Positions 1 through 64,000 of a stretch of 64,000 nt of DNA are shown here, piece by piece. Location: the IMG/VR virus record IMGVR_UViG_3300042934_000547, positions 167,976-231,975 of that record; one strand, given 5' to 3'. The translations under genes and the position numbers were made by a program. Under the pieces are notes generated by a model that was not told the DNA's origin, did no database searches, and was given only the letters and a program-made list of their open reading frames with translations. How positions within the stretch are numbered: the first letter of the stretch is position 1; each line of letters starts with the position of its first letter.

Positions 1-63
1 ACTCTGGTTTAATTTCTTTTCTGGAAGTTTGTTTAGATAAACCCCTCAAACAAATACTCTCTG

Positions 64-738
64 TCATATATAACGCTCCTTACTAATCAATTTAATATAG
101 TTTTCGACGATTTCCTTTTTCATGCTGTTATGAGAATCTGTTCTATCAGAACTATACTTATTATTCATATTGTCCTCGATAAGCAGATTTCTGGTAATTT
201 TATCTATTTTATCGTTAAAATAAGAAATCTCTTTAATAAAATTAATATCTGTTATGTTTTGTTTATTTGATTTGTTGAATACATTTCTAGCATTCTCTAA
301 TGATGAATCACTCTGCTTCACATGACCTTTTTGATGGTAAAATCTTAAATCTAAACCACTATCTAGTATTAATTTCATACAGTATATAAGTTTTTCTTGA
401 TTTTTAACAATCCCATTACCACCATAGAAGTTTCCATCTTTAAATCTCCAATTATGTACCCATTCTCTCAAGCTATTTATACAAATTAATGAATCAGAAA
501 AAATATTAAATTTGGTAGTACCATACGTATTATGAAAGTTTTTTGCTATTTTGATACCCAAAATTATTCCTTCTAGTTCCCCTCTGTTATTTGTTGTGTC
601 TGAAATCACTTTGCCAAAAGCATTAGTGTATTCTTTTGATTTTATAATAGCTCCTGCACATGAATATGTAGTACCCTTATATATTCTCACTGAGGCGTCG
701 GTAAAAATATTTACCCTGTTTTCGTAATCTAATTTCAT
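64..738 (-). CDS. rnhA: Ribonuclease HI
   Basis: Motifs IFTDAS, TTNNRGELEG, IFSDS, VKNQ, HQKGH, NDKID match the RNase HI D-E-D-D catalytic pattern; AGGAGG RBS. Confidence 0.92.
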   Translation of the reverse strand: MKLDYENRVNIFTDASVRIYKGTTYSCAGAIIKSKEYTNAFGKVISDTTNNRGELEGIILGIKIAKNFHNTYGTTKFNIFSDSLICINSLREWVHNWRFKDGNFYGGNGIVKNQEKLIYCMKLILDSGLDLRFYHQKGHVKQSDSSLENARNVFNKSNKQNITDINFIKEISYFNDKIDKITRNLLIEDNMNNKYSSDRTDSHNSMKKEIVENYIKLISKERYI

Positions 739-792
739 TTTGTTGTCCTCCTAAAATATTATCGAATATATAATATATACTTCTAATATGTT

Positions 793-1419
793 TTATTCAG
801 TACATAAATTGATATTTAAACTTTGTTTCAAAAATAAAGCTTGATTAAGAATCTGGTTGAAATTAGTCATTTCATTTAGATCGTTGCATTCTTCGATCAC
901 TGATTCTTTTGGAAGTAAAACGTAAATGTTCTCAGGCTCAATATTATGATATTCTAAAAGTTGTGATACGCAATAGTCAATGTTCATATTTTGGTGCTCA
1001 TTGATATAATTGTGTAATATTTCTCCCGGTATTATATATACATATCCCGGGTCATTCCCCAAATGAGTTTCTACTATTGGAATATTCTCTTCACTGTATA
1101 TAAAAGTAGACACTTTAGATTCATCAGTGTTTAGACCATTACATATCTGAGAAGCTACTTCACTTAATGAAAGTCCAGTATTTCTAGATACCAACATCGC
1201 CGTTGTGTGATCTATATCCACGATGCTTGAAAAGTCTTCTTTTAATGAAGAAACAAAAGATATATCATTAAATACGTCTTTACCATTCCAAAACGGAATA
1301 TTATAAGATTCATCAAGATATTGTTTCTTTATCGTTTCTATAACAGATGAATTTTCTCCAATAATTCCATTTATCAAATATTCAGTTTGTTTTAAATCAT
1401 CCATATTATTTGTTGTCAT
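793..1419 (-). CDS. Hypothetical acidic protein, possibly virion-associated
   Basis: 208-aa ORF with AGGAGG RBS; several hydrophobic-x-E sites like those in the head proteins. Confidence 0.55.
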   Translation of the reverse strand: MTTNNMDDLKQTEYLINGIIGENSSVIETIKKQYLDESYNIPFWNGKDVFNDISFVSSLKEDFSSIVDIDHTTAMLVSRNTGLSLSEVASQICNGLNTDESKVSTFIYSEENIPIVETHLGNDPGYVYIIPGEILHNYINEHQNMNIDYCVSQLLEYHNIEPENIYVLLPKESVIEECNDLNEMTNFNQILNQALFLKQSLNINLCTE

Positions 1420-2179
1420 CCTCCTTTTTTATTCTTATTATAGGACATGTGTTCATTAATTGCCCATACATTGAGTTTTGCGTAATTAATTTTCGTTCCT
1501 CTAATGTTTCTAGTAGATTATCGTATGAAGAAACTTTATTCAACTCATGTTCCACATATAAATAATCCGTATCAAGGATATTATTATGCGGTGCTGAATG
1601 TGCCAAATACATAGCATCATAAGATTTTTTCATGATGTATCTTTCCATAGCACTATCAGGAACATAAGCTCCATAAATTCTTAAAAATTCTTCATAGTTT
1701 CCCCTAACACTTGACATCGGGATCTGATAAAACTGATTATGAACTAATTCATGAGGAGTTTCTGATAATGGTATCAACCCTACCAATCCAATATAATGTA
1801 AATACGTAACTTCCATAGCAATCATTTCAACTTCACAATTTTGACCTGAAGCTAAACGTTTATTATAGACTGTTTCAGATATATCATATAATGTAAATGG
1901 CTCATGATGAACGTGTATTTTAATTTTCCTGTTTTCCAGACAAGAAACATTTTGAAATATTGCACATCTATGGAACCCTTTATATTTCTTAAGAAATTCT
2001 ATTATTTGTCTATATTCAAATGAATTTCTACATACATATTCTATATCTTTAATAAATTTATCATATTGATTTGGTTCAGTTAAATCATAATCTATTTTGT
2101 CAAACTCCGGTATATTCTCGAGTTTTAAGGTACTAACTGCATGATTGGTATCAATACTTTTCTTTGCTACATATTTCAT
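1406..2179 (-). CDS. Hypothetical protein with HNH-like motif
   Basis: CAIF..IHVHHEPFTL...GLIPLSETPHELVH resembles a beta-beta-alpha-Me/HNH arrangement. Confidence 0.5.
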   Translation of the reverse strand: MKYVAKKSIDTNHAVSTLKLENIPEFDKIDYDLTEPNQYDKFIKDIEYVCRNSFEYRQIIEFLKKYKGFHRCAIFQNVSCLENRKIKIHVHHEPFTLYDISETVYNKRLASGQNCEVEMIAMEVTYLHYIGLVGLIPLSETPHELVHNQFYQIPMSSVRGNYEEFLRIYGAYVPDSAMERYIMKKSYDAMYLAHSAPHNNILDTDYLYVEHELNKVSSYDNLLETLEERKLITQNSMYGQLMNTCPIIRIKKEDDNK

Positions 2180-2180
2180 A

Positions 2181-2270
2181 TTAAATCATACCTTTCGTTT
2201 TAGCACCAACATAGATTATACCTATTGATAATAATCCTGACAATAAGCTATTAAGAATCTCTCCTAGCAT
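2181..2270 (-). CDS. 29-aa hydrophobic peptide (not in ORF track)
   Basis: AAGGAG RBS then MLGEILNSLLSGLLSIGIIYVGAKTKGMI*; AACA-N6-TA motif upstream at 2333-2344. Confidence 0.6.
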   Translation of the reverse strand: MLGEILNSLLSGLLSIGIIYVGAKTKGMI

Positions 2271-2410
2271 ACTTAACTCCTTTCTTTATATCATAATTAT
2301 TGTGCCCTGAGTTATATTTTATTTTATTGCTTTATCTGTATGTTAAAACTTACCCATGTATGCATATCTAAAGAAAAAAAATAAAGAGGGAAGTTATTCC
2401 CCCTTTTTAT

Positions 2411-3232
2411 TTAATGATTATGGTTACATCCACACGATTGTTCACCAGTATGAACATGACCGCAATTACAGTCACGAGGTTCTCTAGTCTGAATTTGTGG
2501 ATTTCTTATAATCGGACTACCTCCAATAATGTAATTAATATATGTGGTTGTAAATAACAAAGTTGGATGATCATTACCACCCACAGTCAAAGTCATTTTT
2601 GTCATAAGATCATTTTCATCAAATTCATATTGGATATGTTTAGCCCCTGTAACAGATTCTTCCAGCACTTGACCTAAATCATTATCACGATATATCATGT
2701 GCGAAAGTTCATTACCATCTTCACCGATAACTATTTCACTCTTTTTGTTTGGTGAATTTGGATAAAACTCGCCTGTTACCTTAAACCCATCAATTTCAAA
2801 TGAATATTTATCACCATCGATTTTAATATCATATAACGTTTCAATCAAAGCTTCTTTATTTTCTGAATCTTGAGAATCTACCGAATGTTTAATCATTCTT
2901 ATTGGTCTTTCTAATTCATTGAATTCAGTATCCATATAATTTAAATAAAGACTACCACTTCTAGTTGTTTCAGTAAATTTGCTTTTTGTAAGTTTGTTAT
3001 TTTCGTCATAAAAATTTTCTGTTATAGAACTCGGTTCAATTTTTCTAATTATTTTATCAGTATCTTGTAAATAACTAATTGTTTTTTGATTACCTACATA
3101 AATAGACGTTTCATCATTAATACGAACAATTCTTCCGAGTTCATCAGTAAACATCAATGCGTGAAAGCATTCTCCTTCGTTTACAACCTTTCTTGTCACT
3201 AATATCTTTTTATTTGCTAAATTTTCATTCAT
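2411..3232 (-). CDS. YD/RHS-repeat-like protein (paralog 1) with Cys/His-rich tail
   Basis: YDENNKL, DNDLGQV, YEFDENDLM repeats; N-terminus similar to 3366..4055; likely start at MNENL (3232). Confidence 0.65.
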   Translation of the reverse strand: MNENLANKKILVTRKVVNEGECFHALMFTDELGRIVRINDETSIYVGNQKTISYLQDTDKIIRKIEPSSITENFYDENNKLTKSKFTETTRSGSLYLNYMDTEFNELERPIRMIKHSVDSQDSENKEALIETLYDIKIDGDKYSFEIDGFKVTGEFYPNSPNKKSEIVIGEDGNELSHMIYRDNDLGQVLEESVTGAKHIQYEFDENDLMTKMTLTVGGNDHPTLLFTTTYINYIIGGSPIIRNPQIQTREPRDCNCGHVHTGEQSCGCNHNH

Positions 3233-3365
3233 TTTATTACCCTTTCTTTGCCTCATTTTAGGATAAGATATGAGGTCTTACACATTATTTTCTTATCCAT
3301 ATCTATAATATACATTTGAAATAAGTTATATTTACATGGGGAGTGAATATTCACTCCCATTATTT

Positions 3366-4055
3366 TTAATTAAAAATTCGGTTATAAAATGTAGTGGTGG
3401 TTTCTTCTGTATTATTATCTTTATGAGACACTTTCTTAGTTAATAATCCATTTTCGTCATATGTATATTTAGTTAACTTTCCATATTGACATGTTGAGTA
3501 CCATTGATTTAATGGATTATCAATGTAAAAATTATGTATAACAACAGTATCTGTTTTTATTACCGTTGCTTTATATTCTTTCTTACGTGAAGAATTTGGG
3601 AAATAAGTAAAGTCCAATTTTCTGCCATTTATGATAAAAGTGTATGTATCATTAACTATAGTAGCATCCATGATTGTTTTTTCCTTTTTGGGATCTATAT
3701 CACCAAAAATAGAATCAGTACTACCCTTAGTGATCTGTATTATTCTCCCTAACTCATCATATGAAAATATCCATATAAAAAGGTTTACACCATCTACGTC
3801 TTTTGTATACTCCCTACCTACTTCCAATTTACCGTTTTCATCATAGACATATTCGCCACACATTGTAGAACTTATTTTAATGATTTTGTCAGTATCATTG
3901 AAGTATTCGATATTTTCTGACGATCTCGTATACTTCTTTTCCCTCCTTACAATTCTACCGAGTCTATCGGTAAACATCAGTGAATGAAATTGTTCCTCAC
4001 CATTATTCTTTCTCTTTGTTACCAAAATTACTTTCTTTTCCAAATTTTTGTTCAT
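3366..4055 (-). CDS. YD/RHS-repeat-like protein (paralog 2)
   Basis: YVYDENGKL, FSYDELGRI, YTYDENGLL repeats. Confidence 0.72.
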   Translation of the reverse strand: MNKNLEKKVILVTKRKNNGEEQFHSLMFTDRLGRIVRREKKYTRSSENIEYFNDTDKIIKISSTMCGEYVYDENGKLEVGREYTKDVDGVNLFIWIFSYDELGRIIQITKGSTDSIFGDIDPKKEKTIMDATIVNDTYTFIINGRKLDFTYFPNSSRKKEYKATVIKTDTVVIHNFYIDNPLNQWYSTCQYGKLTKYTYDENGLLTKKVSHKDNNTEETTTTFYNRIFN

Positions 4056-4182
4056 CTTGTTTATTCTCCTTTTTAGGTTTTTAAATAAAAATCTATGTTT
4101 TTATTCATATCTATAATATATACTTGAAAAAATAACTAGAGAAAAAAGAAGGAGGATGAAATTAATCATCCTCCATTATTAT

Positions 4183-4710
4183 TTACTTTCCAGTTGAGCC
4201 AAAGCCCTTCTCACCACGAGATGATGGGGATAATTGTTTTTTAATTACCAGCTTATCAGGTTTAATTCCAGTAGATATAACTAGTTGAGCGATTCTATCA
4301 CCGATAGAAACTATATATTCACTTTCACCTAAATTGAATAATACTACCTGAATTTCTCCTCGATAAGATTCATCTATTGTTCCCGGACTATTAAGAACAA
4401 ATAAATCATGCTTACGAGCTAGTCCACTTCTACTACGAACATCGGCGTATAATTCTTCCCAAGGGTTTAATCTGATATTAATAGACGATAAATCAATCCA
4501 AGTTCCAGTTGGTATGATTCGTTTTGATTTAGGTGGAATAGTAACATTTATAGTGCTTTGTAAATCCATTCCTATAGAACCTTCATCTTCGAATTTAGGT
4601 AAGAATTTTTCATCTGTAACCTTTACATCCATTGTGATTTTTGGTATATTTGGTAGTGCTGACAGTGTACCAGTAAAACACATTTCTGAATTAACTATTA
4701 AATTATCCAT
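4183..4710 (-). CDS. dut: Trimeric dUTPase
   Basis: GMDL, RSRSGLA, NSPGTIDESYRGEI, GDRIAQL, RGEKGFGSTG (motifs 1-5). Confidence 0.97.
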   Translation of the reverse strand: MDNLIVNSEMCFTGTLSALPNIPKITMDVKVTDEKFLPKFEDEGSIGMDLQSTINVTIPPKSKRIIPTGTWIDLSSINIRLNPWEELYADVRSRSGLARKHDLFVLNSPGTIDESYRGEIQVVLFNLGESEYIVSIGDRIAQLVISTGIKPDKLVIKKQLSPSSRGEKGFGSTGK

Positions 4711-4767
4711 TATAAACTCCTATTTATTATATTTGATTTTATCTTATAGTTGATCATAAAGATTTTT

Positions 4768-5226
4768 TTAAATTTGTGGGAATAGTACGATATCTCTATA
4801 TTGGGTCAAAATCAAAAATTCCCTTATAGCCCTCACATGTCCTAGTTCCTCAATCCCATCTGTAATTAAAGTAAAATCCTTTTGTAATGTCTCTAACCTA
4901 CTTATTATTAGATCATAATCATCTGCTGTTGAGCTACGAGTATTATAAATGAATGCATCTAATATACCGAACAATTCCGTTCGTTTATTATCACAATCTT
5001 CATTTATGAGAGGTAGACTTTGTTCTGGTGTGAGGTTTAATGAAACTTTAATTAATTCTACCTCTTGTTTAATTGCTAAGTCGCATGAAGCTAATTCAGT
5101 CTCTATTGATAGCTTAAGATCAGGTGATAAAGTTGTATCACTATAATTACTAAGTATTTCTTTTAATTCATCATTCTTTTTAATCAATGATCTTAAATTA
5201 TTAAAACTAATTTTTTCATATATCAT
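4768..5226 (-). CDS. Hypothetical protein
   Basis: 152-aa ORF, GGAGGT RBS, GACA-N6-TA variant upstream. Confidence 0.6.
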   Translation of the reverse strand: MIYEKISFNNLRSLIKKNDELKEILSNYSDTTLSPDLKLSIETELASCDLAIKQEVELIKVSLNLTPEQSLPLINEDCDNKRTELFGILDAFIYNTRSSTADDYDLIISRLETLQKDFTLITDGIEELGHVRAIREFLILTQYRDIVLFPQI

Positions 5227-5299
5227 AATATATTACCTCCAATATTGGTTAATTAGAATAGTGTCATAAAAAAGAAAGAGAGGGAATCCCCTCCTTTCA

Positions 5300-6031
5300 T
5301 TAAAAATATTGATACGAATCAATATAATCAGTGGTAGATAATGAAACTAATCTTTGAACCCCATCTTCAAATTTATCACTATATATTGGAGTGAAGAGTT
5401 TAATCTTACCAAAATTATCAATGTAAGATAATAGTGAACCGAATTTGTCATAGATATATGTATCTACAGCATCTTCTTTATTTGGTTCAGATACGATTAA
5501 ATATTTCTTTGTTCTACCTGTTGATAGAGTCTCATATCTGTATAATTGAGTAATATTAGTTTTTAAATCTCTTTCTTTCGTAATTCTTCTGTTCTCGTCA
5601 TAATCATAATCTATTGAAACAAATCCTCTCTGATTTATTAATAGATCACCATCATCATATGTATATTTAGAGATCATTCTACCTAAGTCATCGCACTCCT
5701 CTATTAATAAACAAGGATCATTATTGTCATATTTATAGAAGATTTCGTGTATCTTATTTTTTATACTATTTGTTGAATGTATAAGCCTTTGTAGTTCATC
5801 ATAATAACTTTCTTTAATAACGTTTAAATTATTTTTAAAGTTAACTGCTGTGACAGATTTTGTATTATTATCAGAAAAAACTGTCATTTGTTCCCACTCT
5901 GGTTTAGCTGTAGGGTTCTTAAAACTCTGCATCCTAATTACCTCATTTTCTCCATTGTAGAATACCTTATCTACTGAATTATTTGAATACTTTCTTGTTA
6001 CGATTTTTGTAACTTGGTTTTTGTTAATCAT
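5300..6031 (-). CDS. YD/RHS-repeat-like protein (paralog 3)
   Basis: YYDELQRL, YTYDDGDL, YDYDENRRI, YIYDKFGSL. Confidence 0.7.
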   Translation of the reverse strand: MINKNQVTKIVTRKYSNNSVDKVFYNGENEVIRMQSFKNPTAKPEWEQMTVFSDNNTKSVTAVNFKNNLNVIKESYYDELQRLIHSTNSIKNKIHEIFYKYDNNDPCLLIEECDDLGRMISKYTYDDGDLLINQRGFVSIDYDYDENRRITKERDLKTNITQLYRYETLSTGRTKKYLIVSEPNKEDAVDTYIYDKFGSLLSYIDNFGKIKLFTPIYSDKFEDGVQRLVSLSTTDYIDSYQYF

Positions 6032-6087
6032 TTTGTTTGTCTCCCTTTATATTTTATTTTTAATAGAATATGATTCTATTATTACTT

Positions 6088-6921
6088 CTAAACGTATAAT
6101 ATCTGTTTTATGTAATTGCTGGATTTAATCTCAATTAATTGATTGTTTCTGGTATAATATAATTTATATGAGTCCTTAAATACCGTTTTATCGTCTTCGA
6201 TTATTTCTGTAAATATTCTATCACCTTTATCATTAAATTCAGTAAAAGTAATATCAGTTATGCGTTTATTTTGTTCATTCTTATATTGCATAAATTCTTT
6301 ATTTGTAGCTTCCTTACCATTTTCATGATATGTGTATTCAGTAACATGAATTTTATCTGCATCATTATCATATGTATGAGTTATAGATTTAATCTGGTTC
6401 TCATCATTGTAATAATAATCAGTAACAATACCATTTTTGTGATTTATGTATCGTGTCAAATCATTTCTGATATTATAATAGTATGATGATAATATTCTAC
6501 CATTCTCATCACATATCTCACTTATCATATCACTGTTTTCAAAATACTTCATTATCACAATATTATCATCTGAAACTAATTCTGATAATAATCCACTTCC
6601 ATTATATTTATATAATGTGATTTTAGGTACACCAGTTTTGATATCAAAATCAAATGTACTAATTATCTTACCAGACAAATCATATTCTGACTTAGATAAT
6701 ACAACTCCATTAGTATTATACTTAGTTTCAATAATTCTAGTATTACTATGAGTAAAAACTGTTCTAAGTTCTTTAATAAGTTTACCCTTAGTATTAACCT
6801 CTTTCTCATATAGAGATTGACCTGAGTCATTAAACATCTCAAGTCCAATTTTAGAAATCTTACCTTCTCCATCATTAAATTTAGTTGTAACTATCTTAGT
6901 TACCTTATTTGAATTCATCAT
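6088..6921 (-). CDS. YD/RHS-repeat-like protein (paralog 4)
   Basis: EYDLSGKI, YKYNGSGLL, YYYNDENQI, YTYHENGK; N-terminus similar to 5300..6031. Confidence 0.72.
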   Translation of the reverse strand: MMNSNKVTKIVTTKFNDGEGKISKIGLEMFNDSGQSLYEKEVNTKGKLIKELRTVFTHSNTRIIETKYNTNGVVLSKSEYDLSGKIISTFDFDIKTGVPKITLYKYNGSGLLSELVSDDNIVIMKYFENSDMISEICDENGRILSSYYYNIRNDLTRYINHKNGIVTDYYYNDENQIKSITHTYDNDADKIHVTEYTYHENGKEATNKEFMQYKNEQNKRITDITFTEFNDKGDRIFTEIIEDDKTVFKDSYKLYYTRNNQLIEIKSSNYIKQILYV

Positions 6922-7039
6922 TCGAATTCCCCCTGTTATTAAGATTATTAATTCTATCCTATATTAGATTAGAATCAATTTCATAAATATAATATATACT
7001 TATAAGTGTTTTTATGGAATTGAAATGATTAAGTGATTT

Positions 7040-7442
7040 AATTGGGTAGAAGAATTTTTTACCCTTCTCTTCTCCTTTCCCCCCTTAAACCCCCCTTTCC
7101 TCATCTCATCCCATTCACCCCTCTCCCTTATAATCTAGATTTAAATTATATTTATTTATTCTTTATTATTCTACCATCAATTCCATTATTCTTTATTTAT
7201 CTTTAATTTTATTTATTTTTCTTCTTTCTCTTTATTTCTTTTCTTTATTCTTCCTGAGCTTCATCCATGAACCCCAATCTCGCTTCGCTCGTTCATTGGG
7301 TTCATGTCTCTACGAGACATTTTAGAGTCCAAAGCCCCCTATAGAAAACACCCGGTAGTAAAAAACTACCGAATGCGGGGGCTTGGACATAGTTACAACG
7401 CTCGACAATATTAGTATCAACTTTTGTGATTATCCTATTGTT
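7040..7442. other. Non-coding pyrimidine-skewed tract plus hairpin cluster (candidate replication origin or ncRNA)
   Basis: C/T-rich + strand 7060-7255; inverted repeats 7266-7278/7295-7306, 7304-7310/7314-7320, 7327-7339/7377-7388, 7353-7359/7365-7371. Confidence 0.5.
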
Positions 7443-7516
7443 ATTCGTAAATATTTTTTATAAATTTTATAGTCCTTCAACAATACTATAAATAATCCTT
7501 AGGAGGATATAAATAA

Positions 7517-8131
7517 ATGAATATAAAAAATAAGATTAGGTTATTCTTTCATAAATATAATTTAGATAATATATTTCTATTCTTTAATAATGATATAGAT
7601 TTAGAAACTAAAACGACCATTCTGAGTGAGGAAGAAATATTAAGCAATCCTTTAGCTAGTTTATGTCAGCACCCATTTTATTCTATTATAGATATAAGCT
7701 TTGTTAATCAAAAAATAGTAATCAGTCTAGAGTCAATTATAACTCTAACCATATTACATGATTGTATTCAGAATATTTATAATAGAACGTCTGACTATAT
7801 ATTCACATTTGACATCACACGGTCTTATAAGATAGATAAGCTCGTAATCGATGTGGAAATACAATTCAGTACGACTCAGCAGGCTTATAAGTATTTACTC
7901 CTTTTACTGACTGACCTTAACCTAGAACTTATAGAAAGTGTAACTGTAGAACCTAAAAATATTTACGAGCATGATGATCTACTAAAATATTTCAATTCAT
8001 ATCAAGTAAATTATGAATCATATATACGATATTTGGATTCTAGTAAAACTAAACCTCAAATCAAATATATTATTGATGTACTTCATAATCATAATGATAT
8101 GATTAAAAATATTCGTGATTTAATACATTAG
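7517..8131 (+). CDS. Hypothetical protein
   Basis: 204-aa ORF, AGGAGG RBS, AACA-N6-TA at 7479-7490. Confidence 0.65.
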   Translation: MNIKNKIRLFFHKYNLDNIFLFFNNDIDLETKTTILSEEEILSNPLASLCQHPFYSIIDISFVNQKIVISLESIITLTILHDCIQNIYNRTSDYIFTFDITRSYKIDKLVIDVEIQFSTTQQAYKYLLLLLTDLNLELIESVTVEPKNIYEHDDLLKYFNSYQVNYESYIRYLDSSKTKPQIKYIIDVLHNHNDMIKNIRDLIH

Positions 8132-8143
8132 AAAAAAAAATAA

Positions 8144-8169
8144 ACCTCTAGGACTTTAATCCTAGAGGT
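8144..8169. terminator. Bidirectional intrinsic terminator
   Basis: acctctagga-ctttaa-tcctagaggt between convergent genes, flanked by A/T tracts. Confidence 0.8.
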
Positions 8170-8180
8170 ATCTTTATTTT

Positions 8181-9200
8181 CTATAAATCCGTATATATTT
8201 CTTCTAATAGATTTCCATCCATATCATAAATTTTTCTATGCTTTTGATACTTATCAAATCTTACAGCTTCCTTATTCCATTTAGAATAAATAAACTCTTT
8301 AAAATGACATTCTATATCATTATAAATGAAATCTCTTTCCATCATCAACTTAGAGAAGTTTCCATCATGGAAATATATACTTCCACCATCAGGCATGATG
8401 ATATTTTTGTATTCATAGTCGTCGATTTTTTCTGTTACCATTACTACATCATGTGGTAACGATTCTATAGTAACGGTGTGCCCCTGATTAGCAGCTACTA
8501 TTGTGTAAGAACTAGGACGTCTTTGAAGTACCTCAAAATTATCAGTTGGTTTTAATAATATCTTATCCCTAATTTTACTATAATTGATCTTACCATAAAC
8601 TGATGAAACTAAATCTCTGAATGAAGAGTAATTACCATCTGTTAAAATAGATGTACCGTTCTCAGTGATATTAGCTAATAAGCCACTCTTGCTATAGAAA
8701 TATTTAAACTCTTTCTTAGCTGGTATTATGACTATCATTCGTTCCACATCGTGACGATATGATGTGTATGAATATATCATATGAGATACAGTACGTTGGT
8801 CGTTTAAACCTAAAACGCTTTTAACTAACAACAATTTGGTATCCATATTATTATAAATGCTTATTGTTGCCTTACCAGTAACTTCATCATATATTATAAC
8901 AGTATTACCATATTGCACTCCCTTTATTTCACGTTTAGTAACTTCGCCAGTAACAAGATTTGTCGTCCTATGTATTTGGTGTGGTAAATCTTCACGCAGA
9001 CTCATGTATTCAACATTTAATTCAGTTGATGCTACAAAGTCAGTCTTTGTCTTTATTCCACCATAGTTATTATAAATCTCTTCCTTTAGAAGTTTACCCT
9101 GAGACTCTTCGGTCCCCTGTTCATAAAGATATGTATGTCGTAACTTTGATTGTCCATCTACTAATGCATATACTTTCCTTAATTCATTTTTTCCTTCCAT
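8181..9200 (-). CDS. Divergent YD-repeat-like beta-rich protein (paralog 5, weak)
   Basis: YNNYGGI, FYSKSGLL, IYDMDGNLL; likely start MEGKN at 9200 after AAGGAGG. Confidence 0.5.
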   Translation of the reverse strand: MEGKNELRKVYALVDGQSKLRHTYLYEQGTEESQGKLLKEEIYNNYGGIKTKTDFVASTELNVEYMSLREDLPHQIHRTTNLVTGEVTKREIKGVQYGNTVIIYDEVTGKATISIYNNMDTKLLLVKSVLGLNDQRTVSHMIYSYTSYRHDVERMIVIIPAKKEFKYFYSKSGLLANITENGTSILTDGNYSSFRDLVSSVYGKINYSKIRDKILLKPTDNFEVLQRRPSSYTIVAANQGHTVTIESLPHDVVMVTEKIDDYEYKNIIMPDGGSIYFHDGNFSKLMMERDFIYNDIECHFKEFIYSKWNKEAVRFDKYQKHRKIYDMDGNLLEEIYTDL

Positions 9201-9361
9201 TTGTATCCTCCTTATATAACCTTTTAACTTATCGTTTATATAATATATACCCATATCAAATTTTGAAAATAAAAGGGAGGAGTGAAATTAATCACTCCCA
9301 ACAAGATGATTTTTATTACTTTACTTATAACCGAGACTTATGATATAGTTATATATATTTA

Positions 9362-9535
9362 GAAAAAAAAATATCGGGTAGGAAATCAATCCTACCCATT
9401 AGGCATGTGTAAAAGTAATTGATTTATATGAATTAAAAAAGGAACGTTGTTGATGGAAAACAAATTTTAGGAGTTATACATAACAAATTGTCTTCACATG
9501 CCTATTTTATTTAACTGAAATTTTCTTATTCAATT
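9362..9535 (-). ncRNA. Candidate ~170-nt small RNA
   Basis: AACA-N6-TA at 9535-9546(-); closing stem 9400-9409/9495-9504; terminator hairpin 9376-9397 plus T-tract; no ORF. Confidence 0.5.
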
Positions 9536-9555
9536 ACCTTATTGTTATTACCCTA

Positions 9556-9669
9556 TTAATTATTATTACGTTGAATTGGTATAATATTATGAGTAAATTT
9601 GAATAGTAATTGTTCAGACTCTTCCACCATCAATGCCTCTAGTATGAATTTCTTTTCATTAATTGTCAT
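9556..9669 (-). CDS. 37-aa hypothetical protein (not in ORF track)
   Basis: MTINEKKFILEALMVEESEQLLFKFTHNIIPIQRNNN*, directly after the ATP-cone gene, AAGGA RBS. Confidence 0.45.
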   Translation of the reverse strand: MTINEKKFILEALMVEESEQLLFKFTHNIIPIQRNNN

Positions 9670-9672
9670 AGT

Positions 9673-10521
9673 TTATTTTTCCTTTATTATGTATTCTAAA
9701 TTATTCAGTTTAAGTTTATTAGCATAACTAAATAATTCAGTGGCAAATATATCATCACATTGTTTATGCCAATTTATTTTTTCTTCATCTGTCATTTCCA
9801 ACAGCGTACAAAATTCATCATATCTATCTATATATAGATATACCTTAGATTTATTATCCCATACATCCAATGTTTTATCTAATCTCACTTTACGAACAAT
9901 AAATCGTGCCAGTGTTTTTAATACATTGATATATAATTCTTTATTGAAACGTCCTGATTCTTCAAATAACTGAAATACATTTACAGTAAATTTATTGTAT
10001 CTAATTCTATCAAGACTAATATATCCACTGTATATATATTTAAATAAATCGTATCGCTCATTTATCTGTATTGGATAACTAAAATTATTCATATTAATAT
10101 TGTGAGTACATTTCGATACCCAATCATTAAATTTCTTTGAATTAATATTAGTATGTAATATCTCAGTTACCGTATAACTAGGTTGTATATTGATGAAATT
10201 ACTTAATGGTATTTCATCTACACAATTCACAGGAACATAGGAATTTGCTCGGTTATTATTATAACAGACGTAATACTTAAGAGCCATAGGTTCATATTTA
10301 ATGAGTAATCGTTCAATAGCCTCCTGTATCTCACAGCTTTGAACTATATCCCTAGAACCAAATTCTTTTTTGATTTTTCCAGAGATAGTATAAACTAATG
10401 AAACGTCCTCTAGATATTTTTTAGGATTGCAAGCCACCAAAACTGAATTTAAAATAATATTGAGTTTTTCTTTATTAAATGGTTCTACCGCCCCGTTCCG
10501 TTTAATAATTAAAGTAATCAT
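9673..10521 (-). CDS. ATP-cone domain protein with degenerate RNR-like C-terminus
   Basis: IIKRNGAVEPFNKEKL...EIQEAIERLL ATP-cone signature. Confidence 0.75.
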   Translation of the reverse strand: MITLIIKRNGAVEPFNKEKLNIILNSVLVACNPKKYLEDVSLVYTISGKIKKEFGSRDIVQSCEIQEAIERLLIKYEPMALKYYVCYNNNRANSYVPVNCVDEIPLSNFINIQPSYTVTEILHTNINSKKFNDWVSKCTHNINMNNFSYPIQINERYDLFKYIYSGYISLDRIRYNKFTVNVFQLFEESGRFNKELYINVLKTLARFIVRKVRLDKTLDVWDNKSKVYLYIDRYDEFCTLLEMTDEEKINWHKQCDDIFATELFSYANKLKLNNLEYIIKEK

Positions 10522-10676
10522 ATTGTAAGTCTCCCTTCTAATGCCTATTAATTAAATTATCTTTATGTTTGTTTTTTCGTTAAATATTCTACAGTTACAT
10601 AAATCAATATCTCCGTGAAATTTATTATTTTATACCATTGCAACATTATAATAGTTGTGGAAGACTAAAGGAGAAT

Positions 10677-11489
10677 ATGATGATGGAAAATAAAATAGAT
10701 GTACAAGGATATAAGTATTATTCAATAGAAGATAATATTATTAGAATCTCTAAAGATAAAAATGTTATTAATGATAAGTGGACTAAACTGAAAATGGATG
10801 CATTAATGGCTTTTCATATAATATCGAATGATGATGGAGCCAAATATATTATGGTTGCTATGTACAATAATGGTGACTATAAAAATCCTGTTCTGATATT
10901 TGTTTCAAATTTTATAAATGAATGGGACGCAAATATTGGTAATAGAATACTAGGGAAAACATTCAACAGGTATACTGGAATTGATGAAAATTTATTTAAG
11001 GTTATAAAAATAGAATATTCCGAATATGTTGCTATATATAAGGAAGATTCATTTAAAAATATTTATGACCAACTTATTAATAAAGATAAGTTTAATGAAG
11101 TCCTTAAAGCATTTAATTCTGCTTTTATAGAAATGGGTAATCTTAATATATCTCTACCTGATAATCTTTATGATTATATGAAACACGGTGCATTTGATTA
11201 TGACTACGATAATGAATTAGGCATTGAGCAACTTGAATTTGACCTTGAAATAGATAATGAGAGACTAATCAACCAATTAGACTTAGAAACATTTCTCGGT
11301 CATAAATTAATTCAACCTGTTATAGTCAAATATAATCGAATTATAGTTTTAGAAGATATCAAAAAAGACTATGGATTATTCCGTGACGCCACTGATACAT
11401 TATATCTAGTTACGTTTATTCGTGGAGATATAATAGATGATGAAAACCTAGATTTAATCGAGTGGAATAAGAGCTTTGGAGTGAGGTAA
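10677..11489 (+). CDS. Hypothetical protein
   Basis: AAGGAG RBS before MMMENK; AACA-N6-TA at 10642-10653. Confidence 0.6.
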   Translation: MMMENKIDVQGYKYYSIEDNIIRISKDKNVINDKWTKLKMDALMAFHIISNDDGAKYIMVAMYNNGDYKNPVLIFVSNFINEWDANIGNRILGKTFNRYTGIDENLFKVIKIEYSEYVAIYKEDSFKNIYDQLINKDKFNEVLKAFNSAFIEMGNLNISLPDNLYDYMKHGAFDYDYDNELGIEQLEFDLEIDNERLINQLDLETFLGHKLIQPVIVKYNRIIVLEDIKKDYGLFRDATDTLYLVTFIRGDIIDDENLDLIEWNKSFGVR

Positions 11490-11560
11490 TAAAATATATT
11501 ATAAATATATATTATAACAATGAATTAAACAAATTTAAAATTTTAGGAGGAACAACAAAG

Positions 11561-12280
11561 ATGGATATGGATAATACATTCATGAACCCAAACCAAGTGA
11601 ATCAAAAGGAAATAAAGGATTACGAAGCAGAATTCGATACTCCAATTACATTAAGTGAGCCGATGAGATTTTATATCGAGACCACTACACGTTTAGGTAT
11701 GGAGATATTAAAGAAGTATACTCCAATTTTCGGCGACTTAATCGGTACGTTTATTACGGTTAATACCAAAGGCGATCTTGAAGTATCATTACAGTTTGAG
11801 AAAAAAGGTGCTGGCAATGTTGTAGACTTATTCAACAACAGTGACTTCAACCAAAGAATTACAGCGTTCAATACGCTTAACACAACAAACAGAATCTTCG
11901 ATTTAGATGATACTGTTAAAGGAACTTTCCAAAGATTCTTAATCAAAGCTAATCCAATGCAGAAAATTGATTGGAATCAATATATCAGACAAATAACAAT
12001 CAACAACAACACTATGAGTGGAAAGCACACAATTCTTGAATTGGCTCACATTTCACTTGATAGATTGCTGCCTGAATTAATATTTGTTGGAGAAGATGCT
12101 AAGAAAAAACGCACTACTCAGATTAAGACTATTATAACTGGTTCTGTAAATCCAGCTTCACCATTATCAAAAAATTGGTTCGTGAAGATAGATATGCTGG
12201 ATCAAGCTACTGTTGATTTCGTATCTAAAGAAGCAGGAATTGTTACAAGCACTTACGGCTTGGATATGATAACACTCTAA
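11561..12280 (+). CDS. Hypothetical protein, probably abundant and early
   Basis: AGGAGG RBS, tandem TATATTATA motifs at 11494-11516, own terminator 12289-12311. Confidence 0.65.
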   Translation: MDMDNTFMNPNQVNQKEIKDYEAEFDTPITLSEPMRFYIETTTRLGMEILKKYTPIFGDLIGTFITVNTKGDLEVSLQFEKKGAGNVVDLFNNSDFNQRITAFNTLNTTNRIFDLDDTVKGTFQRFLIKANPMQKIDWNQYIRQITINNNTMSGKHTILELAHISLDRLLPELIFVGEDAKKKRTTQIKTIITGSVNPASPLSKNWFVKIDMLDQATVDFVSKEAGIVTSTYGLDMITL

Positions 12281-12338
12281 TATAGCAGAGGGTATACATT
12301 ATGTATACCCTTTAATTTTTCTCTATGGAGGTACACTA

Positions 12339-12668
12339 ATGGCTTTCGAAGACAAACTCGAATATGACATAGAACAAGAATTAGGTGTATTTGATGAAAA
12401 AGGAAATACATCACTTGAATTAAGAGTTGTAAGCTGGAATAAGAAGCCTGCTAAACTTGAATTAAGAAAATGGGTAACCAACAGCGATGGTCAAAATCCA
12501 AATAAAGGATTCTCATTCTTAACTGATGAAGGTCCGCATCGTCTTGCTGAACTTTTAGTTGAAAATAATTTTGGAGATACAAAAACTCTAAAAGCTCTTT
12601 TAATTGATAGGGATGATTACGATGAATCTGAATCAGATTATGACTATTTGGATGAAGAAGAAGAATAA
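12339..12668 (+). CDS. PC4/YdbC-family ssDNA-binding protein
   Basis: IEQELGVF..LELRVVSWNKKPAKLELRKW..KGFSF pattern plus acidic tail. Confidence 0.75.
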   Translation: MAFEDKLEYDIEQELGVFDEKGNTSLELRVVSWNKKPAKLELRKWVTNSDGQNPNKGFSFLTDEGPHRLAELLVENNFGDTKTLKALLIDRDDYDESESDYDYLDEEEE

Positions 12669-12766
12669 CAATTAATGGTGGAACCTGTAATCGGGTTCCA
12701 TCATTTTTTTTTGTATTATGACAATATTCGCATCAAGATAAGAATGTAAAAATTAACTTTTTTGAA

Positions 12767-12787
12767 TATATATTATAGATATGAATA
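12767..12787 (+). promoter_or_regulatory. Early-type promoter motif TATATATTATA(GATATGAATA), representative copy
   Basis: Also at 769-779(-), 3304-3312(-), 4112-4122(-), 6988-6998(-), 9239-9249(-), 11506-11516(+), 28967-28977(+), 53320-53330(-), 63647-63657(+), each upstream of a co-oriented gene. Confidence 0.75.
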
Positions 12788-12880
12788 GTAAATAATAAAT
12801 AGTAGTATATTCTTAGTTGAATATATAAACTCACATAACTATTCTTCTTTCATAAGAAGTGAGTAATAGAGGAGAATGAA

Positions 12881-13015
12881 ATGAAAGTAGCAATATTTAT
12901 TTTAGGAGTAATGATTTTAACAGCAATAATACCAGCACCATATAATGTAGTTGCAGCTGTTGCATTTGGATTTATATTATCTGGTATAGATTTAAAGAAG
13001 AAAAATGATAATTAA
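12881..13015 (+). CDS. 44-aa membrane protein (not in ORF track)
   Basis: GAGGAG RBS; MKVAIFILGVMILTAIIPAPYNVVAAVAFGFILSGIDLKKKNDN. Confidence 0.6.
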   Translation: MKVAIFILGVMILTAIIPAPYNVVAAVAFGFILSGIDLKKKNDN

Positions 13016-13093
13016 ATATGAATAATAGAACGATAAAATAATATAGCGGGAAATAAGAATGCTATATTATTTTTTATCTAAAAGGAGATAAAG

Positions 13094-13279
13094 ATGAATA
13101 CAAAGAAGAGTAATACAATATTTTTATTAACAGTTGTATTGAGTTTGTGTTATAGTATGCTTATATTTGGGGCAATACAACTTGCTAAAATATACGGTAA
13201 ATTACCATTATTTATAGTAGGAATGGTTATGTATTTAATTGGAAAATTTATATATTTTAAAAGGATGAAAAATGACTGA
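13094..13279 (+). CDS. Small two-TM membrane protein
   Basis: AAGGAG RBS, two hydrophobic segments. Confidence 0.6.
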   Translation: MNTKKSNTIFLLTVVLSLCYSMLIFGAIQLAKIYGKLPLFIVGMVMYLIGKFIYFKRMKND

Positions 13280-13418
13280 AATAATTTCATTGGCAATAAT
13301 AATTATCTTTATCTTAAAATGCATAACGACCGATCCACATGCTGTAATATACAGAGTTATTGGATTGGTATTCATTGTATGTTTTTTGTTATTAACTAGT
13401 ATATTTGGAGGTTATTAA
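13272..13418 (+). CDS. 48-aa two-TM membrane protein (not in ORF track)
   Basis: MTEIISLAIIIIFILKCITTDPHAVIYRVIGLVFIVCFLLLTSIFGGY*, overlaps the upstream stop and abuts the next start. Confidence 0.55.
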   Translation: MTEIISLAIIIIFILKCITTDPHAVIYRVIGLVFIVCFLLLTSIFGGY

Positions 13419-14468
13419 ATGAATAATTATCAAGTAGAAGTAAGCCAATTATTGGGAAAATTCTATGTTGCGTATAGCAAATTAGAAACTATTGTAAATG
13501 CTTTATTTGCTGCATCCACAGAAAATATTTCCCATATTAATATCTATCTAGATATTAATTCTATGACTAAGGTGCTATATGGAAATATTGACTTTAGAAT
13601 GGATGAAAGACTTCTTATATCTGCAAGTATCGTAAACTTATGTGCTCATTATAGGTCTTTCTTTAGACGCTACTATAATACAGAGACTACATTTTATATT
13701 ATAGATTCTCATAATTTACCCTTAATTAATCGACGTATAATAAAGGATTACAATATCTCTTATGCAAAGAATATTGATACTAAAAGAGATTTATTGAATA
13801 AAGTTAAGGTGAATATAGAATGTACAAAGATGCTATGCGAATATTTACCAGAAATATATGTTATCCCTACGACGTTTGAAACTGGTGTTATAGTACGTGA
13901 ATTGATGGGGAGAGAACAGAATAAACCTACGGCACACATGGTTATTACTAAGGACCCATATAATTATCAATTGATAACTGATGTAAAGAATTCATTTATA
14001 TTGAGACCAGTTGATAAGGAGAAAACTTATTTTGTTGAATCTTCAAATTTGTTTAAAGTAATTGAAATTGAACGAGGATTAAAAAGGGGACTCGAACCTC
14101 TTATTTCCTCACAACTATACTCTATATTATTATCACTTATTGGTATCAAAGAACGCAACATTAAAAGTATCTTCAGTATACACACGGCAATGAAGATGAT
14201 CCAAGAGGGTATAGAGAGTAATTGTTTGGTTAATGGATATAATCATAATCCAAATTTATTCTTTAGTAGAATAAATGGGGTAAATCCAGAGGAACTAAAA
14301 AATAGATTTGAAGTGATAGATTTAATTTATCAACATAAAATATTTGTGACTCATCCAGAATTTCAATTATTAGACACCTTTATAATAGACAAACATAATC
14401 CACAGGAAGTGAGGGAAATATGTAGTAAATATTATCTTTTAGATCCTATAGATTTAGAGAGACTGTAA
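13419..14468 (+). CDS. FEN/PIN-fold 5'-3' exonuclease-like protein (divergent)
   Basis: IYLDINS, FYIIDS, VITKDPYNYQL resemble PIN/FEN strands; several catalytic acids appear lost. Confidence 0.45.
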   Translation: MNNYQVEVSQLLGKFYVAYSKLETIVNALFAASTENISHINIYLDINSMTKVLYGNIDFRMDERLLISASIVNLCAHYRSFFRRYYNTETTFYIIDSHNLPLINRRIIKDYNISYAKNIDTKRDLLNKVKVNIECTKMLCEYLPEIYVIPTTFETGVIVRELMGREQNKPTAHMVITKDPYNYQLITDVKNSFILRPVDKEKTYFVESSNLFKVIEIERGLKRGLEPLISSQLYSILLSLIGIKERNIKSIFSIHTAMKMIQEGIESNCLVNGYNHNPNLFFSRINGVNPEELKNRFEVIDLIYQHKIFVTHPEFQLLDTFIIDKHNPQEVREICSKYYLLDPIDLERL

Positions 14469-14480
14469 AGGAGTTAGAAT

Positions 14481-15641
14481 ATGAGATATAGATATAAAGT
14501 AGGATTATCATGGACAGATCCAGTTGGAGTTGTAACAGAGTTTGATCCAGCTCTTGTGAAAAGTTTTATGATATATTCGGATTATGAGGGTAGTTTTTTA
14601 CCAATGATTGTTCTTAATATGAAGATTCGGGTTGATATATATGATAAAATAATACTTAATAAGGATAAAGGATTCTTTCTATTCACACTGAAGAAATACA
14701 AAGATTCTGATCCAAATTATGTAATGGAGGAGTCATATGTCGGTGTACAGTGTTCCTATTATACACTGGATGATATTAATTATCGTGAAAAGATAGTCGA
14801 AAACGCATCTGATAAAGAGGATTACCATAGGGTTGTAAATATCGGTTTAATCAGGGAGGATTTATTAACACAAAATAGATGCTCTGCTAATACTGTAATA
14901 AATACAAGTCTCATGGGAATAATATCATCACAAACTAAAGTTAAACGATTATTAACTGAATATATTGGAAAGAGTTATTCCGGTATTATTCCTCCTATTA
15001 GTAAGGTTTCAGAATTATTAAATTTCTTGGAGGATCAAATAGGACCATTCTATCCAACACCATATAGGTTTTTTATTGATAATGATAGAACGTATTTAAT
15101 ATCATCTAGTGGGCAACCTATATATGCTAAGGGAGACAAACAGTTCGCAGTCTCTATAGAAATATTAGATCCTACAGATGATAGAGTGCGTAATGATGGT
15201 GCAACCATGGACATATCAGGAAATATTTGTAACGTTCTTGTTAGTGCCGAAAGAACTAGATTTCAAATTGATAGTATTGAAGGTTCAAAAACTAATAAAT
15301 ACACCCATATAGGTTATGATACGAGTGTTGGTAACGTCGATGTCAATTTAATGACAAGAAAAGAATTAATTGGGCTTAACAAGTTTAGTTATAGTCCAGC
15401 TAAATTCCTGAATCACGATAAATTTACAGCTGAATTAAATAATAAGTCCCTAACAATCATGTTGGATGAATGTGACAATTCTATATTCACAATTAATCGT
15501 AAATTCATTATTAAAAATATTGAAAAATATAAACAGTATGACGGTGAATATTTATTGGTTAAGAAGATAGAAGGATTTATACAAGAAGGGGAAGTTTACA
15601 AAAGTATTGCGACAGTAGTTTTTAAAAAAATACCGAGGTAG
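14481..15641 (+). CDS. Putative tail/baseplate hub-like structural protein
   Basis: Beta-rich; SFMIYSDYEGSFLPMIVL N-terminus and YDGEYLLVKK C-terminus reminiscent of gp27-like hubs. Confidence 0.35.
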   Translation: MRYRYKVGLSWTDPVGVVTEFDPALVKSFMIYSDYEGSFLPMIVLNMKIRVDIYDKIILNKDKGFFLFTLKKYKDSDPNYVMEESYVGVQCSYYTLDDINYREKIVENASDKEDYHRVVNIGLIREDLLTQNRCSANTVINTSLMGIISSQTKVKRLLTEYIGKSYSGIIPPISKVSELLNFLEDQIGPFYPTPYRFFIDNDRTYLISSSGQPIYAKGDKQFAVSIEILDPTDDRVRNDGATMDISGNICNVLVSAERTRFQIDSIEGSKTNKYTHIGYDTSVGNVDVNLMTRKELIGLNKFSYSPAKFLNHDKFTAELNNKSLTIMLDECDNSIFTINRKFIIKNIEKYKQYDGEYLLVKKIEGFIQEGEVYKSIATVVFKKIPR

Positions 15642-15658
15642 GAAGAAATTCCTACCTC
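15635..15658. terminator. Bidirectional terminator
   Basis: gaggtaggaa-gaaa-ttcctacctc between convergent genes. Confidence 0.75.
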
Positions 15659-15672
15659 TAGTTTATTTTTTT

Positions 15673-17898
15673 TTATCGTTTCATTAGTTTTTGGAGGAAT
15701 GATTTATCCTTCTCTTGTGTAGGTTCTGGAACATTAATGTTTCCATTCTTAGCATAATATTTGGTAATAGCCTTTAGTTGATCATCTGAATACACATCTT
15801 TACTATTGATAGCTTTTCCGTTAGCGTAATGTGTGATTCGTGTTTTTACAATCTTCTTCCCATTTTCCTCAACAGTAACTTCTTGTTGAGTGATGCCATC
15901 TTTAGGCATATCAGGTTCTTGTCTCTTGCCGCCATTATTTCCAACCCCATCTTTATCAATTTTATCATTACCTATATAAGAACGAACGTGTTTTTCAAGT
16001 ATAGCTAAATACGTCTTCACACCTTCATCTAATGCTGTCATCTTAGCAGTCAATACAGCTGAACAAATTTCTTGATAACGAGTTACTAATTTAACGTCTT
16101 CAGAACTATCAACGACTTCTATTACCTTTTCTTTAGTATTGATAGATTTTATCTGGTCTACAGTATTTTTATTATCCTTAGTGTCAATTGGAACTTCTTT
16201 AGGTTGTTCATTACCCTTAGGTTCATCATTTGGTTTGTCCTGAGGATCTGCTTCTAATAATACCCTAGCTATAGATAACTCTGAATAAGATTCTTTGAAT
16301 GATTTTCTCTTAGGAGATAATTTAGTGATGATATTATCAATCATTTGTGATTCTCTCACATTTTTAGCTTTTGGTTTTAATTTATTTATAGCAGCTACAG
16401 AATTATTTATGAGTATAACGTTTACAGCTATACCAACATCTGTTACAGCTAATAATAACCCAGCTAGCAATCCGAGTATAGTTATACCTCCAATAAATGA
16501 TAAAGTAAGAGTAACTCCTAGTATAACTGTAGGGGCTCCTACTAAAACAGCTTGAGCTACTTTTCCGATAAGTTCAGCTATTTCTCCAGCAGTCTTTTCA
16601 TCTTTAACTCGTTTACTATACTGATGCTCTATAGTTCTAAGAAGTTTAGCCTCTTCTTTTGATAATTTATCAAAGTTGTTGGTAACTTCTTTCTTAGATT
16701 CACTCAGAATGTTGTTCAGAATGTAACTAGTATCAGTATCCCCGTATACCATCCTGTTATAGTCATCAGTAAGTCTATTGATTAAGTTTGAAACTATATC
16801 ATTACCAATCATGTGTCTAAATACATTTTTATGTGAAATGGATATCATGTTCTTGACATAATTATCGTTAGGATATTTACCCACTTGTTGGATTATGAAA
16901 TTTAGTATACAATAAACTGTGTTGAATGATACCATATAGAATGTTTCACGCTCGAATTCAAATGATGGAATATTATCTATAATACATGCAGCCACAATTC
17001 TTTCGTATAGATTACCAAGTTGATTAACGGCTGATTCATGATCCTGCATTAAATCAGTAACTACCATTTTAAATCTGTCAACAATATTCGCTTCAACCGT
17101 ATCTAAATAATCATAACCAAATTTTTCGTTATTGATATAGATAGTATTTTCGAACAATACGGAACCAACTTCTGTTACAGATTCACCCTGAGCTTTCTTC
17201 TCTAATTTTTCCTTATCCTTTTCATAACCAGCATTACTAGCGATTTCAGCAATCTTCTTAAGAGCTGTTTCTAATCTATCTTTCTCTTTCTTGATAGATT
17301 CTACCTGAGTGATAGCTTTCTTACAATATTGATAATATTCCCACATCGATTTATCTTTAAAATCGATACGTTCTACATCCATATTTTTTCCACCTTTGAA
17401 TAACAATGATGCCATTTGTGAATAATGACGATTTTTATCCATTAAGGCACTCCACTTAGCGTGGGTTAAGAAACTACTATCATCTTTTAATGCACCATTA
17501 TTTTTCATTTGCTCAAAATCAAATACTGGTATATCAGGGAAAGTTTCCATTTCCTTAAATCCATCTGGATAATAAGGGTACATGTCATATACTAAATCTA
17601 TTTTAACCGGTTTACGGATGGCATCTTCGTGTTTAGCTAACCAATCGATTTTCTTCATAAATACAGACTGCATTCTATCAAGGAATTTAGCCCATAACTC
17701 CTTAAGTTTATCAATTAGTTTTTTCCACTTATCTTTAACCCCGTCCGCAAAATTAGCTTCTTGGAGAATAGCTAACTCTTGTAAATTATATTTTCCAAGT
17801 AAAGCATTAGTCTCATTAACAGCCATCTTTAATAGAGCTTCTTGTTCTTCGTGTTTTACTATAACTGAATATTCCATATATTCATTTAAATAATTCAT
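15673..17898 (-). CDS. Internal head protein family member with large TM-containing insertion
   Basis: LQEA followed by the amphipathic helix shared with 19008..20150 and 20181..21257; hydrophobic hairpin at ~aa 450-498. Confidence 0.55.
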   Translation of the reverse strand: MNYLNEYMEYSVIVKHEEQEALLKMAVNETNALLGKYNLQELAILQEANFADGVKDKWKKLIDKLKELWAKFLDRMQSVFMKKIDWLAKHEDAIRKPVKIDLVYDMYPYYPDGFKEMETFPDIPVFDFEQMKNNGALKDDSSFLTHAKWSALMDKNRHYSQMASLLFKGGKNMDVERIDFKDKSMWEYYQYCKKAITQVESIKKEKDRLETALKKIAEIASNAGYEKDKEKLEKKAQGESVTEVGSVLFENTIYINNEKFGYDYLDTVEANIVDRFKMVVTDLMQDHESAVNQLGNLYERIVAACIIDNIPSFEFERETFYMVSFNTVYCILNFIIQQVGKYPNDNYVKNMISISHKNVFRHMIGNDIVSNLINRLTDDYNRMVYGDTDTSYILNNILSESKKEVTNNFDKLSKEEAKLLRTIEHQYSKRVKDEKTAGEIAELIGKVAQAVLVGAPTVILGVTLTLSFIGGITILGLLAGLLLAVTDVGIAVNVILINNSVAAINKLKPKAKNVRESQMIDNIITKLSPKRKSFKESYSELSIARVLLEADPQDKPNDEPKGNEQPKEVPIDTKDNKNTVDQIKSINTKEKVIEVVDSSEDVKLVTRYQEICSAVLTAKMTALDEGVKTYLAILEKHVRSYIGNDKIDKDGVGNNGGKRQEPDMPKDGITQQEVTVEENGKKIVKTRITHYANGKAINSKDVYSDDQLKAITKYYAKNGNINVPEPTQEKDKSFLQKLMKR

Positions 17899-17901
17899 TA
17901 A

Positions 17902-18933
17902 CTATTCACCTCCTTTATTGGTTTGAATCATTGTATAATATGCTTCATTACATATGGATACTAAATGAAGATGTTCTTCGATTAATGCTGATATACGATA
18001 AGCTAAAGCAGTAGTATATACCTGAGCAATAAACTCAAGTTCATTATATTTGACATCAAGTAATGTCTTTATAGCCTTTACATTATCTGTATATAGGGAT
18101 TCCCTATTGTAAACAGATATATCTAATCCTATTTCTGGAACTCGTATCCTACCAGTATTATTATCCATTTTATAACATTCTTCAATTGATTTTTGTATCA
18201 ATGTAATTTGCTTTGTTATTTCATTTTTAAGATTAACTAATTCGGTCATTGTTTCATTGATATTGGATAATCTGTCAAGTGAATATTCTAATTCACTCTT
18301 ATTAACCATTAATTCAACTTTATCCGAATTATTTCTAAATGATTTAAAAAGCATTGTTGTGTAATCTCTATTAGAAACACCAGAACCAATACCTAATATT
18401 TCGGCTCTTACTGCATTCTTATAATTTTCAGTTTTAACTGTATTTATATACTCTTCCAGAATTTTTTCAGCAGATATATTTGTAGATGTCAGAGTAGCAA
18501 ATTGTGTATTGAGTCTTTCATATATCTGTACCCTAGGCACATCATTTTCGAGTGTGTAGGAATACCCATTTACCTTAAATGCTAATAAATCATCAAAGTC
18601 ATGTAGTAAGTCAGCCTTACCATTTAGAATGCGTTTTACTTCTTCTTTTATGGCTGACAACTTATTTATACCAAGTTTAGTATATGCATCCATTTGAGCT
18701 TTATATTTATTAACAACATCTGCTGATTTCTTATGAAGAGAATTTATGTCTGTTGATGGATTAAATCCATTAAATGCTAATACTCGAGTCATCATTGCTT
18801 TTGCTGAATATGAATCTTCATTCATTGAATTGAGGAAGAGACAATGTTCCAATATAATATCAGTCTCTTTTTCTTTAACTGATTCGTATACAGGAGTAGT
18901 AGGATTTAAAGCTGAAGTCAATTTTAGCTTCAT
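17902..18933 (-). CDS. Internal head protein family member (divergent)
   Basis: FKVNGYSYTL core like FKFKGFKYTI of the neighbour; similar C-terminal helix. Confidence 0.5.
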   Translation of the reverse strand: MKLKLTSALNPTTPVYESVKEKETDIILEHCLFLNSMNEDSYSAKAMMTRVLAFNGFNPSTDINSLHKKSADVVNKYKAQMDAYTKLGINKLSAIKEEVKRILNGKADLLHDFDDLLAFKVNGYSYTLENDVPRVQIYERLNTQFATLTSTNISAEKILEEYINTVKTENYKNAVRAEILGIGSGVSNRDYTTMLFKSFRNNSDKVELMVNKSELEYSLDRLSNINETMTELVNLKNEITKQITLIQKSIEECYKMDNNTGRIRVPEIGLDISVYNRESLYTDNVKAIKTLLDVKYNELEFIAQVYTTALAYRISALIEEHLHLVSICNEAYYTMIQTNKGGE

Positions 18934-19007
18934 AACAATTCTCCTTTCAAAAATTTAAAATTTAGAAGCTACCCTTCAATGGGTAGCTTCATAAATATCT
19001 TTTATGA

Positions 19008-20150
19008 TTATATTAATTTAGGCATTGATAAAGTAGCCGTTACCTGAGGTTCAGCTTCTTCTTTGAATGCTTCTTTACCCTGAGTTAATACTTTAACACA
19101 GATTGCTTTTGCTTGTCTGTTTTCTGCTTTAAGAGCTGATAACATAGTAGCGTTAGCTGTTTGAGAAAGAGTTAACAGTTTCTTACCATAAGAGCAAGCT
19201 ATATGAGCAACTTTAACTTTTAATTGGTAAGTTTGACCGAAACGTTCTTCAGAACCAGCAGCAGAAGTATTTCTGTCTTTTTCAGCTGAAGCCAATGATG
19301 TTTGAAGTTTATCACACATTTTAGTGAATTCATCGCACATTTTCTTAATTGCCTTCATGTTGTTTTCAGCAGTTTTCTTCTGATCTTTGTAATTTGATAT
19401 GATAGATAATTGAGCTGCAACAGAAATATCGGAATCTTCAAGAGTCACTTTATTCTTTTCGCCGTCTCTTAATACTTCATACAAATTGTCTCTGAATTCT
19501 TTAGTAGTCATAGATGCTTCTGCTGAACCAGCAACGACTGTTTTGTATATTTTAGCTGTGAATTTCTCCATAGCTCCTTCACTGTCGTCACTATAACCAG
19601 CAACTGATTTCTTAGCTTTTTCAAGGTTAGCAGCGTCAACCTGAACTCCACTATCTGATAATGTAACACCAAGATCTGTTGATATTCCATCTTTAATAGC
19701 TGTCATAGCACTCAAATTCAAGTCAGCTTTGCTGATTGTGTATTTGAATCCTTTAAATTTAAAGCTGTCTTTAATAGTAGTCTTAGCTAATTCACCTGAA
19801 TACTTCTTAACAAATTCTTTGTCAGAAAGCATGAATGAATCCATCATAGAGATGAATTTCTTGAATAAAGCTACAGCCTTTCTATAAAGAGCAACTATCC
19901 AGTCTTTTACCTGATTGAAGAAATCACCAACGAATCCTTCAGTAAGTAAGTAATCCTGTCCATTAGCAGCTTCTTGGAGCTGTCTTTGTTCTATATATGT
20001 TTCAATAGCATTCCAATTAGCTTCATTTTCATAAAGAGCCTGCTCATTTATTTCCATGACACTCTCGCCAATTGCCGCTTCTATTGTATCGAATTCCGGT
20101 AAGATGCTCGCATCTTCTGATAGTACTTTTTTGCTATCTAAATTTATCAT
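19008..20150 (-). CDS. Abundant internal head protein family member
   Basis: Acidic propeptide, LTEGFVGDFFNQVKDWIVALYRK..FKKF..DKEFVKKY. Confidence 0.6.
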   Translation of the reverse strand: MINLDSKKVLSEDASILPEFDTIEAAIGESVMEINEQALYENEANWNAIETYIEQRQLQEAANGQDYLLTEGFVGDFFNQVKDWIVALYRKAVALFKKFISMMDSFMLSDKEFVKKYSGELAKTTIKDSFKFKGFKYTISKADLNLSAMTAIKDGISTDLGVTLSDSGVQVDAANLEKAKKSVAGYSDDSEGAMEKFTAKIYKTVVAGSAEASMTTKEFRDNLYEVLRDGEKNKVTLEDSDISVAAQLSIISNYKDQKKTAENNMKAIKKMCDEFTKMCDKLQTSLASAEKDRNTSAAGSEERFGQTYQLKVKVAHIACSYGKKLLTLSQTANATMLSALKAENRQAKAICVKVLTQGKEAFKEEAEPQVTATLSMPKLI

Positions 20151-20180
20151 AACGATCCTCCTAATATCATTTTGTGATTA

Positions 20181-21257
20181 TTAATATGCATATTCTTCGC
20201 TTAATTCTTCAGCAGCTTCACTGAATGCAACATCTTCCATAGCGTCAAGCAATGTTTCTTCATTTTTCTTACTGAAGTTAACACCTTTAACGAATATTGA
20301 ATATGATTGCTGAACTAGGAACTTATTAGCTGCAATAGCTGTTCCTGCTGCTAATGAGTAAAGATTACCGCAAATGTGAGCATGTTTAGATGCATTGCTT
20401 AAGCCTTTTGCATTTCTCATTCCATTTTCATCTTTTGCAGCTTTTAATGCTTCATCTCTTGCATCATCGATAACTTTAATGATATCTTTGATTATTTTTT
20501 CATTGTTCTTTTTATCTTTTTCCATGTTAGACACAAGTTTGTCATTCAATAATACTGACATGATTTGAGTCTTTTCAGTGCCGGAAATAACATCTGTTTC
20601 TTTTGATTTAGAATCGAAAAGGATATCAAATGCTTCTTTCTTAAAGTTGTCTTCTGGAGTGATTTTCTTGAATTCGCCAACTAAGCATAATTTGTATACG
20701 CCGTCTTTAGCTTTTTCATCATCAAATTCCTTGTCAGCCTGATAAGCATGAACATTCTCTTTGTCTCTCATTGCTCCACCAGCATTTTTTGCAAAGTGTT
20801 TGTCAATGTTTTTAACAACCTCAGCCTTGCTAACGATTGTTTCAATTTCGATACTCCAGTTAGATGGTTTTCTCCAATTAACTTTCATCTCAGCAAGATC
20901 ATTAGTGATGAATTTGTCTTTGTATTTCTTAACAAATTCTTTCTTAGATGTGAAGAATGATTGAACCTTCGCAATTACTTTTTCAAACATACCTTTGATT
21001 TTCTGTCCAAGTTTTACAAAAAACTCTTTCAATCCATCAAAGAATCCACCAACTCCAGCTTCTTGTATAGCCTGAATTTCAGCTTCTTCTGAAACAGCCA
21101 ATTCCCTTACATCGTTTTCGATTGATGCTCTAACTATAGCTGCATAATTGTAGCTATTTTCAGCTAATATTTGCATCACGTTGTTATCTGAATATCCTTC
21201 AGCCGCTTCCAATATAGCATTATTCATATCTCCCAGTAAATGAGTATTTATTGCCAT
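20181..21257 (-). CDS. Abundant internal head protein family member
   Basis: IQEAGVGGFFDGLKEFFVKLGQK..FEK..KKEFVKKY, paralogous to 19008..20150. Confidence 0.6.
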   Translation of the reverse strand: MAINTHLLGDMNNAILEAAEGYSDNNVMQILAENSYNYAAIVRASIENDVRELAVSEEAEIQAIQEAGVGGFFDGLKEFFVKLGQKIKGMFEKVIAKVQSFFTSKKEFVKKYKDKFITNDLAEMKVNWRKPSNWSIEIETIVSKAEVVKNIDKHFAKNAGGAMRDKENVHAYQADKEFDDEKAKDGVYKLCLVGEFKKITPEDNFKKEAFDILFDSKSKETDVISGTEKTQIMSVLLNDKLVSNMEKDKKNNEKIIKDIIKVIDDARDEALKAAKDENGMRNAKGLSNASKHAHICGNLYSLAAGTAIAANKFLVQQSYSIFVKGVNFSKKNEETLLDAMEDVAFSEAAEELSEEYAY

Positions 21258-21383
21258 AATATATTTCCTCCTTAAAATGTGATTAAAATAATTTTATAAA
21301 TTAATTGATGACCACATCTATTAATTCATATCATTCTAATAATATGTCATTATAGATTTGCATCAATCTGCTTTATAATGGTG

Positions 21384-22367
21384 TTAAAAGAGAGAATCAG
21401 GTTTTTTATTATTATCAATAATATCATTAGCCTGTATTTTCTCTGCCTTTTCGATTTCTTTTTTAGTTTTAGATTCCGCTGTGTTGTGCTTAACTCTTAT
21501 CTTGTCGGAAAGTTTTTCAATATTACCAATGATGGCTTTCTGTTTTTTAGAAATTTCTTTTCTATCTTTTCTATCAGATGATTCGAGTTCCAGAACATTC
21601 ATCTTTAATATTTCAGATTGAATATCAAGGTAATCTGATACACTCACCCTTGCATTATAGAAAAAATAAATAAGATTTCTCAAAATTGGTATTATTATCA
21701 TTATAATACCAATAGCGAGCATACCATTTAAAGCTACAAATCCAGCAAATCCTCTAGCTCCATTAGCCTCTCTATTTAAATCTTGTAATACTTTTTTCAT
21801 CTTACCGTTACTACAAGAATTATTGAATGATTTAAGCGTTTGGAATAGGATATTACTCTTAGTATCCCTTAAAGCAGCCTTATCTAAATTAATAGAAAAG
21901 TCTTTATTAGTGCTCACCATATAATCGGTGATAGCAGCTAATAAATGAGATACACTTGCTATAATTCCTAATACTATATTATTATATAATATTTTGATTA
22001 TATCGACACCTGTTGTGTATCCCAATGTGAATTGAGGTTTTAGAGCTACCATATTATTCATAGCATCTTTAACCACTTGTACGGATGATGTATCTTCTCT
22101 ATATTCAATTAAGACTTTTTCTATGTTGCTGATAGCTTCATTAAGTGTCTTGTAATTGGATAATTTAGTTATATCACCAGCAGAATTTGGAATTTCGCCG
22201 TAGTCGATATCATTAGCATTAGCTATTATCGAGCCATATAGATTTTTAGCTATAAGGTCGAGACTTCCATCTCTTTCGGCTTCATTCAGTTTAGTTAATA
22301 AACCAGCATTCTTTGAATGAATATCAACATGCTCGTTTACCACTTCCATAAAATCTGAATAGTTCAT
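21384..22367 (-). CDS. Putative virion protein with TM helix
   Basis: GGAGGT RBS before MNYSDF; LNEA site; hydrophobic GFAGFVALNGMLAIGIIMIIIPIL. Confidence 0.5.
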   Translation of the reverse strand: MNYSDFMEVVNEHVDIHSKNAGLLTKLNEAERDGSLDLIAKNLYGSIIANANDIDYGEIPNSAGDITKLSNYKTLNEAISNIEKVLIEYREDTSSVQVVKDAMNNMVALKPQFTLGYTTGVDIIKILYNNIVLGIIASVSHLLAAITDYMVSTNKDFSINLDKAALRDTKSNILFQTLKSFNNSCSNGKMKKVLQDLNREANGARGFAGFVALNGMLAIGIIMIIIPILRNLIYFFYNARVSVSDYLDIQSEILKMNVLELESSDRKDRKEISKKQKAIIGNIEKLSDKIRVKHNTAESKTKKEIEKAEKIQANDIIDNNKKPDSLF

Positions 22368-22383
22368 TACTTTACCTCCTCTC

Positions 22384-23679
22384 TTATTTAGCCATTTTTC
22401 CAATTATATTTAATAATTGTTTTTCTTTATTTTGTCCTTCTTTTTCTAAACCTTTATATGAAATAGTCTCATATAATGGTGAAGTTTCATCGAATAAGAA
22501 AGAGGCAGTCTGGGTAGAATCATCCATGATAACAAAACTCATTAAATTATAAGCTCTCATTATAGGAGTTATAACATTCTCATTCATTAAATTGAGTTTG
22601 AAATTAGCCATGATATAATCAGCCATTTCCTGAGAAATAACGAGTGTGGTAATAGCCATAGCAGTATTCTTAATACCCATTATACGTCTAAGTTTATTAG
22701 ATGTAGCTAGATTTTCAAGAACACGCCAAGCTCTTGATGCTGGACCCTTTCTAGAATTGGATAATGCATCCTCTTTAGCTTTATCAACAGCAAACAACAA
22801 ATCTTTTATAAATGATATTTCTCTAGTAGTAGCTTTGATAAGTTTAGTGAAATTATTCATATCCTTATTCTTAGCAACCAAATGAGTGATTATATCATCT
22901 GAATCAAGTGGATACAGTTTAGCCTTAACCCCTATGATAAATGATAATGGTATAACAACACCATCTTTGCCTTTATACATTAAATTTACTTGGAATGTAC
23001 TTGGGATTAATTCGTTAGATTTTTTAACATCATTATCCAACAGCTTGTTATCAGATGACCATTTGCTGTAATCATTGAGACCTTTTATGAGGTCATTAGC
23101 AGCTCGATTGTTGTTTACTGCTAGATTACTATCTCCGGGTGCCTCTGTTAATGATGTGCCATAAAGCTTTCCATCTAATGTGAACCTAATATTTTCTATA
23201 GATTGTTCATTACAATTATCATGAGTGTAAAAAACATTAATGTTTCCCATATCCTCATTTAATTGTTTTTGAATATCCCCTATAGGAATATTTGTATCAA
23301 TTCCAGCATCTTCACTGAAATCGTCTAGGGCATCACTTATATCTAGGATGTCATTAACTGACGGAGTAGATGAAAGCTTTAAATTGTTATGATATTGTGA
23401 TAAAATATCTTTTAGATTAGCACTTCCTTGTACCTGATTAGCTGCTAATACTAATCGTATGATTGTAGTTCCTTCACGTTCAATAGCTTTAGCTGCCATC
23501 ATAGCAGATTCTATAGGGAGTGATTTAGGCACGAATACTGGATAGACTAAAATTGACTCATTAGCCATTTGATATAAAGATCTTCTTCCTGCACCTTTTT
23601 TGATACGTTCCAAAGCCTCTATACCATCATAATCTTTTGCAGCATTAGTGAAATCTAAAATTTCTCTTAGTATAGTCAT
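22384..23679 (-). CDS. Putative virion structural protein
   Basis: 431 aa, AAGGAGG RBS, late-type promoter at 23709-23720, x-x-E sites. Confidence 0.5.
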   Translation of the reverse strand: MTILREILDFTNAAKDYDGIEALERIKKGAGRRSLYQMANESILVYPVFVPKSLPIESAMMAAKAIEREGTTIIRLVLAANQVQGSANLKDILSQYHNNLKLSSTPSVNDILDISDALDDFSEDAGIDTNIPIGDIQKQLNEDMGNINVFYTHDNCNEQSIENIRFTLDGKLYGTSLTEAPGDSNLAVNNNRAANDLIKGLNDYSKWSSDNKLLDNDVKKSNELIPSTFQVNLMYKGKDGVVIPLSFIIGVKAKLYPLDSDDIITHLVAKNKDMNNFTKLIKATTREISFIKDLLFAVDKAKEDALSNSRKGPASRAWRVLENLATSNKLRRIMGIKNTAMAITTLVISQEMADYIMANFKLNLMNENVITPIMRAYNLMSFVIMDDSTQTASFLFDETSPLYETISYKGLEKEGQNKEKQLLNIIGKMAK

Positions 23680-23765
23680 TTATGTGAATTCCTCCTTATC
23701 TTTTTAATTATTTTGATGTTTAAGCCAAAAAATAAAGCTCTATCATTAATAAATACGTATATATG

Positions 23766-24005
23766 TTAACCTATTCGAAAAATAGGAATACAATCTATAT
23801 TATTACAATATATATTAACATTAACCGTTATATTTATTGGTTGGTATTTACTAACTATCTGATCTTTTAATTGCTGCACAATACCCATATCTCGCTGTGG
23901 CTGTTCATTCCTCCTCTCTTTATTTTTATCTCCACAAAAATTAAACCCAATTAAATGTGCAACTTGTCTATAATCAAATGTAGAATTACCATCTTCGTGT
24001 CCCAT
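23766..24005 (-). CDS. Hypothetical protein
   Basis: 79 aa, AAGGAGG RBS. Confidence 0.55.
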   Translation of the reverse strand: MGHEDGNSTFDYRQVAHLIGFNFCGDKNKERRNEQPQRDMGIVQQLKDQIVSKYQPINITVNVNIYCNNIDCIPIFRIG

Positions 24006-24231
24006 ATAAAAGTCCTCCTTAAATTAGAAAGTTCCATCCTTATTAAAATGTAATATTGAATCTTTATTTAGATTGCAACGACAGTGTTGGGTCAGATGAA
24101 ATTTCCATTTAAACGGATTATTATATGATAAAGCTTTCAGATATATGATATATATCTGTAATAAATATTACTGTGGAATTATATTTCGAAACATCCTTAT
24201 AATATATAAAGTAGATAGGAGGTGGAATTCA

Positions 24232-25389
24232 GTGAATTATCGTGATATTGCTATATCTAAAGGATGGAATTGGGACGATTCAGATTTAGGTGTTAGAGAT
24301 GCTATGCGACAAGCAATAGATAGAGAGCAAGGGATTATCACAGTGCCCAAAGCTAAATCACCTAAGACTGATGTAATAACTACAGTTTCGCCAAAAATAA
24401 ACTCAGATTCATCGAGTCCTAGAAAGGCTAATACTTCTAGCAATTTGAGTGGAACAAAAGAATATCAGGAAGCTTATAAGAATATGGATAATACAGGTAT
24501 CATAATGGATAGGGATACCTTAATTAGAAATAAATTCAATAATTTTATCATAAGTCCATATTTAGATATATTTGATAAAATACGTCAAACTAGGGAAGTT
24601 GTATTTTTCACTAAACCTGATTTAAATTTAATGTCCCCTAATGGTGAATTATTACCAACCGTAGCTGGGCAACCTGAATTTATTGATGCTTTTCAAAAAA
24701 ATAGGGAGATTTTTTATTATTTAAGTCATCAACCAAGTATCACTAGTCCATTTATTCCATTATTGACAAATACATTAAAAAACACAATTGACTTACCTGA
24801 TATAACAATGGAAACTAAAGATACTGTTAAAAATGCCTTTGGTACGAATTTATTATATAGAACAAATTCAGAAAAATCTGATGAGGATCATAGGTTTACG
24901 CTAGAATTTGAGGATAGTAAATATGGTGAATTATATTCGTTCTTTGATGTATGGGATAAATATTCATCGTTGACTAGTTTGGGAATTATCGATCCAAGAG
25001 AAACCCACGTATTGAATGGTACTATAGATGATAATATCAGCATGTTTAAGATTATTCTGGATCAAGATCTCAGGACAATCATAAAGATAGTTGAATTAGT
25101 TGGATGCTTTCCAGAGAACGTACCAAGATCTAGTTATTCTGAAACAAAAATGGGAAGTATGTTATATAATATATCATGGTATTGCCATTTTATTGTAAGG
25201 TCAGAAGCTGAAGCTGTAAATGATTTTAATTCATTATATAAAAAGACAATGGGCACACTCCGTAAAAGTCCAAAAGGTGGTGTTTATGATGGAGGGCGAC
25301 TAGTTTTCGGTGGGATTCCATTTATAGTAGCAAAAACTATTTATGGTAAAAAAACCGTTTATTCATTAGAATGGGAAAATAAAATTTAA
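24232..25389 (+). CDS. Putative baseplate/tail-tube-fold structural protein
   Basis: GTG start after AGGAGGTG; FFTKPDLNL and GCFPENVP motifs typical of tube-fold jumbo phage proteins; precedes the wedge gene. Confidence 0.45.
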   Translation: MNYRDIAISKGWNWDDSDLGVRDAMRQAIDREQGIITVPKAKSPKTDVITTVSPKINSDSSSPRKANTSSNLSGTKEYQEAYKNMDNTGIIMDRDTLIRNKFNNFIISPYLDIFDKIRQTREVVFFTKPDLNLMSPNGELLPTVAGQPEFIDAFQKNREIFYYLSHQPSITSPFIPLLTNTLKNTIDLPDITMETKDTVKNAFGTNLLYRTNSEKSDEDHRFTLEFEDSKYGELYSFFDVWDKYSSLTSLGIIDPRETHVLNGTIDDNISMFKIILDQDLRTIIKIVELVGCFPENVPRSSYSETKMGSMLYNISWYCHFIVRSEAEAVNDFNSLYKKTMGTLRKSPKGGVYDGGRLVFGGIPFIVAKTIYGKKTVYSLEWENKI

Positions 25390-25403
25390 AGAGGGTGAAC
25401 CGT

Positions 25404-27989
25404 ATGAGTGAAAACACAAATCTTGTTGGTGGTGATATTTACGAGATTGAGAAATATATTGACAATATAAAGAAAAACCATATAGATGAAGATGAAAATA
25501 CATTAAAAATTGGTATATTCGGATTTATGAGTGACTTATTTACTAGAGAAATAAATCAATCAATAATGATGTCATCTGAAGGTCTCAATCAGATATTCCC
25601 AACAAGAGCAACACAAGAAAAATATATCTTAACCCATGCTACTGAAGCAAATGTCCAAGATATAGAAAGCGTACCTAGTATCATGAAAATAATGTTGGGT
25701 ATGACTAAAGAAGATATGGAACGTAATATGGTGCAGAATGTTTTATTACTTGATTGTGATATTCCTATTTACGTTGATAAATATGAATTCCATTTTGATT
25801 ACGATATAAGAATAGAGAAGACTGCTGTCAATAATAAGGATATATATACAGCTAGATATATAATCAATGAAACAAACCCTGTATCAGATATAAAAAATCC
25901 TTATATATTACCTCCAATACAGTTCACACTATCAGGAGATACATTCTTGTTTTTCGAGATTAGTGTAAGACAGATATTTAAAACAAAGGACTATAATAAG
26001 ATAATAACAAGTGATAAGATTGAAAATAAATCTTATCGATTTGAATTTACTAACCAATTATCGAAATTCCATTTAAAGATAACAAATCTTAATGGAACTC
26101 AAAAAATACTTTATCCATTGTATAGGGGAACTCCGATAATTGATAATACTAAACTGTATTGTTATTACGACTATTATGATGAAACTACAGTAAGGGTTTA
26201 CTTCATTGATGACCAGTATATTCCAGAAATTAATGATGAAATATGTACAATAATCCAGACATCTCTTGGTGCAGATGGTAACTTTGAATACAGTCAAGAT
26301 TTCCAAGTTATGGCAAAATCTCCAAATAGAGAATATAACGATTTAAGATTCCTAATACAAATCAGAGAACATGCTGTATTTGGGGCTGATAAAAAGAGTA
26401 TTGAAGAACTCAAAACTATTACTCCAAAAGAGAGACTCGGAAGAAACGTAATAACTTGTGCACAAGATTTAGAGAATTTCTTTAACGGTTTATATGATAA
26501 TACTAATAGGATAAAGTTCTATAAGAAAATTCATAATCATATAGATACTCGTTATTTCGCTTATATACTTATGAAAGATAATAGCGAAAATATAATTCCA
26601 ACTAATACAATCGATTTTGAAGTTACTGATGCTGATTTTGACCTCATTAGCGATAATTCATACATCATTAAACCCGGAAAGAAATTTAGATTAAATAAAA
26701 ATCAATCAGTGGCTAAGATGATAGATCCATTAGAACCTAATCCGGTTGACCTGTTTTTCGATTACACTAATATATTTATGATATATATGAGTAAAAGACC
26801 GACAGTGATACTATATTATCTAAACACTTTTAACTTTAATAAACTATTAAATTTCGATTTCATCAACACAGATGCAGATCTTCAATTTATTGGTAATAAA
26901 GCTAACTGGGTTAGAAATATGGGTGATGATGAATATCGTTTAAAAATCGATTTTGCTCAGAATATCAAGGAAAATATGGGAGTTGTAACGAAGGATGAAA
27001 CCGGAGCAATAACCAGTTCAACAGTTAGCATATATGCTGTTCTAAAAGATGAAACAGGTGCAGTAGTTAGATATAAGAAATTTGAAATAAATGGATTCAA
27101 TGAACAGAAGTTCGAACTTAATACTTTACTCACTCTTCAAACGTCTAATAAGATTGATGACAGTGGTAAGTTAGAAATTCTAGATATGTGTTCTATGAGG
27201 AGTATTGATGTAACCCCTATCAATATTTCACCAATTGCTGCTTCAGTGACATTCTATATCTATAGGAAGGAAGATACTAAGTATTATACAAATCCTATGG
27301 ACAGTCAATTACCATTAGACCCAACTGACGTTCTATGTAATATCTATAGTATAAGTGGAGGACTTGATTTTCTGCTTGACTATACGGGTATAATGAATTC
27401 TACTCTAAGTATTATAAGAGAGGAAGGATTACCTGATAGATATGTATTTAAATCATCTCCTATGATTAAATATAATTATGGTACAAGTAAGGAAAATATA
27501 GATTATATTATTAATCGTATCAGAGAAAAACGTATATATCTATTGTCGGCTTTAAGTCAGTTAGAACATTCCATAGGGATAGACTTTAAATTCTTTAATA
27601 CTTATGGACCAAGTAAATCATTCAATATTGGTAGAGGATATGAAAAAATCGATAGAGTTAATATTACTCTTAAATTTGCTGTCAAATGCTATGTTGGAGC
27701 TGACAATAATATCAGAGAATTGGTAATAGGTGAAATCAAGTCTTATATAGAAAATATTAATAATATTAGCGACCTATCTATATCAAGACTAACAAAGATA
27801 ATATTAGAGAAGTTTACAGATATTCAGGATTTTGAATTTAAGGGAATAAATAACTATACTACAGATTATCAAAACATCACGAATGTTGACATAAATAACT
27901 ATCGTTTAACCCATACCCCAGAATTCCTTAATATCAATAATAGCTCTGATATAGGATATTCCCCAGACATCATTGTGGATATCGTTTAA
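25404..27989 (+). CDS. Baseplate wedge protein (T4 gp6/P2 gpJ-like)
   Basis: TSLGADGN, FGADKKSIEELK, RNVITCAQDLENFF resemble gp6/gpJ motifs (G.D.E...R...R.VT..DY). Confidence 0.65.
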   Translation: MSENTNLVGGDIYEIEKYIDNIKKNHIDEDENTLKIGIFGFMSDLFTREINQSIMMSSEGLNQIFPTRATQEKYILTHATEANVQDIESVPSIMKIMLGMTKEDMERNMVQNVLLLDCDIPIYVDKYEFHFDYDIRIEKTAVNNKDIYTARYIINETNPVSDIKNPYILPPIQFTLSGDTFLFFEISVRQIFKTKDYNKIITSDKIENKSYRFEFTNQLSKFHLKITNLNGTQKILYPLYRGTPIIDNTKLYCYYDYYDETTVRVYFIDDQYIPEINDEICTIIQTSLGADGNFEYSQDFQVMAKSPNREYNDLRFLIQIREHAVFGADKKSIEELKTITPKERLGRNVITCAQDLENFFNGLYDNTNRIKFYKKIHNHIDTRYFAYILMKDNSENIIPTNTIDFEVTDADFDLISDNSYIIKPGKKFRLNKNQSVAKMIDPLEPNPVDLFFDYTNIFMIYMSKRPTVILYYLNTFNFNKLLNFDFINTDADLQFIGNKANWVRNMGDDEYRLKIDFAQNIKENMGVVTKDETGAITSSTVSIYAVLKDETGAVVRYKKFEINGFNEQKFELNTLLTLQTSNKIDDSGKLEILDMCSMRSIDVTPINISPIAASVTFYIYRKEDTKYYTNPMDSQLPLDPTDVLCNIYSISGGLDFLLDYTGIMNSTLSIIREEGLPDRYVFKSSPMIKYNYGTSKENIDYIINRIREKRIYLLSALSQLEHSIGIDFKFFNTYGPSKSFNIGRGYEKIDRVNITLKFAVKCYVGADNNIRELVIGEIKSYIENINNISDLSISRLTKIILEKFTDIQDFEFKGINNYTTDYQNITNVDINNYRLTHTPEFLNINNSSDIGYSPDIIVDIV

Positions 27990-28024
27990 ACAATTAAATA
28001 ATACAATTAATGGAGGTATATCAA

Positions 28025-28900
28025 ATGTTTGATAATGTATTAGAAAGAAGAAATCTTGATGCAAAGTTCAGATTTAATTCTACTATTAAAGAGAAAACTT
28101 TATTAGAAGCAATGAGTTATATTTGCAAGAAGATTAATTTAATAAATGAAATACAAGAAGCTACAGGAGCACAAAAGAGTCTATTATCATCTATCATCCA
28201 AGAAAATGGTGCTGATAGGATGCTAAAAGAGTTTAAATCAAAGAGTGAATTGCTACACGGTGTTGCTGAGGCTGTTGAACAATGCGTGAAAGAAAGTAAA
28301 GAAAAGACTGAAAAAGAAGTGAAAGAAAAGAAAGACAATATCAACAATGAACCAGCTGCTGATAACAAGAATTCGGATCAACATCCATTGAATGAGAAGA
28401 AATCTGTAACTCAAATAAATGAGGCTGAAGTTTATGATAACTTTAACATAAATCTCAAACCAATGTTTGCACAGATAGATTCATTAGGAATAGACCAAAT
28501 AACTGAAATTATTGCTGATAGAATTGCTGATGCCGAAGGAGATTTTCTATTTGAAGCTAAGAATAACAAACGTCTTCTTCAAAAAGCAATTGAGAAATAT
28601 GGTGAAAAGATATCAGAATCAGCTGATCCAGTTGACAGAGCTAGTTATAATAACTTTGTGCAGGATATTATAGATGATAGAAAACGTAATATTTATGGAT
28701 TCGTGTTGGAGTCTGTATGCAATGAGATTTATAAGAGCGAAGAACTCAAGTCTGCTTATCTTACAGAAGATTCTAAGATTGATATGAATGAAGCTAAGAG
28801 AGTTAGTAAAGAATTATTCACTGTTCTTGAAATGGTTCATGGTCTTAATATCATAAATTTCAATCAACAAAATCTTCCTACATTCTTGAAAAATTTATAG
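28025..28900 (+). CDS. Putative virion (head) protein
   Basis: GGAGGT RBS; late-type promoter 27989-28000; many x-x-E(S/A) sites. Confidence 0.45.
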   Translation: MFDNVLERRNLDAKFRFNSTIKEKTLLEAMSYICKKINLINEIQEATGAQKSLLSSIIQENGADRMLKEFKSKSELLHGVAEAVEQCVKESKEKTEKEVKEKKDNINNEPAADNKNSDQHPLNEKKSVTQINEAEVYDNFNINLKPMFAQIDSLGIDQITEIIADRIADAEGDFLFEAKNNKRLLQKAIEKYGEKISESADPVDRASYNNFVQDIIDDRKRNIYGFVLESVCNEIYKSEELKSAYLTEDSKIDMNEAKRVSKELFTVLEMVHGLNIINFNQQNLPTFLKNL

Positions 28901-29050
28901 GAATTATGAGCAATCCTTAAATGGATTGCTCCTTTTTATTTTTATGCAAAATTCAAATATTTTAGATATATATTATAGATATGAATAAGAAAAAAATATA
29001 TAAGACCTCTACAATCTTATTCTATATCAGAGGCAAAGAAAGGCAACAAA

Positions 29051-29329
29051 ATGAATAAAAATATAGTAGACATTCTGAAAGCAAATGTTAGTCATTGTGA
29101 TAATCCTAAGAATAGAATTATCAGAGAATGCGAAATCATTGAAAAGGAACACGAAAATGAAGTTTGGATAACATCATCTATTGACGGTGATTTTGCAGAA
29201 GAAAAAAAGATGTTATTTTCGTACTATCCAGATGAACTTGAATTCTCTGAAATTGAATTTTTAGGGAAGACAGAATATGAAGGGGTAGAGTTATTTCACA
29301 AAAAAGATGTAGAATATTTGAGAAGCTAG
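29051..29329 (+). CDS. Hypothetical early protein
   Basis: 92 aa; early motif at 28967-28977; own terminator. Confidence 0.6.
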   Translation: MNKNIVDILKANVSHCDNPKNRIIRECEIIEKEHENEVWITSSIDGDFAEEKKMLFSYYPDELEFSEIEFLGKTEYEGVELFHKKDVEYLRS

Positions 29330-29378
29330 GTAAAATACCTAGCTTCATTTTCACTATATCACATTAAGGGGAATAATA

Positions 29379-29549
29379 ATGAAAATAAATAAGGTTTTAG
29401 AATTTATGATTGCTATAGTAATCATGTTAGCAATTGTTACAGTTATAACAGTCGTGATAGAGATATTACCAGTTTCAGTCACAATAACAATAGTTTTTAT
29501 GGTTTTATTGTATTATCATTATATATTGTACATAAAATTTAAAAGATAA
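29379..29549 (+). CDS. 56-aa membrane protein (not in ORF track)
   Basis: AAGGGG RBS; MKINKVLEFMIAIVIMLAIVTVITVVIEILPVSVTITIVFMVLLYYHYILYIKFKR. Confidence 0.5.
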   Translation: MKINKVLEFMIAIVIMLAIVTVITVVIEILPVSVTITIVFMVLLYYHYILYIKFKR

Positions 29550-29566
29550 AAATTTTGGAGGATATT

Positions 29567-29848
29567 ATGGGTGTAGTAGAAGTTATAAATAATGGATTGG
29601 AATTATTATCAAACATGAAGCAAAATCAGGTATGTGTACTTCAAATTAAAACTGATGAAGATACCGAACCAAAACCAATTTTAATATTCACTCGTGAATT
29701 TGAAACACCATCAGTATGGATAGTTGATAATACTGGTGAAGTATTTACAACTAATAAAGATATGCTGAAATGTATTGCATCGGCTTTTATAGAACAATAT
29801 ATACCCGGGTGTGAATTTACATATGTTTTAACAGAACCAATTTCATAA
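29567..29848 (+). CDS. Hypothetical protein
   Basis: GGAGG RBS before MGVVEV. Confidence 0.55.
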   Translation: MGVVEVINNGLELLSNMKQNQVCVLQIKTDEDTEPKPILIFTREFETPSVWIVDNTGEVFTTNKDMLKCIASAFIEQYIPGCEFTYVLTEPIS

Positions 29849-29894
29849 AAAGAAAAGAAGATAAGGATAGGCATGAAACCTATCCTTTATTTTT

Positions 29895-30599
29895 TTATTT
29901 CCAGTAATCTACATTTCCATTTGATTCTATAAATTCTTTTCTACGAATGACCTGATTATACTGATATCTATTATAGAGCATATTCAGATAATAAATATCA
30001 ATTTCTATTCGTGGTAATATAGAACAATATTTATCAACTATGCCCCTAATAACAAATGCATCGTCTAACCATATATTCGCATTAGTCATATCGGAATATT
30101 TCTTCCCTATGTTATCCCAGTCTGGAGCTGTAATAGGTCGGTCTAATCCGATTTCAGATAAAAAGGTAGTTTCAGTGTTCCAAGAGGATGGAGTCTTCAA
30201 AAACGTATTATAGTGAACCATTATTGGAGTATTTATAAGTTGATTAAGTTGAATTATTTCGTCATCCATTAATCTTCTCATATAAAGATTATCTTCCTTA
30301 GCATTTGGGGAATATATATGTATCATACTGGGATTGGCTATAGCCATACTAGGAAAATTTGTTCTAGTAACTCTAGCTCTAGGACGTTTAGCCCCTTCAG
30401 GAACTTCATATAATACTAATTTGATATGATGAAATATAAGGTCATTTAACTTACGATTTCTAGCCTCAATAATAGCCTGAGCCTTCTTCTCGTTTAGTTT
30501 ATATTCATCATACATATATGATAACCTTTCATCAAAATCTTTTGGTATGTGACCAAACTGTTGTTCATATAGGTCCATTTTTTGTTTTCTTGTCGCCAT
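29895..30599 (-). CDS. RusA-family Holliday junction resolvase
   Basis: PDWDNIGKKYSD..IWLDDAFV matches the RusA PD.DN..K...D....DD signature. Confidence 0.8.
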   Translation of the reverse strand: MATRKQKMDLYEQQFGHIPKDFDERLSYMYDEYKLNEKKAQAIIEARNRKLNDLIFHHIKLVLYEVPEGAKRPRARVTRTNFPSMAIANPSMIHIYSPNAKEDNLYMRRLMDDEIIQLNQLINTPIMVHYNTFLKTPSSWNTETTFLSEIGLDRPITAPDWDNIGKKYSDMTNANIWLDDAFVIRGIVDKYCSILPRIEIDIYYLNMLYNRYQYNQVIRRKEFIESNGNVDYWK

Positions 30600-30614
30600 T
30601 GTTAGACTCCTTTA

Positions 30615-32258
30615 TTATCTACCTAAGTATTGTCTCATTAAGTTTGAAACTTTCTCCTCAAATAATCTACCAGTATTTCTCCATATATCTTGTGATACTA
30701 AATTATATTTATCGTCAAGCCATAATTTAAGTTTACGGTCGAGTTCTATTTTAGCAATATCTATTCCACATAAATTGGCTATGAAATCCATCATCAAAGT
30801 ATTATTCAAAAATTGAGTCATGGTGTTTGGTAAATATAATCCAGAATATAAATCTTTGATACTCAAATCCACATCAATCTGAGTAGGTAAGTGATCTATA
30901 TTCCAACTACCTTCTTGACCTTTATTAAATGATAATCCAGTGATTAATCCGACGTCTACGCTAAATACACTTCGTAAAAATCCCCTCACCAAGAAAGGTT
31001 TTCCATATGAATTAGGAGAAATTTGTTTAGGTATAGTCATCGCTAATAATTTTATTAATGGTATTAAGCAATATAAATATATTGCTAATGTGTTTCCATA
31101 TGGAGATGTAAATTTCATTTTAACAGAATAATCTTTAGAGAAAGATGAATCACCAAATATTTCTGGATAATCTAATTTTCCTCCAGAAACTATTGTTGTT
31201 GAGGCATCGCTAATTCTATCTATAAATCCTTGCGGCATGAATCCAAATGCAGCACTAGCAGCTTTTTCAATAACTTCTCTGTCACGCATAATATCAGTTT
31301 CGGGTCTGTTAGCCACATTAAGTCCGGCATTACCGAGAAAAAATTCCATTTCTTTAACTGTCTCTGACATTTGATTGATTTGACTACCGAGTGACGATTC
31401 CCTAGATTGGTTTCCTATACTATCTGAGACAGATACTTCACCTTCAACATAAAATGGTACAACTTCATTGGCTGAAAAGAATTTCTTAAATGACGTACCT
31501 TCTCCGGTATCTTTACCCCAATCATAACTTTTTAATGGAATTCCATTATATAATTTATAACCAATACCTAAGTATTCAGCTGTTGCTCTTGCCAACATAT
31601 TAACCTTCTCATAATATTGTTGGTATTGAAATTCAAAAGTATATAACCTACCTTCAACTCCATCTAGTAAATCAGTTAGTTGAGTTTTAGTTAGGCTTCC
31701 TTGATTAACCATACCCATTAAAACGTCTGTTCTATCTTTCTTTGTTTTACCTTCAAGAAACTTTGGACCACCCGGGGACAACATTAGAAGAGGCATTCTT
31801 TCCAATATACGTTTATGATACATTTTACCATATGGAGATTGTGTTGATGAACTGATTTCAGATAATCTTATATCAGCAGTATCAAGAAACTGGAATGGTA
31901 ATCCGTTTATTCCTCTCAATGGTTCTTTTATCTCCAACCACGGTGAGTTACCAGTACCTATAGTTGGTACGTTTCCGAATCCCCCACTTGGTGGTGGAGG
32001 TGCTTGTGGTGTTGGGGCTGGTGTTGGTTGTTGTTCATCTGATTTAACTGTCATATATGCATAACCAGTACCACTACTAGTCCATCCAGTAGAATCATGA
32101 TACCAGTGACGTGGACCTTCTATTACTCTTTCAGTCGATGTCCATACAGTACCTTTCTTACGAACTTTACCTGTAGCACTAGATGATAAACTGGGACCAG
32201 TTCTTATATGACAATCTCCAGTTTGTGTTATTGTATAAGTAGTTGCCATGTTATACAA
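30615..32258 (-). CDS. Tail/baseplate protein with N-terminal SH3b-like domain and Pro-rich linker
   Basis: HIRTGPSLSS...WYH..GWTS SH3b-like pattern, PTPAPTPQAPPPP linker, tube-initiator-like C-terminus. Confidence 0.55.
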   Translation of the reverse strand: MYNMATTYTITQTGDCHIRTGPSLSSSATGKVRKKGTVWTSTERVIEGPRHWYHDSTGWTSSGTGYAYMTVKSDEQQPTPAPTPQAPPPPSGGFGNVPTIGTGNSPWLEIKEPLRGINGLPFQFLDTADIRLSEISSSTQSPYGKMYHKRILERMPLLMLSPGGPKFLEGKTKKDRTDVLMGMVNQGSLTKTQLTDLLDGVEGRLYTFEFQYQQYYEKVNMLARATAEYLGIGYKLYNGIPLKSYDWGKDTGEGTSFKKFFSANEVVPFYVEGEVSVSDSIGNQSRESSLGSQINQMSETVKEMEFFLGNAGLNVANRPETDIMRDREVIEKAASAAFGFMPQGFIDRISDASTTIVSGGKLDYPEIFGDSSFSKDYSVKMKFTSPYGNTLAIYLYCLIPLIKLLAMTIPKQISPNSYGKPFLVRGFLRSVFSVDVGLITGLSFNKGQEGSWNIDHLPTQIDVDLSIKDLYSGLYLPNTMTQFLNNTLMMDFIANLCGIDIAKIELDRKLKLWLDDKYNLVSQDIWRNTGRLFEEKVSNLMRQYLGR

Positions 32259-32281
32259 CCTCCCTGTATTATTAAAAATAA

Positions 32282-32307
32282 AGGTGCTAGGTTAAATCCT
32301 AGCACCT
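32282..32307 (-). terminator. Terminator after the tape measure gene
   Basis: aggtgctagg-ttaaat-cctagcacct with T-tract on the minus strand. Confidence 0.75.
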
Positions 32308-32313
32308 AATTTG

Positions 32314-35300
32314 TTATTGTGTTAGTGGTAACATTGCAGCGATTAATGCCGTTAAACTATTGTCTCCTGTTCCACCCTTACCACCCTTTTCATTGATGAT
32401 ATTGAGTAATGCATTTGGGTTTATAGAGTTTCCAGAAGAAGACTTCTTAGTAAGTTCTTTAATATCGTTCTCAGTGATATTTATATTTAATTTTTTGGTA
32501 ATTAAATTCAATATGTCTTGGAGAAGCTCATTCGTTCTACCAATATTAGATACTGACATTACAATCCTTGTAAGAAGTTCAATTAAGTTGGCATCAATTG
32601 TACCAGCGTTGATTGTTGTGTTAATATTTTGACCACCGAAATTACTTTTCATTATATTCTCACGGTCACGCATTGACAATTCGGCAACTGATGACATATC
32701 AGCATCCATAAACTCAAAACTATTAGGATTATCCATAGCATCTAATTTACGGCTCTCATCAGCAAGTTCAAATGCACTCTTAATAACAGGAGATGTTTTA
32801 CCGAACCCACCAAATCTACCAGATTTCTTAGCGTTACCAAATCCACCTATCTGAGCGTTAGGATCAAAGTTCTTAACCCTAGATGCCATTATATCCGATA
32901 TAGTACCAGACCATTTTGGATCAGATGCGTAGTATTTATTCACACCACCCAAACTTCCATCGATATAATATTTTCCACCCGGTGTTAAATAGTTATTCTT
33001 TAACAATCTTGCTGTCTCATCGAAATTTTGAGCCGGGCTATCGAATGTTCTGGCTGATTTATATGGACTGCTATCATAAGCTGCATAACCAGAGAAATTA
33101 TTTTTATTTTTGGCTAAGGCACTTGTACCCCATCCACTTTCAAGAGCGACTAATGAAGATAAGAATAATGGATTTACACCAAATTTATTGGCTGCATTAG
33201 CTAAATCATTGGCATGTTTCTTCAATGGTTTATTTGCATAGGCACCAGTAAAGAATTTGTTTTGTAAATCTGCCCCACTTAATGAACCAAATCCACCACC
33301 ACGTCTTCTAACAAATCCCATACCAGCAGGCATTTGAGCTAGATTAGATGTATTGACAGCAGTTGAATTGATATTAGTGTAACCACCTATAGCATTAGCG
33401 AATGAAGCTGCTAAACCAGTAGGCATTTGAGTTCCACCATTCTCACGTGTCCAGTTAGCGATTTTTGATAAGATATTCTCATGGGTTTCGAATCCGTATT
33501 TAGTTCCAACAACTCCCATAATAGCATCACCGAATAAACCAATACCAGACGCCATTTTACCCATCCAATCAAATAATCCACTTTCTTTATTACCACCTTC
33601 AGCAATAGTTGGAACATTTGCGAACCCTGCACGATCGGTTAAACGTAAGTTCTTACCATTAATGTCAGTATAAGCCCACATGCTCTTAGTTGTTCCATTT
33701 TTGAATAATGCATCCTTTGAAAACTCTGTACTTTCTCCTTCACCCATAGGGTCATTTACCCATACACTATTATCACTAGCCATACCAGTTACAACTGAAT
33801 AATGACCACCCGGAGTATATGGAGTAGTACTAATATTTCCTTGACCATTTATAACAACTGGTCTACCCGCTTCAATATTTGCTTTTAATGAATCCCAAGT
33901 ATTACTAATATTCTGTCCCTTTACGTTGTAATCACTTAATTGTGGATTACTACTGCTAGAGAACATGTCATGAGCAGTTCCTGCATTATCAATCCAATAA
34001 CGTAATCCCATATCTGTTAAATCTAGCGGTGATATAGGTTTATTGTTAAATGCAGATGTAATCATTGACATTGCTGTTGGTCCACATGCAGCATCACCAT
34101 ATGTGTAATTTTGAGCATAATACAAATCTTTCCATTGAGGATCATTTTGGGACCAATATGGGAAACCATTAAGCAATCTTAATTGGTTATTAAATGATAC
34201 GTTTTCACCAACCGTAGTTGCTTTTCCATCTAGGTATTCTTCATAACCTCTCCACCTGTTGTATATTGCATCTACTCCCGTTTGTTGTTCTAATGCCTTC
34301 CTTAATTCTTCATTATGAGCATTAGTTTTTTGATAATAATCTGGTGCTAAAGATTGTTGATATTCAGTATATTTCTTCCAATAATCAGTATTCTGAGATA
34401 TTGGAGTACCCTTTGGCGTCGTTGATATCCGTCTAGAATTTGATGTCCTATTCGCTGGTTTACCTTTATTATTACCGAATCCTCCACCAGTTAAATATTG
34501 TTTCGAATTTGATGAAGTTCTCGGATTTATGAATTTAAACTTACTATTACCGAATCCTCCACCAGTTAAATATTGTTTCGATGAATTTGATTTACCACCC
34601 ATCCCAACTACTGTTGAATCACCATCTTCGATTATATAACTATCAGCGAGTTCTCTCTTGGTTTGAGATTTAGGCACTGATGGAACTTTATCTAGATACT
34701 TATTCTGTAATTGAGCCATTGTTCTGCTATCTTCAGTTATATCTAATTCGCCATTCCATGCATCATATAACCATACCGCAAGTTTTTGAAGGAAGTTATA
34801 TCCTAAGAATGATGTTGTTACTAAGTTGACAATTTCGAGAATCCATACAGCAGGAGCTTGTAATAAAAATTGCATCACTCCTGATATTGCTTGCATTTTT
34901 GCATCAACATCTTCTTTTGGTACTCCAAACCATTTAGCTGCACCTGTCTTTGATGCACCCCATGCTCCAAATCCAACCATGAATACTAGATTCACAATTC
35001 CACCGGTAGCAATACCAGCAACATCTCTACCAGATTTCTCAGCTATTTTAGCTGCAATTTTGGTATTACTGAAGTATTTATGACAGCTAGAAAATGTATT
35101 TTTGATAAATGCACTAAGTCCTTTTTGACCAAAGTTAGGCATGAATTTTTTAACCACTTTGAGGATACTTTCGATAACTGGATCTAATAATCCAACAAAC
35201 CAAGTAACTAGTTTACCTCTAGAACCTTCAACAGCAGTTCTTATACCTTTCTTGCTTATATTTTTAGCTGTGACTTCTGCACCCTCTTCTAATACTTCTT

Positions 35301-38300
35301 TAGCACCAACTTTAGCAGCACCTTTTGTTGCTTCTTGCATACTTTCATTTAAGACCTTATCTGCTGCTTTTTTGGTAACTTGTTCAGCACCTTTACCAGT
35401 TGCTTCTTCAACGCCTTCGATTATTATTTTTTCGCCGGTCTTCTTCAATGCACCCTCTGCGACTGTTTCAGTGGCTTCTTCGGCAACTTTCTTACCAAAT
35501 AATCCTTTGATGCCCTTCCATGCACCTTTGACACCGTCTTTAGCTTTTCCTACTAAAAATCCACCAGCAGCACCTGCTCCAGTTGAAATCAGACTAGTAC
35601 CATAACCAGTAGCTGCTCCGACTCCCCATTTAGCTACTTTCCAACCAGTGTATATTTTTAGGAAATCTAACAAATGTTCTTTATTTGCCACCATAATATC
35701 CCACATGTTCTGTAGTATGATAGGCATATTTTCTATTATCTTTTGACCTATTCCTAGAATACCTTCTTTAATCTTATCTAAGAATGTAGGTAATTTTTCA
35801 GTTAGAAATGGTTTAATATGACTAGTCCAGATTTCTCCGAATTTATCTCCAGCTTTACCAGCAGCTTCAGCTGGATTATTCCATATCCATTCCATATTTT
35901 TACCAAATCCAGTATTACCCAACCATTTTGACCAGATAGTTTTAGCAGCCTTCACACCTAAGGTACCGAGTAGCATTTTACCCAAGAATGGACCAACGCC
36001 TTTTAATAAATTTCCAACAAATCCTAGACCATGAGTAACCTTGTCTTTTATATTTGTTGTAGCTTTACCAAAAGCACTTTCACTAATACCAGTTATCATG
36101 GATTTTAATTTACCCCATTGCTTGAAGTTCTTATCCTGAATTGGTCTCCATTCACCACTTGAATCCTTATCGTATTTAATAGGAATTCCTTCATCTGTGA
36201 ATATTGTTATAGTTTTACTTTCAGCATCATAAGAACCCTTAGAGTATTTTGTTAATTCCTCTTCAGTCATCTTATTAGGGTCATAGTAACTACCACCATT
36301 TAATATTTCTTGATGGCGTTTAGTCTGTAAGTCTAAAGTTTCTTGACCTATTGTTGTTCCAGTATCAGGTACACCATTTTTGGATTGAAGATTAACAACA
36401 TTTGATTTAGCTGTCTTCTCCTCTAATGCCTTAAATTTAGCTCCATCTTTTCCATGTACCATGAAATCACGTTGAGCTTCGAGTGACTCTAATATCTGGT
36501 TTTGAATGCTAGTTTGTTCTTTAGCTATCTCATTACCTTCTTCAGCAACAAGTGTAGCTCCATCCTTCGGTAATTTCTTTGCATCCATTTCTTTTTTATA
36601 CTCAGCATAAGTCTTAAATCCTCTTTGTTTAGCAAAGGTATTACTTTCGGATAATAGATACTCCATACCTTTTAAAGCCTGAGAATTACCGAATGAATTT
36701 TTAATACCCTTTGTGTATCTTAATTCAGATTCACGGAACTTTTCTTCTTCTGTGTCGAGTACGTTAAATTGTTTTCTATATCTCTTAATAAAATTAGCTT
36801 CGCCTTTTTCAATGGCTTTATCCATCTTATTTTTAGTCTTTAGATATAATTTTTCAACTTGGTCAAACGTGTTAAACCATTCAGCTCTGTCCATAGGACT
36901 CTTTAAATCAACTAAACCACGTTCATACTCGTTTTTCATTGCGTGATAACGTGCTTCGATTTCATCAAATCCACGTTTATCTCTATTTTGCCAGAACTTA
37001 GTCAGAGAGTTTTGTTTCAGTTTTTCTCTTTCTGTTTCCATCTCTTTAGTTATTCTAGTTCGTTTATCTTCTACATTAACTTTGAATTGGTCTCGTATTC
37101 CTTGTCTGGTTCTCTGAGCTTTACCCGCAATACTACGTTGAGCATCAGATTGCATAAAGTTTGGACCTAAAAGTTTACGTAGCCATGGGTATTTATTAGC
37201 AGAGTATCTTGGGTCAATACCTTGAGCAGCTTCAGCCTTAGCTTGTTCTATCTCACTTTGTAATTCATAGTATTCATCCTCAGACATCTTCTCAGTAAAC
37301 TCCATCATGTTTTTATCATAACGATGGAATTTATCTCTACCATGTAATACACCTTGGGTACTACCCATCACACCTAATCCTAGTCCTAAAGCTGGATTTA
37401 TAGCTCCACCGCCAATAACCCCAAATAGAGTTTTTAATATTCCACCCTTAGAAGTTAATCCCGGTCTGAAATATTTATTATTTCGTACTCTAAATGTCTC
37501 ACGTTCTTCTGCTGTCATGTAATCAGCATCACCTTGACGTATATGCTTAGCCCTAAGTGATTTGCTACTTAATCCTAATGCACCTAAAACTCCATTTGTA
37601 ACAGCACCGAATAGATTAATTGGAGTACTCACAACACCCTTAATTAAAGCTCCAAGTGGTTTGAATAGGAATTTAGTCATAAATCTTTTAATTGGTCCAC
37701 CAATGGTTTCATCAAATAAACCTTTGACATAATTACCTAATTTCTTTCCAACTAATTTCAGTTCTTTTCCAAATGGCTGTAAAGCATACAAGAATGGATT
37801 CTTTATTTTCTTATCGAAGAATTCTTTAAATCCATCTTTCATACCAGATATCATTTTCTTAAATGGACTAGTTATAGCTTCTCCGACAATAGGTATTAAA
37901 CCATTTTCACGTTTCTTAGTAACTGGGTCCCATTTACCAAATATCATTTCTCGTACTGTATCATTTGTTGAGAGTGCTCCAAGAGTTCCTCCGAGTAAAG
38001 TACCACCAACTAAACCAAATGGTCCAATAAAGCTTCCGATAGCTCCTATAGCCGCACCACCCAATGTCTTTGGTAATGCCTTTTTAAAGGTTTCCTGACT
38101 TTTCTTACTAAATAAACCGTTATCATCAATACCATCACCGAATAAGAACTTTTGAGCTCCTTCATTATTCTTGGCAAATGCAATAGCAGAACCAGCTAAT
38201 AAACCAGTGATAGGTCCACCCGGTACAAATGGTAATATGGACATTAAAGCTCCACCAACACCAAGTTTGAGTGTATCTGGTGCATATTTGTTAAAGGTTC

Positions 38301-41300
38301 TAACAAGTTCAGCCGGAATCATACCATCATCAGCTCTATTACCCTTAGCATCTTTAGTACCGAATAATTTATTTTGTAAAGTTTCACTATTTTTAATGAT
38401 ATTAACACTAGCACCCACAGCAGCACCAAGTAACGGTCCACCAATGACACCCGGAATCAATCCAATAGCTCCACCGATTAAAGCTCCTGAAACTCCTTCA
38501 GGTAAATGATCTAAAACTTCATCATAAACCTTTCTAGAATTAAGCTTAAGGTTTTTCTTAAACTCTTCTTCCTTACCTTGTTCAATACCAGTAAAAGCTG
38601 ATACAGCTGTAGATATTTCATCAGCCATTTCTCTTTTTATAGCTCCGAATAAACCTCTTTCGCCATAATTTTCTTTATCCCATTCATGGGCTTTATCGAG
38701 ACCTTTACCGAATTTATTACTAGCTTTATTTTTAAGATCATCAAGGTTATCAAAATCCATAGTCTTATAAAATGCATCAAATACCTTGGTCTTGATATTA
38801 TATAAATTCTTATTATCACTTTCGTAAGCATAAGGTTCTTGAATAACACCCATTTGCTCCCTAAGTGTTTTTCTAATAATATTATTATCAAAACTAAAGT
38901 TTTTAAGATTAGGATCTTTTGCAGTAGGAATTGCCTTTTTAGCTTTTCTTCTAGCTGTATCGATATCTTTGATAGCTTTATTAAACTGCTCTCTAGTGAG
39001 TTGTCCTCGTTTATACATCTCACCAAAAGCCATAGATAGAGTATCATACATACGATTTGTGCCTTCGATGTATCTTAAACGCTTAAGTGATAGAACTACT
39101 TCCGTTCCGTCTTCACCAAGTGTTGCCACTGTTGGTTCACTAACAACGCCTTGAGCAGCAAAAGCAGGAATCTTCTCTGCACCCAATAATTGATTAGTTA
39201 TCCTGTCCTGTGCATCCTTACTATGATTATTGATGTACGGTACATTTTTTGTAATCCTCTTAGCTTGTTCTTTATCAAGCAGATTCATTGGTAAAAAGTC
39301 ATAATCATCATCTGTTAACTTACCAAAAACTCCACCACTAAAAGCATTTGCTTGTATAGGACCCTGTTTATTCTTAATTTTACCATCATGAATTAATTTT
39401 CTGATAGCTGGAATATTACGAGGATCTTGATAATTATCTTGTGTTATTATACTATCAAGGTTTGGAGCTGATATACCTCGTTTTTGTAAAATTGTTCTCC
39501 ACTTATCCCTAGTGTATTGAAGTGGATTAATTGAACCTAAATTGCTTTTAGCAATTCCAAGGGCATTTAACTTTTCAGCTTCTCTATCATCTGCATCATC
39601 GAATAACTTCATTAATGACTGATAATCGCCATAATTTGTTCTTTCCCTTAGATTACCACTTCTATCCTTAGCCCAAGTATTAAAGTTTGTTGCATTAGAT
39701 AGAACTTTTTGTGTATTTAAACCACCCTCTGATGATAAATCTAATCTATCAGGAGATGTTGGTGTAAACTTAGATACGAATTTTGCCATAGCTGGGTGAT
39801 GAGATAATCTCGTATCAATTATCTGTAATAAATTCACCATATCGGATACTTTAGCCATCATGCCTTTCATGAATATAGCTGGATTAGCCTGCATATTTCC
39901 GAATACAGATTGGTTATTTTCATTATCTTTAAACTTAGAACGAATATCGTTTTGTTCTTGTACGTAGTGAAGTTGTTGTAATAACGCCGAGCTGGATTGT
40001 TTATCAAGTTCATCGAACGAGGTCATAGCACCAGATGTACCAAACAGATCATTGTACATTTTTTCTTTTTCTTTTCTTATACTAAATGTACCACTTGTAC
40101 GTCTATATGAACCTATTTGTTTACGACGTTGCTCTATAGCTAATAATCTATCTTTAAGTCTAGTAATTTCTATGTCGATAGCTTTATTACGGTTCTTATA
40201 ATAATCAACTCGTTTCTTATATCCAGATGATGCTTGAGCAGTTTTTCTTTTATCACCTGATTGTTTAGATTTATTAACTTCACTTAACCAAGCACTTAGT
40301 GATTTATTATTGGACTCTTTTTCAGACTCCAACTTTTTAATCCTTTGGGAGATTTCTCTTGATTCCTTAGTCAATGTATCAAGTTCTTTGAGATAATCAT
40401 CATAATTCTGGCTATTATCAACAAATTTACTCTTTAATTCTTGAGTTCTACTAGGAGTTAATCCAAATCCAGCTGTTTCTAATCCCTGATTTACAATATC
40501 AGAATAATCAATTTCTTTCTCTTTCTTATCTCCAACGAACCAGCTAAACATTCCTCGTGTATCTTCACCGATTTGTTTAGTAAAGTCACCCATAACCCCG
40601 CCGTGTCTCCATCCTTTAGCATCTTTCTCGCCAAATAGATGTGTCATAAACTCGTCGGCTTTATCTTTAGCTTTACCTTTCCATTCGTCAACCTTTTCAA
40701 AAACACCCCAATCTTCTAATCTTTCACGGAGAGGAGTTAGAAAATAATCATTAATTTTATCATTAAGTTTTTCGAATGTGTTACGAATACTAACAACCAT
40801 CATATCCATATATCCACGGACTTTTTCGCCTTGATAGTTAACTTCTTCACCACCATAGAAGAATTCATAAATTCTTTTATCAACCTTACTAAGCATTTTA
40901 GTGATGGTTTCGGTAGGTTTACTAAGAACTTCGGACATTTTATCTGATGTGTATGTAAATTTATCAACAATGCCATCGGCAGCAATAAGACCATCTAAGA
41001 AACCAATCTTTTTACCAGCTTCATCATTAGATAAATCATATTGACCATCTTCTTTTTTCTTCATCCATGGATAAATTTTTCGGTCTTTCTCCCTAGCATT
41101 TTCTAGAGCTTTTTGTTCGATTTCAGCAACCTTTCTTTTACGTTCTAATTTACTTTCTGTATTATCACTAAAGGTTCCATCTTCATTTTCATCATCAAGT
41201 AAGCCAGAAAATAATGGTCTACCGTGTTCATCGTCCCATTCTCTATCTTCTTGAAGTTTTCGTTTAGCATTGATATTTAGATTTTGATAATAAGTAGCTT

Positions 41301-43509
41301 TATAGAAGTTCTCTGAATTATCAGATACAACTCCACCATAATCAACTAAATCCATATCTTGCCAATTTTTACTATTTCTTTCTTTAGCACGTTTCTTAGC
41401 TCTCTCATATTGATCAATTCTACGCTTATTTTCCTTATCAACAGAGCTACGTTGTTTACTGATATCCTTTCTACGCTGGTCGTCAAATGATAACACTTTC
41501 CTAGTTTCGGATAACATAGATCTTCTATCCAAACCACCAATGTTAAGAACTGAACCACCACCACGGATTGGAGACATTCCCATATCACCCATAGGCATAC
41601 CAAATGCTGGATAAGTAACTATACCTTCTAACATAACATTTCTTATATCTCTTAGATAATCGAAAATCGTTTTGTTATAAGCATCTTTAGTTTCACCTAA
41701 ACTCATTTTATTCATAACGCCAGTGATAACGTCATCCCCAAAGCCATCTTTTTGAATTTTTAAATGCTCATTTAATTTAGTATTATTAAGCAAAGCATCA
41801 TAGATATCTTCCTGTCTAGCTTTGTCTTTAGCGTATTGACCCTTATTACTGAACATTTCTTGATTAGCTTTCATCAATTTATGTGGATCAACATATTTAA
41901 TCATTGATGTGATAAGATCATAATTATCATCGCTTATTTCAAGATCTGGTAATCTGTTTTTCTTAAACTTTCTAGGACTGATAAGTTCACCTCTATCAAA
42001 GAAATAAGAGAAATAATTCTTCATATCTTCTCTAAATGATTGCTGTTCATCGAAATTCATAACAATCAATTGGTCAACTCTATCTTTAATTTCTGACTGT
42101 ATATCACTAAAGGTCCTATTAATAACATTTTCCTTCATACTAGATAATTCTTTGGATAAATTAACAGTGTTAATCCACTGACCTCTATCAAAATCAAATC
42201 TCATCTCAGCTGAACCAGTCATTGCTGATAACTGTTTAGCTAGTAATGTAGGTATAACTTCAGTTAATGCTTTTTGTGCTTTACCATTCCAAGCCATATC
42301 ACCTTTATGATAATCTGCAACACTCTTTTCTTTAGCTTTATTTATTCTTGGTACTAATAATCCAGCCAATGTTTTTACAAGAGGATTATTTTCCTCGTCA
42401 TTAGCAATGGAATTTAGCATAGCCATAGATGTAGCAAATGAACCACCCACTGAAGTATCAAGTTTCCCCATTGCCTTTCTTAAATCTTTCCCAATCATTT
42501 TATTAGCAACTGCCCTAGGAATAAATTTAAGCGGTGAAGAAACCATGTGTAAATATGGGTTAGCATTTGGATCATCATTATCGCTGAACATTGTAGCCAA
42601 TTGAGTAACATCTTCAAGTTTGGCATTTATGTTGTCACCAATTGATTTTACATATTTCTTTAAATCAGTAACTCCGGATGCCTGTATTACATCATCATAG
42701 TATGTTCTACGGTCTTCTTTATCTTTCTTTTGTTCAGGTTGTCTAGCTTTATACATATCACGCTGCATTTCAACAACTTCTTTCATGTAACCCAGCATAT
42801 CAGTTTGAAATGCAACGGTTTTTTCATAAAAAGATTTGCTATTCTGGGCATGAGTTTGCATTATATCAATGCTGTTTTTAGCAACGAAATCTAATTGTTT
42901 ATTTATATTTCCGAGAGCACCCTGAAGCATGAAATTGGCTTTTTGATTTCTGATTATTTGGTCTCTGTATTGAACTTTTGAATTCTCGACAGCATATTCT
43001 GATGTAGCTACTAATGTCTTAGCAATAGAATTGGCATTAGTGATACTACTATGAATAATACTATCAGATACCATATGATCACCTTGAGTCGGTCGTCTAT
43101 CTACCTTTGGTTCATCGATATCATCATCAAAATTACCATCAAGATCAAATTCTTTATCAAAATCAAAGTCATCATCACTATTATACCCTCCGTCATTTTC
43201 CATGCCGAATGATCTATTAGCGAACAATTCATCACGCTGTCTATTATAAAACTTACCAGATTTGATATCTTCAAATATAGCTTTTTTACCCTCTGCGGCA
43301 GTTTTATAAATATTATGTGATTTCATACGTTCATTAACACGATTGAATAATTGACGATGATCTTTAATATCATAAATAATATCCCTAAAAACTTCGCTAT
43401 TTTTAGCGACAGCATCGAACATCGCTGGTGCGTCATCTCTTATTATATCAGATGTCGAAAAAGCAACAGACGAAGCAATGTTTTTAGTATATTCAAGGAT
43501 TTTTTTCAT
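32314..43509 (-). CDS. Tape measure protein (~3730 aa) with C39-like peptidase and GH73 glucosaminidase domains
   Basis: Coiled-coil and Gly-zipper stretches; PAFAAQGVVSEPTVATLGEDGTEVV TMP motif; YWSQNDPQW..ACGPTAMSM..GHY..VNDP; LESGWGTS..KNNFSGY..YYASDPKW; start MKKILEY after AAGGAG. Confidence 0.85.
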   Translation of the reverse strand: MKKILEYTKNIASSVAFSTSDIIRDDAPAMFDAVAKNSEVFRDIIYDIKDHRQLFNRVNERMKSHNIYKTAAEGKKAIFEDIKSGKFYNRQRDELFANRSFGMENDGGYNSDDDFDFDKEFDLDGNFDDDIDEPKVDRRPTQGDHMVSDSIIHSSITNANSIAKTLVATSEYAVENSKVQYRDQIIRNQKANFMLQGALGNINKQLDFVAKNSIDIMQTHAQNSKSFYEKTVAFQTDMLGYMKEVVEMQRDMYKARQPEQKKDKEDRRTYYDDVIQASGVTDLKKYVKSIGDNINAKLEDVTQLATMFSDNDDPNANPYLHMVSSPLKFIPRAVANKMIGKDLRKAMGKLDTSVGGSFATSMAMLNSIANDEENNPLVKTLAGLLVPRINKAKEKSVADYHKGDMAWNGKAQKALTEVIPTLLAKQLSAMTGSAEMRFDFDRGQWINTVNLSKELSSMKENVINRTFSDIQSEIKDRVDQLIVMNFDEQQSFREDMKNYFSYFFDRGELISPRKFKKNRLPDLEISDDNYDLITSMIKYVDPHKLMKANQEMFSNKGQYAKDKARQEDIYDALLNNTKLNEHLKIQKDGFGDDVITGVMNKMSLGETKDAYNKTIFDYLRDIRNVMLEGIVTYPAFGMPMGDMGMSPIRGGGSVLNIGGLDRRSMLSETRKVLSFDDQRRKDISKQRSSVDKENKRRIDQYERAKKRAKERNSKNWQDMDLVDYGGVVSDNSENFYKATYYQNLNINAKRKLQEDREWDDEHGRPLFSGLLDDENEDGTFSDNTESKLERKRKVAEIEQKALENAREKDRKIYPWMKKKEDGQYDLSNDEAGKKIGFLDGLIAADGIVDKFTYTSDKMSEVLSKPTETITKMLSKVDKRIYEFFYGGEEVNYQGEKVRGYMDMMVVSIRNTFEKLNDKINDYFLTPLRERLEDWGVFEKVDEWKGKAKDKADEFMTHLFGEKDAKGWRHGGVMGDFTKQIGEDTRGMFSWFVGDKKEKEIDYSDIVNQGLETAGFGLTPSRTQELKSKFVDNSQNYDDYLKELDTLTKESREISQRIKKLESEKESNNKSLSAWLSEVNKSKQSGDKRKTAQASSGYKKRVDYYKNRNKAIDIEITRLKDRLLAIEQRRKQIGSYRRTSGTFSIRKEKEKMYNDLFGTSGAMTSFDELDKQSSSALLQQLHYVQEQNDIRSKFKDNENNQSVFGNMQANPAIFMKGMMAKVSDMVNLLQIIDTRLSHHPAMAKFVSKFTPTSPDRLDLSSEGGLNTQKVLSNATNFNTWAKDRSGNLRERTNYGDYQSLMKLFDDADDREAEKLNALGIAKSNLGSINPLQYTRDKWRTILQKRGISAPNLDSIITQDNYQDPRNIPAIRKLIHDGKIKNKQGPIQANAFSGGVFGKLTDDDYDFLPMNLLDKEQAKRITKNVPYINNHSKDAQDRITNQLLGAEKIPAFAAQGVVSEPTVATLGEDGTEVVLSLKRLRYIEGTNRMYDTLSMAFGEMYKRGQLTREQFNKAIKDIDTARRKAKKAIPTAKDPNLKNFSFDNNIIRKTLREQMGVIQEPYAYESDNKNLYNIKTKVFDAFYKTMDFDNLDDLKNKASNKFGKGLDKAHEWDKENYGERGLFGAIKREMADEISTAVSAFTGIEQGKEEEFKKNLKLNSRKVYDEVLDHLPEGVSGALIGGAIGLIPGVIGGPLLGAAVGASVNIIKNSETLQNKLFGTKDAKGNRADDGMIPAELVRTFNKYAPDTLKLGVGGALMSILPFVPGGPITGLLAGSAIAFAKNNEGAQKFLFGDGIDDNGLFSKKSQETFKKALPKTLGGAAIGAIGSFIGPFGLVGGTLLGGTLGALSTNDTVREMIFGKWDPVTKKRENGLIPIVGEAITSPFKKMISGMKDGFKEFFDKKIKNPFLYALQPFGKELKLVGKKLGNYVKGLFDETIGGPIKRFMTKFLFKPLGALIKGVVSTPINLFGAVTNGVLGALGLSSKSLRAKHIRQGDADYMTAEERETFRVRNNKYFRPGLTSKGGILKTLFGVIGGGAINPALGLGLGVMGSTQGVLHGRDKFHRYDKNMMEFTEKMSEDEYYELQSEIEQAKAEAAQGIDPRYSANKYPWLRKLLGPNFMQSDAQRSIAGKAQRTRQGIRDQFKVNVEDKRTRITKEMETEREKLKQNSLTKFWQNRDKRGFDEIEARYHAMKNEYERGLVDLKSPMDRAEWFNTFDQVEKLYLKTKNKMDKAIEKGEANFIKRYRKQFNVLDTEEEKFRESELRYTKGIKNSFGNSQALKGMEYLLSESNTFAKQRGFKTYAEYKKEMDAKKLPKDGATLVAEEGNEIAKEQTSIQNQILESLEAQRDFMVHGKDGAKFKALEEKTAKSNVVNLQSKNGVPDTGTTIGQETLDLQTKRHQEILNGGSYYDPNKMTEEELTKYSKGSYDAESKTITIFTDEGIPIKYDKDSSGEWRPIQDKNFKQWGKLKSMITGISESAFGKATTNIKDKVTHGLGFVGNLLKGVGPFLGKMLLGTLGVKAAKTIWSKWLGNTGFGKNMEWIWNNPAEAAGKAGDKFGEIWTSHIKPFLTEKLPTFLDKIKEGILGIGQKIIENMPIILQNMWDIMVANKEHLLDFLKIYTGWKVAKWGVGAATGYGTSLISTGAGAAGGFLVGKAKDGVKGAWKGIKGLFGKKVAEEATETVAEGALKKTGEKIIIEGVEEATGKGAEQVTKKAADKVLNESMQEATKGAAKVGAKEVLEEGAEVTAKNISKKGIRTAVEGSRGKLVTWFVGLLDPVIESILKVVKKFMPNFGQKGLSAFIKNTFSSCHKYFSNTKIAAKIAEKSGRDVAGIATGGIVNLVFMVGFGAWGASKTGAAKWFGVPKEDVDAKMQAISGVMQFLLQAPAVWILEIVNLVTTSFLGYNFLQKLAVWLYDAWNGELDITEDSRTMAQLQNKYLDKVPSVPKSQTKRELADSYIIEDGDSTVVGMGGKSNSSKQYLTGGGFGNSKFKFINPRTSSNSKQYLTGGGFGNNKGKPANRTSNSRRISTTPKGTPISQNTDYWKKYTEYQQSLAPDYYQKTNAHNEELRKALEQQTGVDAIYNRWRGYEEYLDGKATTVGENVSFNNQLRLLNGFPYWSQNDPQWKDLYYAQNYTYGDAACGPTAMSMITSAFNNKPISPLDLTDMGLRYWIDNAGTAHDMFSSSSNPQLSDYNVKGQNISNTWDSLKANIEAGRPVVINGQGNISTTPYTPGGHYSVVTGMASDNSVWVNDPMGEGESTEFSKDALFKNGTTKSMWAYTDINGKNLRLTDRAGFANVPTIAEGGNKESGLFDWMGKMASGIGLFGDAIMGVVGTKYGFETHENILSKIANWTRENGGTQMPTGLAASFANAIGGYTNINSTAVNTSNLAQMPAGMGFVRRRGGGFGSLSGADLQNKFFTGAYANKPLKKHANDLANAANKFGVNPLFLSSLVALESGWGTSALAKNKNNFSGYAAYDSSPYKSARTFDSPAQNFDETARLLKNNYLTPGGKYYIDGSLGGVNKYYASDPKWSGTISDIMASRVKNFDPNAQIGGFGNAKKSGRFGGFGKTSPVIKSAFELADESRKLDAMDNPNSFEFMDADMSSVAELSMRDRENIMKSNFGGQNINTTINAGTIDANLIELLTRIVMSVSNIGRTNELLQDILNLITKKLNINITENDIKELTKKSSSGNSINPNALLNIINEKGGKGGTGDNSLTALIAAMLPLTQ
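34470..34581. repeat. Perfect 37-bp direct repeat, 75-bp period
   Basis: tattaccgaatcctccaccagttaaatattgtttcga at 34470-34506 and 34545-34581 (encodes SKQYLTGGGFGN twice). Confidence 0.95.
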
Positions 43510-43612
43510 AACTCGATTTCTCCTTTCTATATTACTGTATTGCCTTATGAGTATGTTGAAAAGAAACAAAAAGTGGGAGTACAACTTAATGTACTCCCAA
43601 TTGATCTAATTA

Positions 43613-44128
43613 TTATTTATTCCAACTTGGGTTTTTACCATACACTCTAAGAGTTCTATGTGCAGGGCATTTAACCATTTGATTGTTGCTAGGGCTGCGA
43701 TTTTCTTTTTCTTTAACATTTTTGAATGCTATTGAGATATTATAATCATCTCCTGCACCTATCTGCAACTTTCTTCCTGTTTCCAAATAGCCGAGTGTGA
43801 AGTCTTTTGTAATATTAAGTAATTTATCAGCATTAGCGTTACTAAACTCATGATTTTCAACAAGTTTATTAGCTTCTTCTAAGCTGATTTTAGCAGCTTT
43901 AGAAATTATATCAGCAGATAAATCTCTCATATCCTGTGCTGGTGTTGCACAATAAGCAACTCCCTTAGAATCTCTTCTCTCTGGTAAATATTCAGAGTCA
44001 TTTATCATACTTCTCATAAACGCTCTTTCATTTTTACCTGATATTGAAGTAACCTTTTCACCATTTGCTTTAACTGGTAAGCTATCATTGATTTCTTTTA
44101 CCAGTGCTTTAGTATCATATTTGTTCAT
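43613..44128 (-). CDS. HU/IHF-like DNA-binding protein with N-terminal extension
   Basis: LETGRKLQI..KNVKEKENRSPSNNQMVKCPAHRTL parallels the HU arm (R.GRNP.TGE.I.IPA). Confidence 0.6.
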   Translation of the reverse strand: MNKYDTKALVKEINDSLPVKANGEKVTSISGKNERAFMRSMINDSEYLPERRDSKGVAYCATPAQDMRDLSADIISKAAKISLEEANKLVENHEFSNANADKLLNITKDFTLGYLETGRKLQIGAGDDYNISIAFKNVKEKENRSPSNNQMVKCPAHRTLRVYGKNPSWNK

Positions 44129-44478
44129 ATCTGATTCTCCTTATTCTTTCTTATTATTTTTTGTATTATTGTATCTAAATTGTCAAAGTCTTCTTTTGAC
44201 AAGAAATACCAATCGGTTAATTTTTTTGGAAGTACTATAGCTTGCAATTTAAGATTTTTTAATGTCCTTAAAAAATTCGTTATTGTACTACCTCTATTTA
44301 AACTAACATATGCATCTCTATCAATTTCTACCAATACATATTCATTGACTTTTTGCATCTTGAGTAAGTCAGCTGGTATTGATGAAGCTGATATCAATGT
44401 CTCAATAAATGAATCTAACTCCTCTGAATCATTAAATGTGCGTTCTATTTCACCTGATTTAAACGTGTATGGAAACAT
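44125..44478 (-). CDS. Hypothetical protein
   Basis: 117 aa in operon. Confidence 0.55.
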   Translation of the reverse strand: MFPYTFKSGEIERTFNDSEELDSFIETLISASSIPADLLKMQKVNEYVLVEIDRDAYVSLNRGSTITNFLRTLKNLKLQAIVLPKKLTDWYFLSKEDFDNLDTIIQKIIRKNKENQI

Positions 44479-44488
44479 AGTTATTCAC

Positions 44489-45169
44489 CTATCCCCTTTC
44501 ACATCCAATATGGTAACCAATTTTCATTATATTAAATATATCCAGTAGTGTTTGGAATACCATTCGTTCTATCTCTGACAATTCATCAACAGGTACTGGA
44601 AGTGATATTAATACATTCTTATCGCCGATGATGGTTACTGTTAAATTAATATGATAGATTTTTTGACATCTATACATAAACGCCATTAATTGAGTTAATT
44701 TAATCGGGTCAGTACCTTGAGGTAATAATTCTTTTGGTACTTCTATTTTGATTGATTTGTCATCATCATTGTTTGAAAGTGATATCTCTTCATATGATAT
44801 ATCTTTCGAACTTACATTGAATGATGGGATTTTTTTGTGTAATACTTGTTGAATTTCATCCACATCAGTAGATTCAACCATCATTCCACAGATAGATCTC
44901 ATTTCTGGACCCAATTTCATACCATTACCAATTTTTGGGGTAAACAGGATATAACTTGTAATATTAAATGGAAAATCTGGGGCATTATGATGGCATATTT
45001 CATACACAGCTGAATCTGCACTATCAATTTGTGATGGACGCACTAATATTTCACCAGAAAAATTTCCATTGATTTCCTTTGCCAATTCTAGATTAGTTCC
45101 AATGATGTCATCCAACTTTGTTAATTTACCTTCTTGAGTTTTTGTTAAACCTACGATTTTTCCATTCAT
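44489..45169 (-). CDS. Hypothetical protein
   Basis: 226 aa, AAGGAG RBS. Confidence 0.6.
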   Translation of the reverse strand: MNGKIVGLTKTQEGKLTKLDDIIGTNLELAKEINGNFSGEILVRPSQIDSADSAVYEICHHNAPDFPFNITSYILFTPKIGNGMKLGPEMRSICGMMVESTDVDEIQQVLHKKIPSFNVSSKDISYEEISLSNNDDDKSIKIEVPKELLPQGTDPIKLTQLMAFMYRCQKIYHINLTVTIIGDKNVLISLPVPVDELSEIERMVFQTLLDIFNIMKIGYHIGCERG

Positions 45170-45399
45170 TCTTGTTTCTCCTTATTTTTTATTATGAAAT
45201 CATATGAATTACAACAAAGACGAAAATTACGTTTTTCAATATCACTCATTTTGTTATATGGTTTTTGTGATACTTTATCTTTATCTGGAATATTGATGCT
45301 TCTAAGTGAAAATGCCGGTTTACAATCAGGCTCTTTTATAGCTTCAACTAGTAATTCAGGATTTAATATCGTTTTATTATCCATAAATATATTCTCCAA
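45166..45399 (-). CDS. Hypothetical protein
   Basis: About 72-77 aa in operon. Confidence 0.5.
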   Translation of the reverse strand: MENIFMDNKTILNPELLVEAIKEPDCKPAFSLRSINIPDKDKVSQKPYNKMSDIEKRNFRLCCNSYDFIIKNKEKQE

Positions 45400-45570
45400 T
45401 TATGATTCTTTTACATTAGTGTTGCTATGGATTAAAATATTATTTTCCCTACGATCCATTCTATGGATAGGACAAGCCATTTTAGGTCCTTTTCCATTTG
45501 ATAAAATATAATTAGTTATATCTTCGTGTTTCCATTTACTCATTTCTATTATAAATTCCATTTTTGCCAT
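45400..45570 (-). CDS. 56-aa hypothetical protein (not in ORF track)
   Basis: GGAGG RBS, MAKMEFIIEMSKWKHEDITNY...; promoter motif 45594-45605(-). Confidence 0.55.
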   Translation of the reverse strand: MAKMEFIIEMSKWKHEDITNYILSNGKGPKMACPIHRMDRRENNILIHSNTNVKES

Positions 45571-45664
45571 ATAATCATCCTCCCAAAATCATATAATACT
45601 ATGTTTGAGAACGTGTATATTTATAATAGGGAACAATATAATAATAAAAATTAGGAGGAATAAT

Positions 45665-48600
45665 ATGTATTTTACTAATGAAATGAAACCAATGGTTTTG
45701 TATAAAAATAAAGTAAGATTACCTCGTGGGGAAAAAAGACTAGATAAGGGTAGTATTGTATTCTTATTAACACCGAATCTGGATAGTGTAATAAGAACTA
45801 TAAATAATCCCTTGTTTGATACCCGTTATTATGAGCATTTATTTATAGAAAGAGATGTGAGCTATTTCATTGGTAATAGAGAAGTTGTCAATGAAGACGG
45901 TGATATAACTGAGATATCTATGAGTGATAAATTCTTGTTAGAAGATCATGCTATACTTGAAACTGATAATCAAATCTTTTTAAGTCCATTAACTGAAGTT
46001 GATGGAGAGTACATGACTGTTCTTAAGAGAATGCTTTATAACGATAGGATGAAAACCCCAAAGACAATAGTAGCTAAGTATAATGAATACAATGAAAAAG
46101 CTGAAAAGAAGTTAAAGTGGAATCTCACACTTAACTTGTATCGTAAAGCTAACCTATTTTATGATATAAGCTACTATACCGAAACATTCTTTAAGAACCT
46201 TAAATTCGAAAAGGATAAAGCACTTGGTATCTATTTAGAATTTCTACAGAATTATTTAAATAGCTTTGATATGAAAAAATATGGCTATACAAAAAAGACC
46301 CTGATAATCCCATTAGAGGATTGGTATAATGTGGATAAGACATTCAATTATATAAATGCTATCAATCCAATTACATTATTCTTTAGGTACTTTAGGAAAG
46401 ACTTGGCTCTATTACAAAAAGTATTCACCGGATTTGATATGATATTTACTATTGGGGATAAATATTCGTTTAGAATCAATATTGACGAGTTCGATTATAA
46501 TAAAAATTATCCTACATTCGTTAGATATCTAAATGTGACAGCAAAGCAGGATGAAGTGAATAATTCTGAATTTGACATCGATGAAAATAATAAAGATTCT
46601 AGGGAAATCGTTAAAACCGATGTAAAAGAAGAAATAAGTAAAAATACAAAAATTAAAATGAAATCAGTCACTGGCGATGATGCTACTCCAAGTGCAGAAG
46701 AACTTGATAATGTTATAGATATCATCGTTGACGAAAAGATGAAAGAAACAGAAGAAGAGAATAATACTGAAGAAGTCTACGAAGAAATTGATAAAAATCC
46801 TGAAATAGCAAAACTGATTGCATATTCTAAAGACGAAGAGAAATTGTCTAAGTCGACAGCTAAACGAGAAATCAGAATAAATAAACTTAGGGATAGCTAT
46901 CAAGACGTCAGTATTAATAATAAAAAGATATCCAATCTTAAACCGTCAGTAGAAGCAGCGATACTAAAACCAGCTAAAGAAGTTAAGGTTGATGCTCTTG
47001 ACGATACATGGGATAATCTTACATATATGAACTTCGAAAAGACCTATAATAAGGAATTGAAGGATTATCATTTTGGTAAAATTTTGGAACATTTTGGAAC
47101 CAATGTAAAATATCCTATAATGGTAACTGATATTAAGGTAGAAAATAAGTCTACAACTGAGGATAAATATGATGAATATTCGATTGAAACAGAAGATAGT
47201 TTTGGTAAACGTGCTACATTAAAGATACACTTACCTAGATTTATTAATGATAGATCAATATTCATAAAAGGTAATGAAAAGAAATTACAAAAACAATTAG
47301 TATTATTCCCAGTAGCTAAAACAGAGACTAACTGTGTACAGATAGTATCTAACTACAACAAATTATTTATCGAGTTATTTGGAAGTACATCGAATGTAAT
47401 TGAAGATAGAATATTAAAGACTTTAACTAAACTTCAGGAAAAAGGCTCAAAAACTGTCAAAATTACAACTGGTAATGCTACAGAACTCAATAAATATTAT
47501 GTACTACCAAATGATTACGTAGAAATGAGTGGTAAGATATATCGTATAGAAGCAGATGACGTTACTTACTATTTTGACCAGTCTGAAATACGTGATATCA
47601 TTCTAAAGAAAAAACCTAATGAGAAGTTTGATACAGGAATACCTTTTGCTATCAATAATAAGACTAATATGGTATATGTATATGATGGAAATATTCCAGA
47701 TATTACATTTTCATATATGCTTAATGAGCACTTAAAACAAAATAAGGAATATAGTGAGGCATACGATGGTACTTCTATAGCTAAACGTTATTCATATAGT
47801 AGGGTTAGAATACTTAGTGCCAGAATTCCACTAATTGTCTTTTTAGCATTTAATGAGGGATTATTAACAGTATTGGATAAATCAAATGTCCAATATGAAA
47901 TACTCGACAAAAATGATAGAGATGACAGGGATTTATTTGACTACATTAAATTTAGCGATCGAGTTATAAAGTATAAAATAACTAATAACTCTAGCATTTT
48001 GATGAATGGATTAAAAGTTTGTAATACTCAAGAATATACATTAGCTGAAATGAATCAGAGCCAAAGTTATATAGATATCATTGGACAGTTTGGTTCTAAG
48101 ACATTAGCTGACCCTATTGAATCATTCCATGAGTTAGAGTTAGACCCAATGACTCTCGATGTTATTCATGATCTCAAACTACCTGATAAATTTACTGAGT
48201 TATTATTATATGCTAATGATATGCTATCAGATAATAGCTATGAAGATCATAATATCATATATAATAACAGATTAAGAAGCAATGAGATTATCAACGGTTT
48301 ACTATATAAATCTCTGTGTGAATCATACCAAGAATACAAGATGGGCATAAGAAATGGAAGAAGGGATAATAAAATATCCATAAAACCAACATGTGTTATT
48401 GATAAATTACTAACTCAAAATACTATGCTTGATGCATCAAAATCTACGGCATTATTGGAGATGGAAGAATCTGAAACTGCTAGTAAAAAGGGTTTTGGCG
48501 GAATGAACTTAGAAAAAGGATATAAGCTTAACAAAAGACAATATGATGAATCAATGTTAAACGTTCTATCTATATCATCCGTAGCAGGACCTACTATCGG

Positions 48601-49951
48601 GATTAACCGTAGTTTAACCATGAATGCTCAGATAACTGATGCTCATGGATATATCAGACCAACTGGTGTTAATGAAATGACTGCTGCTAATACATTTTGT
48701 ATAACAGAAGCATTAAATCCATTTGTTGCGACATCAGATGCTGGTGAAAGAATTGCTATGACGTATTCTCAAGGTAAGCATACCGTTAGAACACAGCGTT
48801 CATCACCATTGCTTGTTACATATGGAGCCGATGAAGCTATGCCATATATGATATCAGATACATTTGCATATAAGGCACCTTTCGATGGTAAGATAAAGGA
48901 AATAACTGATGATTACATTGCATTAGAATCCAATGATAATGAAACTCACTATGTTGCTACAGAAACAATAAGTAAAAACGTCAATACCGGTACATTCAAT
49001 GCAATTAAGTTAAAGAGTGATTTAAAAGTAGGACAGAAATTTAAAGAGGGTTCTATAATTGCACACGACCCATTATCATTTAGTGGAGAAGTCGGTCAAA
49101 CAGATAACTTAGCATATAATGTCGGATGTATGGCTAAAGTAGGTGTAGTTGCATATCCTTTTGGATTCGAAGACTCATGTAAAATTACTAAGCAATTAGC
49201 TAGAAATATGATGTCTCAAGTTACTACTAAAAAAGAAATTAATCTGGGTAAAAATGCTAACGTGTTCAATTTGATTAACAAGGGTGATGATGTTCAACAA
49301 GGTCAATCTTTAATGGTAATACAAAACTCATTCGATGATGAGGATTTAAATATTGTCTTAAAGAATATGATTACAGATGAAGACGGAGACTCAGAAGTTA
49401 TTGATGATTTAGGAAGAATTCCAGTTAAATCTAAATATACAGGTCGTATCGAAGATATTAAAATCTTTAGAACTGTTGAATTGAGCGAATTATCTCCCAC
49501 ACTAAGAAAGTTATGCGAGAAATATGAAGCTCCTACGAAAAAATTAAGGAATCAAATGAAAAAAGAAAAGAATAATCAGGTTTATTCAGATGTGGTTGAA
49601 CAACCTGACTATAAACTTGAACCAACTGGACAGTTAAAAGGTATCCCAAATGGTGAAGGTGTTCAGATAAGAATATCTATAACCTATAACGATATCATGG
49701 CATGGGGTGACAAATTAACATTTACTGTTGCTCTTAAAGGTACAGTAGGCGATACTTATGATGAAGACAAAGTTCCGTATTCATCATATAGGAAGGATGA
49801 GCACATAGATACCCTGCTTAACTCAACTTCTGTAAATAAACGTATGACTCCATCAGTATTTAAAATCGGTGGTAGTAATAAATTTGCCATCGAATTAGGT
49901 AGACAAGTTAAAGACATGCTTGGAATACCATACGATGTAAATTTCAGATAA
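45665..49951 (+). CDS. Phage multisubunit RNA polymerase beta-like subunit (probably virion RNAP)
   Basis: FIKGNEKKLQKQL, KKGFGGMN, AGPTIGINRSL, NPFVATSDAGERIAM, GFEDS, GDKL...KG, LLNSTSVNKRM are collinear with RpoB motifs; late-type promoter; start after AGGAGG. Confidence 0.88.
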   Translation: MYFTNEMKPMVLYKNKVRLPRGEKRLDKGSIVFLLTPNLDSVIRTINNPLFDTRYYEHLFIERDVSYFIGNREVVNEDGDITEISMSDKFLLEDHAILETDNQIFLSPLTEVDGEYMTVLKRMLYNDRMKTPKTIVAKYNEYNEKAEKKLKWNLTLNLYRKANLFYDISYYTETFFKNLKFEKDKALGIYLEFLQNYLNSFDMKKYGYTKKTLIIPLEDWYNVDKTFNYINAINPITLFFRYFRKDLALLQKVFTGFDMIFTIGDKYSFRINIDEFDYNKNYPTFVRYLNVTAKQDEVNNSEFDIDENNKDSREIVKTDVKEEISKNTKIKMKSVTGDDATPSAEELDNVIDIIVDEKMKETEEENNTEEVYEEIDKNPEIAKLIAYSKDEEKLSKSTAKREIRINKLRDSYQDVSINNKKISNLKPSVEAAILKPAKEVKVDALDDTWDNLTYMNFEKTYNKELKDYHFGKILEHFGTNVKYPIMVTDIKVENKSTTEDKYDEYSIETEDSFGKRATLKIHLPRFINDRSIFIKGNEKKLQKQLVLFPVAKTETNCVQIVSNYNKLFIELFGSTSNVIEDRILKTLTKLQEKGSKTVKITTGNATELNKYYVLPNDYVEMSGKIYRIEADDVTYYFDQSEIRDIILKKKPNEKFDTGIPFAINNKTNMVYVYDGNIPDITFSYMLNEHLKQNKEYSEAYDGTSIAKRYSYSRVRILSARIPLIVFLAFNEGLLTVLDKSNVQYEILDKNDRDDRDLFDYIKFSDRVIKYKITNNSSILMNGLKVCNTQEYTLAEMNQSQSYIDIIGQFGSKTLADPIESFHELELDPMTLDVIHDLKLPDKFTELLLYANDMLSDNSYEDHNIIYNNRLRSNEIINGLLYKSLCESYQEYKMGIRNGRRDNKISIKPTCVIDKLLTQNTMLDASKSTALLEMEESETASKKGFGGMNLEKGYKLNKRQYDESMLNVLSISSVAGPTIGINRSLTMNAQITDAHGYIRPTGVNEMTAANTFCITEALNPFVATSDAGERIAMTYSQGKHTVRTQRSSPLLVTYGADEAMPYMISDTFAYKAPFDGKIKEITDDYIALESNDNETHYVATETISKNVNTGTFNAIKLKSDLKVGQKFKEGSIIAHDPLSFSGEVGQTDNLAYNVGCMAKVGVVAYPFGFEDSCKITKQLARNMMSQVTTKKEINLGKNANVFNLINKGDDVQQGQSLMVIQNSFDDEDLNIVLKNMITDEDGDSEVIDDLGRIPVKSKYTGRIEDIKIFRTVELSELSPTLRKLCEKYEAPTKKLRNQMKKEKNNQVYSDVVEQPDYKLEPTGQLKGIPNGEGVQIRISITYNDIMAWGDKLTFTVALKGTVGDTYDEDKVPYSSYRKDEHIDTLLNSTSVNKRMTPSVFKIGGSNKFAIELGRQVKDMLGIPYDVNFR

Positions 49952-49969
49952 ATTAAACAAAGCTTATAT

Positions 49970-49993
49970 AGAGTAGGATTCAAATCCTACTCT
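49970..49993 (+). terminator. Intrinsic terminator after RNAP gene
   Basis: agagtaggat-tcaa-atcctactct plus T-rich tract. Confidence 0.8.
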
Positions 49994-50026
49994 AATTTTT
50001 ATTTAAATTTCCTATAACAATATAAT

Positions 50027-50525
50027 AGATATTGTTTGATTATAAATGCTTAAACCGGTTAGCTTTTAATCGATAAGACAGTATCCATATAGTATTTAGA
50101 TATGCCGGCAGCCCCTTATAATGGACCATTAGTAAACTAAAATGATCATTGATGGTATTGTGGGCTTATGCTGGCAAAATCTTACTTCCAATTATGCACT
50201 TCGAGTTAAAGTAGCATGGTAATATAGTGTCCCCCGGGTAAGTCGTCCCCTACCCTTCTTGATACCGTGCTACTAAGTGTATAATGTAACATTTGGATAA
50301 TATTTAGGATTTGGTTACCGTTTAACCCATTCTAAATTTTATTATATATTTTTTCTTCTTTTACTACACCTCATTTTGTTAGGTGCATTGGTTTTCTCCT
50401 TTCTCTATTTGTATGACAAGCACTTAAAATAGCGTAATAAGAATAGCTACTTATTACGCTATATTGGGTGTGAGTATTAATAATTTGAAAAAAAAATAAT
50501 GAGGTAGGATTAATTTCCTACCTCT
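50027..50525 (+). ncRNA. Candidate large structured ncRNA (~450-500 nt)
   Basis: ORF-free, locally GC-enriched; AACA-N6-TA at 50016-50027; multiple stems with recurrent G-U pairs on the + strand; hairpin 50501-50524 plus T-rich tract. Confidence 0.65.
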
Positions 50526-50530
50526 TCTTT

Positions 50531-50908
50531 TTATTCTTTAATTTCGTACGTCACCATAATCTGCGTAAACGTTAATTTTCCTGATGATGGTATAAGTCTA
50601 TTTGAATCAGATTTAATCCCAATCATTTCATCTATATCACGTAAAAATTCAAATATATTTTGAATGTCTTTAATAATATCAATGTAAATGATTACTGATT
50701 TACCACGAATTACAGCCATAGATATTCTATAAGACGGTAATATAAATGGTTTAATGCGTATATCTTCATTGTCGAATTTGAATACTATATCATCTCGATG
50801 TGGAAATACTTCTCCATATGAAATAATCTTTTTAACATCTTTTGTCTCAACTAAATGGAGTTGTTTAAATTTTTCTAGATAGTAGTTCTTATTCATTGTC
50901 ATCTTCAT
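50531..50908 (-). CDS. Hypothetical protein
   Basis: N-terminus MNKNYYLEK and layout resemble the adjacent 50889..51623 protein. Confidence 0.55.
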   Translation of the reverse strand: MKMTMNKNYYLEKFKQLHLVETKDVKKIISYGEVFPHRDDIVFKFDNEDIRIKPFILPSYRISMAVIRGKSVIIYIDIIKDIQNIFEFLRDIDEMIGIKSDSNRLIPSSGKLTFTQIMVTYEIKE

Positions 50909-51623
50909 CCCATTTTAATTGATATTTGATGGTTATGTACATTCCATCATCCTTACCACCCATTTCAATATCAGGTTCACTTAATGGTAACACACCACGT
51001 ATCAAATTTATCATTCCATTAATACTATCCATTGGGCACATGAAATCACCCCATACTCTAAGTGATATATTTAAGGACTCTTCTTGAGTACAATCTACAT
51101 GTATATCAACTGAATTTTGTTCATTAAGCATTTTTTCGATTTCGAGAAATGCTTCGAATTCATTTATTTGATGGAATTTATATTTCATTTTATGGTGTGT
51201 AAATATAGTTTCTATTTTTGGAATTACATTCTTTCTAATAACACTGATTTTTGTATCCAAATCATAGTAATATTTGAATATAATCTTGATTGCTGCAAAC
51301 GCATATTCATCTTCATCCTTTGGATACACAGAGATTTCACCACATGGTGGTAAACCTAACTTTTTCCTGATTTGCTCATTAAATAATGCAAAATTGTCAA
51401 ATCCATCTACGGTATCAATGATGATGTGAAGTATATTATTATCAAATATCATCACCTGAAGATTTTTCAGGTCAGGTTCATGAATCCTGTCAACCAAGTT
51501 ATCGGTACGATAATATTCATAATCACTTTTAATTTCACCTATAAATCTTTGAGTACTTTCTTTTATTAAATCAAACTTACCTAACTTGGTTTGTAATATT
51601 TTTAAATATTCGTCTTTATTCAT
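50889..51623 (-). CDS. Hypothetical protein
   Basis: 244 aa, AAGGAG RBS. Confidence 0.6.
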   Translation of the reverse strand: MNKDEYLKILQTKLGKFDLIKESTQRFIGEIKSDYEYYRTDNLVDRIHEPDLKNLQVMIFDNNILHIIIDTVDGFDNFALFNEQIRKKLGLPPCGEISVYPKDEDEYAFAAIKIIFKYYYDLDTKISVIRKNVIPKIETIFTHHKMKYKFHQINEFEAFLEIEKMLNEQNSVDIHVDCTQEESLNISLRVWGDFMCPMDSINGMINLIRGVLPLSEPDIEMGGKDDGMYITIKYQLKWDEDDNE

Positions 51624-52143
51624 TTTCGTTCTCCTTCAATTCATCATATATTTGTTGAGAAGCTATAGTTCCTCGTGATTGTTGTTTATTTATTGGTAAT
51701 GATTTAGCCCACTCTAATAACTCGATGTGAAGTTTAAATAAAATATCAGAATCAATTGGAATCCTGTTACGTGTCTTACTATCTTTGACACGTAATACTT
51801 TTTGAATTTTATTTGTATCTTCTATTACTCGACCTTTATGAATGGTTGTATAATATTTATCCTCCACCTCGAAATTATCTGGAATGTGTGGTAATACAAT
51901 ACCTACATCAAACAGAATATACATACGATTGGCTTCATCACGAGTCCCATAGTGACCAGCACAACAGAATACTGTGCGATAGTTCTTTTTATTTAATTCA
52001 ATGATTGTTGGTATAATCATCTCATCAATCTCTCCAAAGTATGTACCACTATGGCATTCAGTTCTAGGACAACTTCTAACCCCTTCTCTTAAAGTAGAAC
52101 CATCGTAAATATTGAAACATCTTAGACATACATATTTACTCAT
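51616..52143 (-). CDS. Zn-ribbon protein with phage T..CC.GH domain
   Basis: CLRC...CPRTEC and LNKKNYRTVFCCAGH. Confidence 0.55.
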   Translation of the reverse strand: MSKYVCLRCFNIYDGSTLREGVRSCPRTECHSGTYFGEIDEMIIPTIIELNKKNYRTVFCCAGHYGTRDEANRMYILFDVGIVLPHIPDNFEVEDKYYTTIHKGRVIEDTNKIQKVLRVKDSKTRNRIPIDSDILFKLHIELLEWAKSLPINKQQSRGTIASQQIYDELKENENE

Positions 52144-53221
52144 TTTTATTTACCTCTTTTATATAATTTGACAACGATTTAACAAATTCAATTTCCATAT
52201 TTGAACTCGTAAATCCAGCGGCATTTTTATGCCCTCCACCACCATGCTTCATACATATTTCAACTACACTAACTTCCTTAGAATATAGTGTATATTTATA
52301 TTTCTCGCCATTAAACGTAAAAAGTATACAAAAATCGAATTTATCGATAAGTTCTTCGAAAGCAAATGAATTACCTAATCCTTCATTTAGACATAAGCAA
52401 GTGTGTCCATCTAATTTACCGATGAATCCGTATTCATTTAATTTTGATATATATTCTTTCTCTTTTGGAAGTGAATCTATTCTACCGTCATCAATTACAT
52501 CATTAATATCTATACAGGTATGCTCTGGATTTAATATATTTAAATTCAATGCATTAGATAAAATATCATCATTTAACCATTCATTCCATAATTTATATCC
52601 ACTCTCTTCAGTTAATAATTCTCTATTTAAACCAAAAGTCCCTCTATTAAAATATCTAGCCACTTTATTAGGAAGTAGATGTTTCCATGTGTCGTAATCA
52701 TCGACTAACTTTAAAATGTATGGTATATGATAATCATCATATTGCTCGATGATATTAGTCGTTCCATCAACCTGCAATTTAGATTGTACTTTGTTACAAG
52801 GACTTATGAATAATCCTATATATGCTAAATAAGCACCACATGCAGATTTATTTATCATACCAAATAATCGATTTTCATTTTCATCAATAAATGTTGGATT
52901 TCCTTTTATAAAATCGAATGATGAGTCATGATGGTCAAACCATATTACTTCAACTGAATGGTCAAATAAGAATTTAAATATCCCTAATGCTTCCTCTAAA
53001 TTGAAAGAATAATCCACGATGTAAATTCTATCATATTTACAATTTCGTGTACATACAACTCTTTTTATTTCCTCTAAATCATTCTTTACGTGATTTAGTG
53101 TGATTGTATCAATCTCAGCTGGTTTATTAAGATTAGCATGTAAATCACATAAAGCACCTCCTAACATTCCGTCATTATCATGATGCCTTATTACTAAAAA
53201 TTTCTTAGTTTCCATAATCAT
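52136..53221 (-). CDS. DHH/DHHA1-family phosphoesterase
   Basis: HHDNDG, IVDYS, WFDHH, DDYD.W, GGGGHKNAAGF. Confidence 0.92.
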   Translation of the reverse strand: MIMETKKFLVIRHHDNDGMLGGALCDLHANLNKPAEIDTITLNHVKNDLEEIKRVVCTRNCKYDRIYIVDYSFNLEEALGIFKFLFDHSVEVIWFDHHDSSFDFIKGNPTFIDENENRLFGMINKSACGAYLAYIGLFISPCNKVQSKLQVDGTTNIIEQYDDYHIPYILKLVDDYDTWKHLLPNKVARYFNRGTFGLNRELLTEESGYKLWNEWLNDDILSNALNLNILNPEHTCIDINDVIDDGRIDSLPKEKEYISKLNEYGFIGKLDGHTCLCLNEGLGNSFAFEELIDKFDFCILFTFNGEKYKYTLYSKEVSVVEICMKHGGGGHKNAAGFTSSNMEIEFVKSLSNYIKEVNKNE

Positions 53222-53372
53222 TTCCTTTCTTCTCCACGACTATAATAAGTCAATAAGTATTTTGTGGTTATCATTTCTTAATTGAAATAATTATTTAGAT
53301 TTATTTTACCTATCAAATATATAATATATATCTGAAATTATTAACAATTACATCTAATTAAGGAGGTGATTC

Positions 53373-54161
53373 GTGATGATTGAAATAACTAGCTTGAATG
53401 AGGCTAAAAGAAAGAAACCAGAAGAAGACGATGATGATTCTCGTTATGAATTAGAAGATGAACCTAACGAAGAAGAAACAGATGAAGATGACGTGGGCGA
53501 ACCTGATGACGAAGAAGATGTTGACTATAATATCGGTGATGATGAAGGTGAACCTGATGAAGAAGAACCTGATGAAGAAGAACTTGATGATGATGGTAAT
53601 ATTGAGGATACCCAATACGAATTAGGTGACGAGGATGAACCTGATGCGGAAAATGTTGATGACGAAGATACGGGTGAAGAATCAGATTTAGAAAACGATG
53701 ATGGTGGTAATTACGATATGGATGATGAAGATCCTGAAGGAGAAGGCGATGAAGGAACACCAGATGGAGAAACTGATGATATTGATGATTCTGCTAGCCA
53801 ACATCCTGATTATATAGATATAAATAACATCGAATCCGAAGTAGCCAGCCAAATATTAAACAATCAGGAACTTCTAGTTAGGAAGAATAACCTGAAGAAG
53901 TTATTTAAAAATCTTTATGACAGTATTGAGCAATATATTAATAAATTATCCAATATGTCAATTGCTGATTCTGAAGAAGAAAAACAGGTAAATGAGATAA
54001 TTAATCAGTTAAAGGAAGCCAAAGTATTATTGATTGATTATGTTTCTGATGTGTATGATATTAAGTCGTATACAGAGAATTTAACCCAATACTACCAGTA
54101 TATTGCACTTCTGGAAAATATATTTGCAGTAATAAAGATGCTAAATGATAAACACAAGTAA
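53373..54161 (+). CDS. Highly acidic protein upstream of the capsid gene (scaffold-like?)
   Basis: About 125 aa of D/E-rich low complexity plus helical C-terminus; SLNEA site. Confidence 0.55.
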   Translation: MMIEITSLNEAKRKKPEEDDDDSRYELEDEPNEEETDEDDVGEPDDEEDVDYNIGDDEGEPDEEEPDEEELDDDGNIEDTQYELGDEDEPDAENVDDEDTGEESDLENDDGGNYDMDDEDPEGEGDEGTPDGETDDIDDSASQHPDYIDINNIESEVASQILNNQELLVRKNNLKKLFKNLYDSIEQYINKLSNMSIADSEEEKQVNEIINQLKEAKVLLIDYVSDVYDIKSYTENLTQYYQYIALLENIFAVIKMLNDKHK

Positions 54162-54201
54162 ATACTGCTATTTTATAGCACTATAGGTATTATTTTTACA
54201 T

Positions 54202-54213
54202 AACAATATAATA
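54202..54213 (+). promoter_or_regulatory. Late-type promoter motif AACA-N6-TA, representative copy
   Basis: Also at 2333(-), 7431(-), 7479(+), 9535(-), 10558(-), 10642(+), 23709(-), 24190(+), 27989(+), 43546(-), 45594(-), 45632(+), 50016(+), 57315(+). Confidence 0.75.
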
Positions 54214-54246
54214 ATTAAATTGAAATTATGAAGGAGGTACAATATT

Positions 54247-56007
54247 ATGCAATATGGTACTAGACAAAGAGTGAATAATGATATAGCTGGTATGAGCTAT
54301 AAAAAAGATAAGCTTTATAAATATGCTGAGCAAACTAATGAGTTGAGAACAGCAATTAAGGAAGAAACTGGGTTAGATATATTTACTACTCCGGGAGGTA
54401 TATCAAATGATAGATATGCCGTTGCGAGAAACCAGTTAAAGGATTTCTTCGTACAAGAATCATACGATCCTGATTTGGTAACTACATTGGACGAACAATC
54501 AGCAGTTATGGATGACATGGGTGCTTTGTTCGAAAACATGATGGATGCTATGGAAACAACTGTAGGTTCTCCTATTCAGACTAACCTTAACGAGTCTGTT
54601 GCGTTGAACACTTTGAATCCAATCATCGCTATGTCTCCAATGATATACAAAGATATATTGATTAACAATATATTCCAAAGTGCTATCGATACTGCTGTTG
54701 CTGTAAGTCCTATCGTACCAATAAGACATGAGCACAGATATTTAGTTTCGGTTGACGGAACTAAGAAGATTGATATTTCTAAGCAGCAACACATGATAAA
54801 ATCATTTATGGATGAAACTGCTCCATTTAAAGAAATAGTAATCACTCTTCCAGAAAACGGTTCAGTTGACATAATTGCTGCATTAAACGGCAATAATTCT
54901 GATTCATTATCAACAGCTTCTTATATTTCTAAGATTGTTATTGATAAAACTGCTGCACCTGTTGAACCTGCAACTGAAATTGAAACAGTAGAAAGACTCT
55001 GTGATTTCAGATTATTACCACAAGGTTTCAATACTACATCTGCTCAAAGATATTTGATCCAAGATGTATTGTTACCTTACTTAGATGCTCAAGGTAATCC
55101 AGTGGCAGACACAATGACTGTTACTATGAACAATAACAAATTAACAGCTATGTCTTCAATGGGTAAAATAAGATCTATAACTTTCAAAGCAAGACTTGAT
55201 ACTTCAACAGCAATGTTAAAGACTTGTACAACTGCTTGGGAGCATGAAAATACACAAATCGGAATCGATGATGGTATGCCTCTTGCTACTACTGTTAACC
55301 CAAGTGAATTGAAAGATATTGCAGCTTTATTCAATATTGATCAGTTGACTAAAGTTATGAGTATATTCAGAGACACAATGGCTAACTACAAAGACAGCCA
55401 CATTTATGAATACCTAGTTGATTCTTATAATAGAATGCCTGATGATTTCGGTGGAAAATTCTCTGGTAAATTCGACTTTGCTGATATAGCAGGATATCAT
55501 GTACAGAATCCAGAATCTTGGAGACATGAAGCATTTATGCCTATATTGGACTCTTATATTTCAGATGCTTTACAACATTTAAGAGACCCTAATATATCAG
55601 TAACAATATTAGGTAGACCTGACCTTATCAGAAAGATCGAGCCTTCTAAATACGAATATCAGTCTCCAAAGAATATCGGTGCTATTCCTCTTGAATTCAA
55701 CAGAACTGTTACTACTAACCACGGCAGACAGTACAACTTCAACAGCTCAATGAAGATTAACTATGATACAGCAAACAGAAACAAATTCAGAGTTGTATTT
55801 AATCCTACATCATCTGAACGTTTCATCTACAGACTGTACAACTACCAGTTAGTAATTTCTAATGAAATCAAAGCTCAGGAGAACTTAGCATTGCCATCAG
55901 TATATGCATTCGAAAGATTCAAAGTTACTGAATGGCAACCAGTTCAAGGTGAAATTCTTGCAGTTAATCCTTCAGGATTCACTAAACCTGAATACGCTAA
56001 CCTGTAA
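54247..56007 (+). CDS. Probable major capsid protein precursor
   Basis: 586 aa; perfect RBS; late-type promoter 54202-54213; high-expression codon bias (ttc/aac/tac); propeptide ending ~NLNES; own terminator. Confidence 0.65.
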   Translation: MQYGTRQRVNNDIAGMSYKKDKLYKYAEQTNELRTAIKEETGLDIFTTPGGISNDRYAVARNQLKDFFVQESYDPDLVTTLDEQSAVMDDMGALFENMMDAMETTVGSPIQTNLNESVALNTLNPIIAMSPMIYKDILINNIFQSAIDTAVAVSPIVPIRHEHRYLVSVDGTKKIDISKQQHMIKSFMDETAPFKEIVITLPENGSVDIIAALNGNNSDSLSTASYISKIVIDKTAAPVEPATEIETVERLCDFRLLPQGFNTTSAQRYLIQDVLLPYLDAQGNPVADTMTVTMNNNKLTAMSSMGKIRSITFKARLDTSTAMLKTCTTAWEHENTQIGIDDGMPLATTVNPSELKDIAALFNIDQLTKVMSIFRDTMANYKDSHIYEYLVDSYNRMPDDFGGKFSGKFDFADIAGYHVQNPESWRHEAFMPILDSYISDALQHLRDPNISVTILGRPDLIRKIEPSKYEYQSPKNIGAIPLEFNRTVTTNHGRQYNFNSSMKINYDTANRNKFRVVFNPTSSERFIYRLYNYQLVISNEIKAQENLALPSVYAFERFKVTEWQPVQGEILAVNPSGFTKPEYANL

Positions 56008-56038
56008 TCCTTATTCCTTTCATATAATATATATTAAA

Positions 56039-56070
56039 AGAGCCTACGGCATGTCCCGTAGGCTTCTTTT
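56039..56070 (+). terminator. Terminator after the capsid gene
   Basis: agcctacgg-catgtc-ccgtaggct followed by a T-tract. Confidence 0.8.
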
Positions 56071-56102
56071 TATTTAAAGAAAAATTTAAACAGGAGGTAT
56101 TT

Positions 56103-57269
56103 ATGAGTAATAAAACTGATTATAACTTTGGTCCTTTAGTTACATATTGTGATAACTTACTCAGAGATTATTCTAACACACCGAGAAGAAATTCGGCACT
56201 GAAAGATATCAAAGACGAATTGAATAAATTCTTCAAGGATAATAAATGCGTGGATATCATCTATACAGAAAACGATAGAATATTCTTTGGTATGTACATG
56301 TTCCCCATAAATGAACGTAATAAAACATACATGATCGAAATCGATTCAAAGTTATTAAATCCTATGATGCAATTGAATGGCAGGGAATTAGCTGCTGTAT
56401 TTTTACATGAAGTTGGTCATTGTGTGGCAAATGAAGTTGCTTACACTAAACTCGATTCAGCAGCTAATGTGTATATTGCTAAAGAAGGTATTATAATCGA
56501 TAAAGACATAGAAGAAAATTCTAAAAAAGTTAAATATATCACTATGGTTAAATCAATCAGAAATATTGCCTCCATATTTGTTCGTAATGATATGGAAGAA
56601 ATGTTTGCTGATGATTTTGTTAGAAGTACTGGATTTGGTTTAGACCTAGAGAGGGCATTTACTAAATTTAAACGCTATTGTTATGAAATACCTGAGAAAA
56701 GAAGATTATCTACCACCTTCTGGTATCTAAAGATGGTTGGAAGTTTTAATAATCGTTCAGGTTACGCTAAATCACAACTTAAAGATGGTAAAGCTGTTGA
56801 GCCATCCAAATATCTAAGAGATATATATGGAGAGGCTATAAAAGAAATAGTATCAATGGAATTGAAGAAGGGTAAATTATCTAGATACAACGAAGCTGTG
56901 GCTTATAAATTCGATAAGAGCATTGAAGCCTTAGAGGAAGGTACAAGAGACGTTGTTAAATCTATCAGATATAATATGACCAGAGATATACAAGATAAGA
57001 TTTATGAGCTGGAGATTCGTTCTAAGCATTTAGATAATGAATATGAAGCTATCAATCTTATCAAAGAACTCAATGTCTATATAGATGCTATGGAACTCAC
57101 GATGTTAAAAAATAAGGCAGATAAAAGAGAAAATGAAATGCTTTCCATGAATCTCAAGAAAGCCATGGCTTTACGTGATAAGGTAGCTAATATGCCTACA
57201 TTTAAACGTAAGGTTTATGGATTGTATATCCAATATCCAGAAGATGAATCCTTTGACGTTGCCTATTAA
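56103..57269 (+). CDS. HEXXH zinc-metallopeptidase-like protein
   Basis: ELAAVFLHEVGH ... EEMFADDF (zincin/M48-like). Confidence 0.7.
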   Translation: MSNKTDYNFGPLVTYCDNLLRDYSNTPRRNSALKDIKDELNKFFKDNKCVDIIYTENDRIFFGMYMFPINERNKTYMIEIDSKLLNPMMQLNGRELAAVFLHEVGHCVANEVAYTKLDSAANVYIAKEGIIIDKDIEENSKKVKYITMVKSIRNIASIFVRNDMEEMFADDFVRSTGFGLDLERAFTKFKRYCYEIPEKRRLSTTFWYLKMVGSFNNRSGYAKSQLKDGKAVEPSKYLRDIYGEAIKEIVSMELKKGKLSRYNEAVAYKFDKSIEALEEGTRDVVKSIRYNMTRDIQDKIYELEIRSKHLDNEYEAINLIKELNVYIDAMELTMLKNKADKRENEMLSMNLKKAMALRDKVANMPTFKRKVYGLYIQYPEDESFDVAY

Positions 57270-57350
57270 TTTCTAGTATAGGGGTTTACCCCTATACTAT
57301 TTTATTTTGTCTAAAACACTTCATTAGTGATTAATTGGAGGTATTAGAAT

Positions 57351-57962
57351 ATGCAAGAATTTAAACCGTTATTTATCGTTTTTGATGGAATTGATGGATG
57401 TGGTAAGACCACACAATTAAAATTGTTTAGCAATTTTTTATCAGAATTAGGAGCTGACAATACTATTGTGCGATTTCCGGGTGGAACAGGATTTGGAAAT
57501 ACTATCCGTGATATGTTATTGAGGAAAGTATTTAATCAAGCTGGTGAAGCATTAGCATTTGCACTCGATAGACATCATACTCTCAATAAAATTGTCAGAC
57601 CTGCATTATTAGAGAATAAATTTGTATTAGCAGATAGGTATGACAGTTCATCTTTAGCATATCAAGGGGTTGATATAACTAATGACCTAAATAAAGCTGG
57701 GGAGATATCAGAAGCTGATTTATACATAATATTTAGAATGGACCCAAAACTCGCATTAGATAGAGCACAACAACGAGAAGCATTGAATGAACTTGAGAAG
57801 GATGTATTCACCAATCGTGTTGAAAAGATTTCTAAGGTTTATAATAATCTACCAAGAAAAAATGTCATTTATATTGACGTAGATGAATTTAAAACTGCTG
57901 AAGATATTCAGTTTGAAGTAGCTATTAAATTTACCGATTTTTACTCTAAAATAAATAAATAA
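57351..57962 (+). CDS. tmk: Thymidylate kinase
   Basis: FIVFDGIDGCGKTT P-loop, RFPGGT, LADRYDSSSLAYQG. Confidence 0.95.
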   Translation: MQEFKPLFIVFDGIDGCGKTTQLKLFSNFLSELGADNTIVRFPGGTGFGNTIRDMLLRKVFNQAGEALAFALDRHHTLNKIVRPALLENKFVLADRYDSSSLAYQGVDITNDLNKAGEISEADLYIIFRMDPKLALDRAQQREALNELEKDVFTNRVEKISKVYNNLPRKNVIYIDVDEFKTAEDIQFEVAIKFTDFYSKINK

Positions 57963-58028
57963 TTCTCCTGTAACTATTATATAGTGAGTAAATAGAATAA
58001 AAAGGTAGAAAATAAATGGGAGGAATAG

Positions 58029-58400
58029 GTGAAGTATATGAAGTTTGAATTTAACGTCAAAAATATAGGACAGATATCTGATGGTTCTCATACGTTTGAC
58101 GAATTGTATTACCACCGAATGATGTTATTTGCTGTAATTTGTAATACTTATAAAGATGCTGCGTGGAAATCATGGAAACATGAGGATGGAACGATGTATG
58201 ATGACTATTTCATAGTAGGAATAACTACCCCTGATGGAGATTATTCGTATCATTATCATAAAGACCACTGGGACATGTTTAATGTACGAGAATTAGCTAA
58301 AGCTCCAAAATATGATGGTCATCAGCCTAAGGATGTAGATAGGTTATTAAGTCTAGTACCCGGAAGTGCAATGAAAATAAAGAAACCTAAGATGAAATAA
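58029..58400 (+). CDS. WDGH-type small phage protein
   Basis: SDGSHTFDELYYHR...WKSWKHEDG...SYHY....W..F...APKYDGH pattern. Confidence 0.6.
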   Translation: MKYMKFEFNVKNIGQISDGSHTFDELYYHRMMLFAVICNTYKDAAWKSWKHEDGTMYDDYFIVGITTPDGDYSYHYHKDHWDMFNVRELAKAPKYDGHQPKDVDRLLSLVPGSAMKIKKPKMK

Positions 58401-58411
58401 AGGAGAAACAA

Positions 58412-58777
58412 ATGAAATCTGTAAAACATGATTTATTAACAAGTAAATATACAGTTGTACAGCACGAAAATGATGAAGATATGAAATTCGGAGTTCCGTG
58501 TAATTTTACTGTAGTTCAGTCTATTCTTGTTGAACCAAAAACTTTAGCTGAAATACATTTTCAAGAAGGTCCAATAAAAGAATGCGGAATAAATGGGGTA
58601 AATAACGAAGATTTAATAGCAATGGTTATTTGTAGACTCGGACATTTTCAAAATTCTAATTTTTCTTGTCGTGAGAATGCAATGGCTATCACTAAACTTG
58701 AAGAAGCTTTATTATGGCTTAGAAAGAGAACCATGGGAAGGGAACAAAGGGGTGTTGAAGGAACACATGAATTATAA
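58412..58777 (+). CDS. tad1: Tad1-family anti-defence nucleotide sponge
   Basis: IHFQEGP..GVNNEDL..RLGHFQ..FSCRENAMAITKLEEALLWL..R...R..RGVEGT matches the Tad1 pattern as I recall it. Confidence 0.8.
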   Translation: MKSVKHDLLTSKYTVVQHENDEDMKFGVPCNFTVVQSILVEPKTLAEIHFQEGPIKECGINGVNNEDLIAMVICRLGHFQNSNFSCRENAMAITKLEEALLWLRKRTMGREQRGVEGTHEL

Positions 58778-58797
58778 TATATAAATAGGAGAAATAA

Positions 58798-58965
58798 ATG
58801 GCTTCAGGACATGTTTGGAATTACGTGATGATGCGATTACCAAATCAAGAGGTTGTTGAAGGACATATAAGTGGTTACAGACTTTTGAATAACATTATTG
58901 ATGTCAAAGTTAATGGTATTTGGTATAGCACACATATGAGTAATGTGGTTTTGATGGTTAAATAA
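58798..58965 (+). CDS. 55-aa hypothetical protein (not in ORF track)
   Basis: AGGAG RBS; MASGHVWNYVMMRLPNQEVVEG...YSTHMSNVVLMVK. Confidence 0.6.
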   Translation: MASGHVWNYVMMRLPNQEVVEGHISGYRLLNNIIDVKVNGIWYSTHMSNVVLMVK

Positions 58966-58967
58966 TA

Positions 58968-59402
58968 ATGAGAGAGGAATTTAAAATGAGAAAATTTAAT
59001 GCATGGGTTTTACTGGATTGTATATTCGTCCTATGTCTGTTATCAGCTGTTGTAACTGGGTGTACCCAAAGACAATCAGATAAGGTATCTTATAATCTAT
59101 CTCTTGAAGCAGATAATTTTAACGTAATACGACAATTGACATTTATCAATATCCGTACAGATGATATATTATTCCAAATGACTGGAAATTTATCTATTAA
59201 AACCGATAATGGTGATGGTCAATTAGAAATTGTTGTCAAAGATGGTGAAACGTATCGTAAACATTTCATTCGATTAAATGAATGGGTTACATATGTTGTA
59301 GAGGATGTTACCGTGTATGGAACAGATGTTAATAATTATAAATACACTCTAAACTATAATCCGAAGATGTGGGTTCCATTGGAATTAAAAACAATTGAAT
59401 AA
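58968..59402 (+). CDS. Putative lipoprotein
   Basis: Signal peptide with lipobox VTGC; SYNLSLEADNFNVIRQLTFIN domain typical of Firmicute phages. Confidence 0.7.
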   Translation: MREEFKMRKFNAWVLLDCIFVLCLLSAVVTGCTQRQSDKVSYNLSLEADNFNVIRQLTFINIRTDDILFQMTGNLSIKTDNGDGQLEIVVKDGETYRKHFIRLNEWVTYVVEDVTVYGTDVNNYKYTLNYNPKMWVPLELKTIE

Positions 59403-59434
59403 ACTAAAAAATATAAAATAAAAGGAGAAAACAA

Positions 59435-60154
59435 ATGGCTTTAGGACAAAATACAAACAATAATAAGGATAAGGATATTGTAAATATCTGGTCAAGAATT
59501 TCGTTTATCAATCAGGAAGACACATATGATCCATCTAGATTGAGTTATTCATTCTGGGGTGGTAATATGAAATTGACTATTGCACCGAAAAAAGATGGCG
59601 ATGCTATGGGTTATGATAATGATACTGCACTTAGCATATTCATATCACCAAGAATGGCTAAAAATTTAGCAGAGGAAATTCAATTATTCATAAAAGACCC
59701 AATGAAGTATAACAATGTCGGTATTGCAACTAAGAAAGGTATAATCCTTGTTTCTAACGGAATGGTTGAAACTGGTAAATTTACACCAATGGTAAAAATC
59801 TCAACACTGAATGATAAATTGATACCAGAGGTTACTTTTGCACATGCATTCCAAAGCACATTCAGTATCAGAAATTATGATGCTAAAACAGGTGATTTTG
59901 AAAAAATAGATAAAGATTTATTATCACTCGGTATGTTGTATGATGCATTAACTGAATTTACTAATGCTTCTTCTGCGGCATATGCATATGTGAACTTAGA
60001 TAAGTTTATCAATGGTGGCTATGCTAATAAACTTGGTAAAGATTCATCTTCTTCATACGGTAGTGATAAGAATGTGTATTCACAGTTTGACAACAAACAA
60101 CCGTCAGGTAATTCAACCACCTATACTTCTGGTGATTTAGAGAACTTATTATAG
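59435..60154 (+). CDS. Hypothetical protein, possible ssDNA-binding protein
   Basis: Two beta-strand plus helix units and a disordered S/D-rich tail. Confidence 0.4.
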   Translation: MALGQNTNNNKDKDIVNIWSRISFINQEDTYDPSRLSYSFWGGNMKLTIAPKKDGDAMGYDNDTALSIFISPRMAKNLAEEIQLFIKDPMKYNNVGIATKKGIILVSNGMVETGKFTPMVKISTLNDKLIPEVTFAHAFQSTFSIRNYDAKTGDFEKIDKDLLSLGMLYDALTEFTNASSAAYAYVNLDKFINGGYANKLGKDSSSSYGSDKNVYSQFDNKQPSGNSTTYTSGDLENLL

Positions 60155-60204
60155 GATGTAGCAATACATCCTTTTTGTTTTTCTTATAGAGAGGAAGTGA
60201 AATA

Positions 60205-60864
60205 ATGATTACTGATAAAAACAATCCTTCTAATATGCATAATCGAGTTGAGAGATTATTAATCCCATTTGATTTAATTTGTGACATAGATTTAGGATGT
60301 ATCAGGTATTTAAAGACTGACGCATTTGTACATGCTTCAATTCAGAAAGATAAAGATGAAGATTTATATTACACTGAAGATAATATAAATCCAATTAAAT
60401 TTATGATACCTGAATTTGACATAAAAGATGCAGTAGCTATGTTTAGCGAAATGTGTAACACTCGTAATGATTTAATTGCCATGATGACTTTTGGCGGTCC
60501 AATGCAATTATCTAAATTACTGCAAAGATATATATCAATGGACGATGTTAAGGTACAAGTTGATATTTTAGTTGATAATGTTATTGAAGAAGAATATATT
60601 GAAAAGAATTATAACTCACCAAAAATTCAATCTGTATATTTTGGAGAGATGGTTGTTTCTGATTATGATAATATCTTCATAAAATATCATGAGGAATTAA
60701 CGACATTCTACGATGTTGATGATTTACGGGGAAAGAATATCACATTTCTAGGTTCAGCACATAATCTTACTATAGATGAATTAATTCATACTATATTTGA
60801 AAACAATTTGATTACATCAAGAATGATGGCATATGAAAAAATGGAGGCTCCAATAAATGAATGA
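60205..60864 (+). CDS. Hypothetical protein
   Basis: 219 aa in operon with the chaperonin. Confidence 0.55.
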   Translation: MITDKNNPSNMHNRVERLLIPFDLICDIDLGCIRYLKTDAFVHASIQKDKDEDLYYTEDNINPIKFMIPEFDIKDAVAMFSEMCNTRNDLIAMMTFGGPMQLSKLLQRYISMDDVKVQVDILVDNVIEEEYIEKNYNSPKIQSVYFGEMVVSDYDNIFIKYHEELTTFYDVDDLRGKNITFLGSAHNLTIDELIHTIFENNLITSRMMAYEKMEAPINE

Positions 60865-62818
60865 ATTTCAAACACAGATGTCTAATATAGTTGGAAGTGG
60901 TGCTTTAAGAAAAATTCAACACCACACACTTAAACAATGCAGCGATGCAATTGAAAAAAGCTATGGTCCTAAAGGCTCAAATAGTACAATAATAACTGAG
61001 GTTGGTAAAACATCAAATGGATTACCAATGGCTGTTACAAAATACACAAAAGATGGTCATACAATCCTTGAACACCTTAACTTTATAGGGGTTATGGAGA
61101 GATGTATAAAAGAGTCATTGTATGATATGACTCATTCAATAGCTCACAGTGTTGGAGACGGTACATCAACGACTGTTATAATGGCTTACATAGTATTTGA
61201 AGCTCTTACAAAATACATGGATGAACATCCGGAAATTAACCCTTCAGATTTATCTGAGCACTTCGATGATGCTGTTCAGGAGATATGTGAAGAAATTCTT
61301 AAACATAAGAAAGAATTCACATTAGAAGATGTAAGAGATATTTGCACAATCTCTTCCAACAACAATAAGAAAATTGTTGAGGAGATTTATAATATATATG
61401 AGAAGTATGGACTTGATACGAAAATATCATTAAATACTTCTCCTTCTCAAGAATCTTTTGTTAAAGGTAACAGAGGTATCACATTGCGATCTTCTTATGC
61501 AGATTCATCGTTTGTTAATACTCATGATGGTAAATGTGAAATTCAGAATCCGAGAATCTACGTATTCAAAGATCCTATCTATAATGATAGACTTGCTGAT
61601 ATATTCAGTGCAATTATTGAAACAAACGTAATACAATGGGTTGAAAAAGCTCAGGCTGAACGTAATCAGAAGTATTTTGCAAATATCATCCCTACTGTAA
61701 TATTAACACCAGAAATCAGTGTTGATTTAAGTGGATATATGCAGAAGATTTGTACATTACAAGGTTCATTACCATTGGATGGTAAATTCCCTATATCTAT
61801 TGTTTCTAACATTAGTAGAGATGACATTCTTGATGATGTATGTAAACTTACTGGAGCTAAAGGTATAAAAAGATATATATCTGAAGAAATGATGGAACTT
61901 GAATCAAAAGCTGGTGTTGCTGTTACTATGGAAAATCTTGGTGATGCTCATGGTACTGCAAGAATGGTTGTTTCAGATGCACTTAATACCGTTATTGTTG
62001 AACCAAGCAATCTATACGTTAACTATCACGCAGAAATAGATAAGCATATAGAAGAGTTAGGACGTATTAGTAAGTTTGGCGATTCTCTGGATATCAATAA
62101 TTCAGAAGAACTTAAGGAATTCATGATTACACAACTCGGTATAGATCCAGAAACTGTAAAGAGTGTGAGTGATGACGTTATGAATCTGATTGGCATATAT
62201 AAAGAGGTAAAAGCGATTGAAGCTAAGATTAAATCCGGCGAAAAAGAATTCTCTATGGAAGCTAAGGCACTGATTGCATTCTTAGAAAATAAGATGGAAG
62301 CTTATCGTAGAGAAAATCAAATTACTTCTTATCATAGGATTAAAGACAGACTCCATGGTATTCTTGGTAATTTAGTTGAATATTATGTTGGTGGTATGTC
62401 TATATCAGATAGGGAGCAGACTAAGTATACTGTAGAAGACTGTATCTTGTCATGTCGTTCAGCATTCGAAAACGGTGTAGGTAGAGCATCAAACGTTGAA
62501 GGGATGATGGCAGCATATAAATTGCAAGCTAAATCTGATATGCATAAGATTATACTTGAAGCATATAAGACATGTACGCTGAAACTTTATCAAACTGCGG
62601 TACCTGAAAAAACAGCTGAACTATGGTTAATTTCAGTTCTAGCAAGCGGATTTCCTGTTGATATAAGAACTGGTAAACCATCTGACAAGGTTAAGAGTAG
62701 CATTATGTCTGATGTAAGTATTCTAAATACTTTATCTAAGATATTGACTCTTATGGTTACCACAAATCAGCTTATAGTCCCTGATCCTATCATGAACCAA
62801 TATAAAAATATTCAATAG
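60857..62818 (+). CDS. Phage GroEL-like chaperonin
   Basis: SYGPKG, TKDGHTI, VGDGTSTT, YYVGG, VEDCILSCRSAFENGV. Confidence 0.92.
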   Translation: MNEFQTQMSNIVGSGALRKIQHHTLKQCSDAIEKSYGPKGSNSTIITEVGKTSNGLPMAVTKYTKDGHTILEHLNFIGVMERCIKESLYDMTHSIAHSVGDGTSTTVIMAYIVFEALTKYMDEHPEINPSDLSEHFDDAVQEICEEILKHKKEFTLEDVRDICTISSNNNKKIVEEIYNIYEKYGLDTKISLNTSPSQESFVKGNRGITLRSSYADSSFVNTHDGKCEIQNPRIYVFKDPIYNDRLADIFSAIIETNVIQWVEKAQAERNQKYFANIIPTVILTPEISVDLSGYMQKICTLQGSLPLDGKFPISIVSNISRDDILDDVCKLTGAKGIKRYISEEMMELESKAGVAVTMENLGDAHGTARMVVSDALNTVIVEPSNLYVNYHAEIDKHIEELGRISKFGDSLDINNSEELKEFMITQLGIDPETVKSVSDDVMNLIGIYKEVKAIEAKIKSGEKEFSMEAKALIAFLENKMEAYRRENQITSYHRIKDRLHGILGNLVEYYVGGMSISDREQTKYTVEDCILSCRSAFENGVGRASNVEGMMAAYKLQAKSDMHKIILEAYKTCTLKLYQTAVPEKTAELWLISVLASGFPVDIRTGKPSDKVKSSIMSDVSILNTLSKILTLMVTTNQLIVPDPIMNQYKNIQ

Positions 62819-62892
62819 TTAACTATATAATATGTGGGTAGGTTGTTAAATCCTACCCACAAATACTATTTATCGATGTAGGGGATAGATAT

Positions 62893-63642
62893 ATGAAATT
62901 AAAAGATTACATAGAAAACCCACTCGGGGGAAGAATTACCACACATAGGGATTTTTACGATAACTTATATCGTGGAAAATTCAAAAATTTACTCGTTAGG
63001 GTAAATAACAAAATCGATTACAAATTGTATTTCACTAATAAAACATATATTATACACATAAAAATGCCAAGTGAAAATGTCGACGGAATATTATACGATA
63101 TTGTAATTGAATTATACCCTACTGAAAATCATGTGAGTATAACCGATGCTCTAGAAAACTATGATTTTAGATTTTTTTCAAATGACCCTTGGTTTAATTA
63201 TGTATACGCACATGTCTTTAAAGAGAAAAATATGCTTGTAAAAGATTTGGAATCAAAATTTAGTAAAGAAGTATTCAGACAAGCTCCCGACACCACTAAT
63301 CCAAATCATCAAACCGGTTACATAAAATACTTATATTTTGCTTATCTATTAATACAGCAAAAACATATTCTGTCAAAGCAAACTTTCACACTCTACGGAA
63401 AAGCTTATCTAAAAACGTTATTAATCAATGACGTAATACCTGTTGACGAAATGATTGACAAACGTAGAACTATGGGGGAAAAACAGAGACGAAACAATAA
63501 GAAACAAGAAATGAATGCCATAAATCCTCAGAATAAAAACTTTATGACTAAAACTATAGATAGCGTTAAATCTATAAATACCGTTAAATCAAATCATACA
63601 ATTGGTAAAACAGGTGCAATTAAAAAATCAAAAAGAATATAA
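62893..63642 (+). CDS. Hypothetical protein with basic tail
   Basis: 249 aa ORF. Confidence 0.6.
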   Translation: MKLKDYIENPLGGRITTHRDFYDNLYRGKFKNLLVRVNNKIDYKLYFTNKTYIIHIKMPSENVDGILYDIVIELYPTENHVSITDALENYDFRFFSNDPWFNYVYAHVFKEKNMLVKDLESKFSKEVFRQAPDTTNPNHQTGYIKYLYFAYLLIQQKHILSKQTFTLYGKAYLKTLLINDVIPVDEMIDKRRTMGEKQRRNNKKQEMNAINPQNKNFMTKTIDSVKSINTVKSNHTIGKTGAIKKSKRI

Positions 63643-63709
63643 TAAATATATATTATATTCATGATATAATGAGAAAGAGTGCAATAAAAGAGGGAGGATA
63701 AACAACAAC

Positions 63710-64000
63710 ATGGAACAACCGATAAGAAGATTTATTCCATTAATAACTGAACAGTGGGAAGAACCGGGAGACAGAATAGTAAGTTACAATGACAACGCAG
63801 TAATAATGCCGTTCACGACATTATTCCCAGATTTAACCGATGATACATTAAATAAATTTATCACAAAACCAAAACGACTATATCACACTAATAAAGAAGT
63901 TCGTGAGCATATGTGTGGGTGTATTAACTATTTCGAAAAGTATTTTGATAAAGATAAAGAATTAATAATGGTTTATTTCAATATCAAATTACTTATTGAT
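63710..64000 (+). CDS. 5' part of an ORF running off the window (early-type promoter)
   Basis: GGGAGG RBS, MEQPIRRFIP...INYFEKYFDKDKEL...; open to the window end. Confidence 0.7.
   Translation, partial: MEQPIRRFIPLITEQWEEPGDRIVSYNDNAVIMPFTTLFPDLTDDTLNKFITKPKRLYHTNKEVREHMCGCINYFEKYFDKDKELIMVYFNIKLLID

Follow-up and report, generated by a model that had tools for sequence, protein, structure and literature searches.

Locus, gene order and protein family

The window analysed here is a 64,000-nt stretch (positions 167,976 to 231,975) of IMG/VR record IMGVR_UViG_3300042934_000547, the complete genome (231,975 bp, ~232-kb) of an uncultured soil jumbo phage. An ORF on its minus strand, open from 43584 (32314-43584), encodes a giant tape-measure-like virion protein of 3,731 aa, whose likely start is the ATG at 43509 (32314..43509; defined by ORF and translation) and whose sequence is identical to P0003. 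The next gene, P0002 (30615..32258, minus strand), encodes an adjacent virion protein. Five metagenomic relatives retain the order giant protein, P0002 homologue and RusA, and phage EL has a parallel order in ORF183 and ORF182. The giant protein is the positional counterpart of EL gp183 and phiKZ gp181, in neither of which do we know of a GGFG code of the kind described below. Both are virion proteins of giant size, from jumbo myophages, and carry a wall hydrolase at the C-terminus (PMC5380687). They resemble the giant protein in the gene order with a P0002 homologue (EL ORF182) and in a weak N-terminal motif that it has in common with EL ORF183; they differ from it in having a lysozyme/transglycosylase domain and no C39-like domain, and pairwise similarity is marginal (E 0.014). 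There was no TMP profile among the Pfam and PHROG matches of the giant protein; its putative placement in the tail lumen or tail tip is supported by its length, its hydrophobic segments and the synteny with EL gp183/ORF182.

The family of this protein is large and uncultured, with 1,035 representatives of 3-6 kaa each; its size was counted as sequence clusters at 50% identity (>1,000), and 135 full-length members were used for domain and motif counts. Enzyme domains are exchanged freely across the family, between fixed border marks. In the cultured-phage collection INPHARED, neither megablast with the region nor tblastn with the N-terminal domain retrieved a relative (zero matches), and the glucosaminidase domain was the only part that hit cultured phages; a viral-contig scan with the C-terminal 807 aa as query found no relative. 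The giant proteins of the Staphylococcus jumbo phage UFV_DC4 have the same synteny; because they lack a C39 domain and their linkers are only poly-Gly/Ser, we regard them as uninformative here.

Domain architecture of the giant protein and P0002

The original prediction had placed a C39-like peptidase and a glucosaminidase in the giant protein, and both were recovered by Pfam (E 8e-16 and E 9e-14, respectively), with Cys3167 lying in AACGPT. The C39-like papain-fold cysteine peptidase (residues 3135-3318; 33631..34182, minus strand) is supported by Pfam PF13529, AlphaFold2 and Foldseek; the Peptidase_C39_2 match covers residues 3141-3280 (59.4 bits vs a cut-off of 24) and scored 62.4 bits in the genome-wide search. 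All four catalytic residues are present on the minus strand, namely Gln3146 (34147-34149), Cys3167 (34084-34086), His3261 (33802-33804) and Asp3278 (33751-33753). Across the domains of the family, Cys and His are found in 141/141 and Asp in 129/141, with Asn in a further 11. The domain occurs in 123 of the 135 full-length members and opens the array in all seven members that were inspected.

The papain-like fold was modelled by AlphaFold2 with a domain pLDDT >90 and matched by Foldseek to PeiR, 3erv, ComA PEP, PCAT1 and staphopain. The top structural match was the pseudomurein endoisopeptidase PeiR (8z4h, E 1e-4), and the ComA PEP match reached a target-normalised TM-score of 0.75 (rmsd 2.9); the fold fits the cell-wall isopeptidase PeiR and the double-glycine peptidases about equally well. 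The profile of C70 AvrRpt2 (PF12385) scored E 0.0018 and 18.7 bits, just under its Pfam cut-off of 19, and the peptidase region, searched by sequence against solved structures, gave nothing significant. Phage lytic proteins with PF13529 have it entered as a wall endopeptidase, and C39-like domains are listed among the peptidase modules of LysA from mycobacteriophages and of a set of 260 phage lytic proteins; because of this and because its best fold match is PeiR, the C39-like domain may lack a processing role. PeiR, as the best structural match, and the phage-lysin C39-like domains, as the same module class, differ from the present case in that they act on the cell wall and have no linked flanking site motif, and they leave the reuse of GGFG unexplained.

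The GH73-type N-acetylglucosaminidase (residues 3460-3567; 32884..33207, minus strand; PF01832, 52.7 bits vs a cut-off of 30.2) carries ALESGWG at residues 3480-3486, in which we take the Glu in the E-S-G-W-G context to be the GH73 catalytic Glu. This domain matched PHROG endolysin families, and its tblastn matches were lysins of PBS1, AR9 and phage G. The last hydrophobic, glycine-zipper-like core stretch, read from the translation (residues about 2850-2945; 34750..35037, minus strand), precedes the enzymes, and a C-terminal region with a family-conserved helix (32317..32787, minus strand) follows them; similar C-terminal helices were seen in P0004, P0006-P0009 and P0052, and this region would anchor the protein to the tail tip or baseplate hub. 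Two stand-alone M23 peptidases are encoded in the genome (154225-154791, plus strand; 46990-47679, minus strand). In the relatives P0016 and P0043, the pentapeptide GGFGN is an in-domain motif of M23 domains.

P0002 consists of an SH3-like N-terminal domain (32034-32258), a Pro-rich linker (31986-32033), a GGFG in PSGGFGN (31974-31985) and a conserved virion domain of the phiKZ/AR9/Staphylococcus-jumbo-phage type (30618-31910), all on the minus strand. The Pro linker had been predicted ahead of PSGGFGN and does lie directly before the motif, whereas the SH3b assignment made with it is weak in P0002 itself (SH3_3, E 0.048) and was borne out in the homologue P0005, which passes the Pfam threshold.

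Position and clustering of GGFG motifs

Six GG-FG motifs had been reported from the sequence, and every one of them was confirmed at its coordinates: five within the last 750 residues of the giant protein and one in the linker of P0002. All of those in the giant protein are on the minus strand. Two tandem 25-aa repeats, each containing LTGGGFGN, form the array start (34438..34587; GGFG at 34549-34560 and 34474-34485), just downstream of the hydrophobic core stretch and ahead of the C39-like peptidase module. The border between the peptidase module and the glucosaminidase carries RRRGGGFGS (GGFG at 33286..33297), ~27 aa ahead of the Pfam GH73 start. The enzyme array is closed by QIGGFGN and RFGGFGK (32800..32847; GGFG at 32836-32847 and 32800-32811), which are 12 aa apart, stand ahead of the conserved C-terminal helix at 165-177 aa from the C-terminus, and coincide with the family-wide motif peak preceding the C-terminal region. 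The claim that the motifs bracket each catalytic domain holds at the level of modules and not for the peptidase fold itself (residues 3135-3318), whose nearest motifs are ~100 aa upstream and ~110 aa downstream, with helical segments between.

GGFG clustering is non-random. Six-frame ORFs of the 231,975-bp genome contained one further GGFG only, located outside the window in a 740-aa ORF, at a place that looks folded, giving 7 in the whole genome vs ~0.54 expected by composition. Shuffling the last 800 residues 20,000 times gave a mean of 0.04 GGFG and a maximum of 2, vs 5 observed. The two LTGGGFGN copies have an identical 33-nt DNA core within a 75-nt duplication, and because of this identity we count the pair as one recent duplication event rather than two independent ones; the duplication was noticed by eye and by codon comparison and was not detected by Tandem Repeats Finder. 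The remaining four sites have differing codons and flanks. That the clustering is a functionless by-product of chance, low complexity or recent duplication is a very improbable reading: the LTGGGFGN duplication and the commonness of Gly-rich linkers speak for it, but with the duplicate counted once there are still four independent sites with different codons in 600 aa plus the neighbour copy, vs ~0.04 expected, and the same tetrapeptide recurs at equivalent borders in distant relatives, so that both shuffles and homologues disfavour it.

AlphaFold2 assigned pLDDT <50 to the LTGGGFGN repeats and to RRRGGGFGS and >90 to the domain that they flank, and the motifs are predicted to occupy disordered linkers at module borders. 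One explanation is that these Gly-rich peptides are pseudo-substrates that fill the active site of the C39-like domain or of an M23 enzyme and silence it in the virion until ejection, with no productive cleavage. Their proximity to the peptidase module, the resemblance of Gly-rich peptides to interpeptide bridges and the identity of GGFGN with the in-domain M23 motif of P0016 and P0043 are consistent with this, but AlphaFold2 placed no motif on the domain and left the motifs at low pLDDT, and most copies are >100 aa from the peptidase fold; we consider such silencing distinctly unlikely. A complex prediction of residues 3130-3320 (with alignment) and a 47-aa peptide holding the last two GGFG gave a score of 0.01, which counts neither for nor against binding.

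Border motifs across the family

Conservation at the domain borders of homologues had been set in advance as a check on the motifs, and they passed it. In the distant homologues P0004 and P0052, GGFG marks the corresponding borders, ahead of the C39 domain and behind the last enzyme, and P0052 has three tandem copies at the array ends and a GGFG directly before the first ordered strand; conservation in relatives is confined to the outer borders of the enzyme array and does not extend to every domain border. More broadly, Gly-x-Gly motifs peak at three positions in the family: 80 lie within the 25 aa that precede C39, 58 fall at +25 to +50 beyond it, and 46 are located 100-150 aa from the C-terminus, over a background of ~3-10 per bin. 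Tetrapeptides are reused within proteins (226 identical pairs vs 113.6 +/- 10.4), and the variable motif residue is aromatic or basic across the family ([FY]G[RK]G, SGRG, GGFG). On a tree of the N-terminal domain (FastTree), repeated GG[FYW]G was scattered, with 5 changes for 5 proteins; as it does not cluster, it appears to be a constrained solution and not simple inheritance. GGFG is best explained as the form taken in this lineage by a short border motif of the Gly-x-Gly type, at the edges of the lytic cassette.

Several family-level results count against cleavage. No repeated motif of the typed classes was present in 62/135 members. The proximal N-side Gly-x-Gly of the family forms the turn of the first beta-hairpin of the C39 domain, which makes it structural and not a free site. 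The GGFG of P0002 is missing in 5/5 homologues, and we rejected a shared lineage motif in the neighbour protein as a general rule (0/5 relatives). Together with this unconserved neighbour copy, the PeiR match and the retention of the motif without C39 are further points against, and the tandem copies at array ends could equally well be binding motifs or cut sites. With regard to C39, 7 of the 12 members that lack the domain still have G-hydrophobic-G-G where the array ends. The observed/expected ratio of the motif was 2.35-2.48 with C39 vs 1.36-1.54 without it and fell to 1.8 in C39-bearing proteins once the C39 flanks were masked. Dependence of the motif on C39 is not supported, since the gap comes mostly from the domain's own flanks and the C39-less members retain the array-end motif.

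In another reading the motifs stay uncleaved, as flexible Gly hinges with one sticky aromatic or basic residue. As hinges, they would allow the three enzyme-array copies to stagger inside the narrow tail lumen; as docking motifs, they would bind the tube or hub interior, wall polyanions or DNA, like FG or RGG motifs, and the C39-like domain would be one more wall endopeptidase. Disordered, Gly-rich motifs in tandem at array ends (2 in the giant protein, 3 in P0052) would provide avidity, the variable residue has the expected chemistry, the motif persists without C39, and both fold and literature favour a wall-peptidase role for C39_2. Yet a generic hinge needs no exact tetrapeptide reused per protein and swapped as a set between lineages, this reading names no binding partner, and cutting at such borders is common among the known tape-measure and tail-lysin proteins that have enzymes embedded in them. 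We regard it as a serious possibility and weight it almost as high as cleavage.

Comparison with known systems

The Tal proteins of TP901-1 and Tuc2009 have an enzyme array that includes an M23 domain; the giant protein instead has the C39-like domain and no M23. In Tal, NGGGNSGGGD lies just before the first catalytic domain and is proteolytically processed, yielding virions with or without wall-degrading domains (PMC11409707). The Gly-rich motif at the junction of structural part and first catalytic domain resembles the GGFG pair here, but Tal is a tail fibre/hub protein with one site, the giant protein is tape-measure-like with five, and the motif sequences are unlike. T5 pb2 is cleaved as the tail forms, at a point that separates a hydrophobic stretch from a muralytic domain, and the part with the enzyme remains in the tail tip (bioRxiv 10.1101/2022.09.20.507954). 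As far as can be seen from a reference cited there, T5 tail-protein cleavage involves the host. The giant protein has the same order of hydrophobic stretch, GGFG pair and enzymes; pb2 differs in its single metallopeptidase motif and in that its cleavage is experimental, the giant protein being known from sequence. To our knowledge no repeated site motif has been reported for pb2. We group lambda gpH and T4 gp5 with it as comparable cases, and the GGFG case would belong with known tail-lysin and tape-measure processing, as a variant.

Among peptidases, the double-glycine enzymes ComA, PCAT1 and LahT resemble the C39-like domain in fold and in the Gln/Cys/His/Asp active site and cut next to Gly-Gly; the giant protein differs from them in having no ABC-transporter fusion (Pfam found no ABC domain in its 3,731 aa) and in matching C39_2 and not C39 proper. 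None of the six sites is preceded by an amphipathic leader (hydrophobic at -4, -7 and -12, with a Gly-Gly end), and for this reason they are not canonical C39 substrates; the residues upstream also lack a common pattern (LTG, RRRG, QI, RF, PS). AvrRpt2 (C70) recognises PxFGxW, autoprocesses and cuts after Phe-Gly to leave a new N-terminal Asn or Asp. Its family is papain-like and close to C39, and GGFG-Asn is found in 4/6 window motifs, but the Pro and Trp of its site are absent from the GGFG motifs and it is a plant-pathogen effector. The head protease of phiKZ-type phages cuts after Glu in S/A/G-x-Glu. Glu is absent in register before and after all six GGFG motifs, and prohead-protease sites were rejected for this lack of Glu at P1.

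The motifs could also be real cleavage sites at which the cutter is never the C39-like domain, the candidates being a host protease, the stand-alone M23 peptidases or a head-maturation protease. The phage does encode two separate M23 peptidases, M23 enzymes cut Gly-Gly, TP901-1 Tal is processed at its Gly-rich site, C39-less relatives with an M23 domain at the end of the array still have the motif, and the T5 case, in so far as the cited reference indicates it, involves the host. Against this, the motifs in the window lack the Glu needed by the head protease, tail proteins do not encounter the prohead protease, and no result puts the small M23 proteins in the virion. We hold a cutter other than C39 to be rather unlikely.

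Proposed maturation of the lytic cassette

Relatives bear similar Gly-x-Gly marks at the same borders, and GGFG may therefore mark cutting sites. Judging from sequence, we tentatively read the motifs as maturation-cleavage sites, although at less than even confidence, with about half of that weight assigned to the C39-like domain acting in cis. The original prediction of a processing code is partly supported, in that non-random motifs lie in predicted disordered border linkers, recur at three family positions and accompany an intact triad; in relatives it does not extend to the neighbour copy (0/5), and the sites lack a double-glycine leader. Cleavage itself, the responsible protease and the timing are each something that we infer. 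The lytic cassette consists of the C39-like cysteine peptidase module followed by the GH73 glucosaminidase, and the cuts would fall at the array start (two sites), between the enzymes (one) and at the array end (two). They would separate the wall hydrolases from both the hydrophobic helical core and the conserved C-terminal helix, and the freed enzymes would be carried individually in the lumen or tip of the tail and would attack the wall upon infection, a behaviour for which T5 pb2, T4 gp5 and TP901-1 Tal offer precedents. The first candidate protease would be the protein's own C39-like domain, which would cut either after Gly-Gly or after Phe-Gly, the Phe then occupying the S2 pocket as it does in AvrRpt2; alternatively, the cuts may be made by a host protease or by either of the two stand-alone M23 peptidases that the phage encodes.

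In its most specific form, which we think improbable, the proposal is that the C39-like domain is a cis-acting polyprotein protease and not a wall hydrolase, whose Gly-x-Gly sites co-evolve with it in each lineage (GGFG in this one, [FY]G[RK]G or SGRG in others) and which releases a cassette of exchangeable wall enzymes from the tape measure as the tail matures or at ejection. Phage tails would then have their own equivalent of the self-processing seen in MARTX or AvrRpt2.

Should the motifs prove to be cut sites, the family would show how jumbo phages carry several wall enzymes in one tail protein and release them, and the motifs would give a rule for where natural lysin modules start and end that would be useful for mining enzymes from metagenomes. 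If they are uncut, they still define a conserved short linear motif in tail assembly.

The giant tail protein and its genomic setting

A complete virus record of 231,975 bp, which has direct terminal repeats and a G+C content of 30.8%, ends with the 64-kb window. Among the proteins encoded in the window are a split beta subunit of a multisubunit RNA polymerase, GroEL, a major head protein and a number of phiKZ-type virion proteins, and this predicted gene content places the phage among the jumbo myophages of the phiKZ/AR9 super-group. The phage-type RNA polymerase beta-type subunit (1,448 aa; 45605-49951, plus strand) shared only ~30% identity with its counterparts in Listeria LPJP1, Yersinia phiR1-37 and Staphylococcus jumbo phages. 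The GroEL-like chaperonin lies at 60857-62818 (plus strand), and other genes included a DHH phosphoesterase (52136-53221, minus strand) and a row of four genes of 343-741 codons (15673-21257, minus strand) that had no PHROG match and whose neighbours match virion structural families. The region was fully contained in one soil metagenome run, and wastewater and manure runs contained small shares of it.

The giant protein is encoded in an open frame of 3,756 codons (32314-43584, minus strand) and probably starts at the ATG at 43509, giving 3,731 aa. No tape-measure profile in Pfam or PHROG matched it; Pfam assigned residues 3141-3280 to Peptidase_C39_2 and residues 3460-3567 to Glucosaminidase (GH73). 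The next gene encodes P0002, a protein with an SH3-like domain (30615-32258, minus strand), and a RusA-like Holliday-junction resolvase (29895-30599, minus strand) directly follows these two tail genes, an odd but stable neighbour of structural genes. The order of giant protein, P0002-like virion protein and resolvase recurred in five metagenomic relatives, being intact in loci L003 and L005 and interrupted by one small ORF in L006 and L007. The P0002 domain is a homologue of phage EL ORF182, which directly follows ORF183, a giant structural peptidoglycan hydrolase (PMC5380687) that has a weak N-terminal motif in common with the window protein. Because of this gene order, homology and shared motif, we take the giant protein to be the putative counterpart of EL gp183 and phiKZ gp181, which would make it a giant of the tail lumen or tail tip that carries wall enzymes.

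GGFG motifs at module borders

GGFG was found at residues 3009, 3034, 3430, 3580 and 3592 of the giant protein, and the product of the next gene has a sixth copy at its residue 92, straight after the Pro-rich linker behind the SH3-like domain. When the last 800 residues were shuffled 20,000 times, the count never exceeded two, versus five observed, and the six-frame ORFs of the rest of the genome held a single GGFG versus ~0.5 expected; the six motifs that the original prediction placed at module borders and in the neighbour gene are thus real and beyond chance. The first two copies arose by a single recent duplication of 75 nt and share an identical core of 33 nt; the remaining copies differ in codons and flanks. 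Independent sites therefore number four in the giant protein and one in its neighbour.

Along the chain, the last hydrophobic stretch of the core (~2850-2945) is followed by a GGFG pair, the peptidase module, one GGFG, the glucosaminidase, a second GGFG pair and a C-terminal part of ~160 residues that closes with a helix conserved across the family. Modelling of residues 2995-3460 in AlphaFold2 with 125 family sequences gave a papain-like domain of high confidence at 3135-3318 (pLDDT >90), flanking helical segments of middling confidence at 3065-3112 and 3333-3398, and pLDDT <50 at all three GGFG sites covered. The proposal that the motifs bracket each catalytic domain stands for the modules but not for the bare folds, because of the chain order and the helical segments lying between motif and peptidase fold. 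We conclude that GGFG is a real, selected border mark.

Border motifs across the family

A word search found five relatives. When the N-terminal 675 residues were used in an exhaustive search, the yield was 1,035 representatives (at 50% identity), mostly 3,000-6,000 aa long, and 426 of these had E ≤ 1e-30; this large family had no cultured relative in the INPHARED phage collection. Members share an N-terminal domain of ~620 aa and the C-terminal helix, between which wall-enzyme domains are freely swapped (P0010-P0157). The C39-like domain occurred in 123 of 135 full-length members, with Cys and His invariant in 141 of 141 domain copies, and came first in the array in all seven members inspected; the other enzymes (glucosaminidase, SLT, phage tail lysozyme, T4-type lysozyme, M23, NlpC/P60 and CHAP) varied.

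GGFG itself is rare in the family but recurs at equivalent borders in two distant members. In P0004, GGFA precedes the first C39 domain, GGYGGFGEE the second, and GYGGFGEG directly follows the glucosaminidase; in P0052, one GGFG lies two residues ahead of the first ordered C39 strand, and three copies lie between the lysozyme and the C-terminal helix. In an N-terminal-domain tree these proteins did not form one clade. P0004 (L001, 741-12875) also carries two internal repeat arrays at residues ~2700-3350, one of ~ten short W-containing repeats (KQWGSDTWNDA type) and one of five repeats of ~75 aa with GLLDENGDPLPFGEGMAELK. One of its two C39-like domains lies far upstream (~1054-1191), ahead of the glycine-zipper region.

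More broadly, x-G-x-G tetrapeptides ([FY]G[RK]G, SGRG, YGMG, GGFG and others) clustered in three places, against a background of a few per bin: 80 instances fell within 25 residues upstream of the C39 domain, 58 between 25 and 50 residues downstream of it, and 46 (in 34 proteins) at 100-150 residues from the C-terminus. Within a protein the same tetrapeptide tends to be reused, with 226 identical within-protein pairs versus 113.6 ± 10.4 when shuffled among proteins (for example, P0007 has SRSGRG three times and P0113 has SGRG five times), and motif types tracked phylogeny in the N-terminal-domain tree. The proximal N-side Gly-x-Gly forms the turn of the first hairpin of the C39 domain and is therefore structural. 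A repeated motif of the typed classes was not seen in 62 of 135 members, and the neighbour-gene copy was absent from the homologues in five relatives, being unique to the window phage.

At the array end, ~100-150 aa from the C-terminus, many members (P0016, P0028, P0036, P0051, P0061 and others) carry [KN]-G-[IVM]-G-G-[ED], and in several of the window protein's nearest relatives acidic residues follow Gly-x-Gly (GNGPED, GGSGDD, GFGEG); these acidic-tailed motifs may be either a related site class or a separate one. The linker GGFGN at 32836-32850, 34474-34488 and 31974-31988 exactly matches a motif conserved inside the M23 peptidase domains of relatives (P0016, P0043 and P0061: SGGFGNMITMKD, SESGGFGNAVYVKD; compare the common GYGN), which may reflect coincidence, mimicry or a relic.

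Possible function of the border motif

By analogy, we rank first that the border motif would be a cleavage site, since cutting at such junctions is known from tape measures and tail lysins that contain embedded enzymes. T5 pb2 is cut between its hydrophobic stretch and its muralytic domain (bioRxiv 10.1101/2022.09.20.507954), and TP901-1 Tal is processed at a Gly-rich motif (PMC11409707). Almost as likely, the motif is an uncleaved hinge or docking motif.

If cleavage does occur, the cis C39-like peptidase as the cutter, as originally proposed, would be a guess. Its catalytic triad is intact and invariant, and the domain is near-universal in the family. Cutting after Phe-Gly is known from papain-like enzymes of the neighbouring C70 family, which the window domain matches at E 0.0018; of these, AvrRpt2 recognises PxFGxW and leaves a new N-terminal Asn or Asp, and four of the six window motifs read GGFG-Asn. 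The best structural match was the pseudomurein endoisopeptidase PeiR, followed closely by the peptidase domains of ComA and PCAT1, so that by fold a wall isopeptidase and a double-glycine peptidase fit about equally well, and C39-like domains are catalogued in phage lysins as wall peptidases. A G-hydrophobic-G-G motif persists at the array end in seven of the 12 C39-less family members, the motif excess outside the C39 flanks was only slightly higher with C39 than without, and the amphipathic leader read by true double-glycine peptidases is absent ahead of the window sites. Many relatives have an M23 domain within the giant protein, whereas the window phage has two small separate M23 genes outside the window (genome 154225-154791, plus strand, 189 codons; 46990-47679, minus strand, 230 codons), which may represent a domain moved out of the giant protein or a candidate trans-acting Gly-Gly peptidase. 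The family-wide motif pattern adds more than the motif of a single phage.

What the first reader, a model, noticed from the sequence alone, without database searches (positions are those of the whole stretch)
50016..50530. Unannotated ~500-nt structured RNA gene directly downstream of the phage RNAP beta gene
Seen: an ORF-free, GC-enriched ~550-bp gap in an otherwise compact genome. It sits after the RNAP terminator, starts with its own AACA-N6-TA motif (50016-50027) and ends in a hairpin plus T-rich tract (50501-50530). Stems: tgccggca+gccc (50103-50114) with gggc+tgctggca (50162-50176); attatgcactt (50191-50201) with aagtgtataat (50275-50285); agtagcatggta (50210-50221) with taccgtgctact (50263-50274), enclosing gggta/taccc and two gtcccc tracts; 50297-50310 with 50329-50342; and 50421-50441 with 50450-50470. 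Four of these stems contain G-U pairs on the + strand (A-C on the minus strand), which favours a + strand RNA over DNA cruciforms. A single-stranded UUUCUCCUUUCU tract (50392-50404) is complementary to SD regions such as the tape-measure RBS. Inference: a late, multi-domain phage ncRNA (RNAP-associated decoy, packaging RNA or antisense regulator). I do not recognise it as tRNA, tmRNA, RNase P, SRP or an intron.
Basis: partly seen in the sequence, partly recalled or inferred. Interest (0 to 1): 0.85.

Follow-up and report, generated by a model that had tools for sequence, protein, structure and literature searches.

The report
Orphan late noncoding RNA in jumbo phage
A 500-base stretch of an uncultured giant phage has its own strong late promoter and terminator, no protein-coding frame and a strand-specific folded shape, so it is probably a new noncoding RNA; no relative of it was found, so its role is only inferred.

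Summary
Window 49952-50530 has no coding frame. It starts with an AR9-type late promoter (AACA-N6-TA) whose 14-mer is identical to the promoter of the major head protein gene. It ends in a bidirectional terminator. It folds well below shuffled controls (z -6.9), and each of five domains folds better on the + strand. The + fold has 15 G-U pairs and no A-C mismatch. The GC-rich core is in the top 1-2% of the window. No Rfam family, tRNA, tmRNA or protein remnant matches.

Three points limit the claim:
- No homologue was found in any collection searched, so covariation cannot be tested.
- The link to the RNAP beta gene is not conserved. In the closest relative, RNAP beta runs straight into the gene before the head protein gene. 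The RNA therefore lies at the edge of a 3.4-kb lineage-specific island (49952-53372).
- Strongly folding ORF-free gaps are common in this phage clade (median best z -5.3), so the z-score alone proves little.

Best reading: an abundant late + strand noncoding RNA. Its likeliest role is base-pairing through exposed C-rich and anti-Shine-Dalgarno tracts; that role is inferred, not shown. Interest is moderate.

The parts
49969..49994 (+). Intrinsic terminator of the virion RNAP beta gene (perfect 12-bp arms by the repeat finder; 11 pairs in the terminator scan; then a T-run). It shields the RNA unit from read-through.
50014..50027 (+). AR9-type late promoter ATAACAATATAATA (AACA-N6-TA). The predicted start is the final A at 50027.
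   Evidence: The 14-mer is identical to the major head protein promoter at 54200-54213 and is conserved in relative L076. Consensus and start-site rule are from PMC5312081.
50027..50533 (+). Predicted noncoding transcript of about 505 nt.
   Evidence: The ends are inferred from the promoter and terminator, not measured.
50028..50085 (+). D0: AU-rich 5' hairpin that pairs the 5' end (-13.0 kcal/mol on +, -6.0 on -).
50098..50182 (+). D1: GC-rich long hairpin (-29.4 on +, z -3.9; -20.5 on -, z -1.8).
50191..50285 (+). D2: 11 + 12 bp helix with an 8-nt one-sided bulge. Its 41-nt apical region carries two C-rich tracts (UGUCCCCC 50228-50235, GUCCCCU 50244-50250) around a small GGGUA/UACCC hairpin.
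   Evidence: (I7)
50296..50343 (+). D3: hairpin (-13.1 on +, -8.2 on -).
50344..50415 (+). Pyrimidine-rich, mostly unpaired linker. It holds a small CACCU/AGGUG hairpin (50368-50385) and the anti-SD-like tract UUUUCUCCUUUCUCU (50392-50406).
50371..50407 (-). Opposite-strand reading of the same letters: SD-like AAAGGAG, then ATG (50388-50386) and a 5-codon ORF (MHLTK, stop). It resembles real start sites of this phage. No promoter was found for it.
50416..50475 (+). D5: 21-bp hairpin with a perfect 13-bp core (z -7.7 on +, -5.2 on -).
   Evidence: I2
50501..50524 (.). Bidirectional intrinsic terminator, with a T-run on + and an A-run (T-run on -) before it. It ends the RNA and the convergent minus-strand operon.
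49952..53372 (.). 3.4-kb lineage-specific island: the RNA unit plus four minus-strand genes (125, 244 and 175 aa orphans and a 361-aa DHH phosphoesterase). These genes are driven from an AR9-type early motif at 53321-53329.

Best explanation
Window 50027 to about 50533 (+) is a noncoding RNA gene of an uncultured AR9/phiR1-37-like jumbo phage.

Shown from sequence:
- It has a late promoter identical to the one in front of the major head protein gene.
- It has no coding frame.
- It has five structured domains that fold better as + strand RNA.
- It has its own terminator and is also shielded by the RNAP beta terminator upstream.
- It lies at the left edge of a 3.4-kb accessory island that the closest relative lacks.

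Inferred:
- The phage's non-virion RNA polymerase makes it in large amounts late in infection.
- It acts in trans by base pairing. The stable GC-rich hairpins D1-D3 and D5 would serve as a scaffold and as protection from nucleases.
- The two exposed C-rich tracts at the tip of D2 and the unpaired CUCCUUUCU tract would bind purine-rich ribosome-binding sites of mRNAs. These could be phage mRNAs such as those of genes 43509(-), 59435, 62893 and 44478(-), or host mRNAs.
- That binding would lower or retime their translation, in the manner of the C-rich-loop regulatory RNAs of Firmicutes.
For: Promoter:
- The 12-mer AACAATATAATA occurs three times in the window, all on + and all intergenic: before RNAP beta, before the head protein gene, and here.
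- The same motif class sits 20-45 nt upstream of SD and ATG at about a dozen genes.
- The AR9 late consensus is AACA-N6-TA/G with the last base as the start site (PMC5312081).
- The 14-mer is conserved at the head gene of a relative with 61% protein identity.

Noncoding.

Structure:
- z -6.9 on + against -4.8 on -.
- Five of five domains are more stable on +.
- 15 G-U pairs and 0 A-C mismatches on +, against 4 G-U and 5 A-C/C-A on -.
- Core GC is at the 98-99th percentile although the DNA is noncoding.

Terminators.

Accessible tracts.

Complementarity to start sites: the mean best duplex with 49 start sites is -16.9 kcal/mol, against -15.4 +/- 0.47 in shuffles; 0 of 200 shuffles were as low. 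Two matches of 16/17 were found.
Against: - No homologue was found anywhere, so there is no covariation and no evidence of purifying selection.
- Strongly folding ORF-free gaps are common in this clade (median best z -5.3, quartile -9.4). The z-score is therefore not special.
- The anti-SD tract reads equally well as an SD plus ATG on the minus strand. The excess complementarity follows from that one tract.
- The individual 16/17 matches have blastn E-values of about 0.45.
- No expression data exist; the phage is known only from a metagenome.
- Host mRNAs could not be examined.
Confidence: 0.6

Rival explanations
1. A hairpin-rich spacer or decayed cassette without a function of its own. On this view it is junk left at a recombination hotspot: a copied late promoter, terminator-like hairpins that insulate convergent transcription, and the remains of a lost gene.
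For: - It sits at a synteny breakpoint next to orphan genes.
- No homologue was found.
- Related phages have many strongly folding ORF-free gaps made of terminator arrays, (TA)n palindromes and long inverted repeats.
- There is an SD plus ATG with only 5 codons on the minus strand.
Against: - The core GC is at the 98-99th percentile, whereas most other gaps of 200 bp or more in the window peak at 0.25-0.36 per 200 nt; the exception, 6922-7516 (0.43), is itself a second RNA candidate.
- G-U pairs occur only on the + strand and no A-C mismatches do.
- The promoter matches the strongest late promoter exactly.
- There is no trace of protein similarity in any frame.
Confidence: 0.17
2. The promoter mainly drives late antisense transcription into the convergent early operon (50531-53221). 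The 500-nt structured region would be a leader that controls read-through of the 50501-50524 terminator.
For: - AR9 has late promoters that drive antisense transcripts late in infection (PMC5312081).
- The operon opposite has an early-type motif.
- 50368-50380 can pair with 50493-50505, which includes the 5' arm of the terminator. This is a possible anti-terminator (I9).
Against: - The terminator is strong (9 bp with 5 G-C pairs, then a T-run) and is kept in the minimum-free-energy and centroid folds.
- The alternative pairing is weaker and AU-rich.
- No ligand- or protein-binding motif was recognised.
Confidence: 0.1
3. A protein-binding decoy or scaffold RNA. Examples would be a 6S-like trap for the phage or host RNA polymerase, a packaging RNA, or a decoy for a host nuclease or defence protein.
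For: - It is made late and probably abundantly, next to a virion RNAP gene.
- It has long 21-23 bp helices that double-strand-specific proteins could bind.
- The 5' end carries UGUU, which are the letters of the template-strand promoter element. This is read directly from the sequence and is a speculation.
Against: - No 6S, pRNA or other family match even at E <= 10.
- The shape is a chain of hairpins, not one long helix with a central bubble.
- Linkage to the RNAP gene is not conserved.
Confidence: 0.08
4. A DNA-level element (replication origin, packaging site or cruciform), or a minus-strand feature, rather than a + strand RNA.
For: - Inverted repeats fold on both strands (z -4.8 on -).
- D5 has a perfect 13-bp palindrome core.
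Against: - No iterons or direct-repeat arrays.
- The wobble asymmetry favours + RNA.
- No late or early promoter motif on the minus strand inside the gap.
- The minus-strand operon terminates before it.
Confidence: 0.05

Closest known systems
AR9 late transcription units (Bacillus jumbo phage AR9; promoters for the non-virion RNA polymerase)
   Same: The promoter grammar is the same: AACA-N6-TA/G with the last base as the start site. It is used here in front of virion genes (RNAP beta, major head protein) and in front of the RNA. The AR9-type early motif ATATATTAT is also over-represented in the window (23 against 9 expected). Basis.
   Different: The AR9 study reports late promoters before protein genes, inside ORFs, or driving antisense RNAs. 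From what I read of it, it describes no free-standing 500-nt ORF-less unit with its own terminator.
C-rich-loop regulatory RNAs of Firmicutes (S. aureus RNAIII, about 514 nt with many hairpins; RsaE/RoxS). From my own knowledge.
   Same: Similar size to RNAIII. It is a chain of stable hairpins with its own promoter and terminator. It has unpaired UCCC-type tracts and an anti-SD-like tract that could pair with ribosome-binding sites.
   Different: No sequence or structure match to any Rfam model at E <= 10. It is encoded by a lytic jumbo phage and read from a phage-polymerase promoter. The targets are unproven.
Small RNAs of virulent phages (PAK_P3 sRNA1 and sRNA2, T4 band C/D RNAs, PA5oct ncRNAs)
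   Same: These are also intergenic, strongly expressed late, and of unknown or only proposed translational role (PMC4933390; PMC7318152, abstract).
   Different: Those RNAs are about 100 nt and were found by RNA-seq. This one is about 500 nt, is predicted from sequence only, and is unrelated in sequence.
Large phage-associated structured RNAs (GOLLD, ROOL) and 6S RNA, phi29 pRNA, group I introns
   Same: It is a large noncoding RNA carried by a phage.
   Different: No match to any of them. There is no multi-junction ornate architecture, no central-bubble helix, and it does not interrupt a gene.

Membership tests
AR9-type late (non-virion RNAP) transcription unit | AACA-N6-T(A/G) motif immediately upstream of the start site | tested here: met
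   50016-50027 is AACAATATAATA. The consensus is from PMC5312081.
AR9-type late (non-virion RNAP) transcription unit | The same motif is used upstream of late or virion genes in the same genome | tested here: met
   The identical 12-mer lies before RNAP beta (45632) and the major head protein gene (54202). About a dozen further AACA-N6-TA sites lie 20-45 nt upstream of SD and ATG. The bare motif is not enriched genome-wide (49 against 80 expected), so position and extended identity carry the weight.
AR9-type late (non-virion RNAP) transcription unit | A transcript 5' end at the final A/G that appears late in infection | not testable with these tools
   No expression data; the phage is uncultured.
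Any curated RNA family (Rfam 15: tRNA, tmRNA, 6S, RNase P, SRP, group I/II introns, pRNA, GOLLD, ROOL, RNAIII, RsaE and others) | Score at or above the family's gathering threshold | tested here: not met
   0 hits in the whole window. At E <= 10 there were only chance-level hits to snoRNA and leader models, mostly on the terminators. ARAGORN found nothing.
Trans-acting base-pairing regulatory RNA | Own promoter and terminator, and no ORF | tested here: met
Trans-acting base-pairing regulatory RNA | An accessible seed with more complementarity to target start sites than chance gives | tested here: inconclusive
   The tracts are predicted unpaired. Mean duplex energy with 49 start sites beats 200 of 200 shuffles. 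But the signal comes from one SD-complementary tract, which could be a minus-strand SD instead, and the single matches have E about 0.45.
Conserved structured RNA | Homologues with compensatory base changes | tested here: not met
   No homologue to test was found in: phage and plasmid records; 66 related loci totalling 1.5 Mb, searched by nhmmer, blastn and a covariance model; viral, metagenome and genome collections, searched by pattern or flanking protein.
6S-like RNA polymerase decoy | One long irregular helix with a central open-promoter-like bubble | tested here: not met
   The fold is a chain of separate hairpins, and no 6S model matched.
Pseudogene or recoded gene | A frame that opens when one stop codon is read through, or pieces similar to known proteins | tested here: not met
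   Every frame has 12 or more stops of mixed kinds. tblastx against related loci, tblastn of the longest piece against phages, and Pfam and PHROGs scans of all pieces gave nothing.

The most novel reading that the evidence does not exclude
A new class of large late RNA made by a phage multisubunit RNA polymerase. It would mimic the 3' end of 16S rRNA and carry C-rich loops, soaking up ribosome-binding sites of early or host mRNAs. That would switch translation to the late programme: an RNA counterpart of protein-based early shut-off. It would travel as part of a mobile accessory island.
Probability: 0.1. Interest if true: 0.75.

Novelty: new variant of a known kind. Interest (0 to 1): 0.45.

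Why it matters
Jumbo phages with their own multisubunit RNA polymerases are studied as self-sufficient transcription systems, yet almost no noncoding RNAs are known from them. If this RNA is real, it would show three things. First, the strongest late promoter type is also used to make a long structured RNA. Second, such RNAs can arrive with accessory gene islands. Third, the many strongly folding, Rfam-negative gaps in this large uncultured clade deserve a systematic RNA search. The practical value is limited for now: the phage is uncultured and the RNA has no known relatives.

Tried and rejected
1. Known RNA family. Rfam at gathering threshold on the whole window and at E <= 10 on the region, plus ARAGORN, gave nothing.

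2. Recoded or broken gene. Stop counts in six frames, tblastx against 1.5 Mb of related loci, tblastn of the 41-aa piece against phages, and Pfam and PHROGs scans of all pieces gave nothing.

3. Homologues by DNA similarity. All of these were negative:
- blastn 'distant' against phages and plasmids;
- nhmmer and blastn against 66 related RNAP loci;
- a covariance model of D2 over 1.57 Mb, which found only itself;
- exact or degenerate patterns in viral contigs, genome contigs and metagenome contigs. The four extra hits are chance matches in contigs of 56-68% GC.

4. Homologues by synteny.
- RNAP beta relatives: the closest, at 64% identity, has a gene directly after RNAP, and a 45% relative has no gap.
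- The flanking 244-aa protein is an orphan.
- The 125-aa protein is not on record.
- Head protein relatives gave contig L076, which stops short of the region but overlaps L004.
- A search with the 262-aa protein returned only itself above 33% identity.
- A metagenome scan with the RNAP C-terminus found nothing.

5. A family of RNAs after RNAP beta in distant relatives. Nine of 51 loci have ORF-free gaps of 250 bp or more there, some with AACA-N6-TA. They do not align with the window or with each other. Their folding is not significantly stronger than that of other gaps (Mann-Whitney p = 0.13).

6. Stop-codon recoding in relatives. Apparent multi-kb gaps were an artefact of giant ORFs running off the locus ends.

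7. Replication-origin iterons: none.

8. RNA-RNA pairing with the second candidate at 6922-7516. The global duplex calculation was not informative.

Full report
SOURCE AND CONTEXT. The window comes from IMG/VR contig IMGVR_UViG_3300042934_000547, 231,975 bp. The 1,428-aa product of 45665-49951 is a fused RNA polymerase beta subunit. It is 30-33% identical to those of Staphylococcus jumbo phages, Listeria phage LPJP1 and Yersinia phage phiR1-37. In phiR1-37 the homologue g099 is annotated as a structural protein, so this is the virion polymerase. The window also uses AR9 transcription signals. The AR9 early motif core ATATATTAT occurs 23 times against 9 expected. The AR9 late consensus AACA-N6-TA/G, whose last base is the start site (PMC5312081), lies 20-45 nt upstream of SD and ATG at about a dozen genes.

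Region 49952-50530 holds no ORF longer than 29 aa. Each of the six frames has 12-19 stops of mixed kinds, so no single stop-codon reassignment opens a frame. Both terminators are found: 49969-49994 on +, and 50501-50524 on both strands. The 515-nt stretch folds at -143.8 kcal/mol against -102.7 +/- 6.0 for shuffles, z -6.9. The reverse strand reaches -123.8, z -4.8. The 'GC-enriched' claim needs a correction. The gap as a whole is at the genome average (0.311). The core around 50070-50300 reaches 0.405-0.415 per 200 nt, the 98-99th percentile of the window. Most other gaps of 200 bp or more peak at 0.25-0.36 per 200 nt; the exception is 6922-7516 at 0.43.

PROMOTER. The exact 12-mer AACAATATAATA occurs three times in 64 kb, always on + and always intergenic: at 45632 before RNAP beta, at 54202 before the gene at 54247, and at 50016. 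My own estimate from base composition is about 0.16 expected occurrences. The gene at 54247 is the major head protein (phrog_20655). Its promoter shares the 14-mer ATAACAATATAATA with the RNA unit. The same 14-mer precedes the head protein gene of a relative with 61% protein identity (L076 411-424). So the RNA unit carries a copy of what is probably the phage's strongest late promoter. No SD or usable start codon follows it. No early-type motif lies in the gap.

STRAND. Each of five domains is more stable on + than on -:
- D0: -13.0 against -6.0 kcal/mol
- D1: -29.4 against -20.5
- D2: -31.8 against -29.1
- D3: -13.1 against -8.2
- D5: -26.2 against -19.1
The + strand helices contain 15 G-U pairs and no A-C single mismatch. 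The - strand folds contain 4 G-U pairs, and the main helices carry 5 A-C/C-A mismatches. A DNA palindrome or a - strand RNA would not give this one-sided pattern. Together with the promoter and the T-run after the 50501-50524 hairpin, this favours a + strand RNA from about 50027 to about 50533.

ARCHITECTURE. In order from the 5' end:
- an AU-rich hairpin, D0;
- three GC-rich hairpins, D1-D3;
- within D2, an 11 + 12 bp helix whose 41-nt tip exposes UGUCCCCC and GUCCCCU;
- a roughly 70-nt pyrimidine-rich, mostly unpaired linker that carries CACCUC and UUUUCUCCUUUCUCU;
- a 21-bp hairpin, D5;
- an A-rich linker;
- the terminator.
It is a chain of hairpins, not an ornate multi-junction fold.

WHAT IT IS NOT. 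It matches no Rfam family at gathering threshold, and at E <= 10 only chance-level hits appear. It is not a tRNA or tmRNA. It shows no protein remnant and no iterons.

NO RELATIVES, AND THE RNAP LINK IS NOT CONSERVED. Every DNA-level search found only the window itself. The flanking 244-aa protein is an orphan among 5.8 billion proteins. The closest RNAP beta (64% identity, contig L004) is followed after 17 nt by a protein gene. The end of L004 overlaps the start of L076, the contig with the closest head protein, by 24 nt with one mismatch. The partial gene on L076 is 51% identical to window gene 53373-54161. In that relative the order is therefore RNAP beta, then that gene, then the head protein gene. 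In the window, 3.4 kb (49952-53372) lies between RNAP beta and that gene. This segment holds the RNA unit and a convergent operon of three orphans and a DHH phosphoesterase. The operon is read from an early-type motif at 53321-53329. The cultured relatives phiR1-37, LPJP1 and S6 have no gap after the gene either. The RNA is thus part of a lineage-specific accessory island, not a conserved companion of the polymerase gene.

A CONTROL THAT TEMPERS THE Z-SCORE. In 51 non-redundant related loci, 75 ORF-free gaps of 250-950 bp have a median best-strand z of -5.3 and a lower quartile of -9.4. These arise from terminator arrays, (TA)n palindromes, long inverted repeats and hairpin-rich repeats. Nine of the 51 loci have such a gap right after RNAP beta, some with AACA-N6-TA. 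They do not align with the window or with each other. The eight that were folded do not fold significantly better than other gaps (p = 0.13). Folding strength alone is therefore weak evidence here. The case rests on the promoter, the terminators, the GC-rich core and the wobble asymmetry.

MECHANISM (INFERRED). The exposed tracts are the kind that regulatory RNAs of Firmicutes use to pair with ribosome-binding sites; this comparison is from my own knowledge. The mean best duplex energy with the 49 start sites of the window is -16.9 kcal/mol, against -15.4 +/- 0.47 for 200 shuffles, none of which was as low. The tract 50386-50409 is 16/17 complementary to the start sites of genes 59435 and 43509(-). 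The C-rich tip is predicted to pair with the GGGGA-type sites of 62893 and 44478(-).

The caveat is serious. Read on the minus strand, the same letters are AAAGGAGAAAACCAATG, a typical start site of this phage, followed by only five codons. That reading has no promoter and lies beyond the operon's terminator, so I rank it lower. The statistics cannot separate the two readings.

Rivals are: a functionless hairpin-rich spacer at a recombination hotspot; a leader controlling late antisense transcription into the early operon (AR9 has late antisense RNAs, and a possible anti-terminator pairing exists, I9); a protein decoy or scaffold; or a DNA-level element.

VERDICT. This is a credible, sharply delimited late noncoding RNA gene with no known family and no known relatives. 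I estimate about 0.7 that a defined + strand RNA is made, and about 0.35 that it works by pairing with ribosome-binding sites. It belongs to a known kind, phage-encoded noncoding RNAs (PMC4933390). It is unusual in size, in its promoter type and in its place in an accessory island. Interest is moderate until expression or relatives are shown.

Noticed in passing
window 6922-7516 (minus strand): A second ORF-free gap with a late-type promoter (AACAATAGGATA, 7442-7431, minus strand). Reading along the minus strand, it is followed by GC-rich hairpins including a perfect 12-bp stem (GUCCAAGCCCCC with GGGGGCUUUGGA) lying within about 7327-7388, a roughly 200-nt purine-rich stretch with two GGGGGG runs, an early-type motif (6997-6989), and the start of gene 6921(-). 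Its 200-nt GC peak is 0.43 and its z is about -5. It is either a long structured late leader or a second noncoding RNA.
   Followed up: partly
window 7076-7101 and L041 about 17171-17196: A 26-nt C-tract motif is 96% identical between the window's 6922-7516 gap and an intergenic gap of a distant relative. Nothing else in these gaps aligns.
   Followed up: no
window 49973-49990, 50504-50521, 15624-15659, 9377-9396: Several terminators share the hairpin core GTAGGA-loop-TCCTAC, as if one terminator hairpin has been copied around the genome.
   Followed up: no
window 49952-53372: A 3.4-kb island absent from the closest relative. It carries an early operon of three orphan proteins and a DHH/DHHA1 phosphoesterase (52136-53221, phrog_4771). 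This enzyme family includes nanoRNases and cyclic-dinucleotide phosphodiesterases, so a role in host takeover or counter-defence is conceivable.
   Followed up: partly
window 53344-53357: The gene at 53373 has no canonical AACA-N6-TA promoter. The nearest candidate is AACA-N8-TA just upstream of its SD. In the closest relative this gene follows RNAP beta without a terminator between them.
   Followed up: no
L053 19496-20417 and 23187-24081: Two paralogous ORF-free copies of about 900 nt, 72% identical over 882 nt. They are very strongly folding (z -15 to -16), have 38-39% GC and match no Rfam family. They are a candidate large repeated RNA or hairpin-array element in a distant relative.
   Followed up: partly
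L061 1467-2180; L030 18471-19376; L019 18618-19522: Related phages carry intergenic regions with a giant inverted repeat (z about -31), or with (TA)n palindromes plus perfect hairpins (z -12 to -16). The L019 and L030 regions have no Rfam hit. Hairpin-rich noncoding DNA is a general trait of the clade.
   Followed up: partly
Staphylococcus jumbo phage records H1, H4, H6, H10, H11: The RNAP beta homologue matches in 2-3 separated pieces over 2.7-3.4 kb in several Staphylococcus jumbo phages, suggesting intervening sequences there. The window's gene is uninterrupted.
   Followed up: no
window 49935-49951 and 50001-50017: The last 17 nt of the RNAP beta ORF recur, 14 of 17 identical, just after its terminator and overlapping the start of the RNA promoter. 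This may be a recombination scar at the island's left edge, or chance in AT-rich DNA (D4).
   Followed up: no

What the first reader, a model, noticed from the sequence alone, without database searches (positions are those of the whole stretch)
58029..58965. Tad1 sponge with an adjacent WDGH-type protein: probable anti-defence operon
Established: Tad1 proteins sequester Thoeris gcADPR signals, and some also bind CBASS cyclic oligonucleotides. Seen: 58412..58777 carries the Tad1 signature, and the co-transcribed upstream protein is small and rich in conserved-looking His/Trp/Tyr/Asp residues. Inference by association: the WDGH-type protein and the 55-aa ORF are candidate new signal sponges or nucleotide-cleaving anti-defence proteins.
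Basis: partly seen in the sequence, partly recalled or inferred. Interest (0 to 1): 0.6.

Follow-up and report, generated by a model that had tools for sequence, protein, structure and literature searches.

The report
Tad1 sponge beside uncharacterised WDGH protein
A soil jumbo phage carries a genuine Tad1 immune-signal sponge next to a small, highly conserved protein of unknown function (WDGH domain), and in other phages that WDGH domain is repeatedly fused or adjacent to four different anti-Thoeris proteins, which makes it a strong untested candidate for a new phage counter-defence family.

Summary
ORF2 (58412-58777) is a Tad1: E 2e-36 and 55-56% identity to solved CmTad1, model TM 0.85, and all published gcADPR, cyclic-trinucleotide and hexamer residues are kept or conservatively replaced. 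ORF1 (58029/58038-58400) is a stand-alone PF25311 WDGH domain (155 bits).

WDGH has no characterised function in the searchable literature and no PDB fold match. [quoted passage not shown]

The "operon by association" argument is only partly right. The specific WDGH-Tad1 adjacency is not conserved: 0 of 64 Tad1 loci carry WDGH, they lie about 14 kb apart in Bacillus phages, and a relative about 92% identical lacks exactly the Tad1 cassette.

WDGH itself, however, is recurrently fused to Tad2-like, Tad3 and Sequestin domains. It also sits inside sponge-gene arrays (Tad2-Acb2/Tad1-WDGH; WDGH-Tad2-Sequestin).

ORF3 (55 aa) has no protein homologue anywhere, although its DNA is conserved in the relative.

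Verdict: a known sponge beside a strong, untested candidate for a new counter-defence family. Whether WDGH binds signals, cleaves them or does something else is unresolved.

The parts
57274..57299 (+). Terminator-like hairpin followed by a T-run; the likely upstream boundary of the transcription unit
   Evidence: 11-bp stem, 5 GC pairs, T-rich tail
57351..57962 (+). Thymidylate kinase gene, first gene of the unit
   Evidence: PF02223 at 100 bits; phrog_761
58029..58400 (+). ORF1: stand-alone WDGH-domain protein (123 aa from GTG 58029; more likely 120 aa from ATG 58038). Function unknown; predicted homodimer; candidate counter-defence module
   Evidence: PF25311 at 154.7 bits; invariant residues; model pLDDT 88.8; no PDB fold match; dimer score 0.75 against best control 0.45; fusions and arrays with Tad2-like, Tad3 and Sequestin
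58412..58777 (+). ORF2: Tad1-family signal sponge (121 aa), CmTad1-like clade
   Evidence: 8kbb E 2.3e-36; Foldseek TM 0.85 and 55-56% identity to CmTad1, TM about 0.80 to CbTad1; binding and hexamer residues conserved
58366..58787 (.). 422-bp segment (tail of WDGH, then the Tad1 RBS and gene) that a related phage in run X2 replaces with 42 other bases: a Tad1 presence/absence cassette
   Evidence: joint 58365->58788 in a 925-nt contig at depth about 2395
58798..58965 (+). ORF3: 55-aa orphan ORF with a good RBS. Its DNA is conserved, with no listed indel inside it, in the X2 relative
   Evidence: no Pfam, PHROG, NCBIfam or PADLOC hit; no tblastn hit in phages; only a self hit among 5.8 billion proteins; RBS; relative's contig spans 58788-59240
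58968..59402 (+). ORF4: Phage_VG64 family protein with an N-terminal lipoprotein-like signal. The internal ATG at 58986 has the better RBS
   Evidence: PF25682 at 140 bits; phrog_478; sequence read
59435..60154 (+). ORF5: 239-aa protein with no family, last gene of the unit
60153..60172 (+). Terminator-like hairpin followed by a T-run; the likely downstream boundary of the unit

Best explanation
ORF2 is a functional Tad1-family sponge. By homology it should form a hexamer that sequesters TIR-made gcADPR (Thoeris) signals in six pockets at its dimer interfaces and cyclic trinucleotides (CBASS) in two pockets on its three-fold axis. That would stop the host effector from being switched on. It sits as a gain-or-loss cassette inside a six-gene, same-strand unit (tmk, WDGH, Tad1, ORF3, VG64-like lipoprotein, ORF5). 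ORF1 is an autonomous WDGH-domain protein. I infer that it is a separate counter-defence module: a small homodimer with a fold absent from the PDB, whose invariant His/Asp/Arg/Lys/aromatic residues form a site that binds or cleaves a small nucleotide-derived immune signal or NAD-derived metabolite. This would add a second activity against signalling immunity, in the same way that known sponge domains are combined in fusion proteins. Shown here: Tad1 identity, fold and residue conservation; WDGH domain identity, extreme conservation, predicted dimer, and its recurrent fusion and adjacency to verified anti-Thoeris families. Inferred: that WDGH acts in counter-defence at all, and its ligand and mode of action. 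ORF3 is probably a real small gene, but nothing can be said about its role.
For: Tad1: phmmer to 8kbb (CmTad1) E 2.3e-36 over residues 3-121, and to CbTad1 E 1e-11. The AF2 model has pLDDT 87.6 with an N-terminal beta-sheet and two C-terminal helices. Foldseek gives TM 0.85 and rmsd 2.2 A to 8kbb, and about 0.80 to 7uaw. Residues equivalent to CmTad1 C87, R88, A91, M92, T95, K96, W103 and K106 are identical, with Q98E and M102L as conservative changes. CbTad1 F82, N92, R109 and R113 correspond to F79, N89, R106 and R110 here. N89, R106 and R110 are invariant in 33 homologues. WDGH: PF25311 at 154.7 bits; 4,042 representatives of 50%-identity clusters at E<=1e-3. D18, H21, E25, R30, W46, K47, H51, D53, Y74, H75, W81, D96, H98 and R105 are conserved in at least 90% of 150 representatives. 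Fusions: Tad3 x3 in both domain orders, Tad2-like x3, Sequestin (PF21825) x2, Lar and P22 gp17 among 150 representatives. ESM Atlas clusters: Tad2-like+WDGH with 246 members, Tad3+WDGH with 117 members. Sequestin is a verified 3'cADPR sponge that was itself discovered by this fusion logic (PMC12265669). Tad3 is a verified ThsB inhibitor (PMC13728456). Arrays: L090 Tad2 / Acb2-Tad1 hairpin / WDGH; L080 WDGH / Tad2 / Sequestin; L094 WDGH-Tad2 fusion / Sequestin; L064 and L058 Sequestin / WDGH. Of 13 Tad2 or Sequestin hits in +/-6 kb windows, 12 lie within 900 bp on the same strand. Sponge families make up 6 of 128 immediate neighbours against 0 of 90 distal genes, Fisher p = 0.039. Predicted homodimer: ipSAE 0.75 against a best control of 0.45, runs agree in at least 61% of contacts, partner pLDDT at least 79; the mark was reached by 20 of 30 solved homo-pairs and 1 of 23 single chains. 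Transcription unit.
Against: No experiment or publication links WDGH to any activity. The specific WDGH-Tad1 adjacency is not conserved and Tad1 is dispensable in a close relative. Most WDGH extensions (about 130 unrelated clusters) and most neighbours have no known function, so anti-defence partners are a minority of all partners. The neighbour enrichment is modest (p = 0.039) and some of the positive loci are related to each other. Neighbours also include nucleotide-metabolism genes (tmk here; dUTPase and a dGTP diphosphohydrolase elsewhere). Such high conservation (55-85% identity across hosts) is unusual for known sponges. I could not inspect model coordinates, so the existence of a pocket is inferred and not seen. 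The dimer is a prediction made with my own alignment.
Confidence: 0.6

Rival explanations
1. WDGH is counter-defence, but it works by binding and blocking a defence protein (as Tad3 to Tad8 do) rather than by binding or cleaving a small signal.
For: Tad3-6 are small phage proteins that bind ThsB directly. WDGH is fused to Tad3 in both orders. The conserved surface outside the dimer interface could be a protein-binding face. WDGH is also fused to non-signalling anti-defence domains (Lar, gp17).
Against: Protein-binding inhibitors usually evolve fast along with their targets. WDGH keeps 55-85% identity and an invariant His/Asp/Arg set across phages of Bacillus, Listeria, Streptococcus and, at about 40%, Salmonella and Klebsiella. 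That fits an invariant small ligand or catalysis better.
Confidence: 0.15
2. WDGH is a generic dimerisation or scaffold module that raises the valency or stability of whatever small domain it is attached to, with no defence-related activity of its own.
For: 81% of representatives carry extra segments, drawn from about 130 unrelated clusters. The predicted symmetric helix-helix dimer and fusion in either order also fit a scaffold.
Against: 29 of 150 representatives, this copy and Listeria phage A511 gp21 are stand-alone, so WDGH has an autonomous role. A scaffold would not need invariant His, Asp, Lys and Trp residues that lie outside the interface. The solved, active Tad3 has no WDGH domain.
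Confidence: 0.1
3. WDGH has a function unrelated to defence (nucleotide metabolism, a metal-dependent housekeeping enzyme, or regulation). Its association with sponge genes only reflects that small accessory genes are packed and shuffled together in the same variable regions.
For: It lies directly downstream of thymidylate kinase here. Neighbours elsewhere include dUTPase, a dATP/dGTP diphosphohydrolase, PTH2, YopX and methyltransferases. It is retained in a relative that lacks Tad1. It lies far from Tad1 in Bacillus phages.
Against: Among fusion partners that can be named, verified anti-Thoeris families dominate (8 of 18 partner assignments, plus Lar and gp17), and large fusion clusters exist. 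Sponge genes cluster within under 1 kb of WDGH rather than being spread across the +/-6 kb windows, and are absent from the distal controls. In P22-like phages WDGH is a moron inserted after the coat-gene terminator, which is typical of accessory rather than core functions.
Confidence: 0.15

Closest known systems
Tad1 (Thoeris anti-defence 1), specifically CmTad1 from Clostridioides mangenotii (PDB 8KBB-8KBD) and CbTad1 (7UAV, 8KBE-H)
   Same: ORF2 has the same length, 55-56% identity, the same fold (TM 0.85), and the same gcADPR-pocket, cyclic-trinucleotide-site and hexamer-interface residues.
   Different: Two conservative interface changes (Q98E, M102L). The loop between the beta-strands (residues about 37-46) is shorter and variable. 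The Pfam hairpin model scores below its threshold. The ligand spectrum is untested; CmTad1 binds cyclic dinucleotides only weakly.
Sequestin (PF21825, crAss001_48) and Tad2 (PF11195): small homo-oligomeric signal sponges found as fusions
   Same: Like them, WDGH is a small phage-specific domain that occurs both alone and fused to other sponge domains, sits in the same gene arrays, and is predicted to be a homo-oligomer.
   Different: No sequence or fold relationship. WDGH is alpha+beta, about 100 aa, far more conserved, and rich in invariant His and Asp. No ligand is known.
Signal-cleaving phage enzymes (Acb1, Apyc1, Acb5)
   Same: They are small, and Acb5 is also a homo-oligomer using conserved His, Arg and Trp at its pocket. 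An invariant His/Asp set is compatible with catalysis.
   Different: No Pfam or fold match to any of them. Acb5 is a tetramer concentrated in actinophages, whereas WDGH is concentrated in phages of Firmicutes and enterobacteria.
Tad3 (PF25185; PDB 9B7D), a ThsB-binding inhibitor
   Same: It occurs in one polypeptide with WDGH in at least three representative clusters and one 117-member Atlas cluster.
   Different: It is a separate domain. The crystallised, active Tad3 has no WDGH.

Membership tests
Tad1 | Significant full-length sequence similarity to experimentally characterised Tad1 proteins | tested here: met
   8kbb E 2.3e-36 over residues 3-121; CbTad1 chains E about 1e-11
Tad1 | Fold: N-terminal antiparallel beta-sheet followed by two long C-terminal helices | tested here: met
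   Model pLDDT 87.6 with strands 14-18, 31-36 and 44-50 and helices 65-80 and 87-113; TM 0.85 to CmTad1 and about 0.80 to CbTad1
Tad1 | gcADPR / cyclic-dinucleotide pocket residues (CbTad1 F82, N92, R109, R113) | tested here: met
   F79, N89, R106 and R110 are present; N89, R106 and R110 are invariant in 33 homologues
Tad1 | Cyclic-trinucleotide site and hexamer interface (CmTad1 C87, R88, A91, M92, T95, K96, Q98, E99, M102, W103, K106) | tested here: met
   Nine residues identical, Q98E and M102L conservative
Tad1 | Pfam PF24729 Acb2/Tad1 hairpin at or above the gathering score | tested here: not met
   22.9 bits against 27, matching only profile positions 22-52. The model covers only the shared hairpin and misses this clade; the PDB matches outweigh it
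Tad1 | Hexamer formation, ligand binding, and rescue from Thoeris or CBASS | not testable with these tools
   Needs SEC/SLS, ITC or native gel assays, and plaque assays
WDGH domain (PF25311) | HMM match above the gathering score over the whole domain | tested here: met
   154.7 bits against 27, profile positions 1-97 of 97; confirmed in the genome search
WDGH domain (PF25311) | Conserved motif set (DG.HTF.ELY.HR, WKS..H, YFIVG, Y.YH, W/Y-DGH, RL) | tested here: met
   All invariant columns are present; the name-giving W is Y here (YDGH), as in several homologues
Phage nucleotide-signal sponges (traits defined in PMC12265669) | Short protein (under about 200 aa), phage-specific | tested here: met
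   120-123 aa; Atlas clusters are 82-95% viral; 0 of 14 control genomes hit
Phage nucleotide-signal sponges (traits defined in PMC12265669) | Homo-oligomer | tested here: inconclusive
   Prediction only: dimer score 0.75 against best control 0.45; the mark was reached by 20 of 30 solved homo-pairs and 1 of 23 single chains
Phage nucleotide-signal sponges (traits defined in PMC12265669) | Deep, positively charged pockets at protomer interfaces | not tested
Only indirect evidence: invariant H29 and R30 lie in the interface helix, while K47, R105 and four His lie outside it
Phage nucleotide-signal sponges (traits defined in PMC12265669) | Occurs fused to known sponge families | tested here: met
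   Tad2-like and Sequestin fusions
Phage nucleotide-signal sponges (traits defined in PMC12265669) | Binds and releases an intact immune signal; inhibits a signalling defence system | not testable with these tools
   Needs biochemistry and infection assays
Sequestin / Tad2 / Tad3 / Lockin / Acb5 (is WDGH itself one of these?) | Sequence or fold match of the WDGH domain to the family | tested here: not met
   No Pfam hit other than PF25311. No PDB sequence hit or fold hit, although Tad2, Tad3 and, a Lockin crystal structure have been solved. Distribution and architecture differ from Lockin and Acb5
Operon (co-transcribed unit) | Same strand, short gaps, own RBSs, no internal terminator, flanking terminators | tested here: met
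   No promoter could be assigned: promoter-like sites are not above chance (24 found against 19.3 expected). Transcription itself was not shown

The most novel reading that the evidence does not exclude
WDGH (PF25311) is a new, very widespread family of phage counter-defence proteins (more than 4,000 clusters at 50% identity) with a fold not represented in the PDB. It would be a homodimeric, His-rich module that neutralises a nucleotide-derived immune signal or NAD-derived metabolite by sequestration or hydrolysis. Phages would deploy it alone, or welded to Tad2, Tad3, Sequestin and other anti-defence domains, to disarm Thoeris-type or other signalling immunity.
Probability: 0.4. Interest if true: 0.8.

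Novelty: new variant of a known kind. Interest (0 to 1): 0.62.

Why it matters
Tad1 on its own is routine: one more member of a well-studied sponge family. What matters is WDGH. It is one of the most conserved and widespread small phage domains with no assigned function. It is present in well-known phages (Listeria A511 and P100, B. cereus-group Bastillevirinae, P22-like Salmonella phages, streptococcal and lactococcal prophages). It shows the same 'fused to known sponges' signature that recently led to the experimental discovery of Sequestin. If WDGH is an anti-defence module, it would add a major family and a new fold to the phage counter-immunity repertoire. It could reveal a new ligand or a new enzymatic way of disarming TIR or CBASS-type signalling. 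It would also be relevant to the host range of therapeutic and food-safety phages that carry it. The clean Tad1 presence/absence polymorphism between two closely related phages also offers a natural isogenic pair for testing Thoeris sensitivity.

Tried and rejected
(1) Fold assignment for WDGH. Foldseek against the PDB found nothing at E<=1e-3. An exhaustive VIA-align search gave a best Z of 4.1, which is background level. BFVD and ESM Atlas returned only other WDGH proteins. The language-model Atlas search excluding PF25311 gave no usable hit.

(2) Motif ideas considered and dropped, by inspecting the sequence against family motifs recalled from memory. WDGH has no H-x-T/S-x pairs, so it is not a 2H phosphoesterase. 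HYHKDH is not a histidine triad, and no HIT-type name appears among the top PDB rows. The weak Zn-dependent phospholipase C hit (16.8 bits against a 26.8 cutoff) is below threshold.

(3) NCBIfam and PADLOC gave nothing for ORF1-3, ORF5 or the next gene, so these are not known defence components.

(4) Literature: no paper in the library mentions WDGH as a domain or PF25311. The library is not exhaustive.

(5) Conserved WDGH-Tad1 pairing is rejected.

(6) ORF3 has no relatives by any method. No function is proposed.

(7) Looking for relatives of the phage through ORF5 and the 586-aa ORF found nothing. Only raw-run contigs revealed a relative.

(8) Other sponge families in this phage genome: no Tad2-like or Sequestin (for Sequestin the control genomes were also silent, so that absence is weakly supported).

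(9) A second Acb2/Tad1 hairpin hit at window 19266-19391 (minus strand; 15.6 bits, E 0.004) is treated as chance.

(10) No alternative genetic code was needed.
Full report
**Setting.** The window is the last 64 kb of a 231,975-bp virus record with direct terminal repeats, so this is a jumbo phage. The only sequencing run that holds the whole stretch is a soil metagenome, which is probably its source. A 586-aa ORF just upstream has no tblastn match in about 50,000 phage genomes, so the lineage is poorly sampled.

The region 57.3-60.2 kb holds six same-strand genes: thymidylate kinase (57351-57962), ORF1 (58029-58400), ORF2 (58412-58777), ORF3 (58798-58965), ORF4 (58968-59402) and ORF5 (59435-60154). 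Terminator-like hairpins lie at 57274-57299 and 60153-60172, with none between them. The gaps from ORF1 to ORF4 are 11, 20 and 2 nt, and ORF2, ORF3 and ORF5 have AGGAG-type ribosome-binding sites. Co-transcription is therefore plausible but not shown. Promoter-like matches are at chance level (24 found against 19.3 expected).

**ORF2 is a Tad1.**
- phmmer against all PDB chains gives 'Thoeris anti-defense 1' 8kbb at E 2.3e-36 over residues 3-121, and the CbTad1 entries at about 1e-11. 8KBB is apo-CmTad1 (bioRxiv 10.1101/2023.11.15.567273).
- An AlphaFold2 model built on 33 homologues has pLDDT 87.6, with three beta-strands followed by two long helices. It superposes on CmTad1 at TM 0.85, rmsd 2.2 A and 55-56% identity, and on CbTad1 at about 0.80.
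- The paper defines the cyclic-trinucleotide site and hexamer interface (CmTad1 C87, R88, A91, M92, T95, K96, Q98, E99, M102, W103, K106) and the gcADPR/cyclic-dinucleotide pocket (CbTad1 F82, N92, R109, R113).
- In ORF2 these map to C86, R87, A90, M91, T94, K95, E97, E98, L101, W102, K105 and to F79, N89, R106, R110. All are identical except two conservative changes. N89, R106 and R110 are invariant across the 33 homologues.
- The only negative result is that Pfam's short Acb2/Tad1 hairpin model scores 22.9 bits against a cutoff of 27.

I regard membership as established at the sequence and fold level. Ligand binding and anti-Thoeris activity remain untested.

**ORF1 is a stand-alone WDGH domain.**
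- PF25311 matches end to end at 154.7 bits. The probable start is the ATG at 58038, which is where the homologues begin and where the gene is called in the collection.
- The family is very large: 4,042 representatives of 50%-identity clusters at E<=1e-3, 540 or more loci in IMG/VR, and 200 INPHARED records (Listeria 54, Bacillus 45, Salmonella 35, Streptococcus 13, Lactococcus 13, and others).
- Conservation is unusually high for a small phage protein, at 55-85% identity among the top hits. D18, G19, H21, E25, R30, W46, K47, S48, H51, D53, Y74, H75, W81, D96, G97, H98 and R105 are invariant or nearly so. This copy has YDGH in place of WDGH.
- The model is confident (pLDDT 88.8; a helix, a three-stranded sheet, and two short helices). 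It has no counterpart in the PDB: Foldseek finds nothing at E<=1e-3, and the exhaustive VIA-align search gives a best Z of 4.1.
- No PDB chain matches by sequence. No paper in the searchable library mentions the domain.

**What WDGH keeps company with.** Only 29 of 150 representatives are stand-alone. The rest carry N- and/or C-terminal segments that fall into about 130 unrelated clusters.

The partners Pfam can name are Tad3 (3), Tad2-like (3), DUF551 (3), PF21825 (2), YodL, P22 gp17, Lar restriction alleviation, DUF7336 and DUF7575. Tad3 occurs both C-terminal (P0130, P0155) and N-terminal (P0131) to WDGH, which implies independent fusion events. The ESM Atlas holds a 246-member cluster in which every protein has Tad2-like plus WDGH, and a 117-member cluster with Tad3 plus WDGH.

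- PF21825 is Sequestin, an experimentally verified 3'cADPR sponge against type I Thoeris. It was discovered precisely because it is fused to Tad2 and Acb4 (PMC12265669).
- Tad3 is a verified ThsB-binding inhibitor (PMC13728456). The crystallised Tad3 (9b7d) has no WDGH domain.

**Gene-order evidence.** In 80 IMG/VR WDGH loci, iterative searches seeded with the fused domains found Tad2-like genes in 6 loci and Sequestin-like genes in 7. Of these 13 hits, 12 lie within 900 bp of WDGH on the same strand, although the windows extend +/-6 kb.

Pfam verification shows the following arrays:

| Locus | Gene order |
|---|---|
| L090 | Tad2-like (878-1153), Acb2/Tad1 hairpin (1138-1458, 79.5 bits), WDGH (1492-1953) |
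| L080 | WDGH, Tad2-like, Sequestin domain |
| L094 | WDGH-Tad2 fusion, Sequestin domain |
| L064 | Sequestin, WDGH |
| L058 | Sequestin, WDGH |

Among 128 immediate neighbours from 66 non-redundant loci, 6 belong to sponge families, and NADAR and a D12 methyltransferase are also present. None appears among 90 genes at least 4 kb away in the same loci. Fisher's one-sided p is 0.039.

Some caveats apply. Several of the positive loci are related to each other. Only the top 25 families are listed per scan. Most neighbours are unannotated.

In siphophage contigs WDGH sits in the small-ORF region between the replication and packaging modules. In P22-like phages it is a moron after the coat-gene terminator. 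In Listeria phage A511 it is gp21, among small genes of unknown function near one genome end.

**The WDGH-Tad1 pairing itself is not conserved.**
- In Bacillus Bastillevirinae phages both genes exist but lie about 14 kb apart (Deep Blue, QCM8, BC-VP, Z3). In phage Shbh1 they are 1.2 kb apart with two genes between them.
- None of the 64 IMG/VR Tad1 loci has WDGH within 6 kb.
- Laying public runs on 57300-60200 showed that run X2 holds a relative (contigs 89-94% alike, depth about 2,300) with the same gene order. One contig in that run joins 58365 to 58788 with 42 other bases between them. The last 35 nt of WDGH, the Tad1 RBS and the whole Tad1 gene are replaced, and WDGH is followed directly by ORF3.
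- Tad1 is therefore a gain-or-loss cassette, and WDGH and ORF3 belong to the backbone.
- Short contigs identical to 58077-58369 or 58167-58427 occur in a freshwater DNA run and a wastewater metatranscriptome without the flanking genes. They are too short to interpret.

**Oligomeric state.** Two copies of WDGH residues 8-112 co-fold with ipSAE 0.75 (runs 0.72, 0.75, 0.76), against a best control of 0.45. The runs agree in at least 61% of contacts, and the partner's pLDDT is at least 79. The mark was reached by 20 of 30 solved homo-pairs and 1 of 23 single chains. These counts are only rough here, because my own alignment was used.

The interface is helix 23-40 packed against its symmetry mate (self-contacts at 26, 33, 37 and 40, so the helices run parallel about the two-fold axis) together with helix 100-110. 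E25, Y27, H29 and R30 lie in it. D18, H21, K47, H51, D53, H75, D96 and H98 are not listed in the interface, so a second conserved site probably exists. I could not inspect coordinates, so the pocket geometry is inference.

**Interpretation.** Tad1 here most likely works as published: a hexamer that sequesters gcADPR and cyclic trinucleotides.

For WDGH the best-supported reading is an autonomous counter-defence module. The grounds are its phage-restricted distribution, its location in accessory regions, its stand-alone and fused forms, and its repeated fusion and tight linkage to four verified anti-Thoeris families. Very strong conservation of His, Asp, Arg, Lys and aromatic residues, together with a predicted homo-oligomer, points to a small invariant ligand or to catalysis, rather than to a fast-evolving protein target.

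Sponge and enzyme cannot be distinguished here. I put about 0.6 on 'counter-defence' overall and about 0.4 on 'acts on a nucleotide-derived signal or metabolite'. The rivals are a protein-binding inhibitor, a scaffold or dimerisation module, and an unrelated housekeeping function; they are listed with their tests.

WDGH is not Lockin (a beta-rich hexamer absent from INPHARED) and not Acb5 (a tetramer found mainly in actinophages). It matches no PADLOC or NCBIfam model.

**ORF3.** This 55-aa ORF has a good RBS and its DNA is conserved in the X2 relative without a listed indel. It has no protein homologue in any library or in 5.8 billion proteins. Nothing supports the suggestion that it is a sponge.

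**Verdict.** The Tad1 is a new member of a known family. WDGH is an uncharacterised family with a fold not seen in the PDB and a clear, testable counter-defence signature.

Noticed in passing
window 32314-43584 (- strand): A single 3,756-aa ORF with Peptidase_C39_2 (residues 3141-3280) and glucosaminidase (3460-3567) domains near its C-terminus. It may be a giant virion-associated cell-wall-degrading protein.
   Followed up: partly
window 60857-62818 (+): A phage-encoded Cpn60/TCP-1 family chaperonin-like gene (52.9 bits), immediately downstream of the unit.
   Followed up: no
window 58968-59402 (+): ORF4 is a PF25682 Phage_VG64 protein. PHROGs annotates this family as a 'recombination directionality factor', yet this copy has a lipoprotein-like signal peptide (…LLSAVVTGC…), which does not fit an RDF. 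The ATG at 58986 has the better RBS.
   Followed up: partly
L013:3324-3884 (Salmonella phage g341c and other P22-like phages): A 186-aa WDGH protein is inserted as a moron between the coat gene's Rho-independent terminator and the gene 4 homologue (head-tail adaptor), so it lies in a late-gene context.
   Followed up: partly
L118:209-442 and 461-814: A Tad2-like gene lies directly upstream of a Tad1 gene in an IMG/VR contig: another two-sponge array, without WDGH.
   Followed up: no
window 58077-58427: Contigs 100% identical to most of the WDGH gene, one of them reaching 16 nt into Tad1, occur in a freshwater DNA run (X5) and a wastewater metatranscriptome (X4). No other part of the 2.9-kb stretch is detected there. 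This could be the same phage at low depth or a shared gene in another context.
   Followed up: partly
window 19266-19391 (- strand; G000:C1:187241-187366): A weak second hit to the Acb2/Tad1 hairpin model (15.6 bits, E 0.004) lies inside a 380-aa ORF. It is probably chance.
   Followed up: no
P0069, P0077, P0105 and 8 other proteins (N-terminal 44-72 aa shown): The commonest recognisable WDGH extension is an N-terminal CxxC…CxxC zinc-ribbon-like segment (11 proteins). Separately, one of the 150 representatives matches Pfam Lar restriction alleviation; whether that protein belongs to this cluster was not checked.
   Followed up: partly
L005:1130-1429; Bacillus phage vB_BanS_Nate (H54): A Tad4 (PF25186) gene lies about 3.6 kb upstream of WDGH in a siphophage contig, and a NADAR family gene overlaps or abuts the WDGH match in Bacillus phage Nate.
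   Followed up: no
window 54247-56007 (+): A 586-aa ORF has no Pfam family and no tblastn match in 50,697 phage records. ORF5 likewise has no relatives in IMG/VR. The phage lineage is poorly represented in databases.
   Followed up: no
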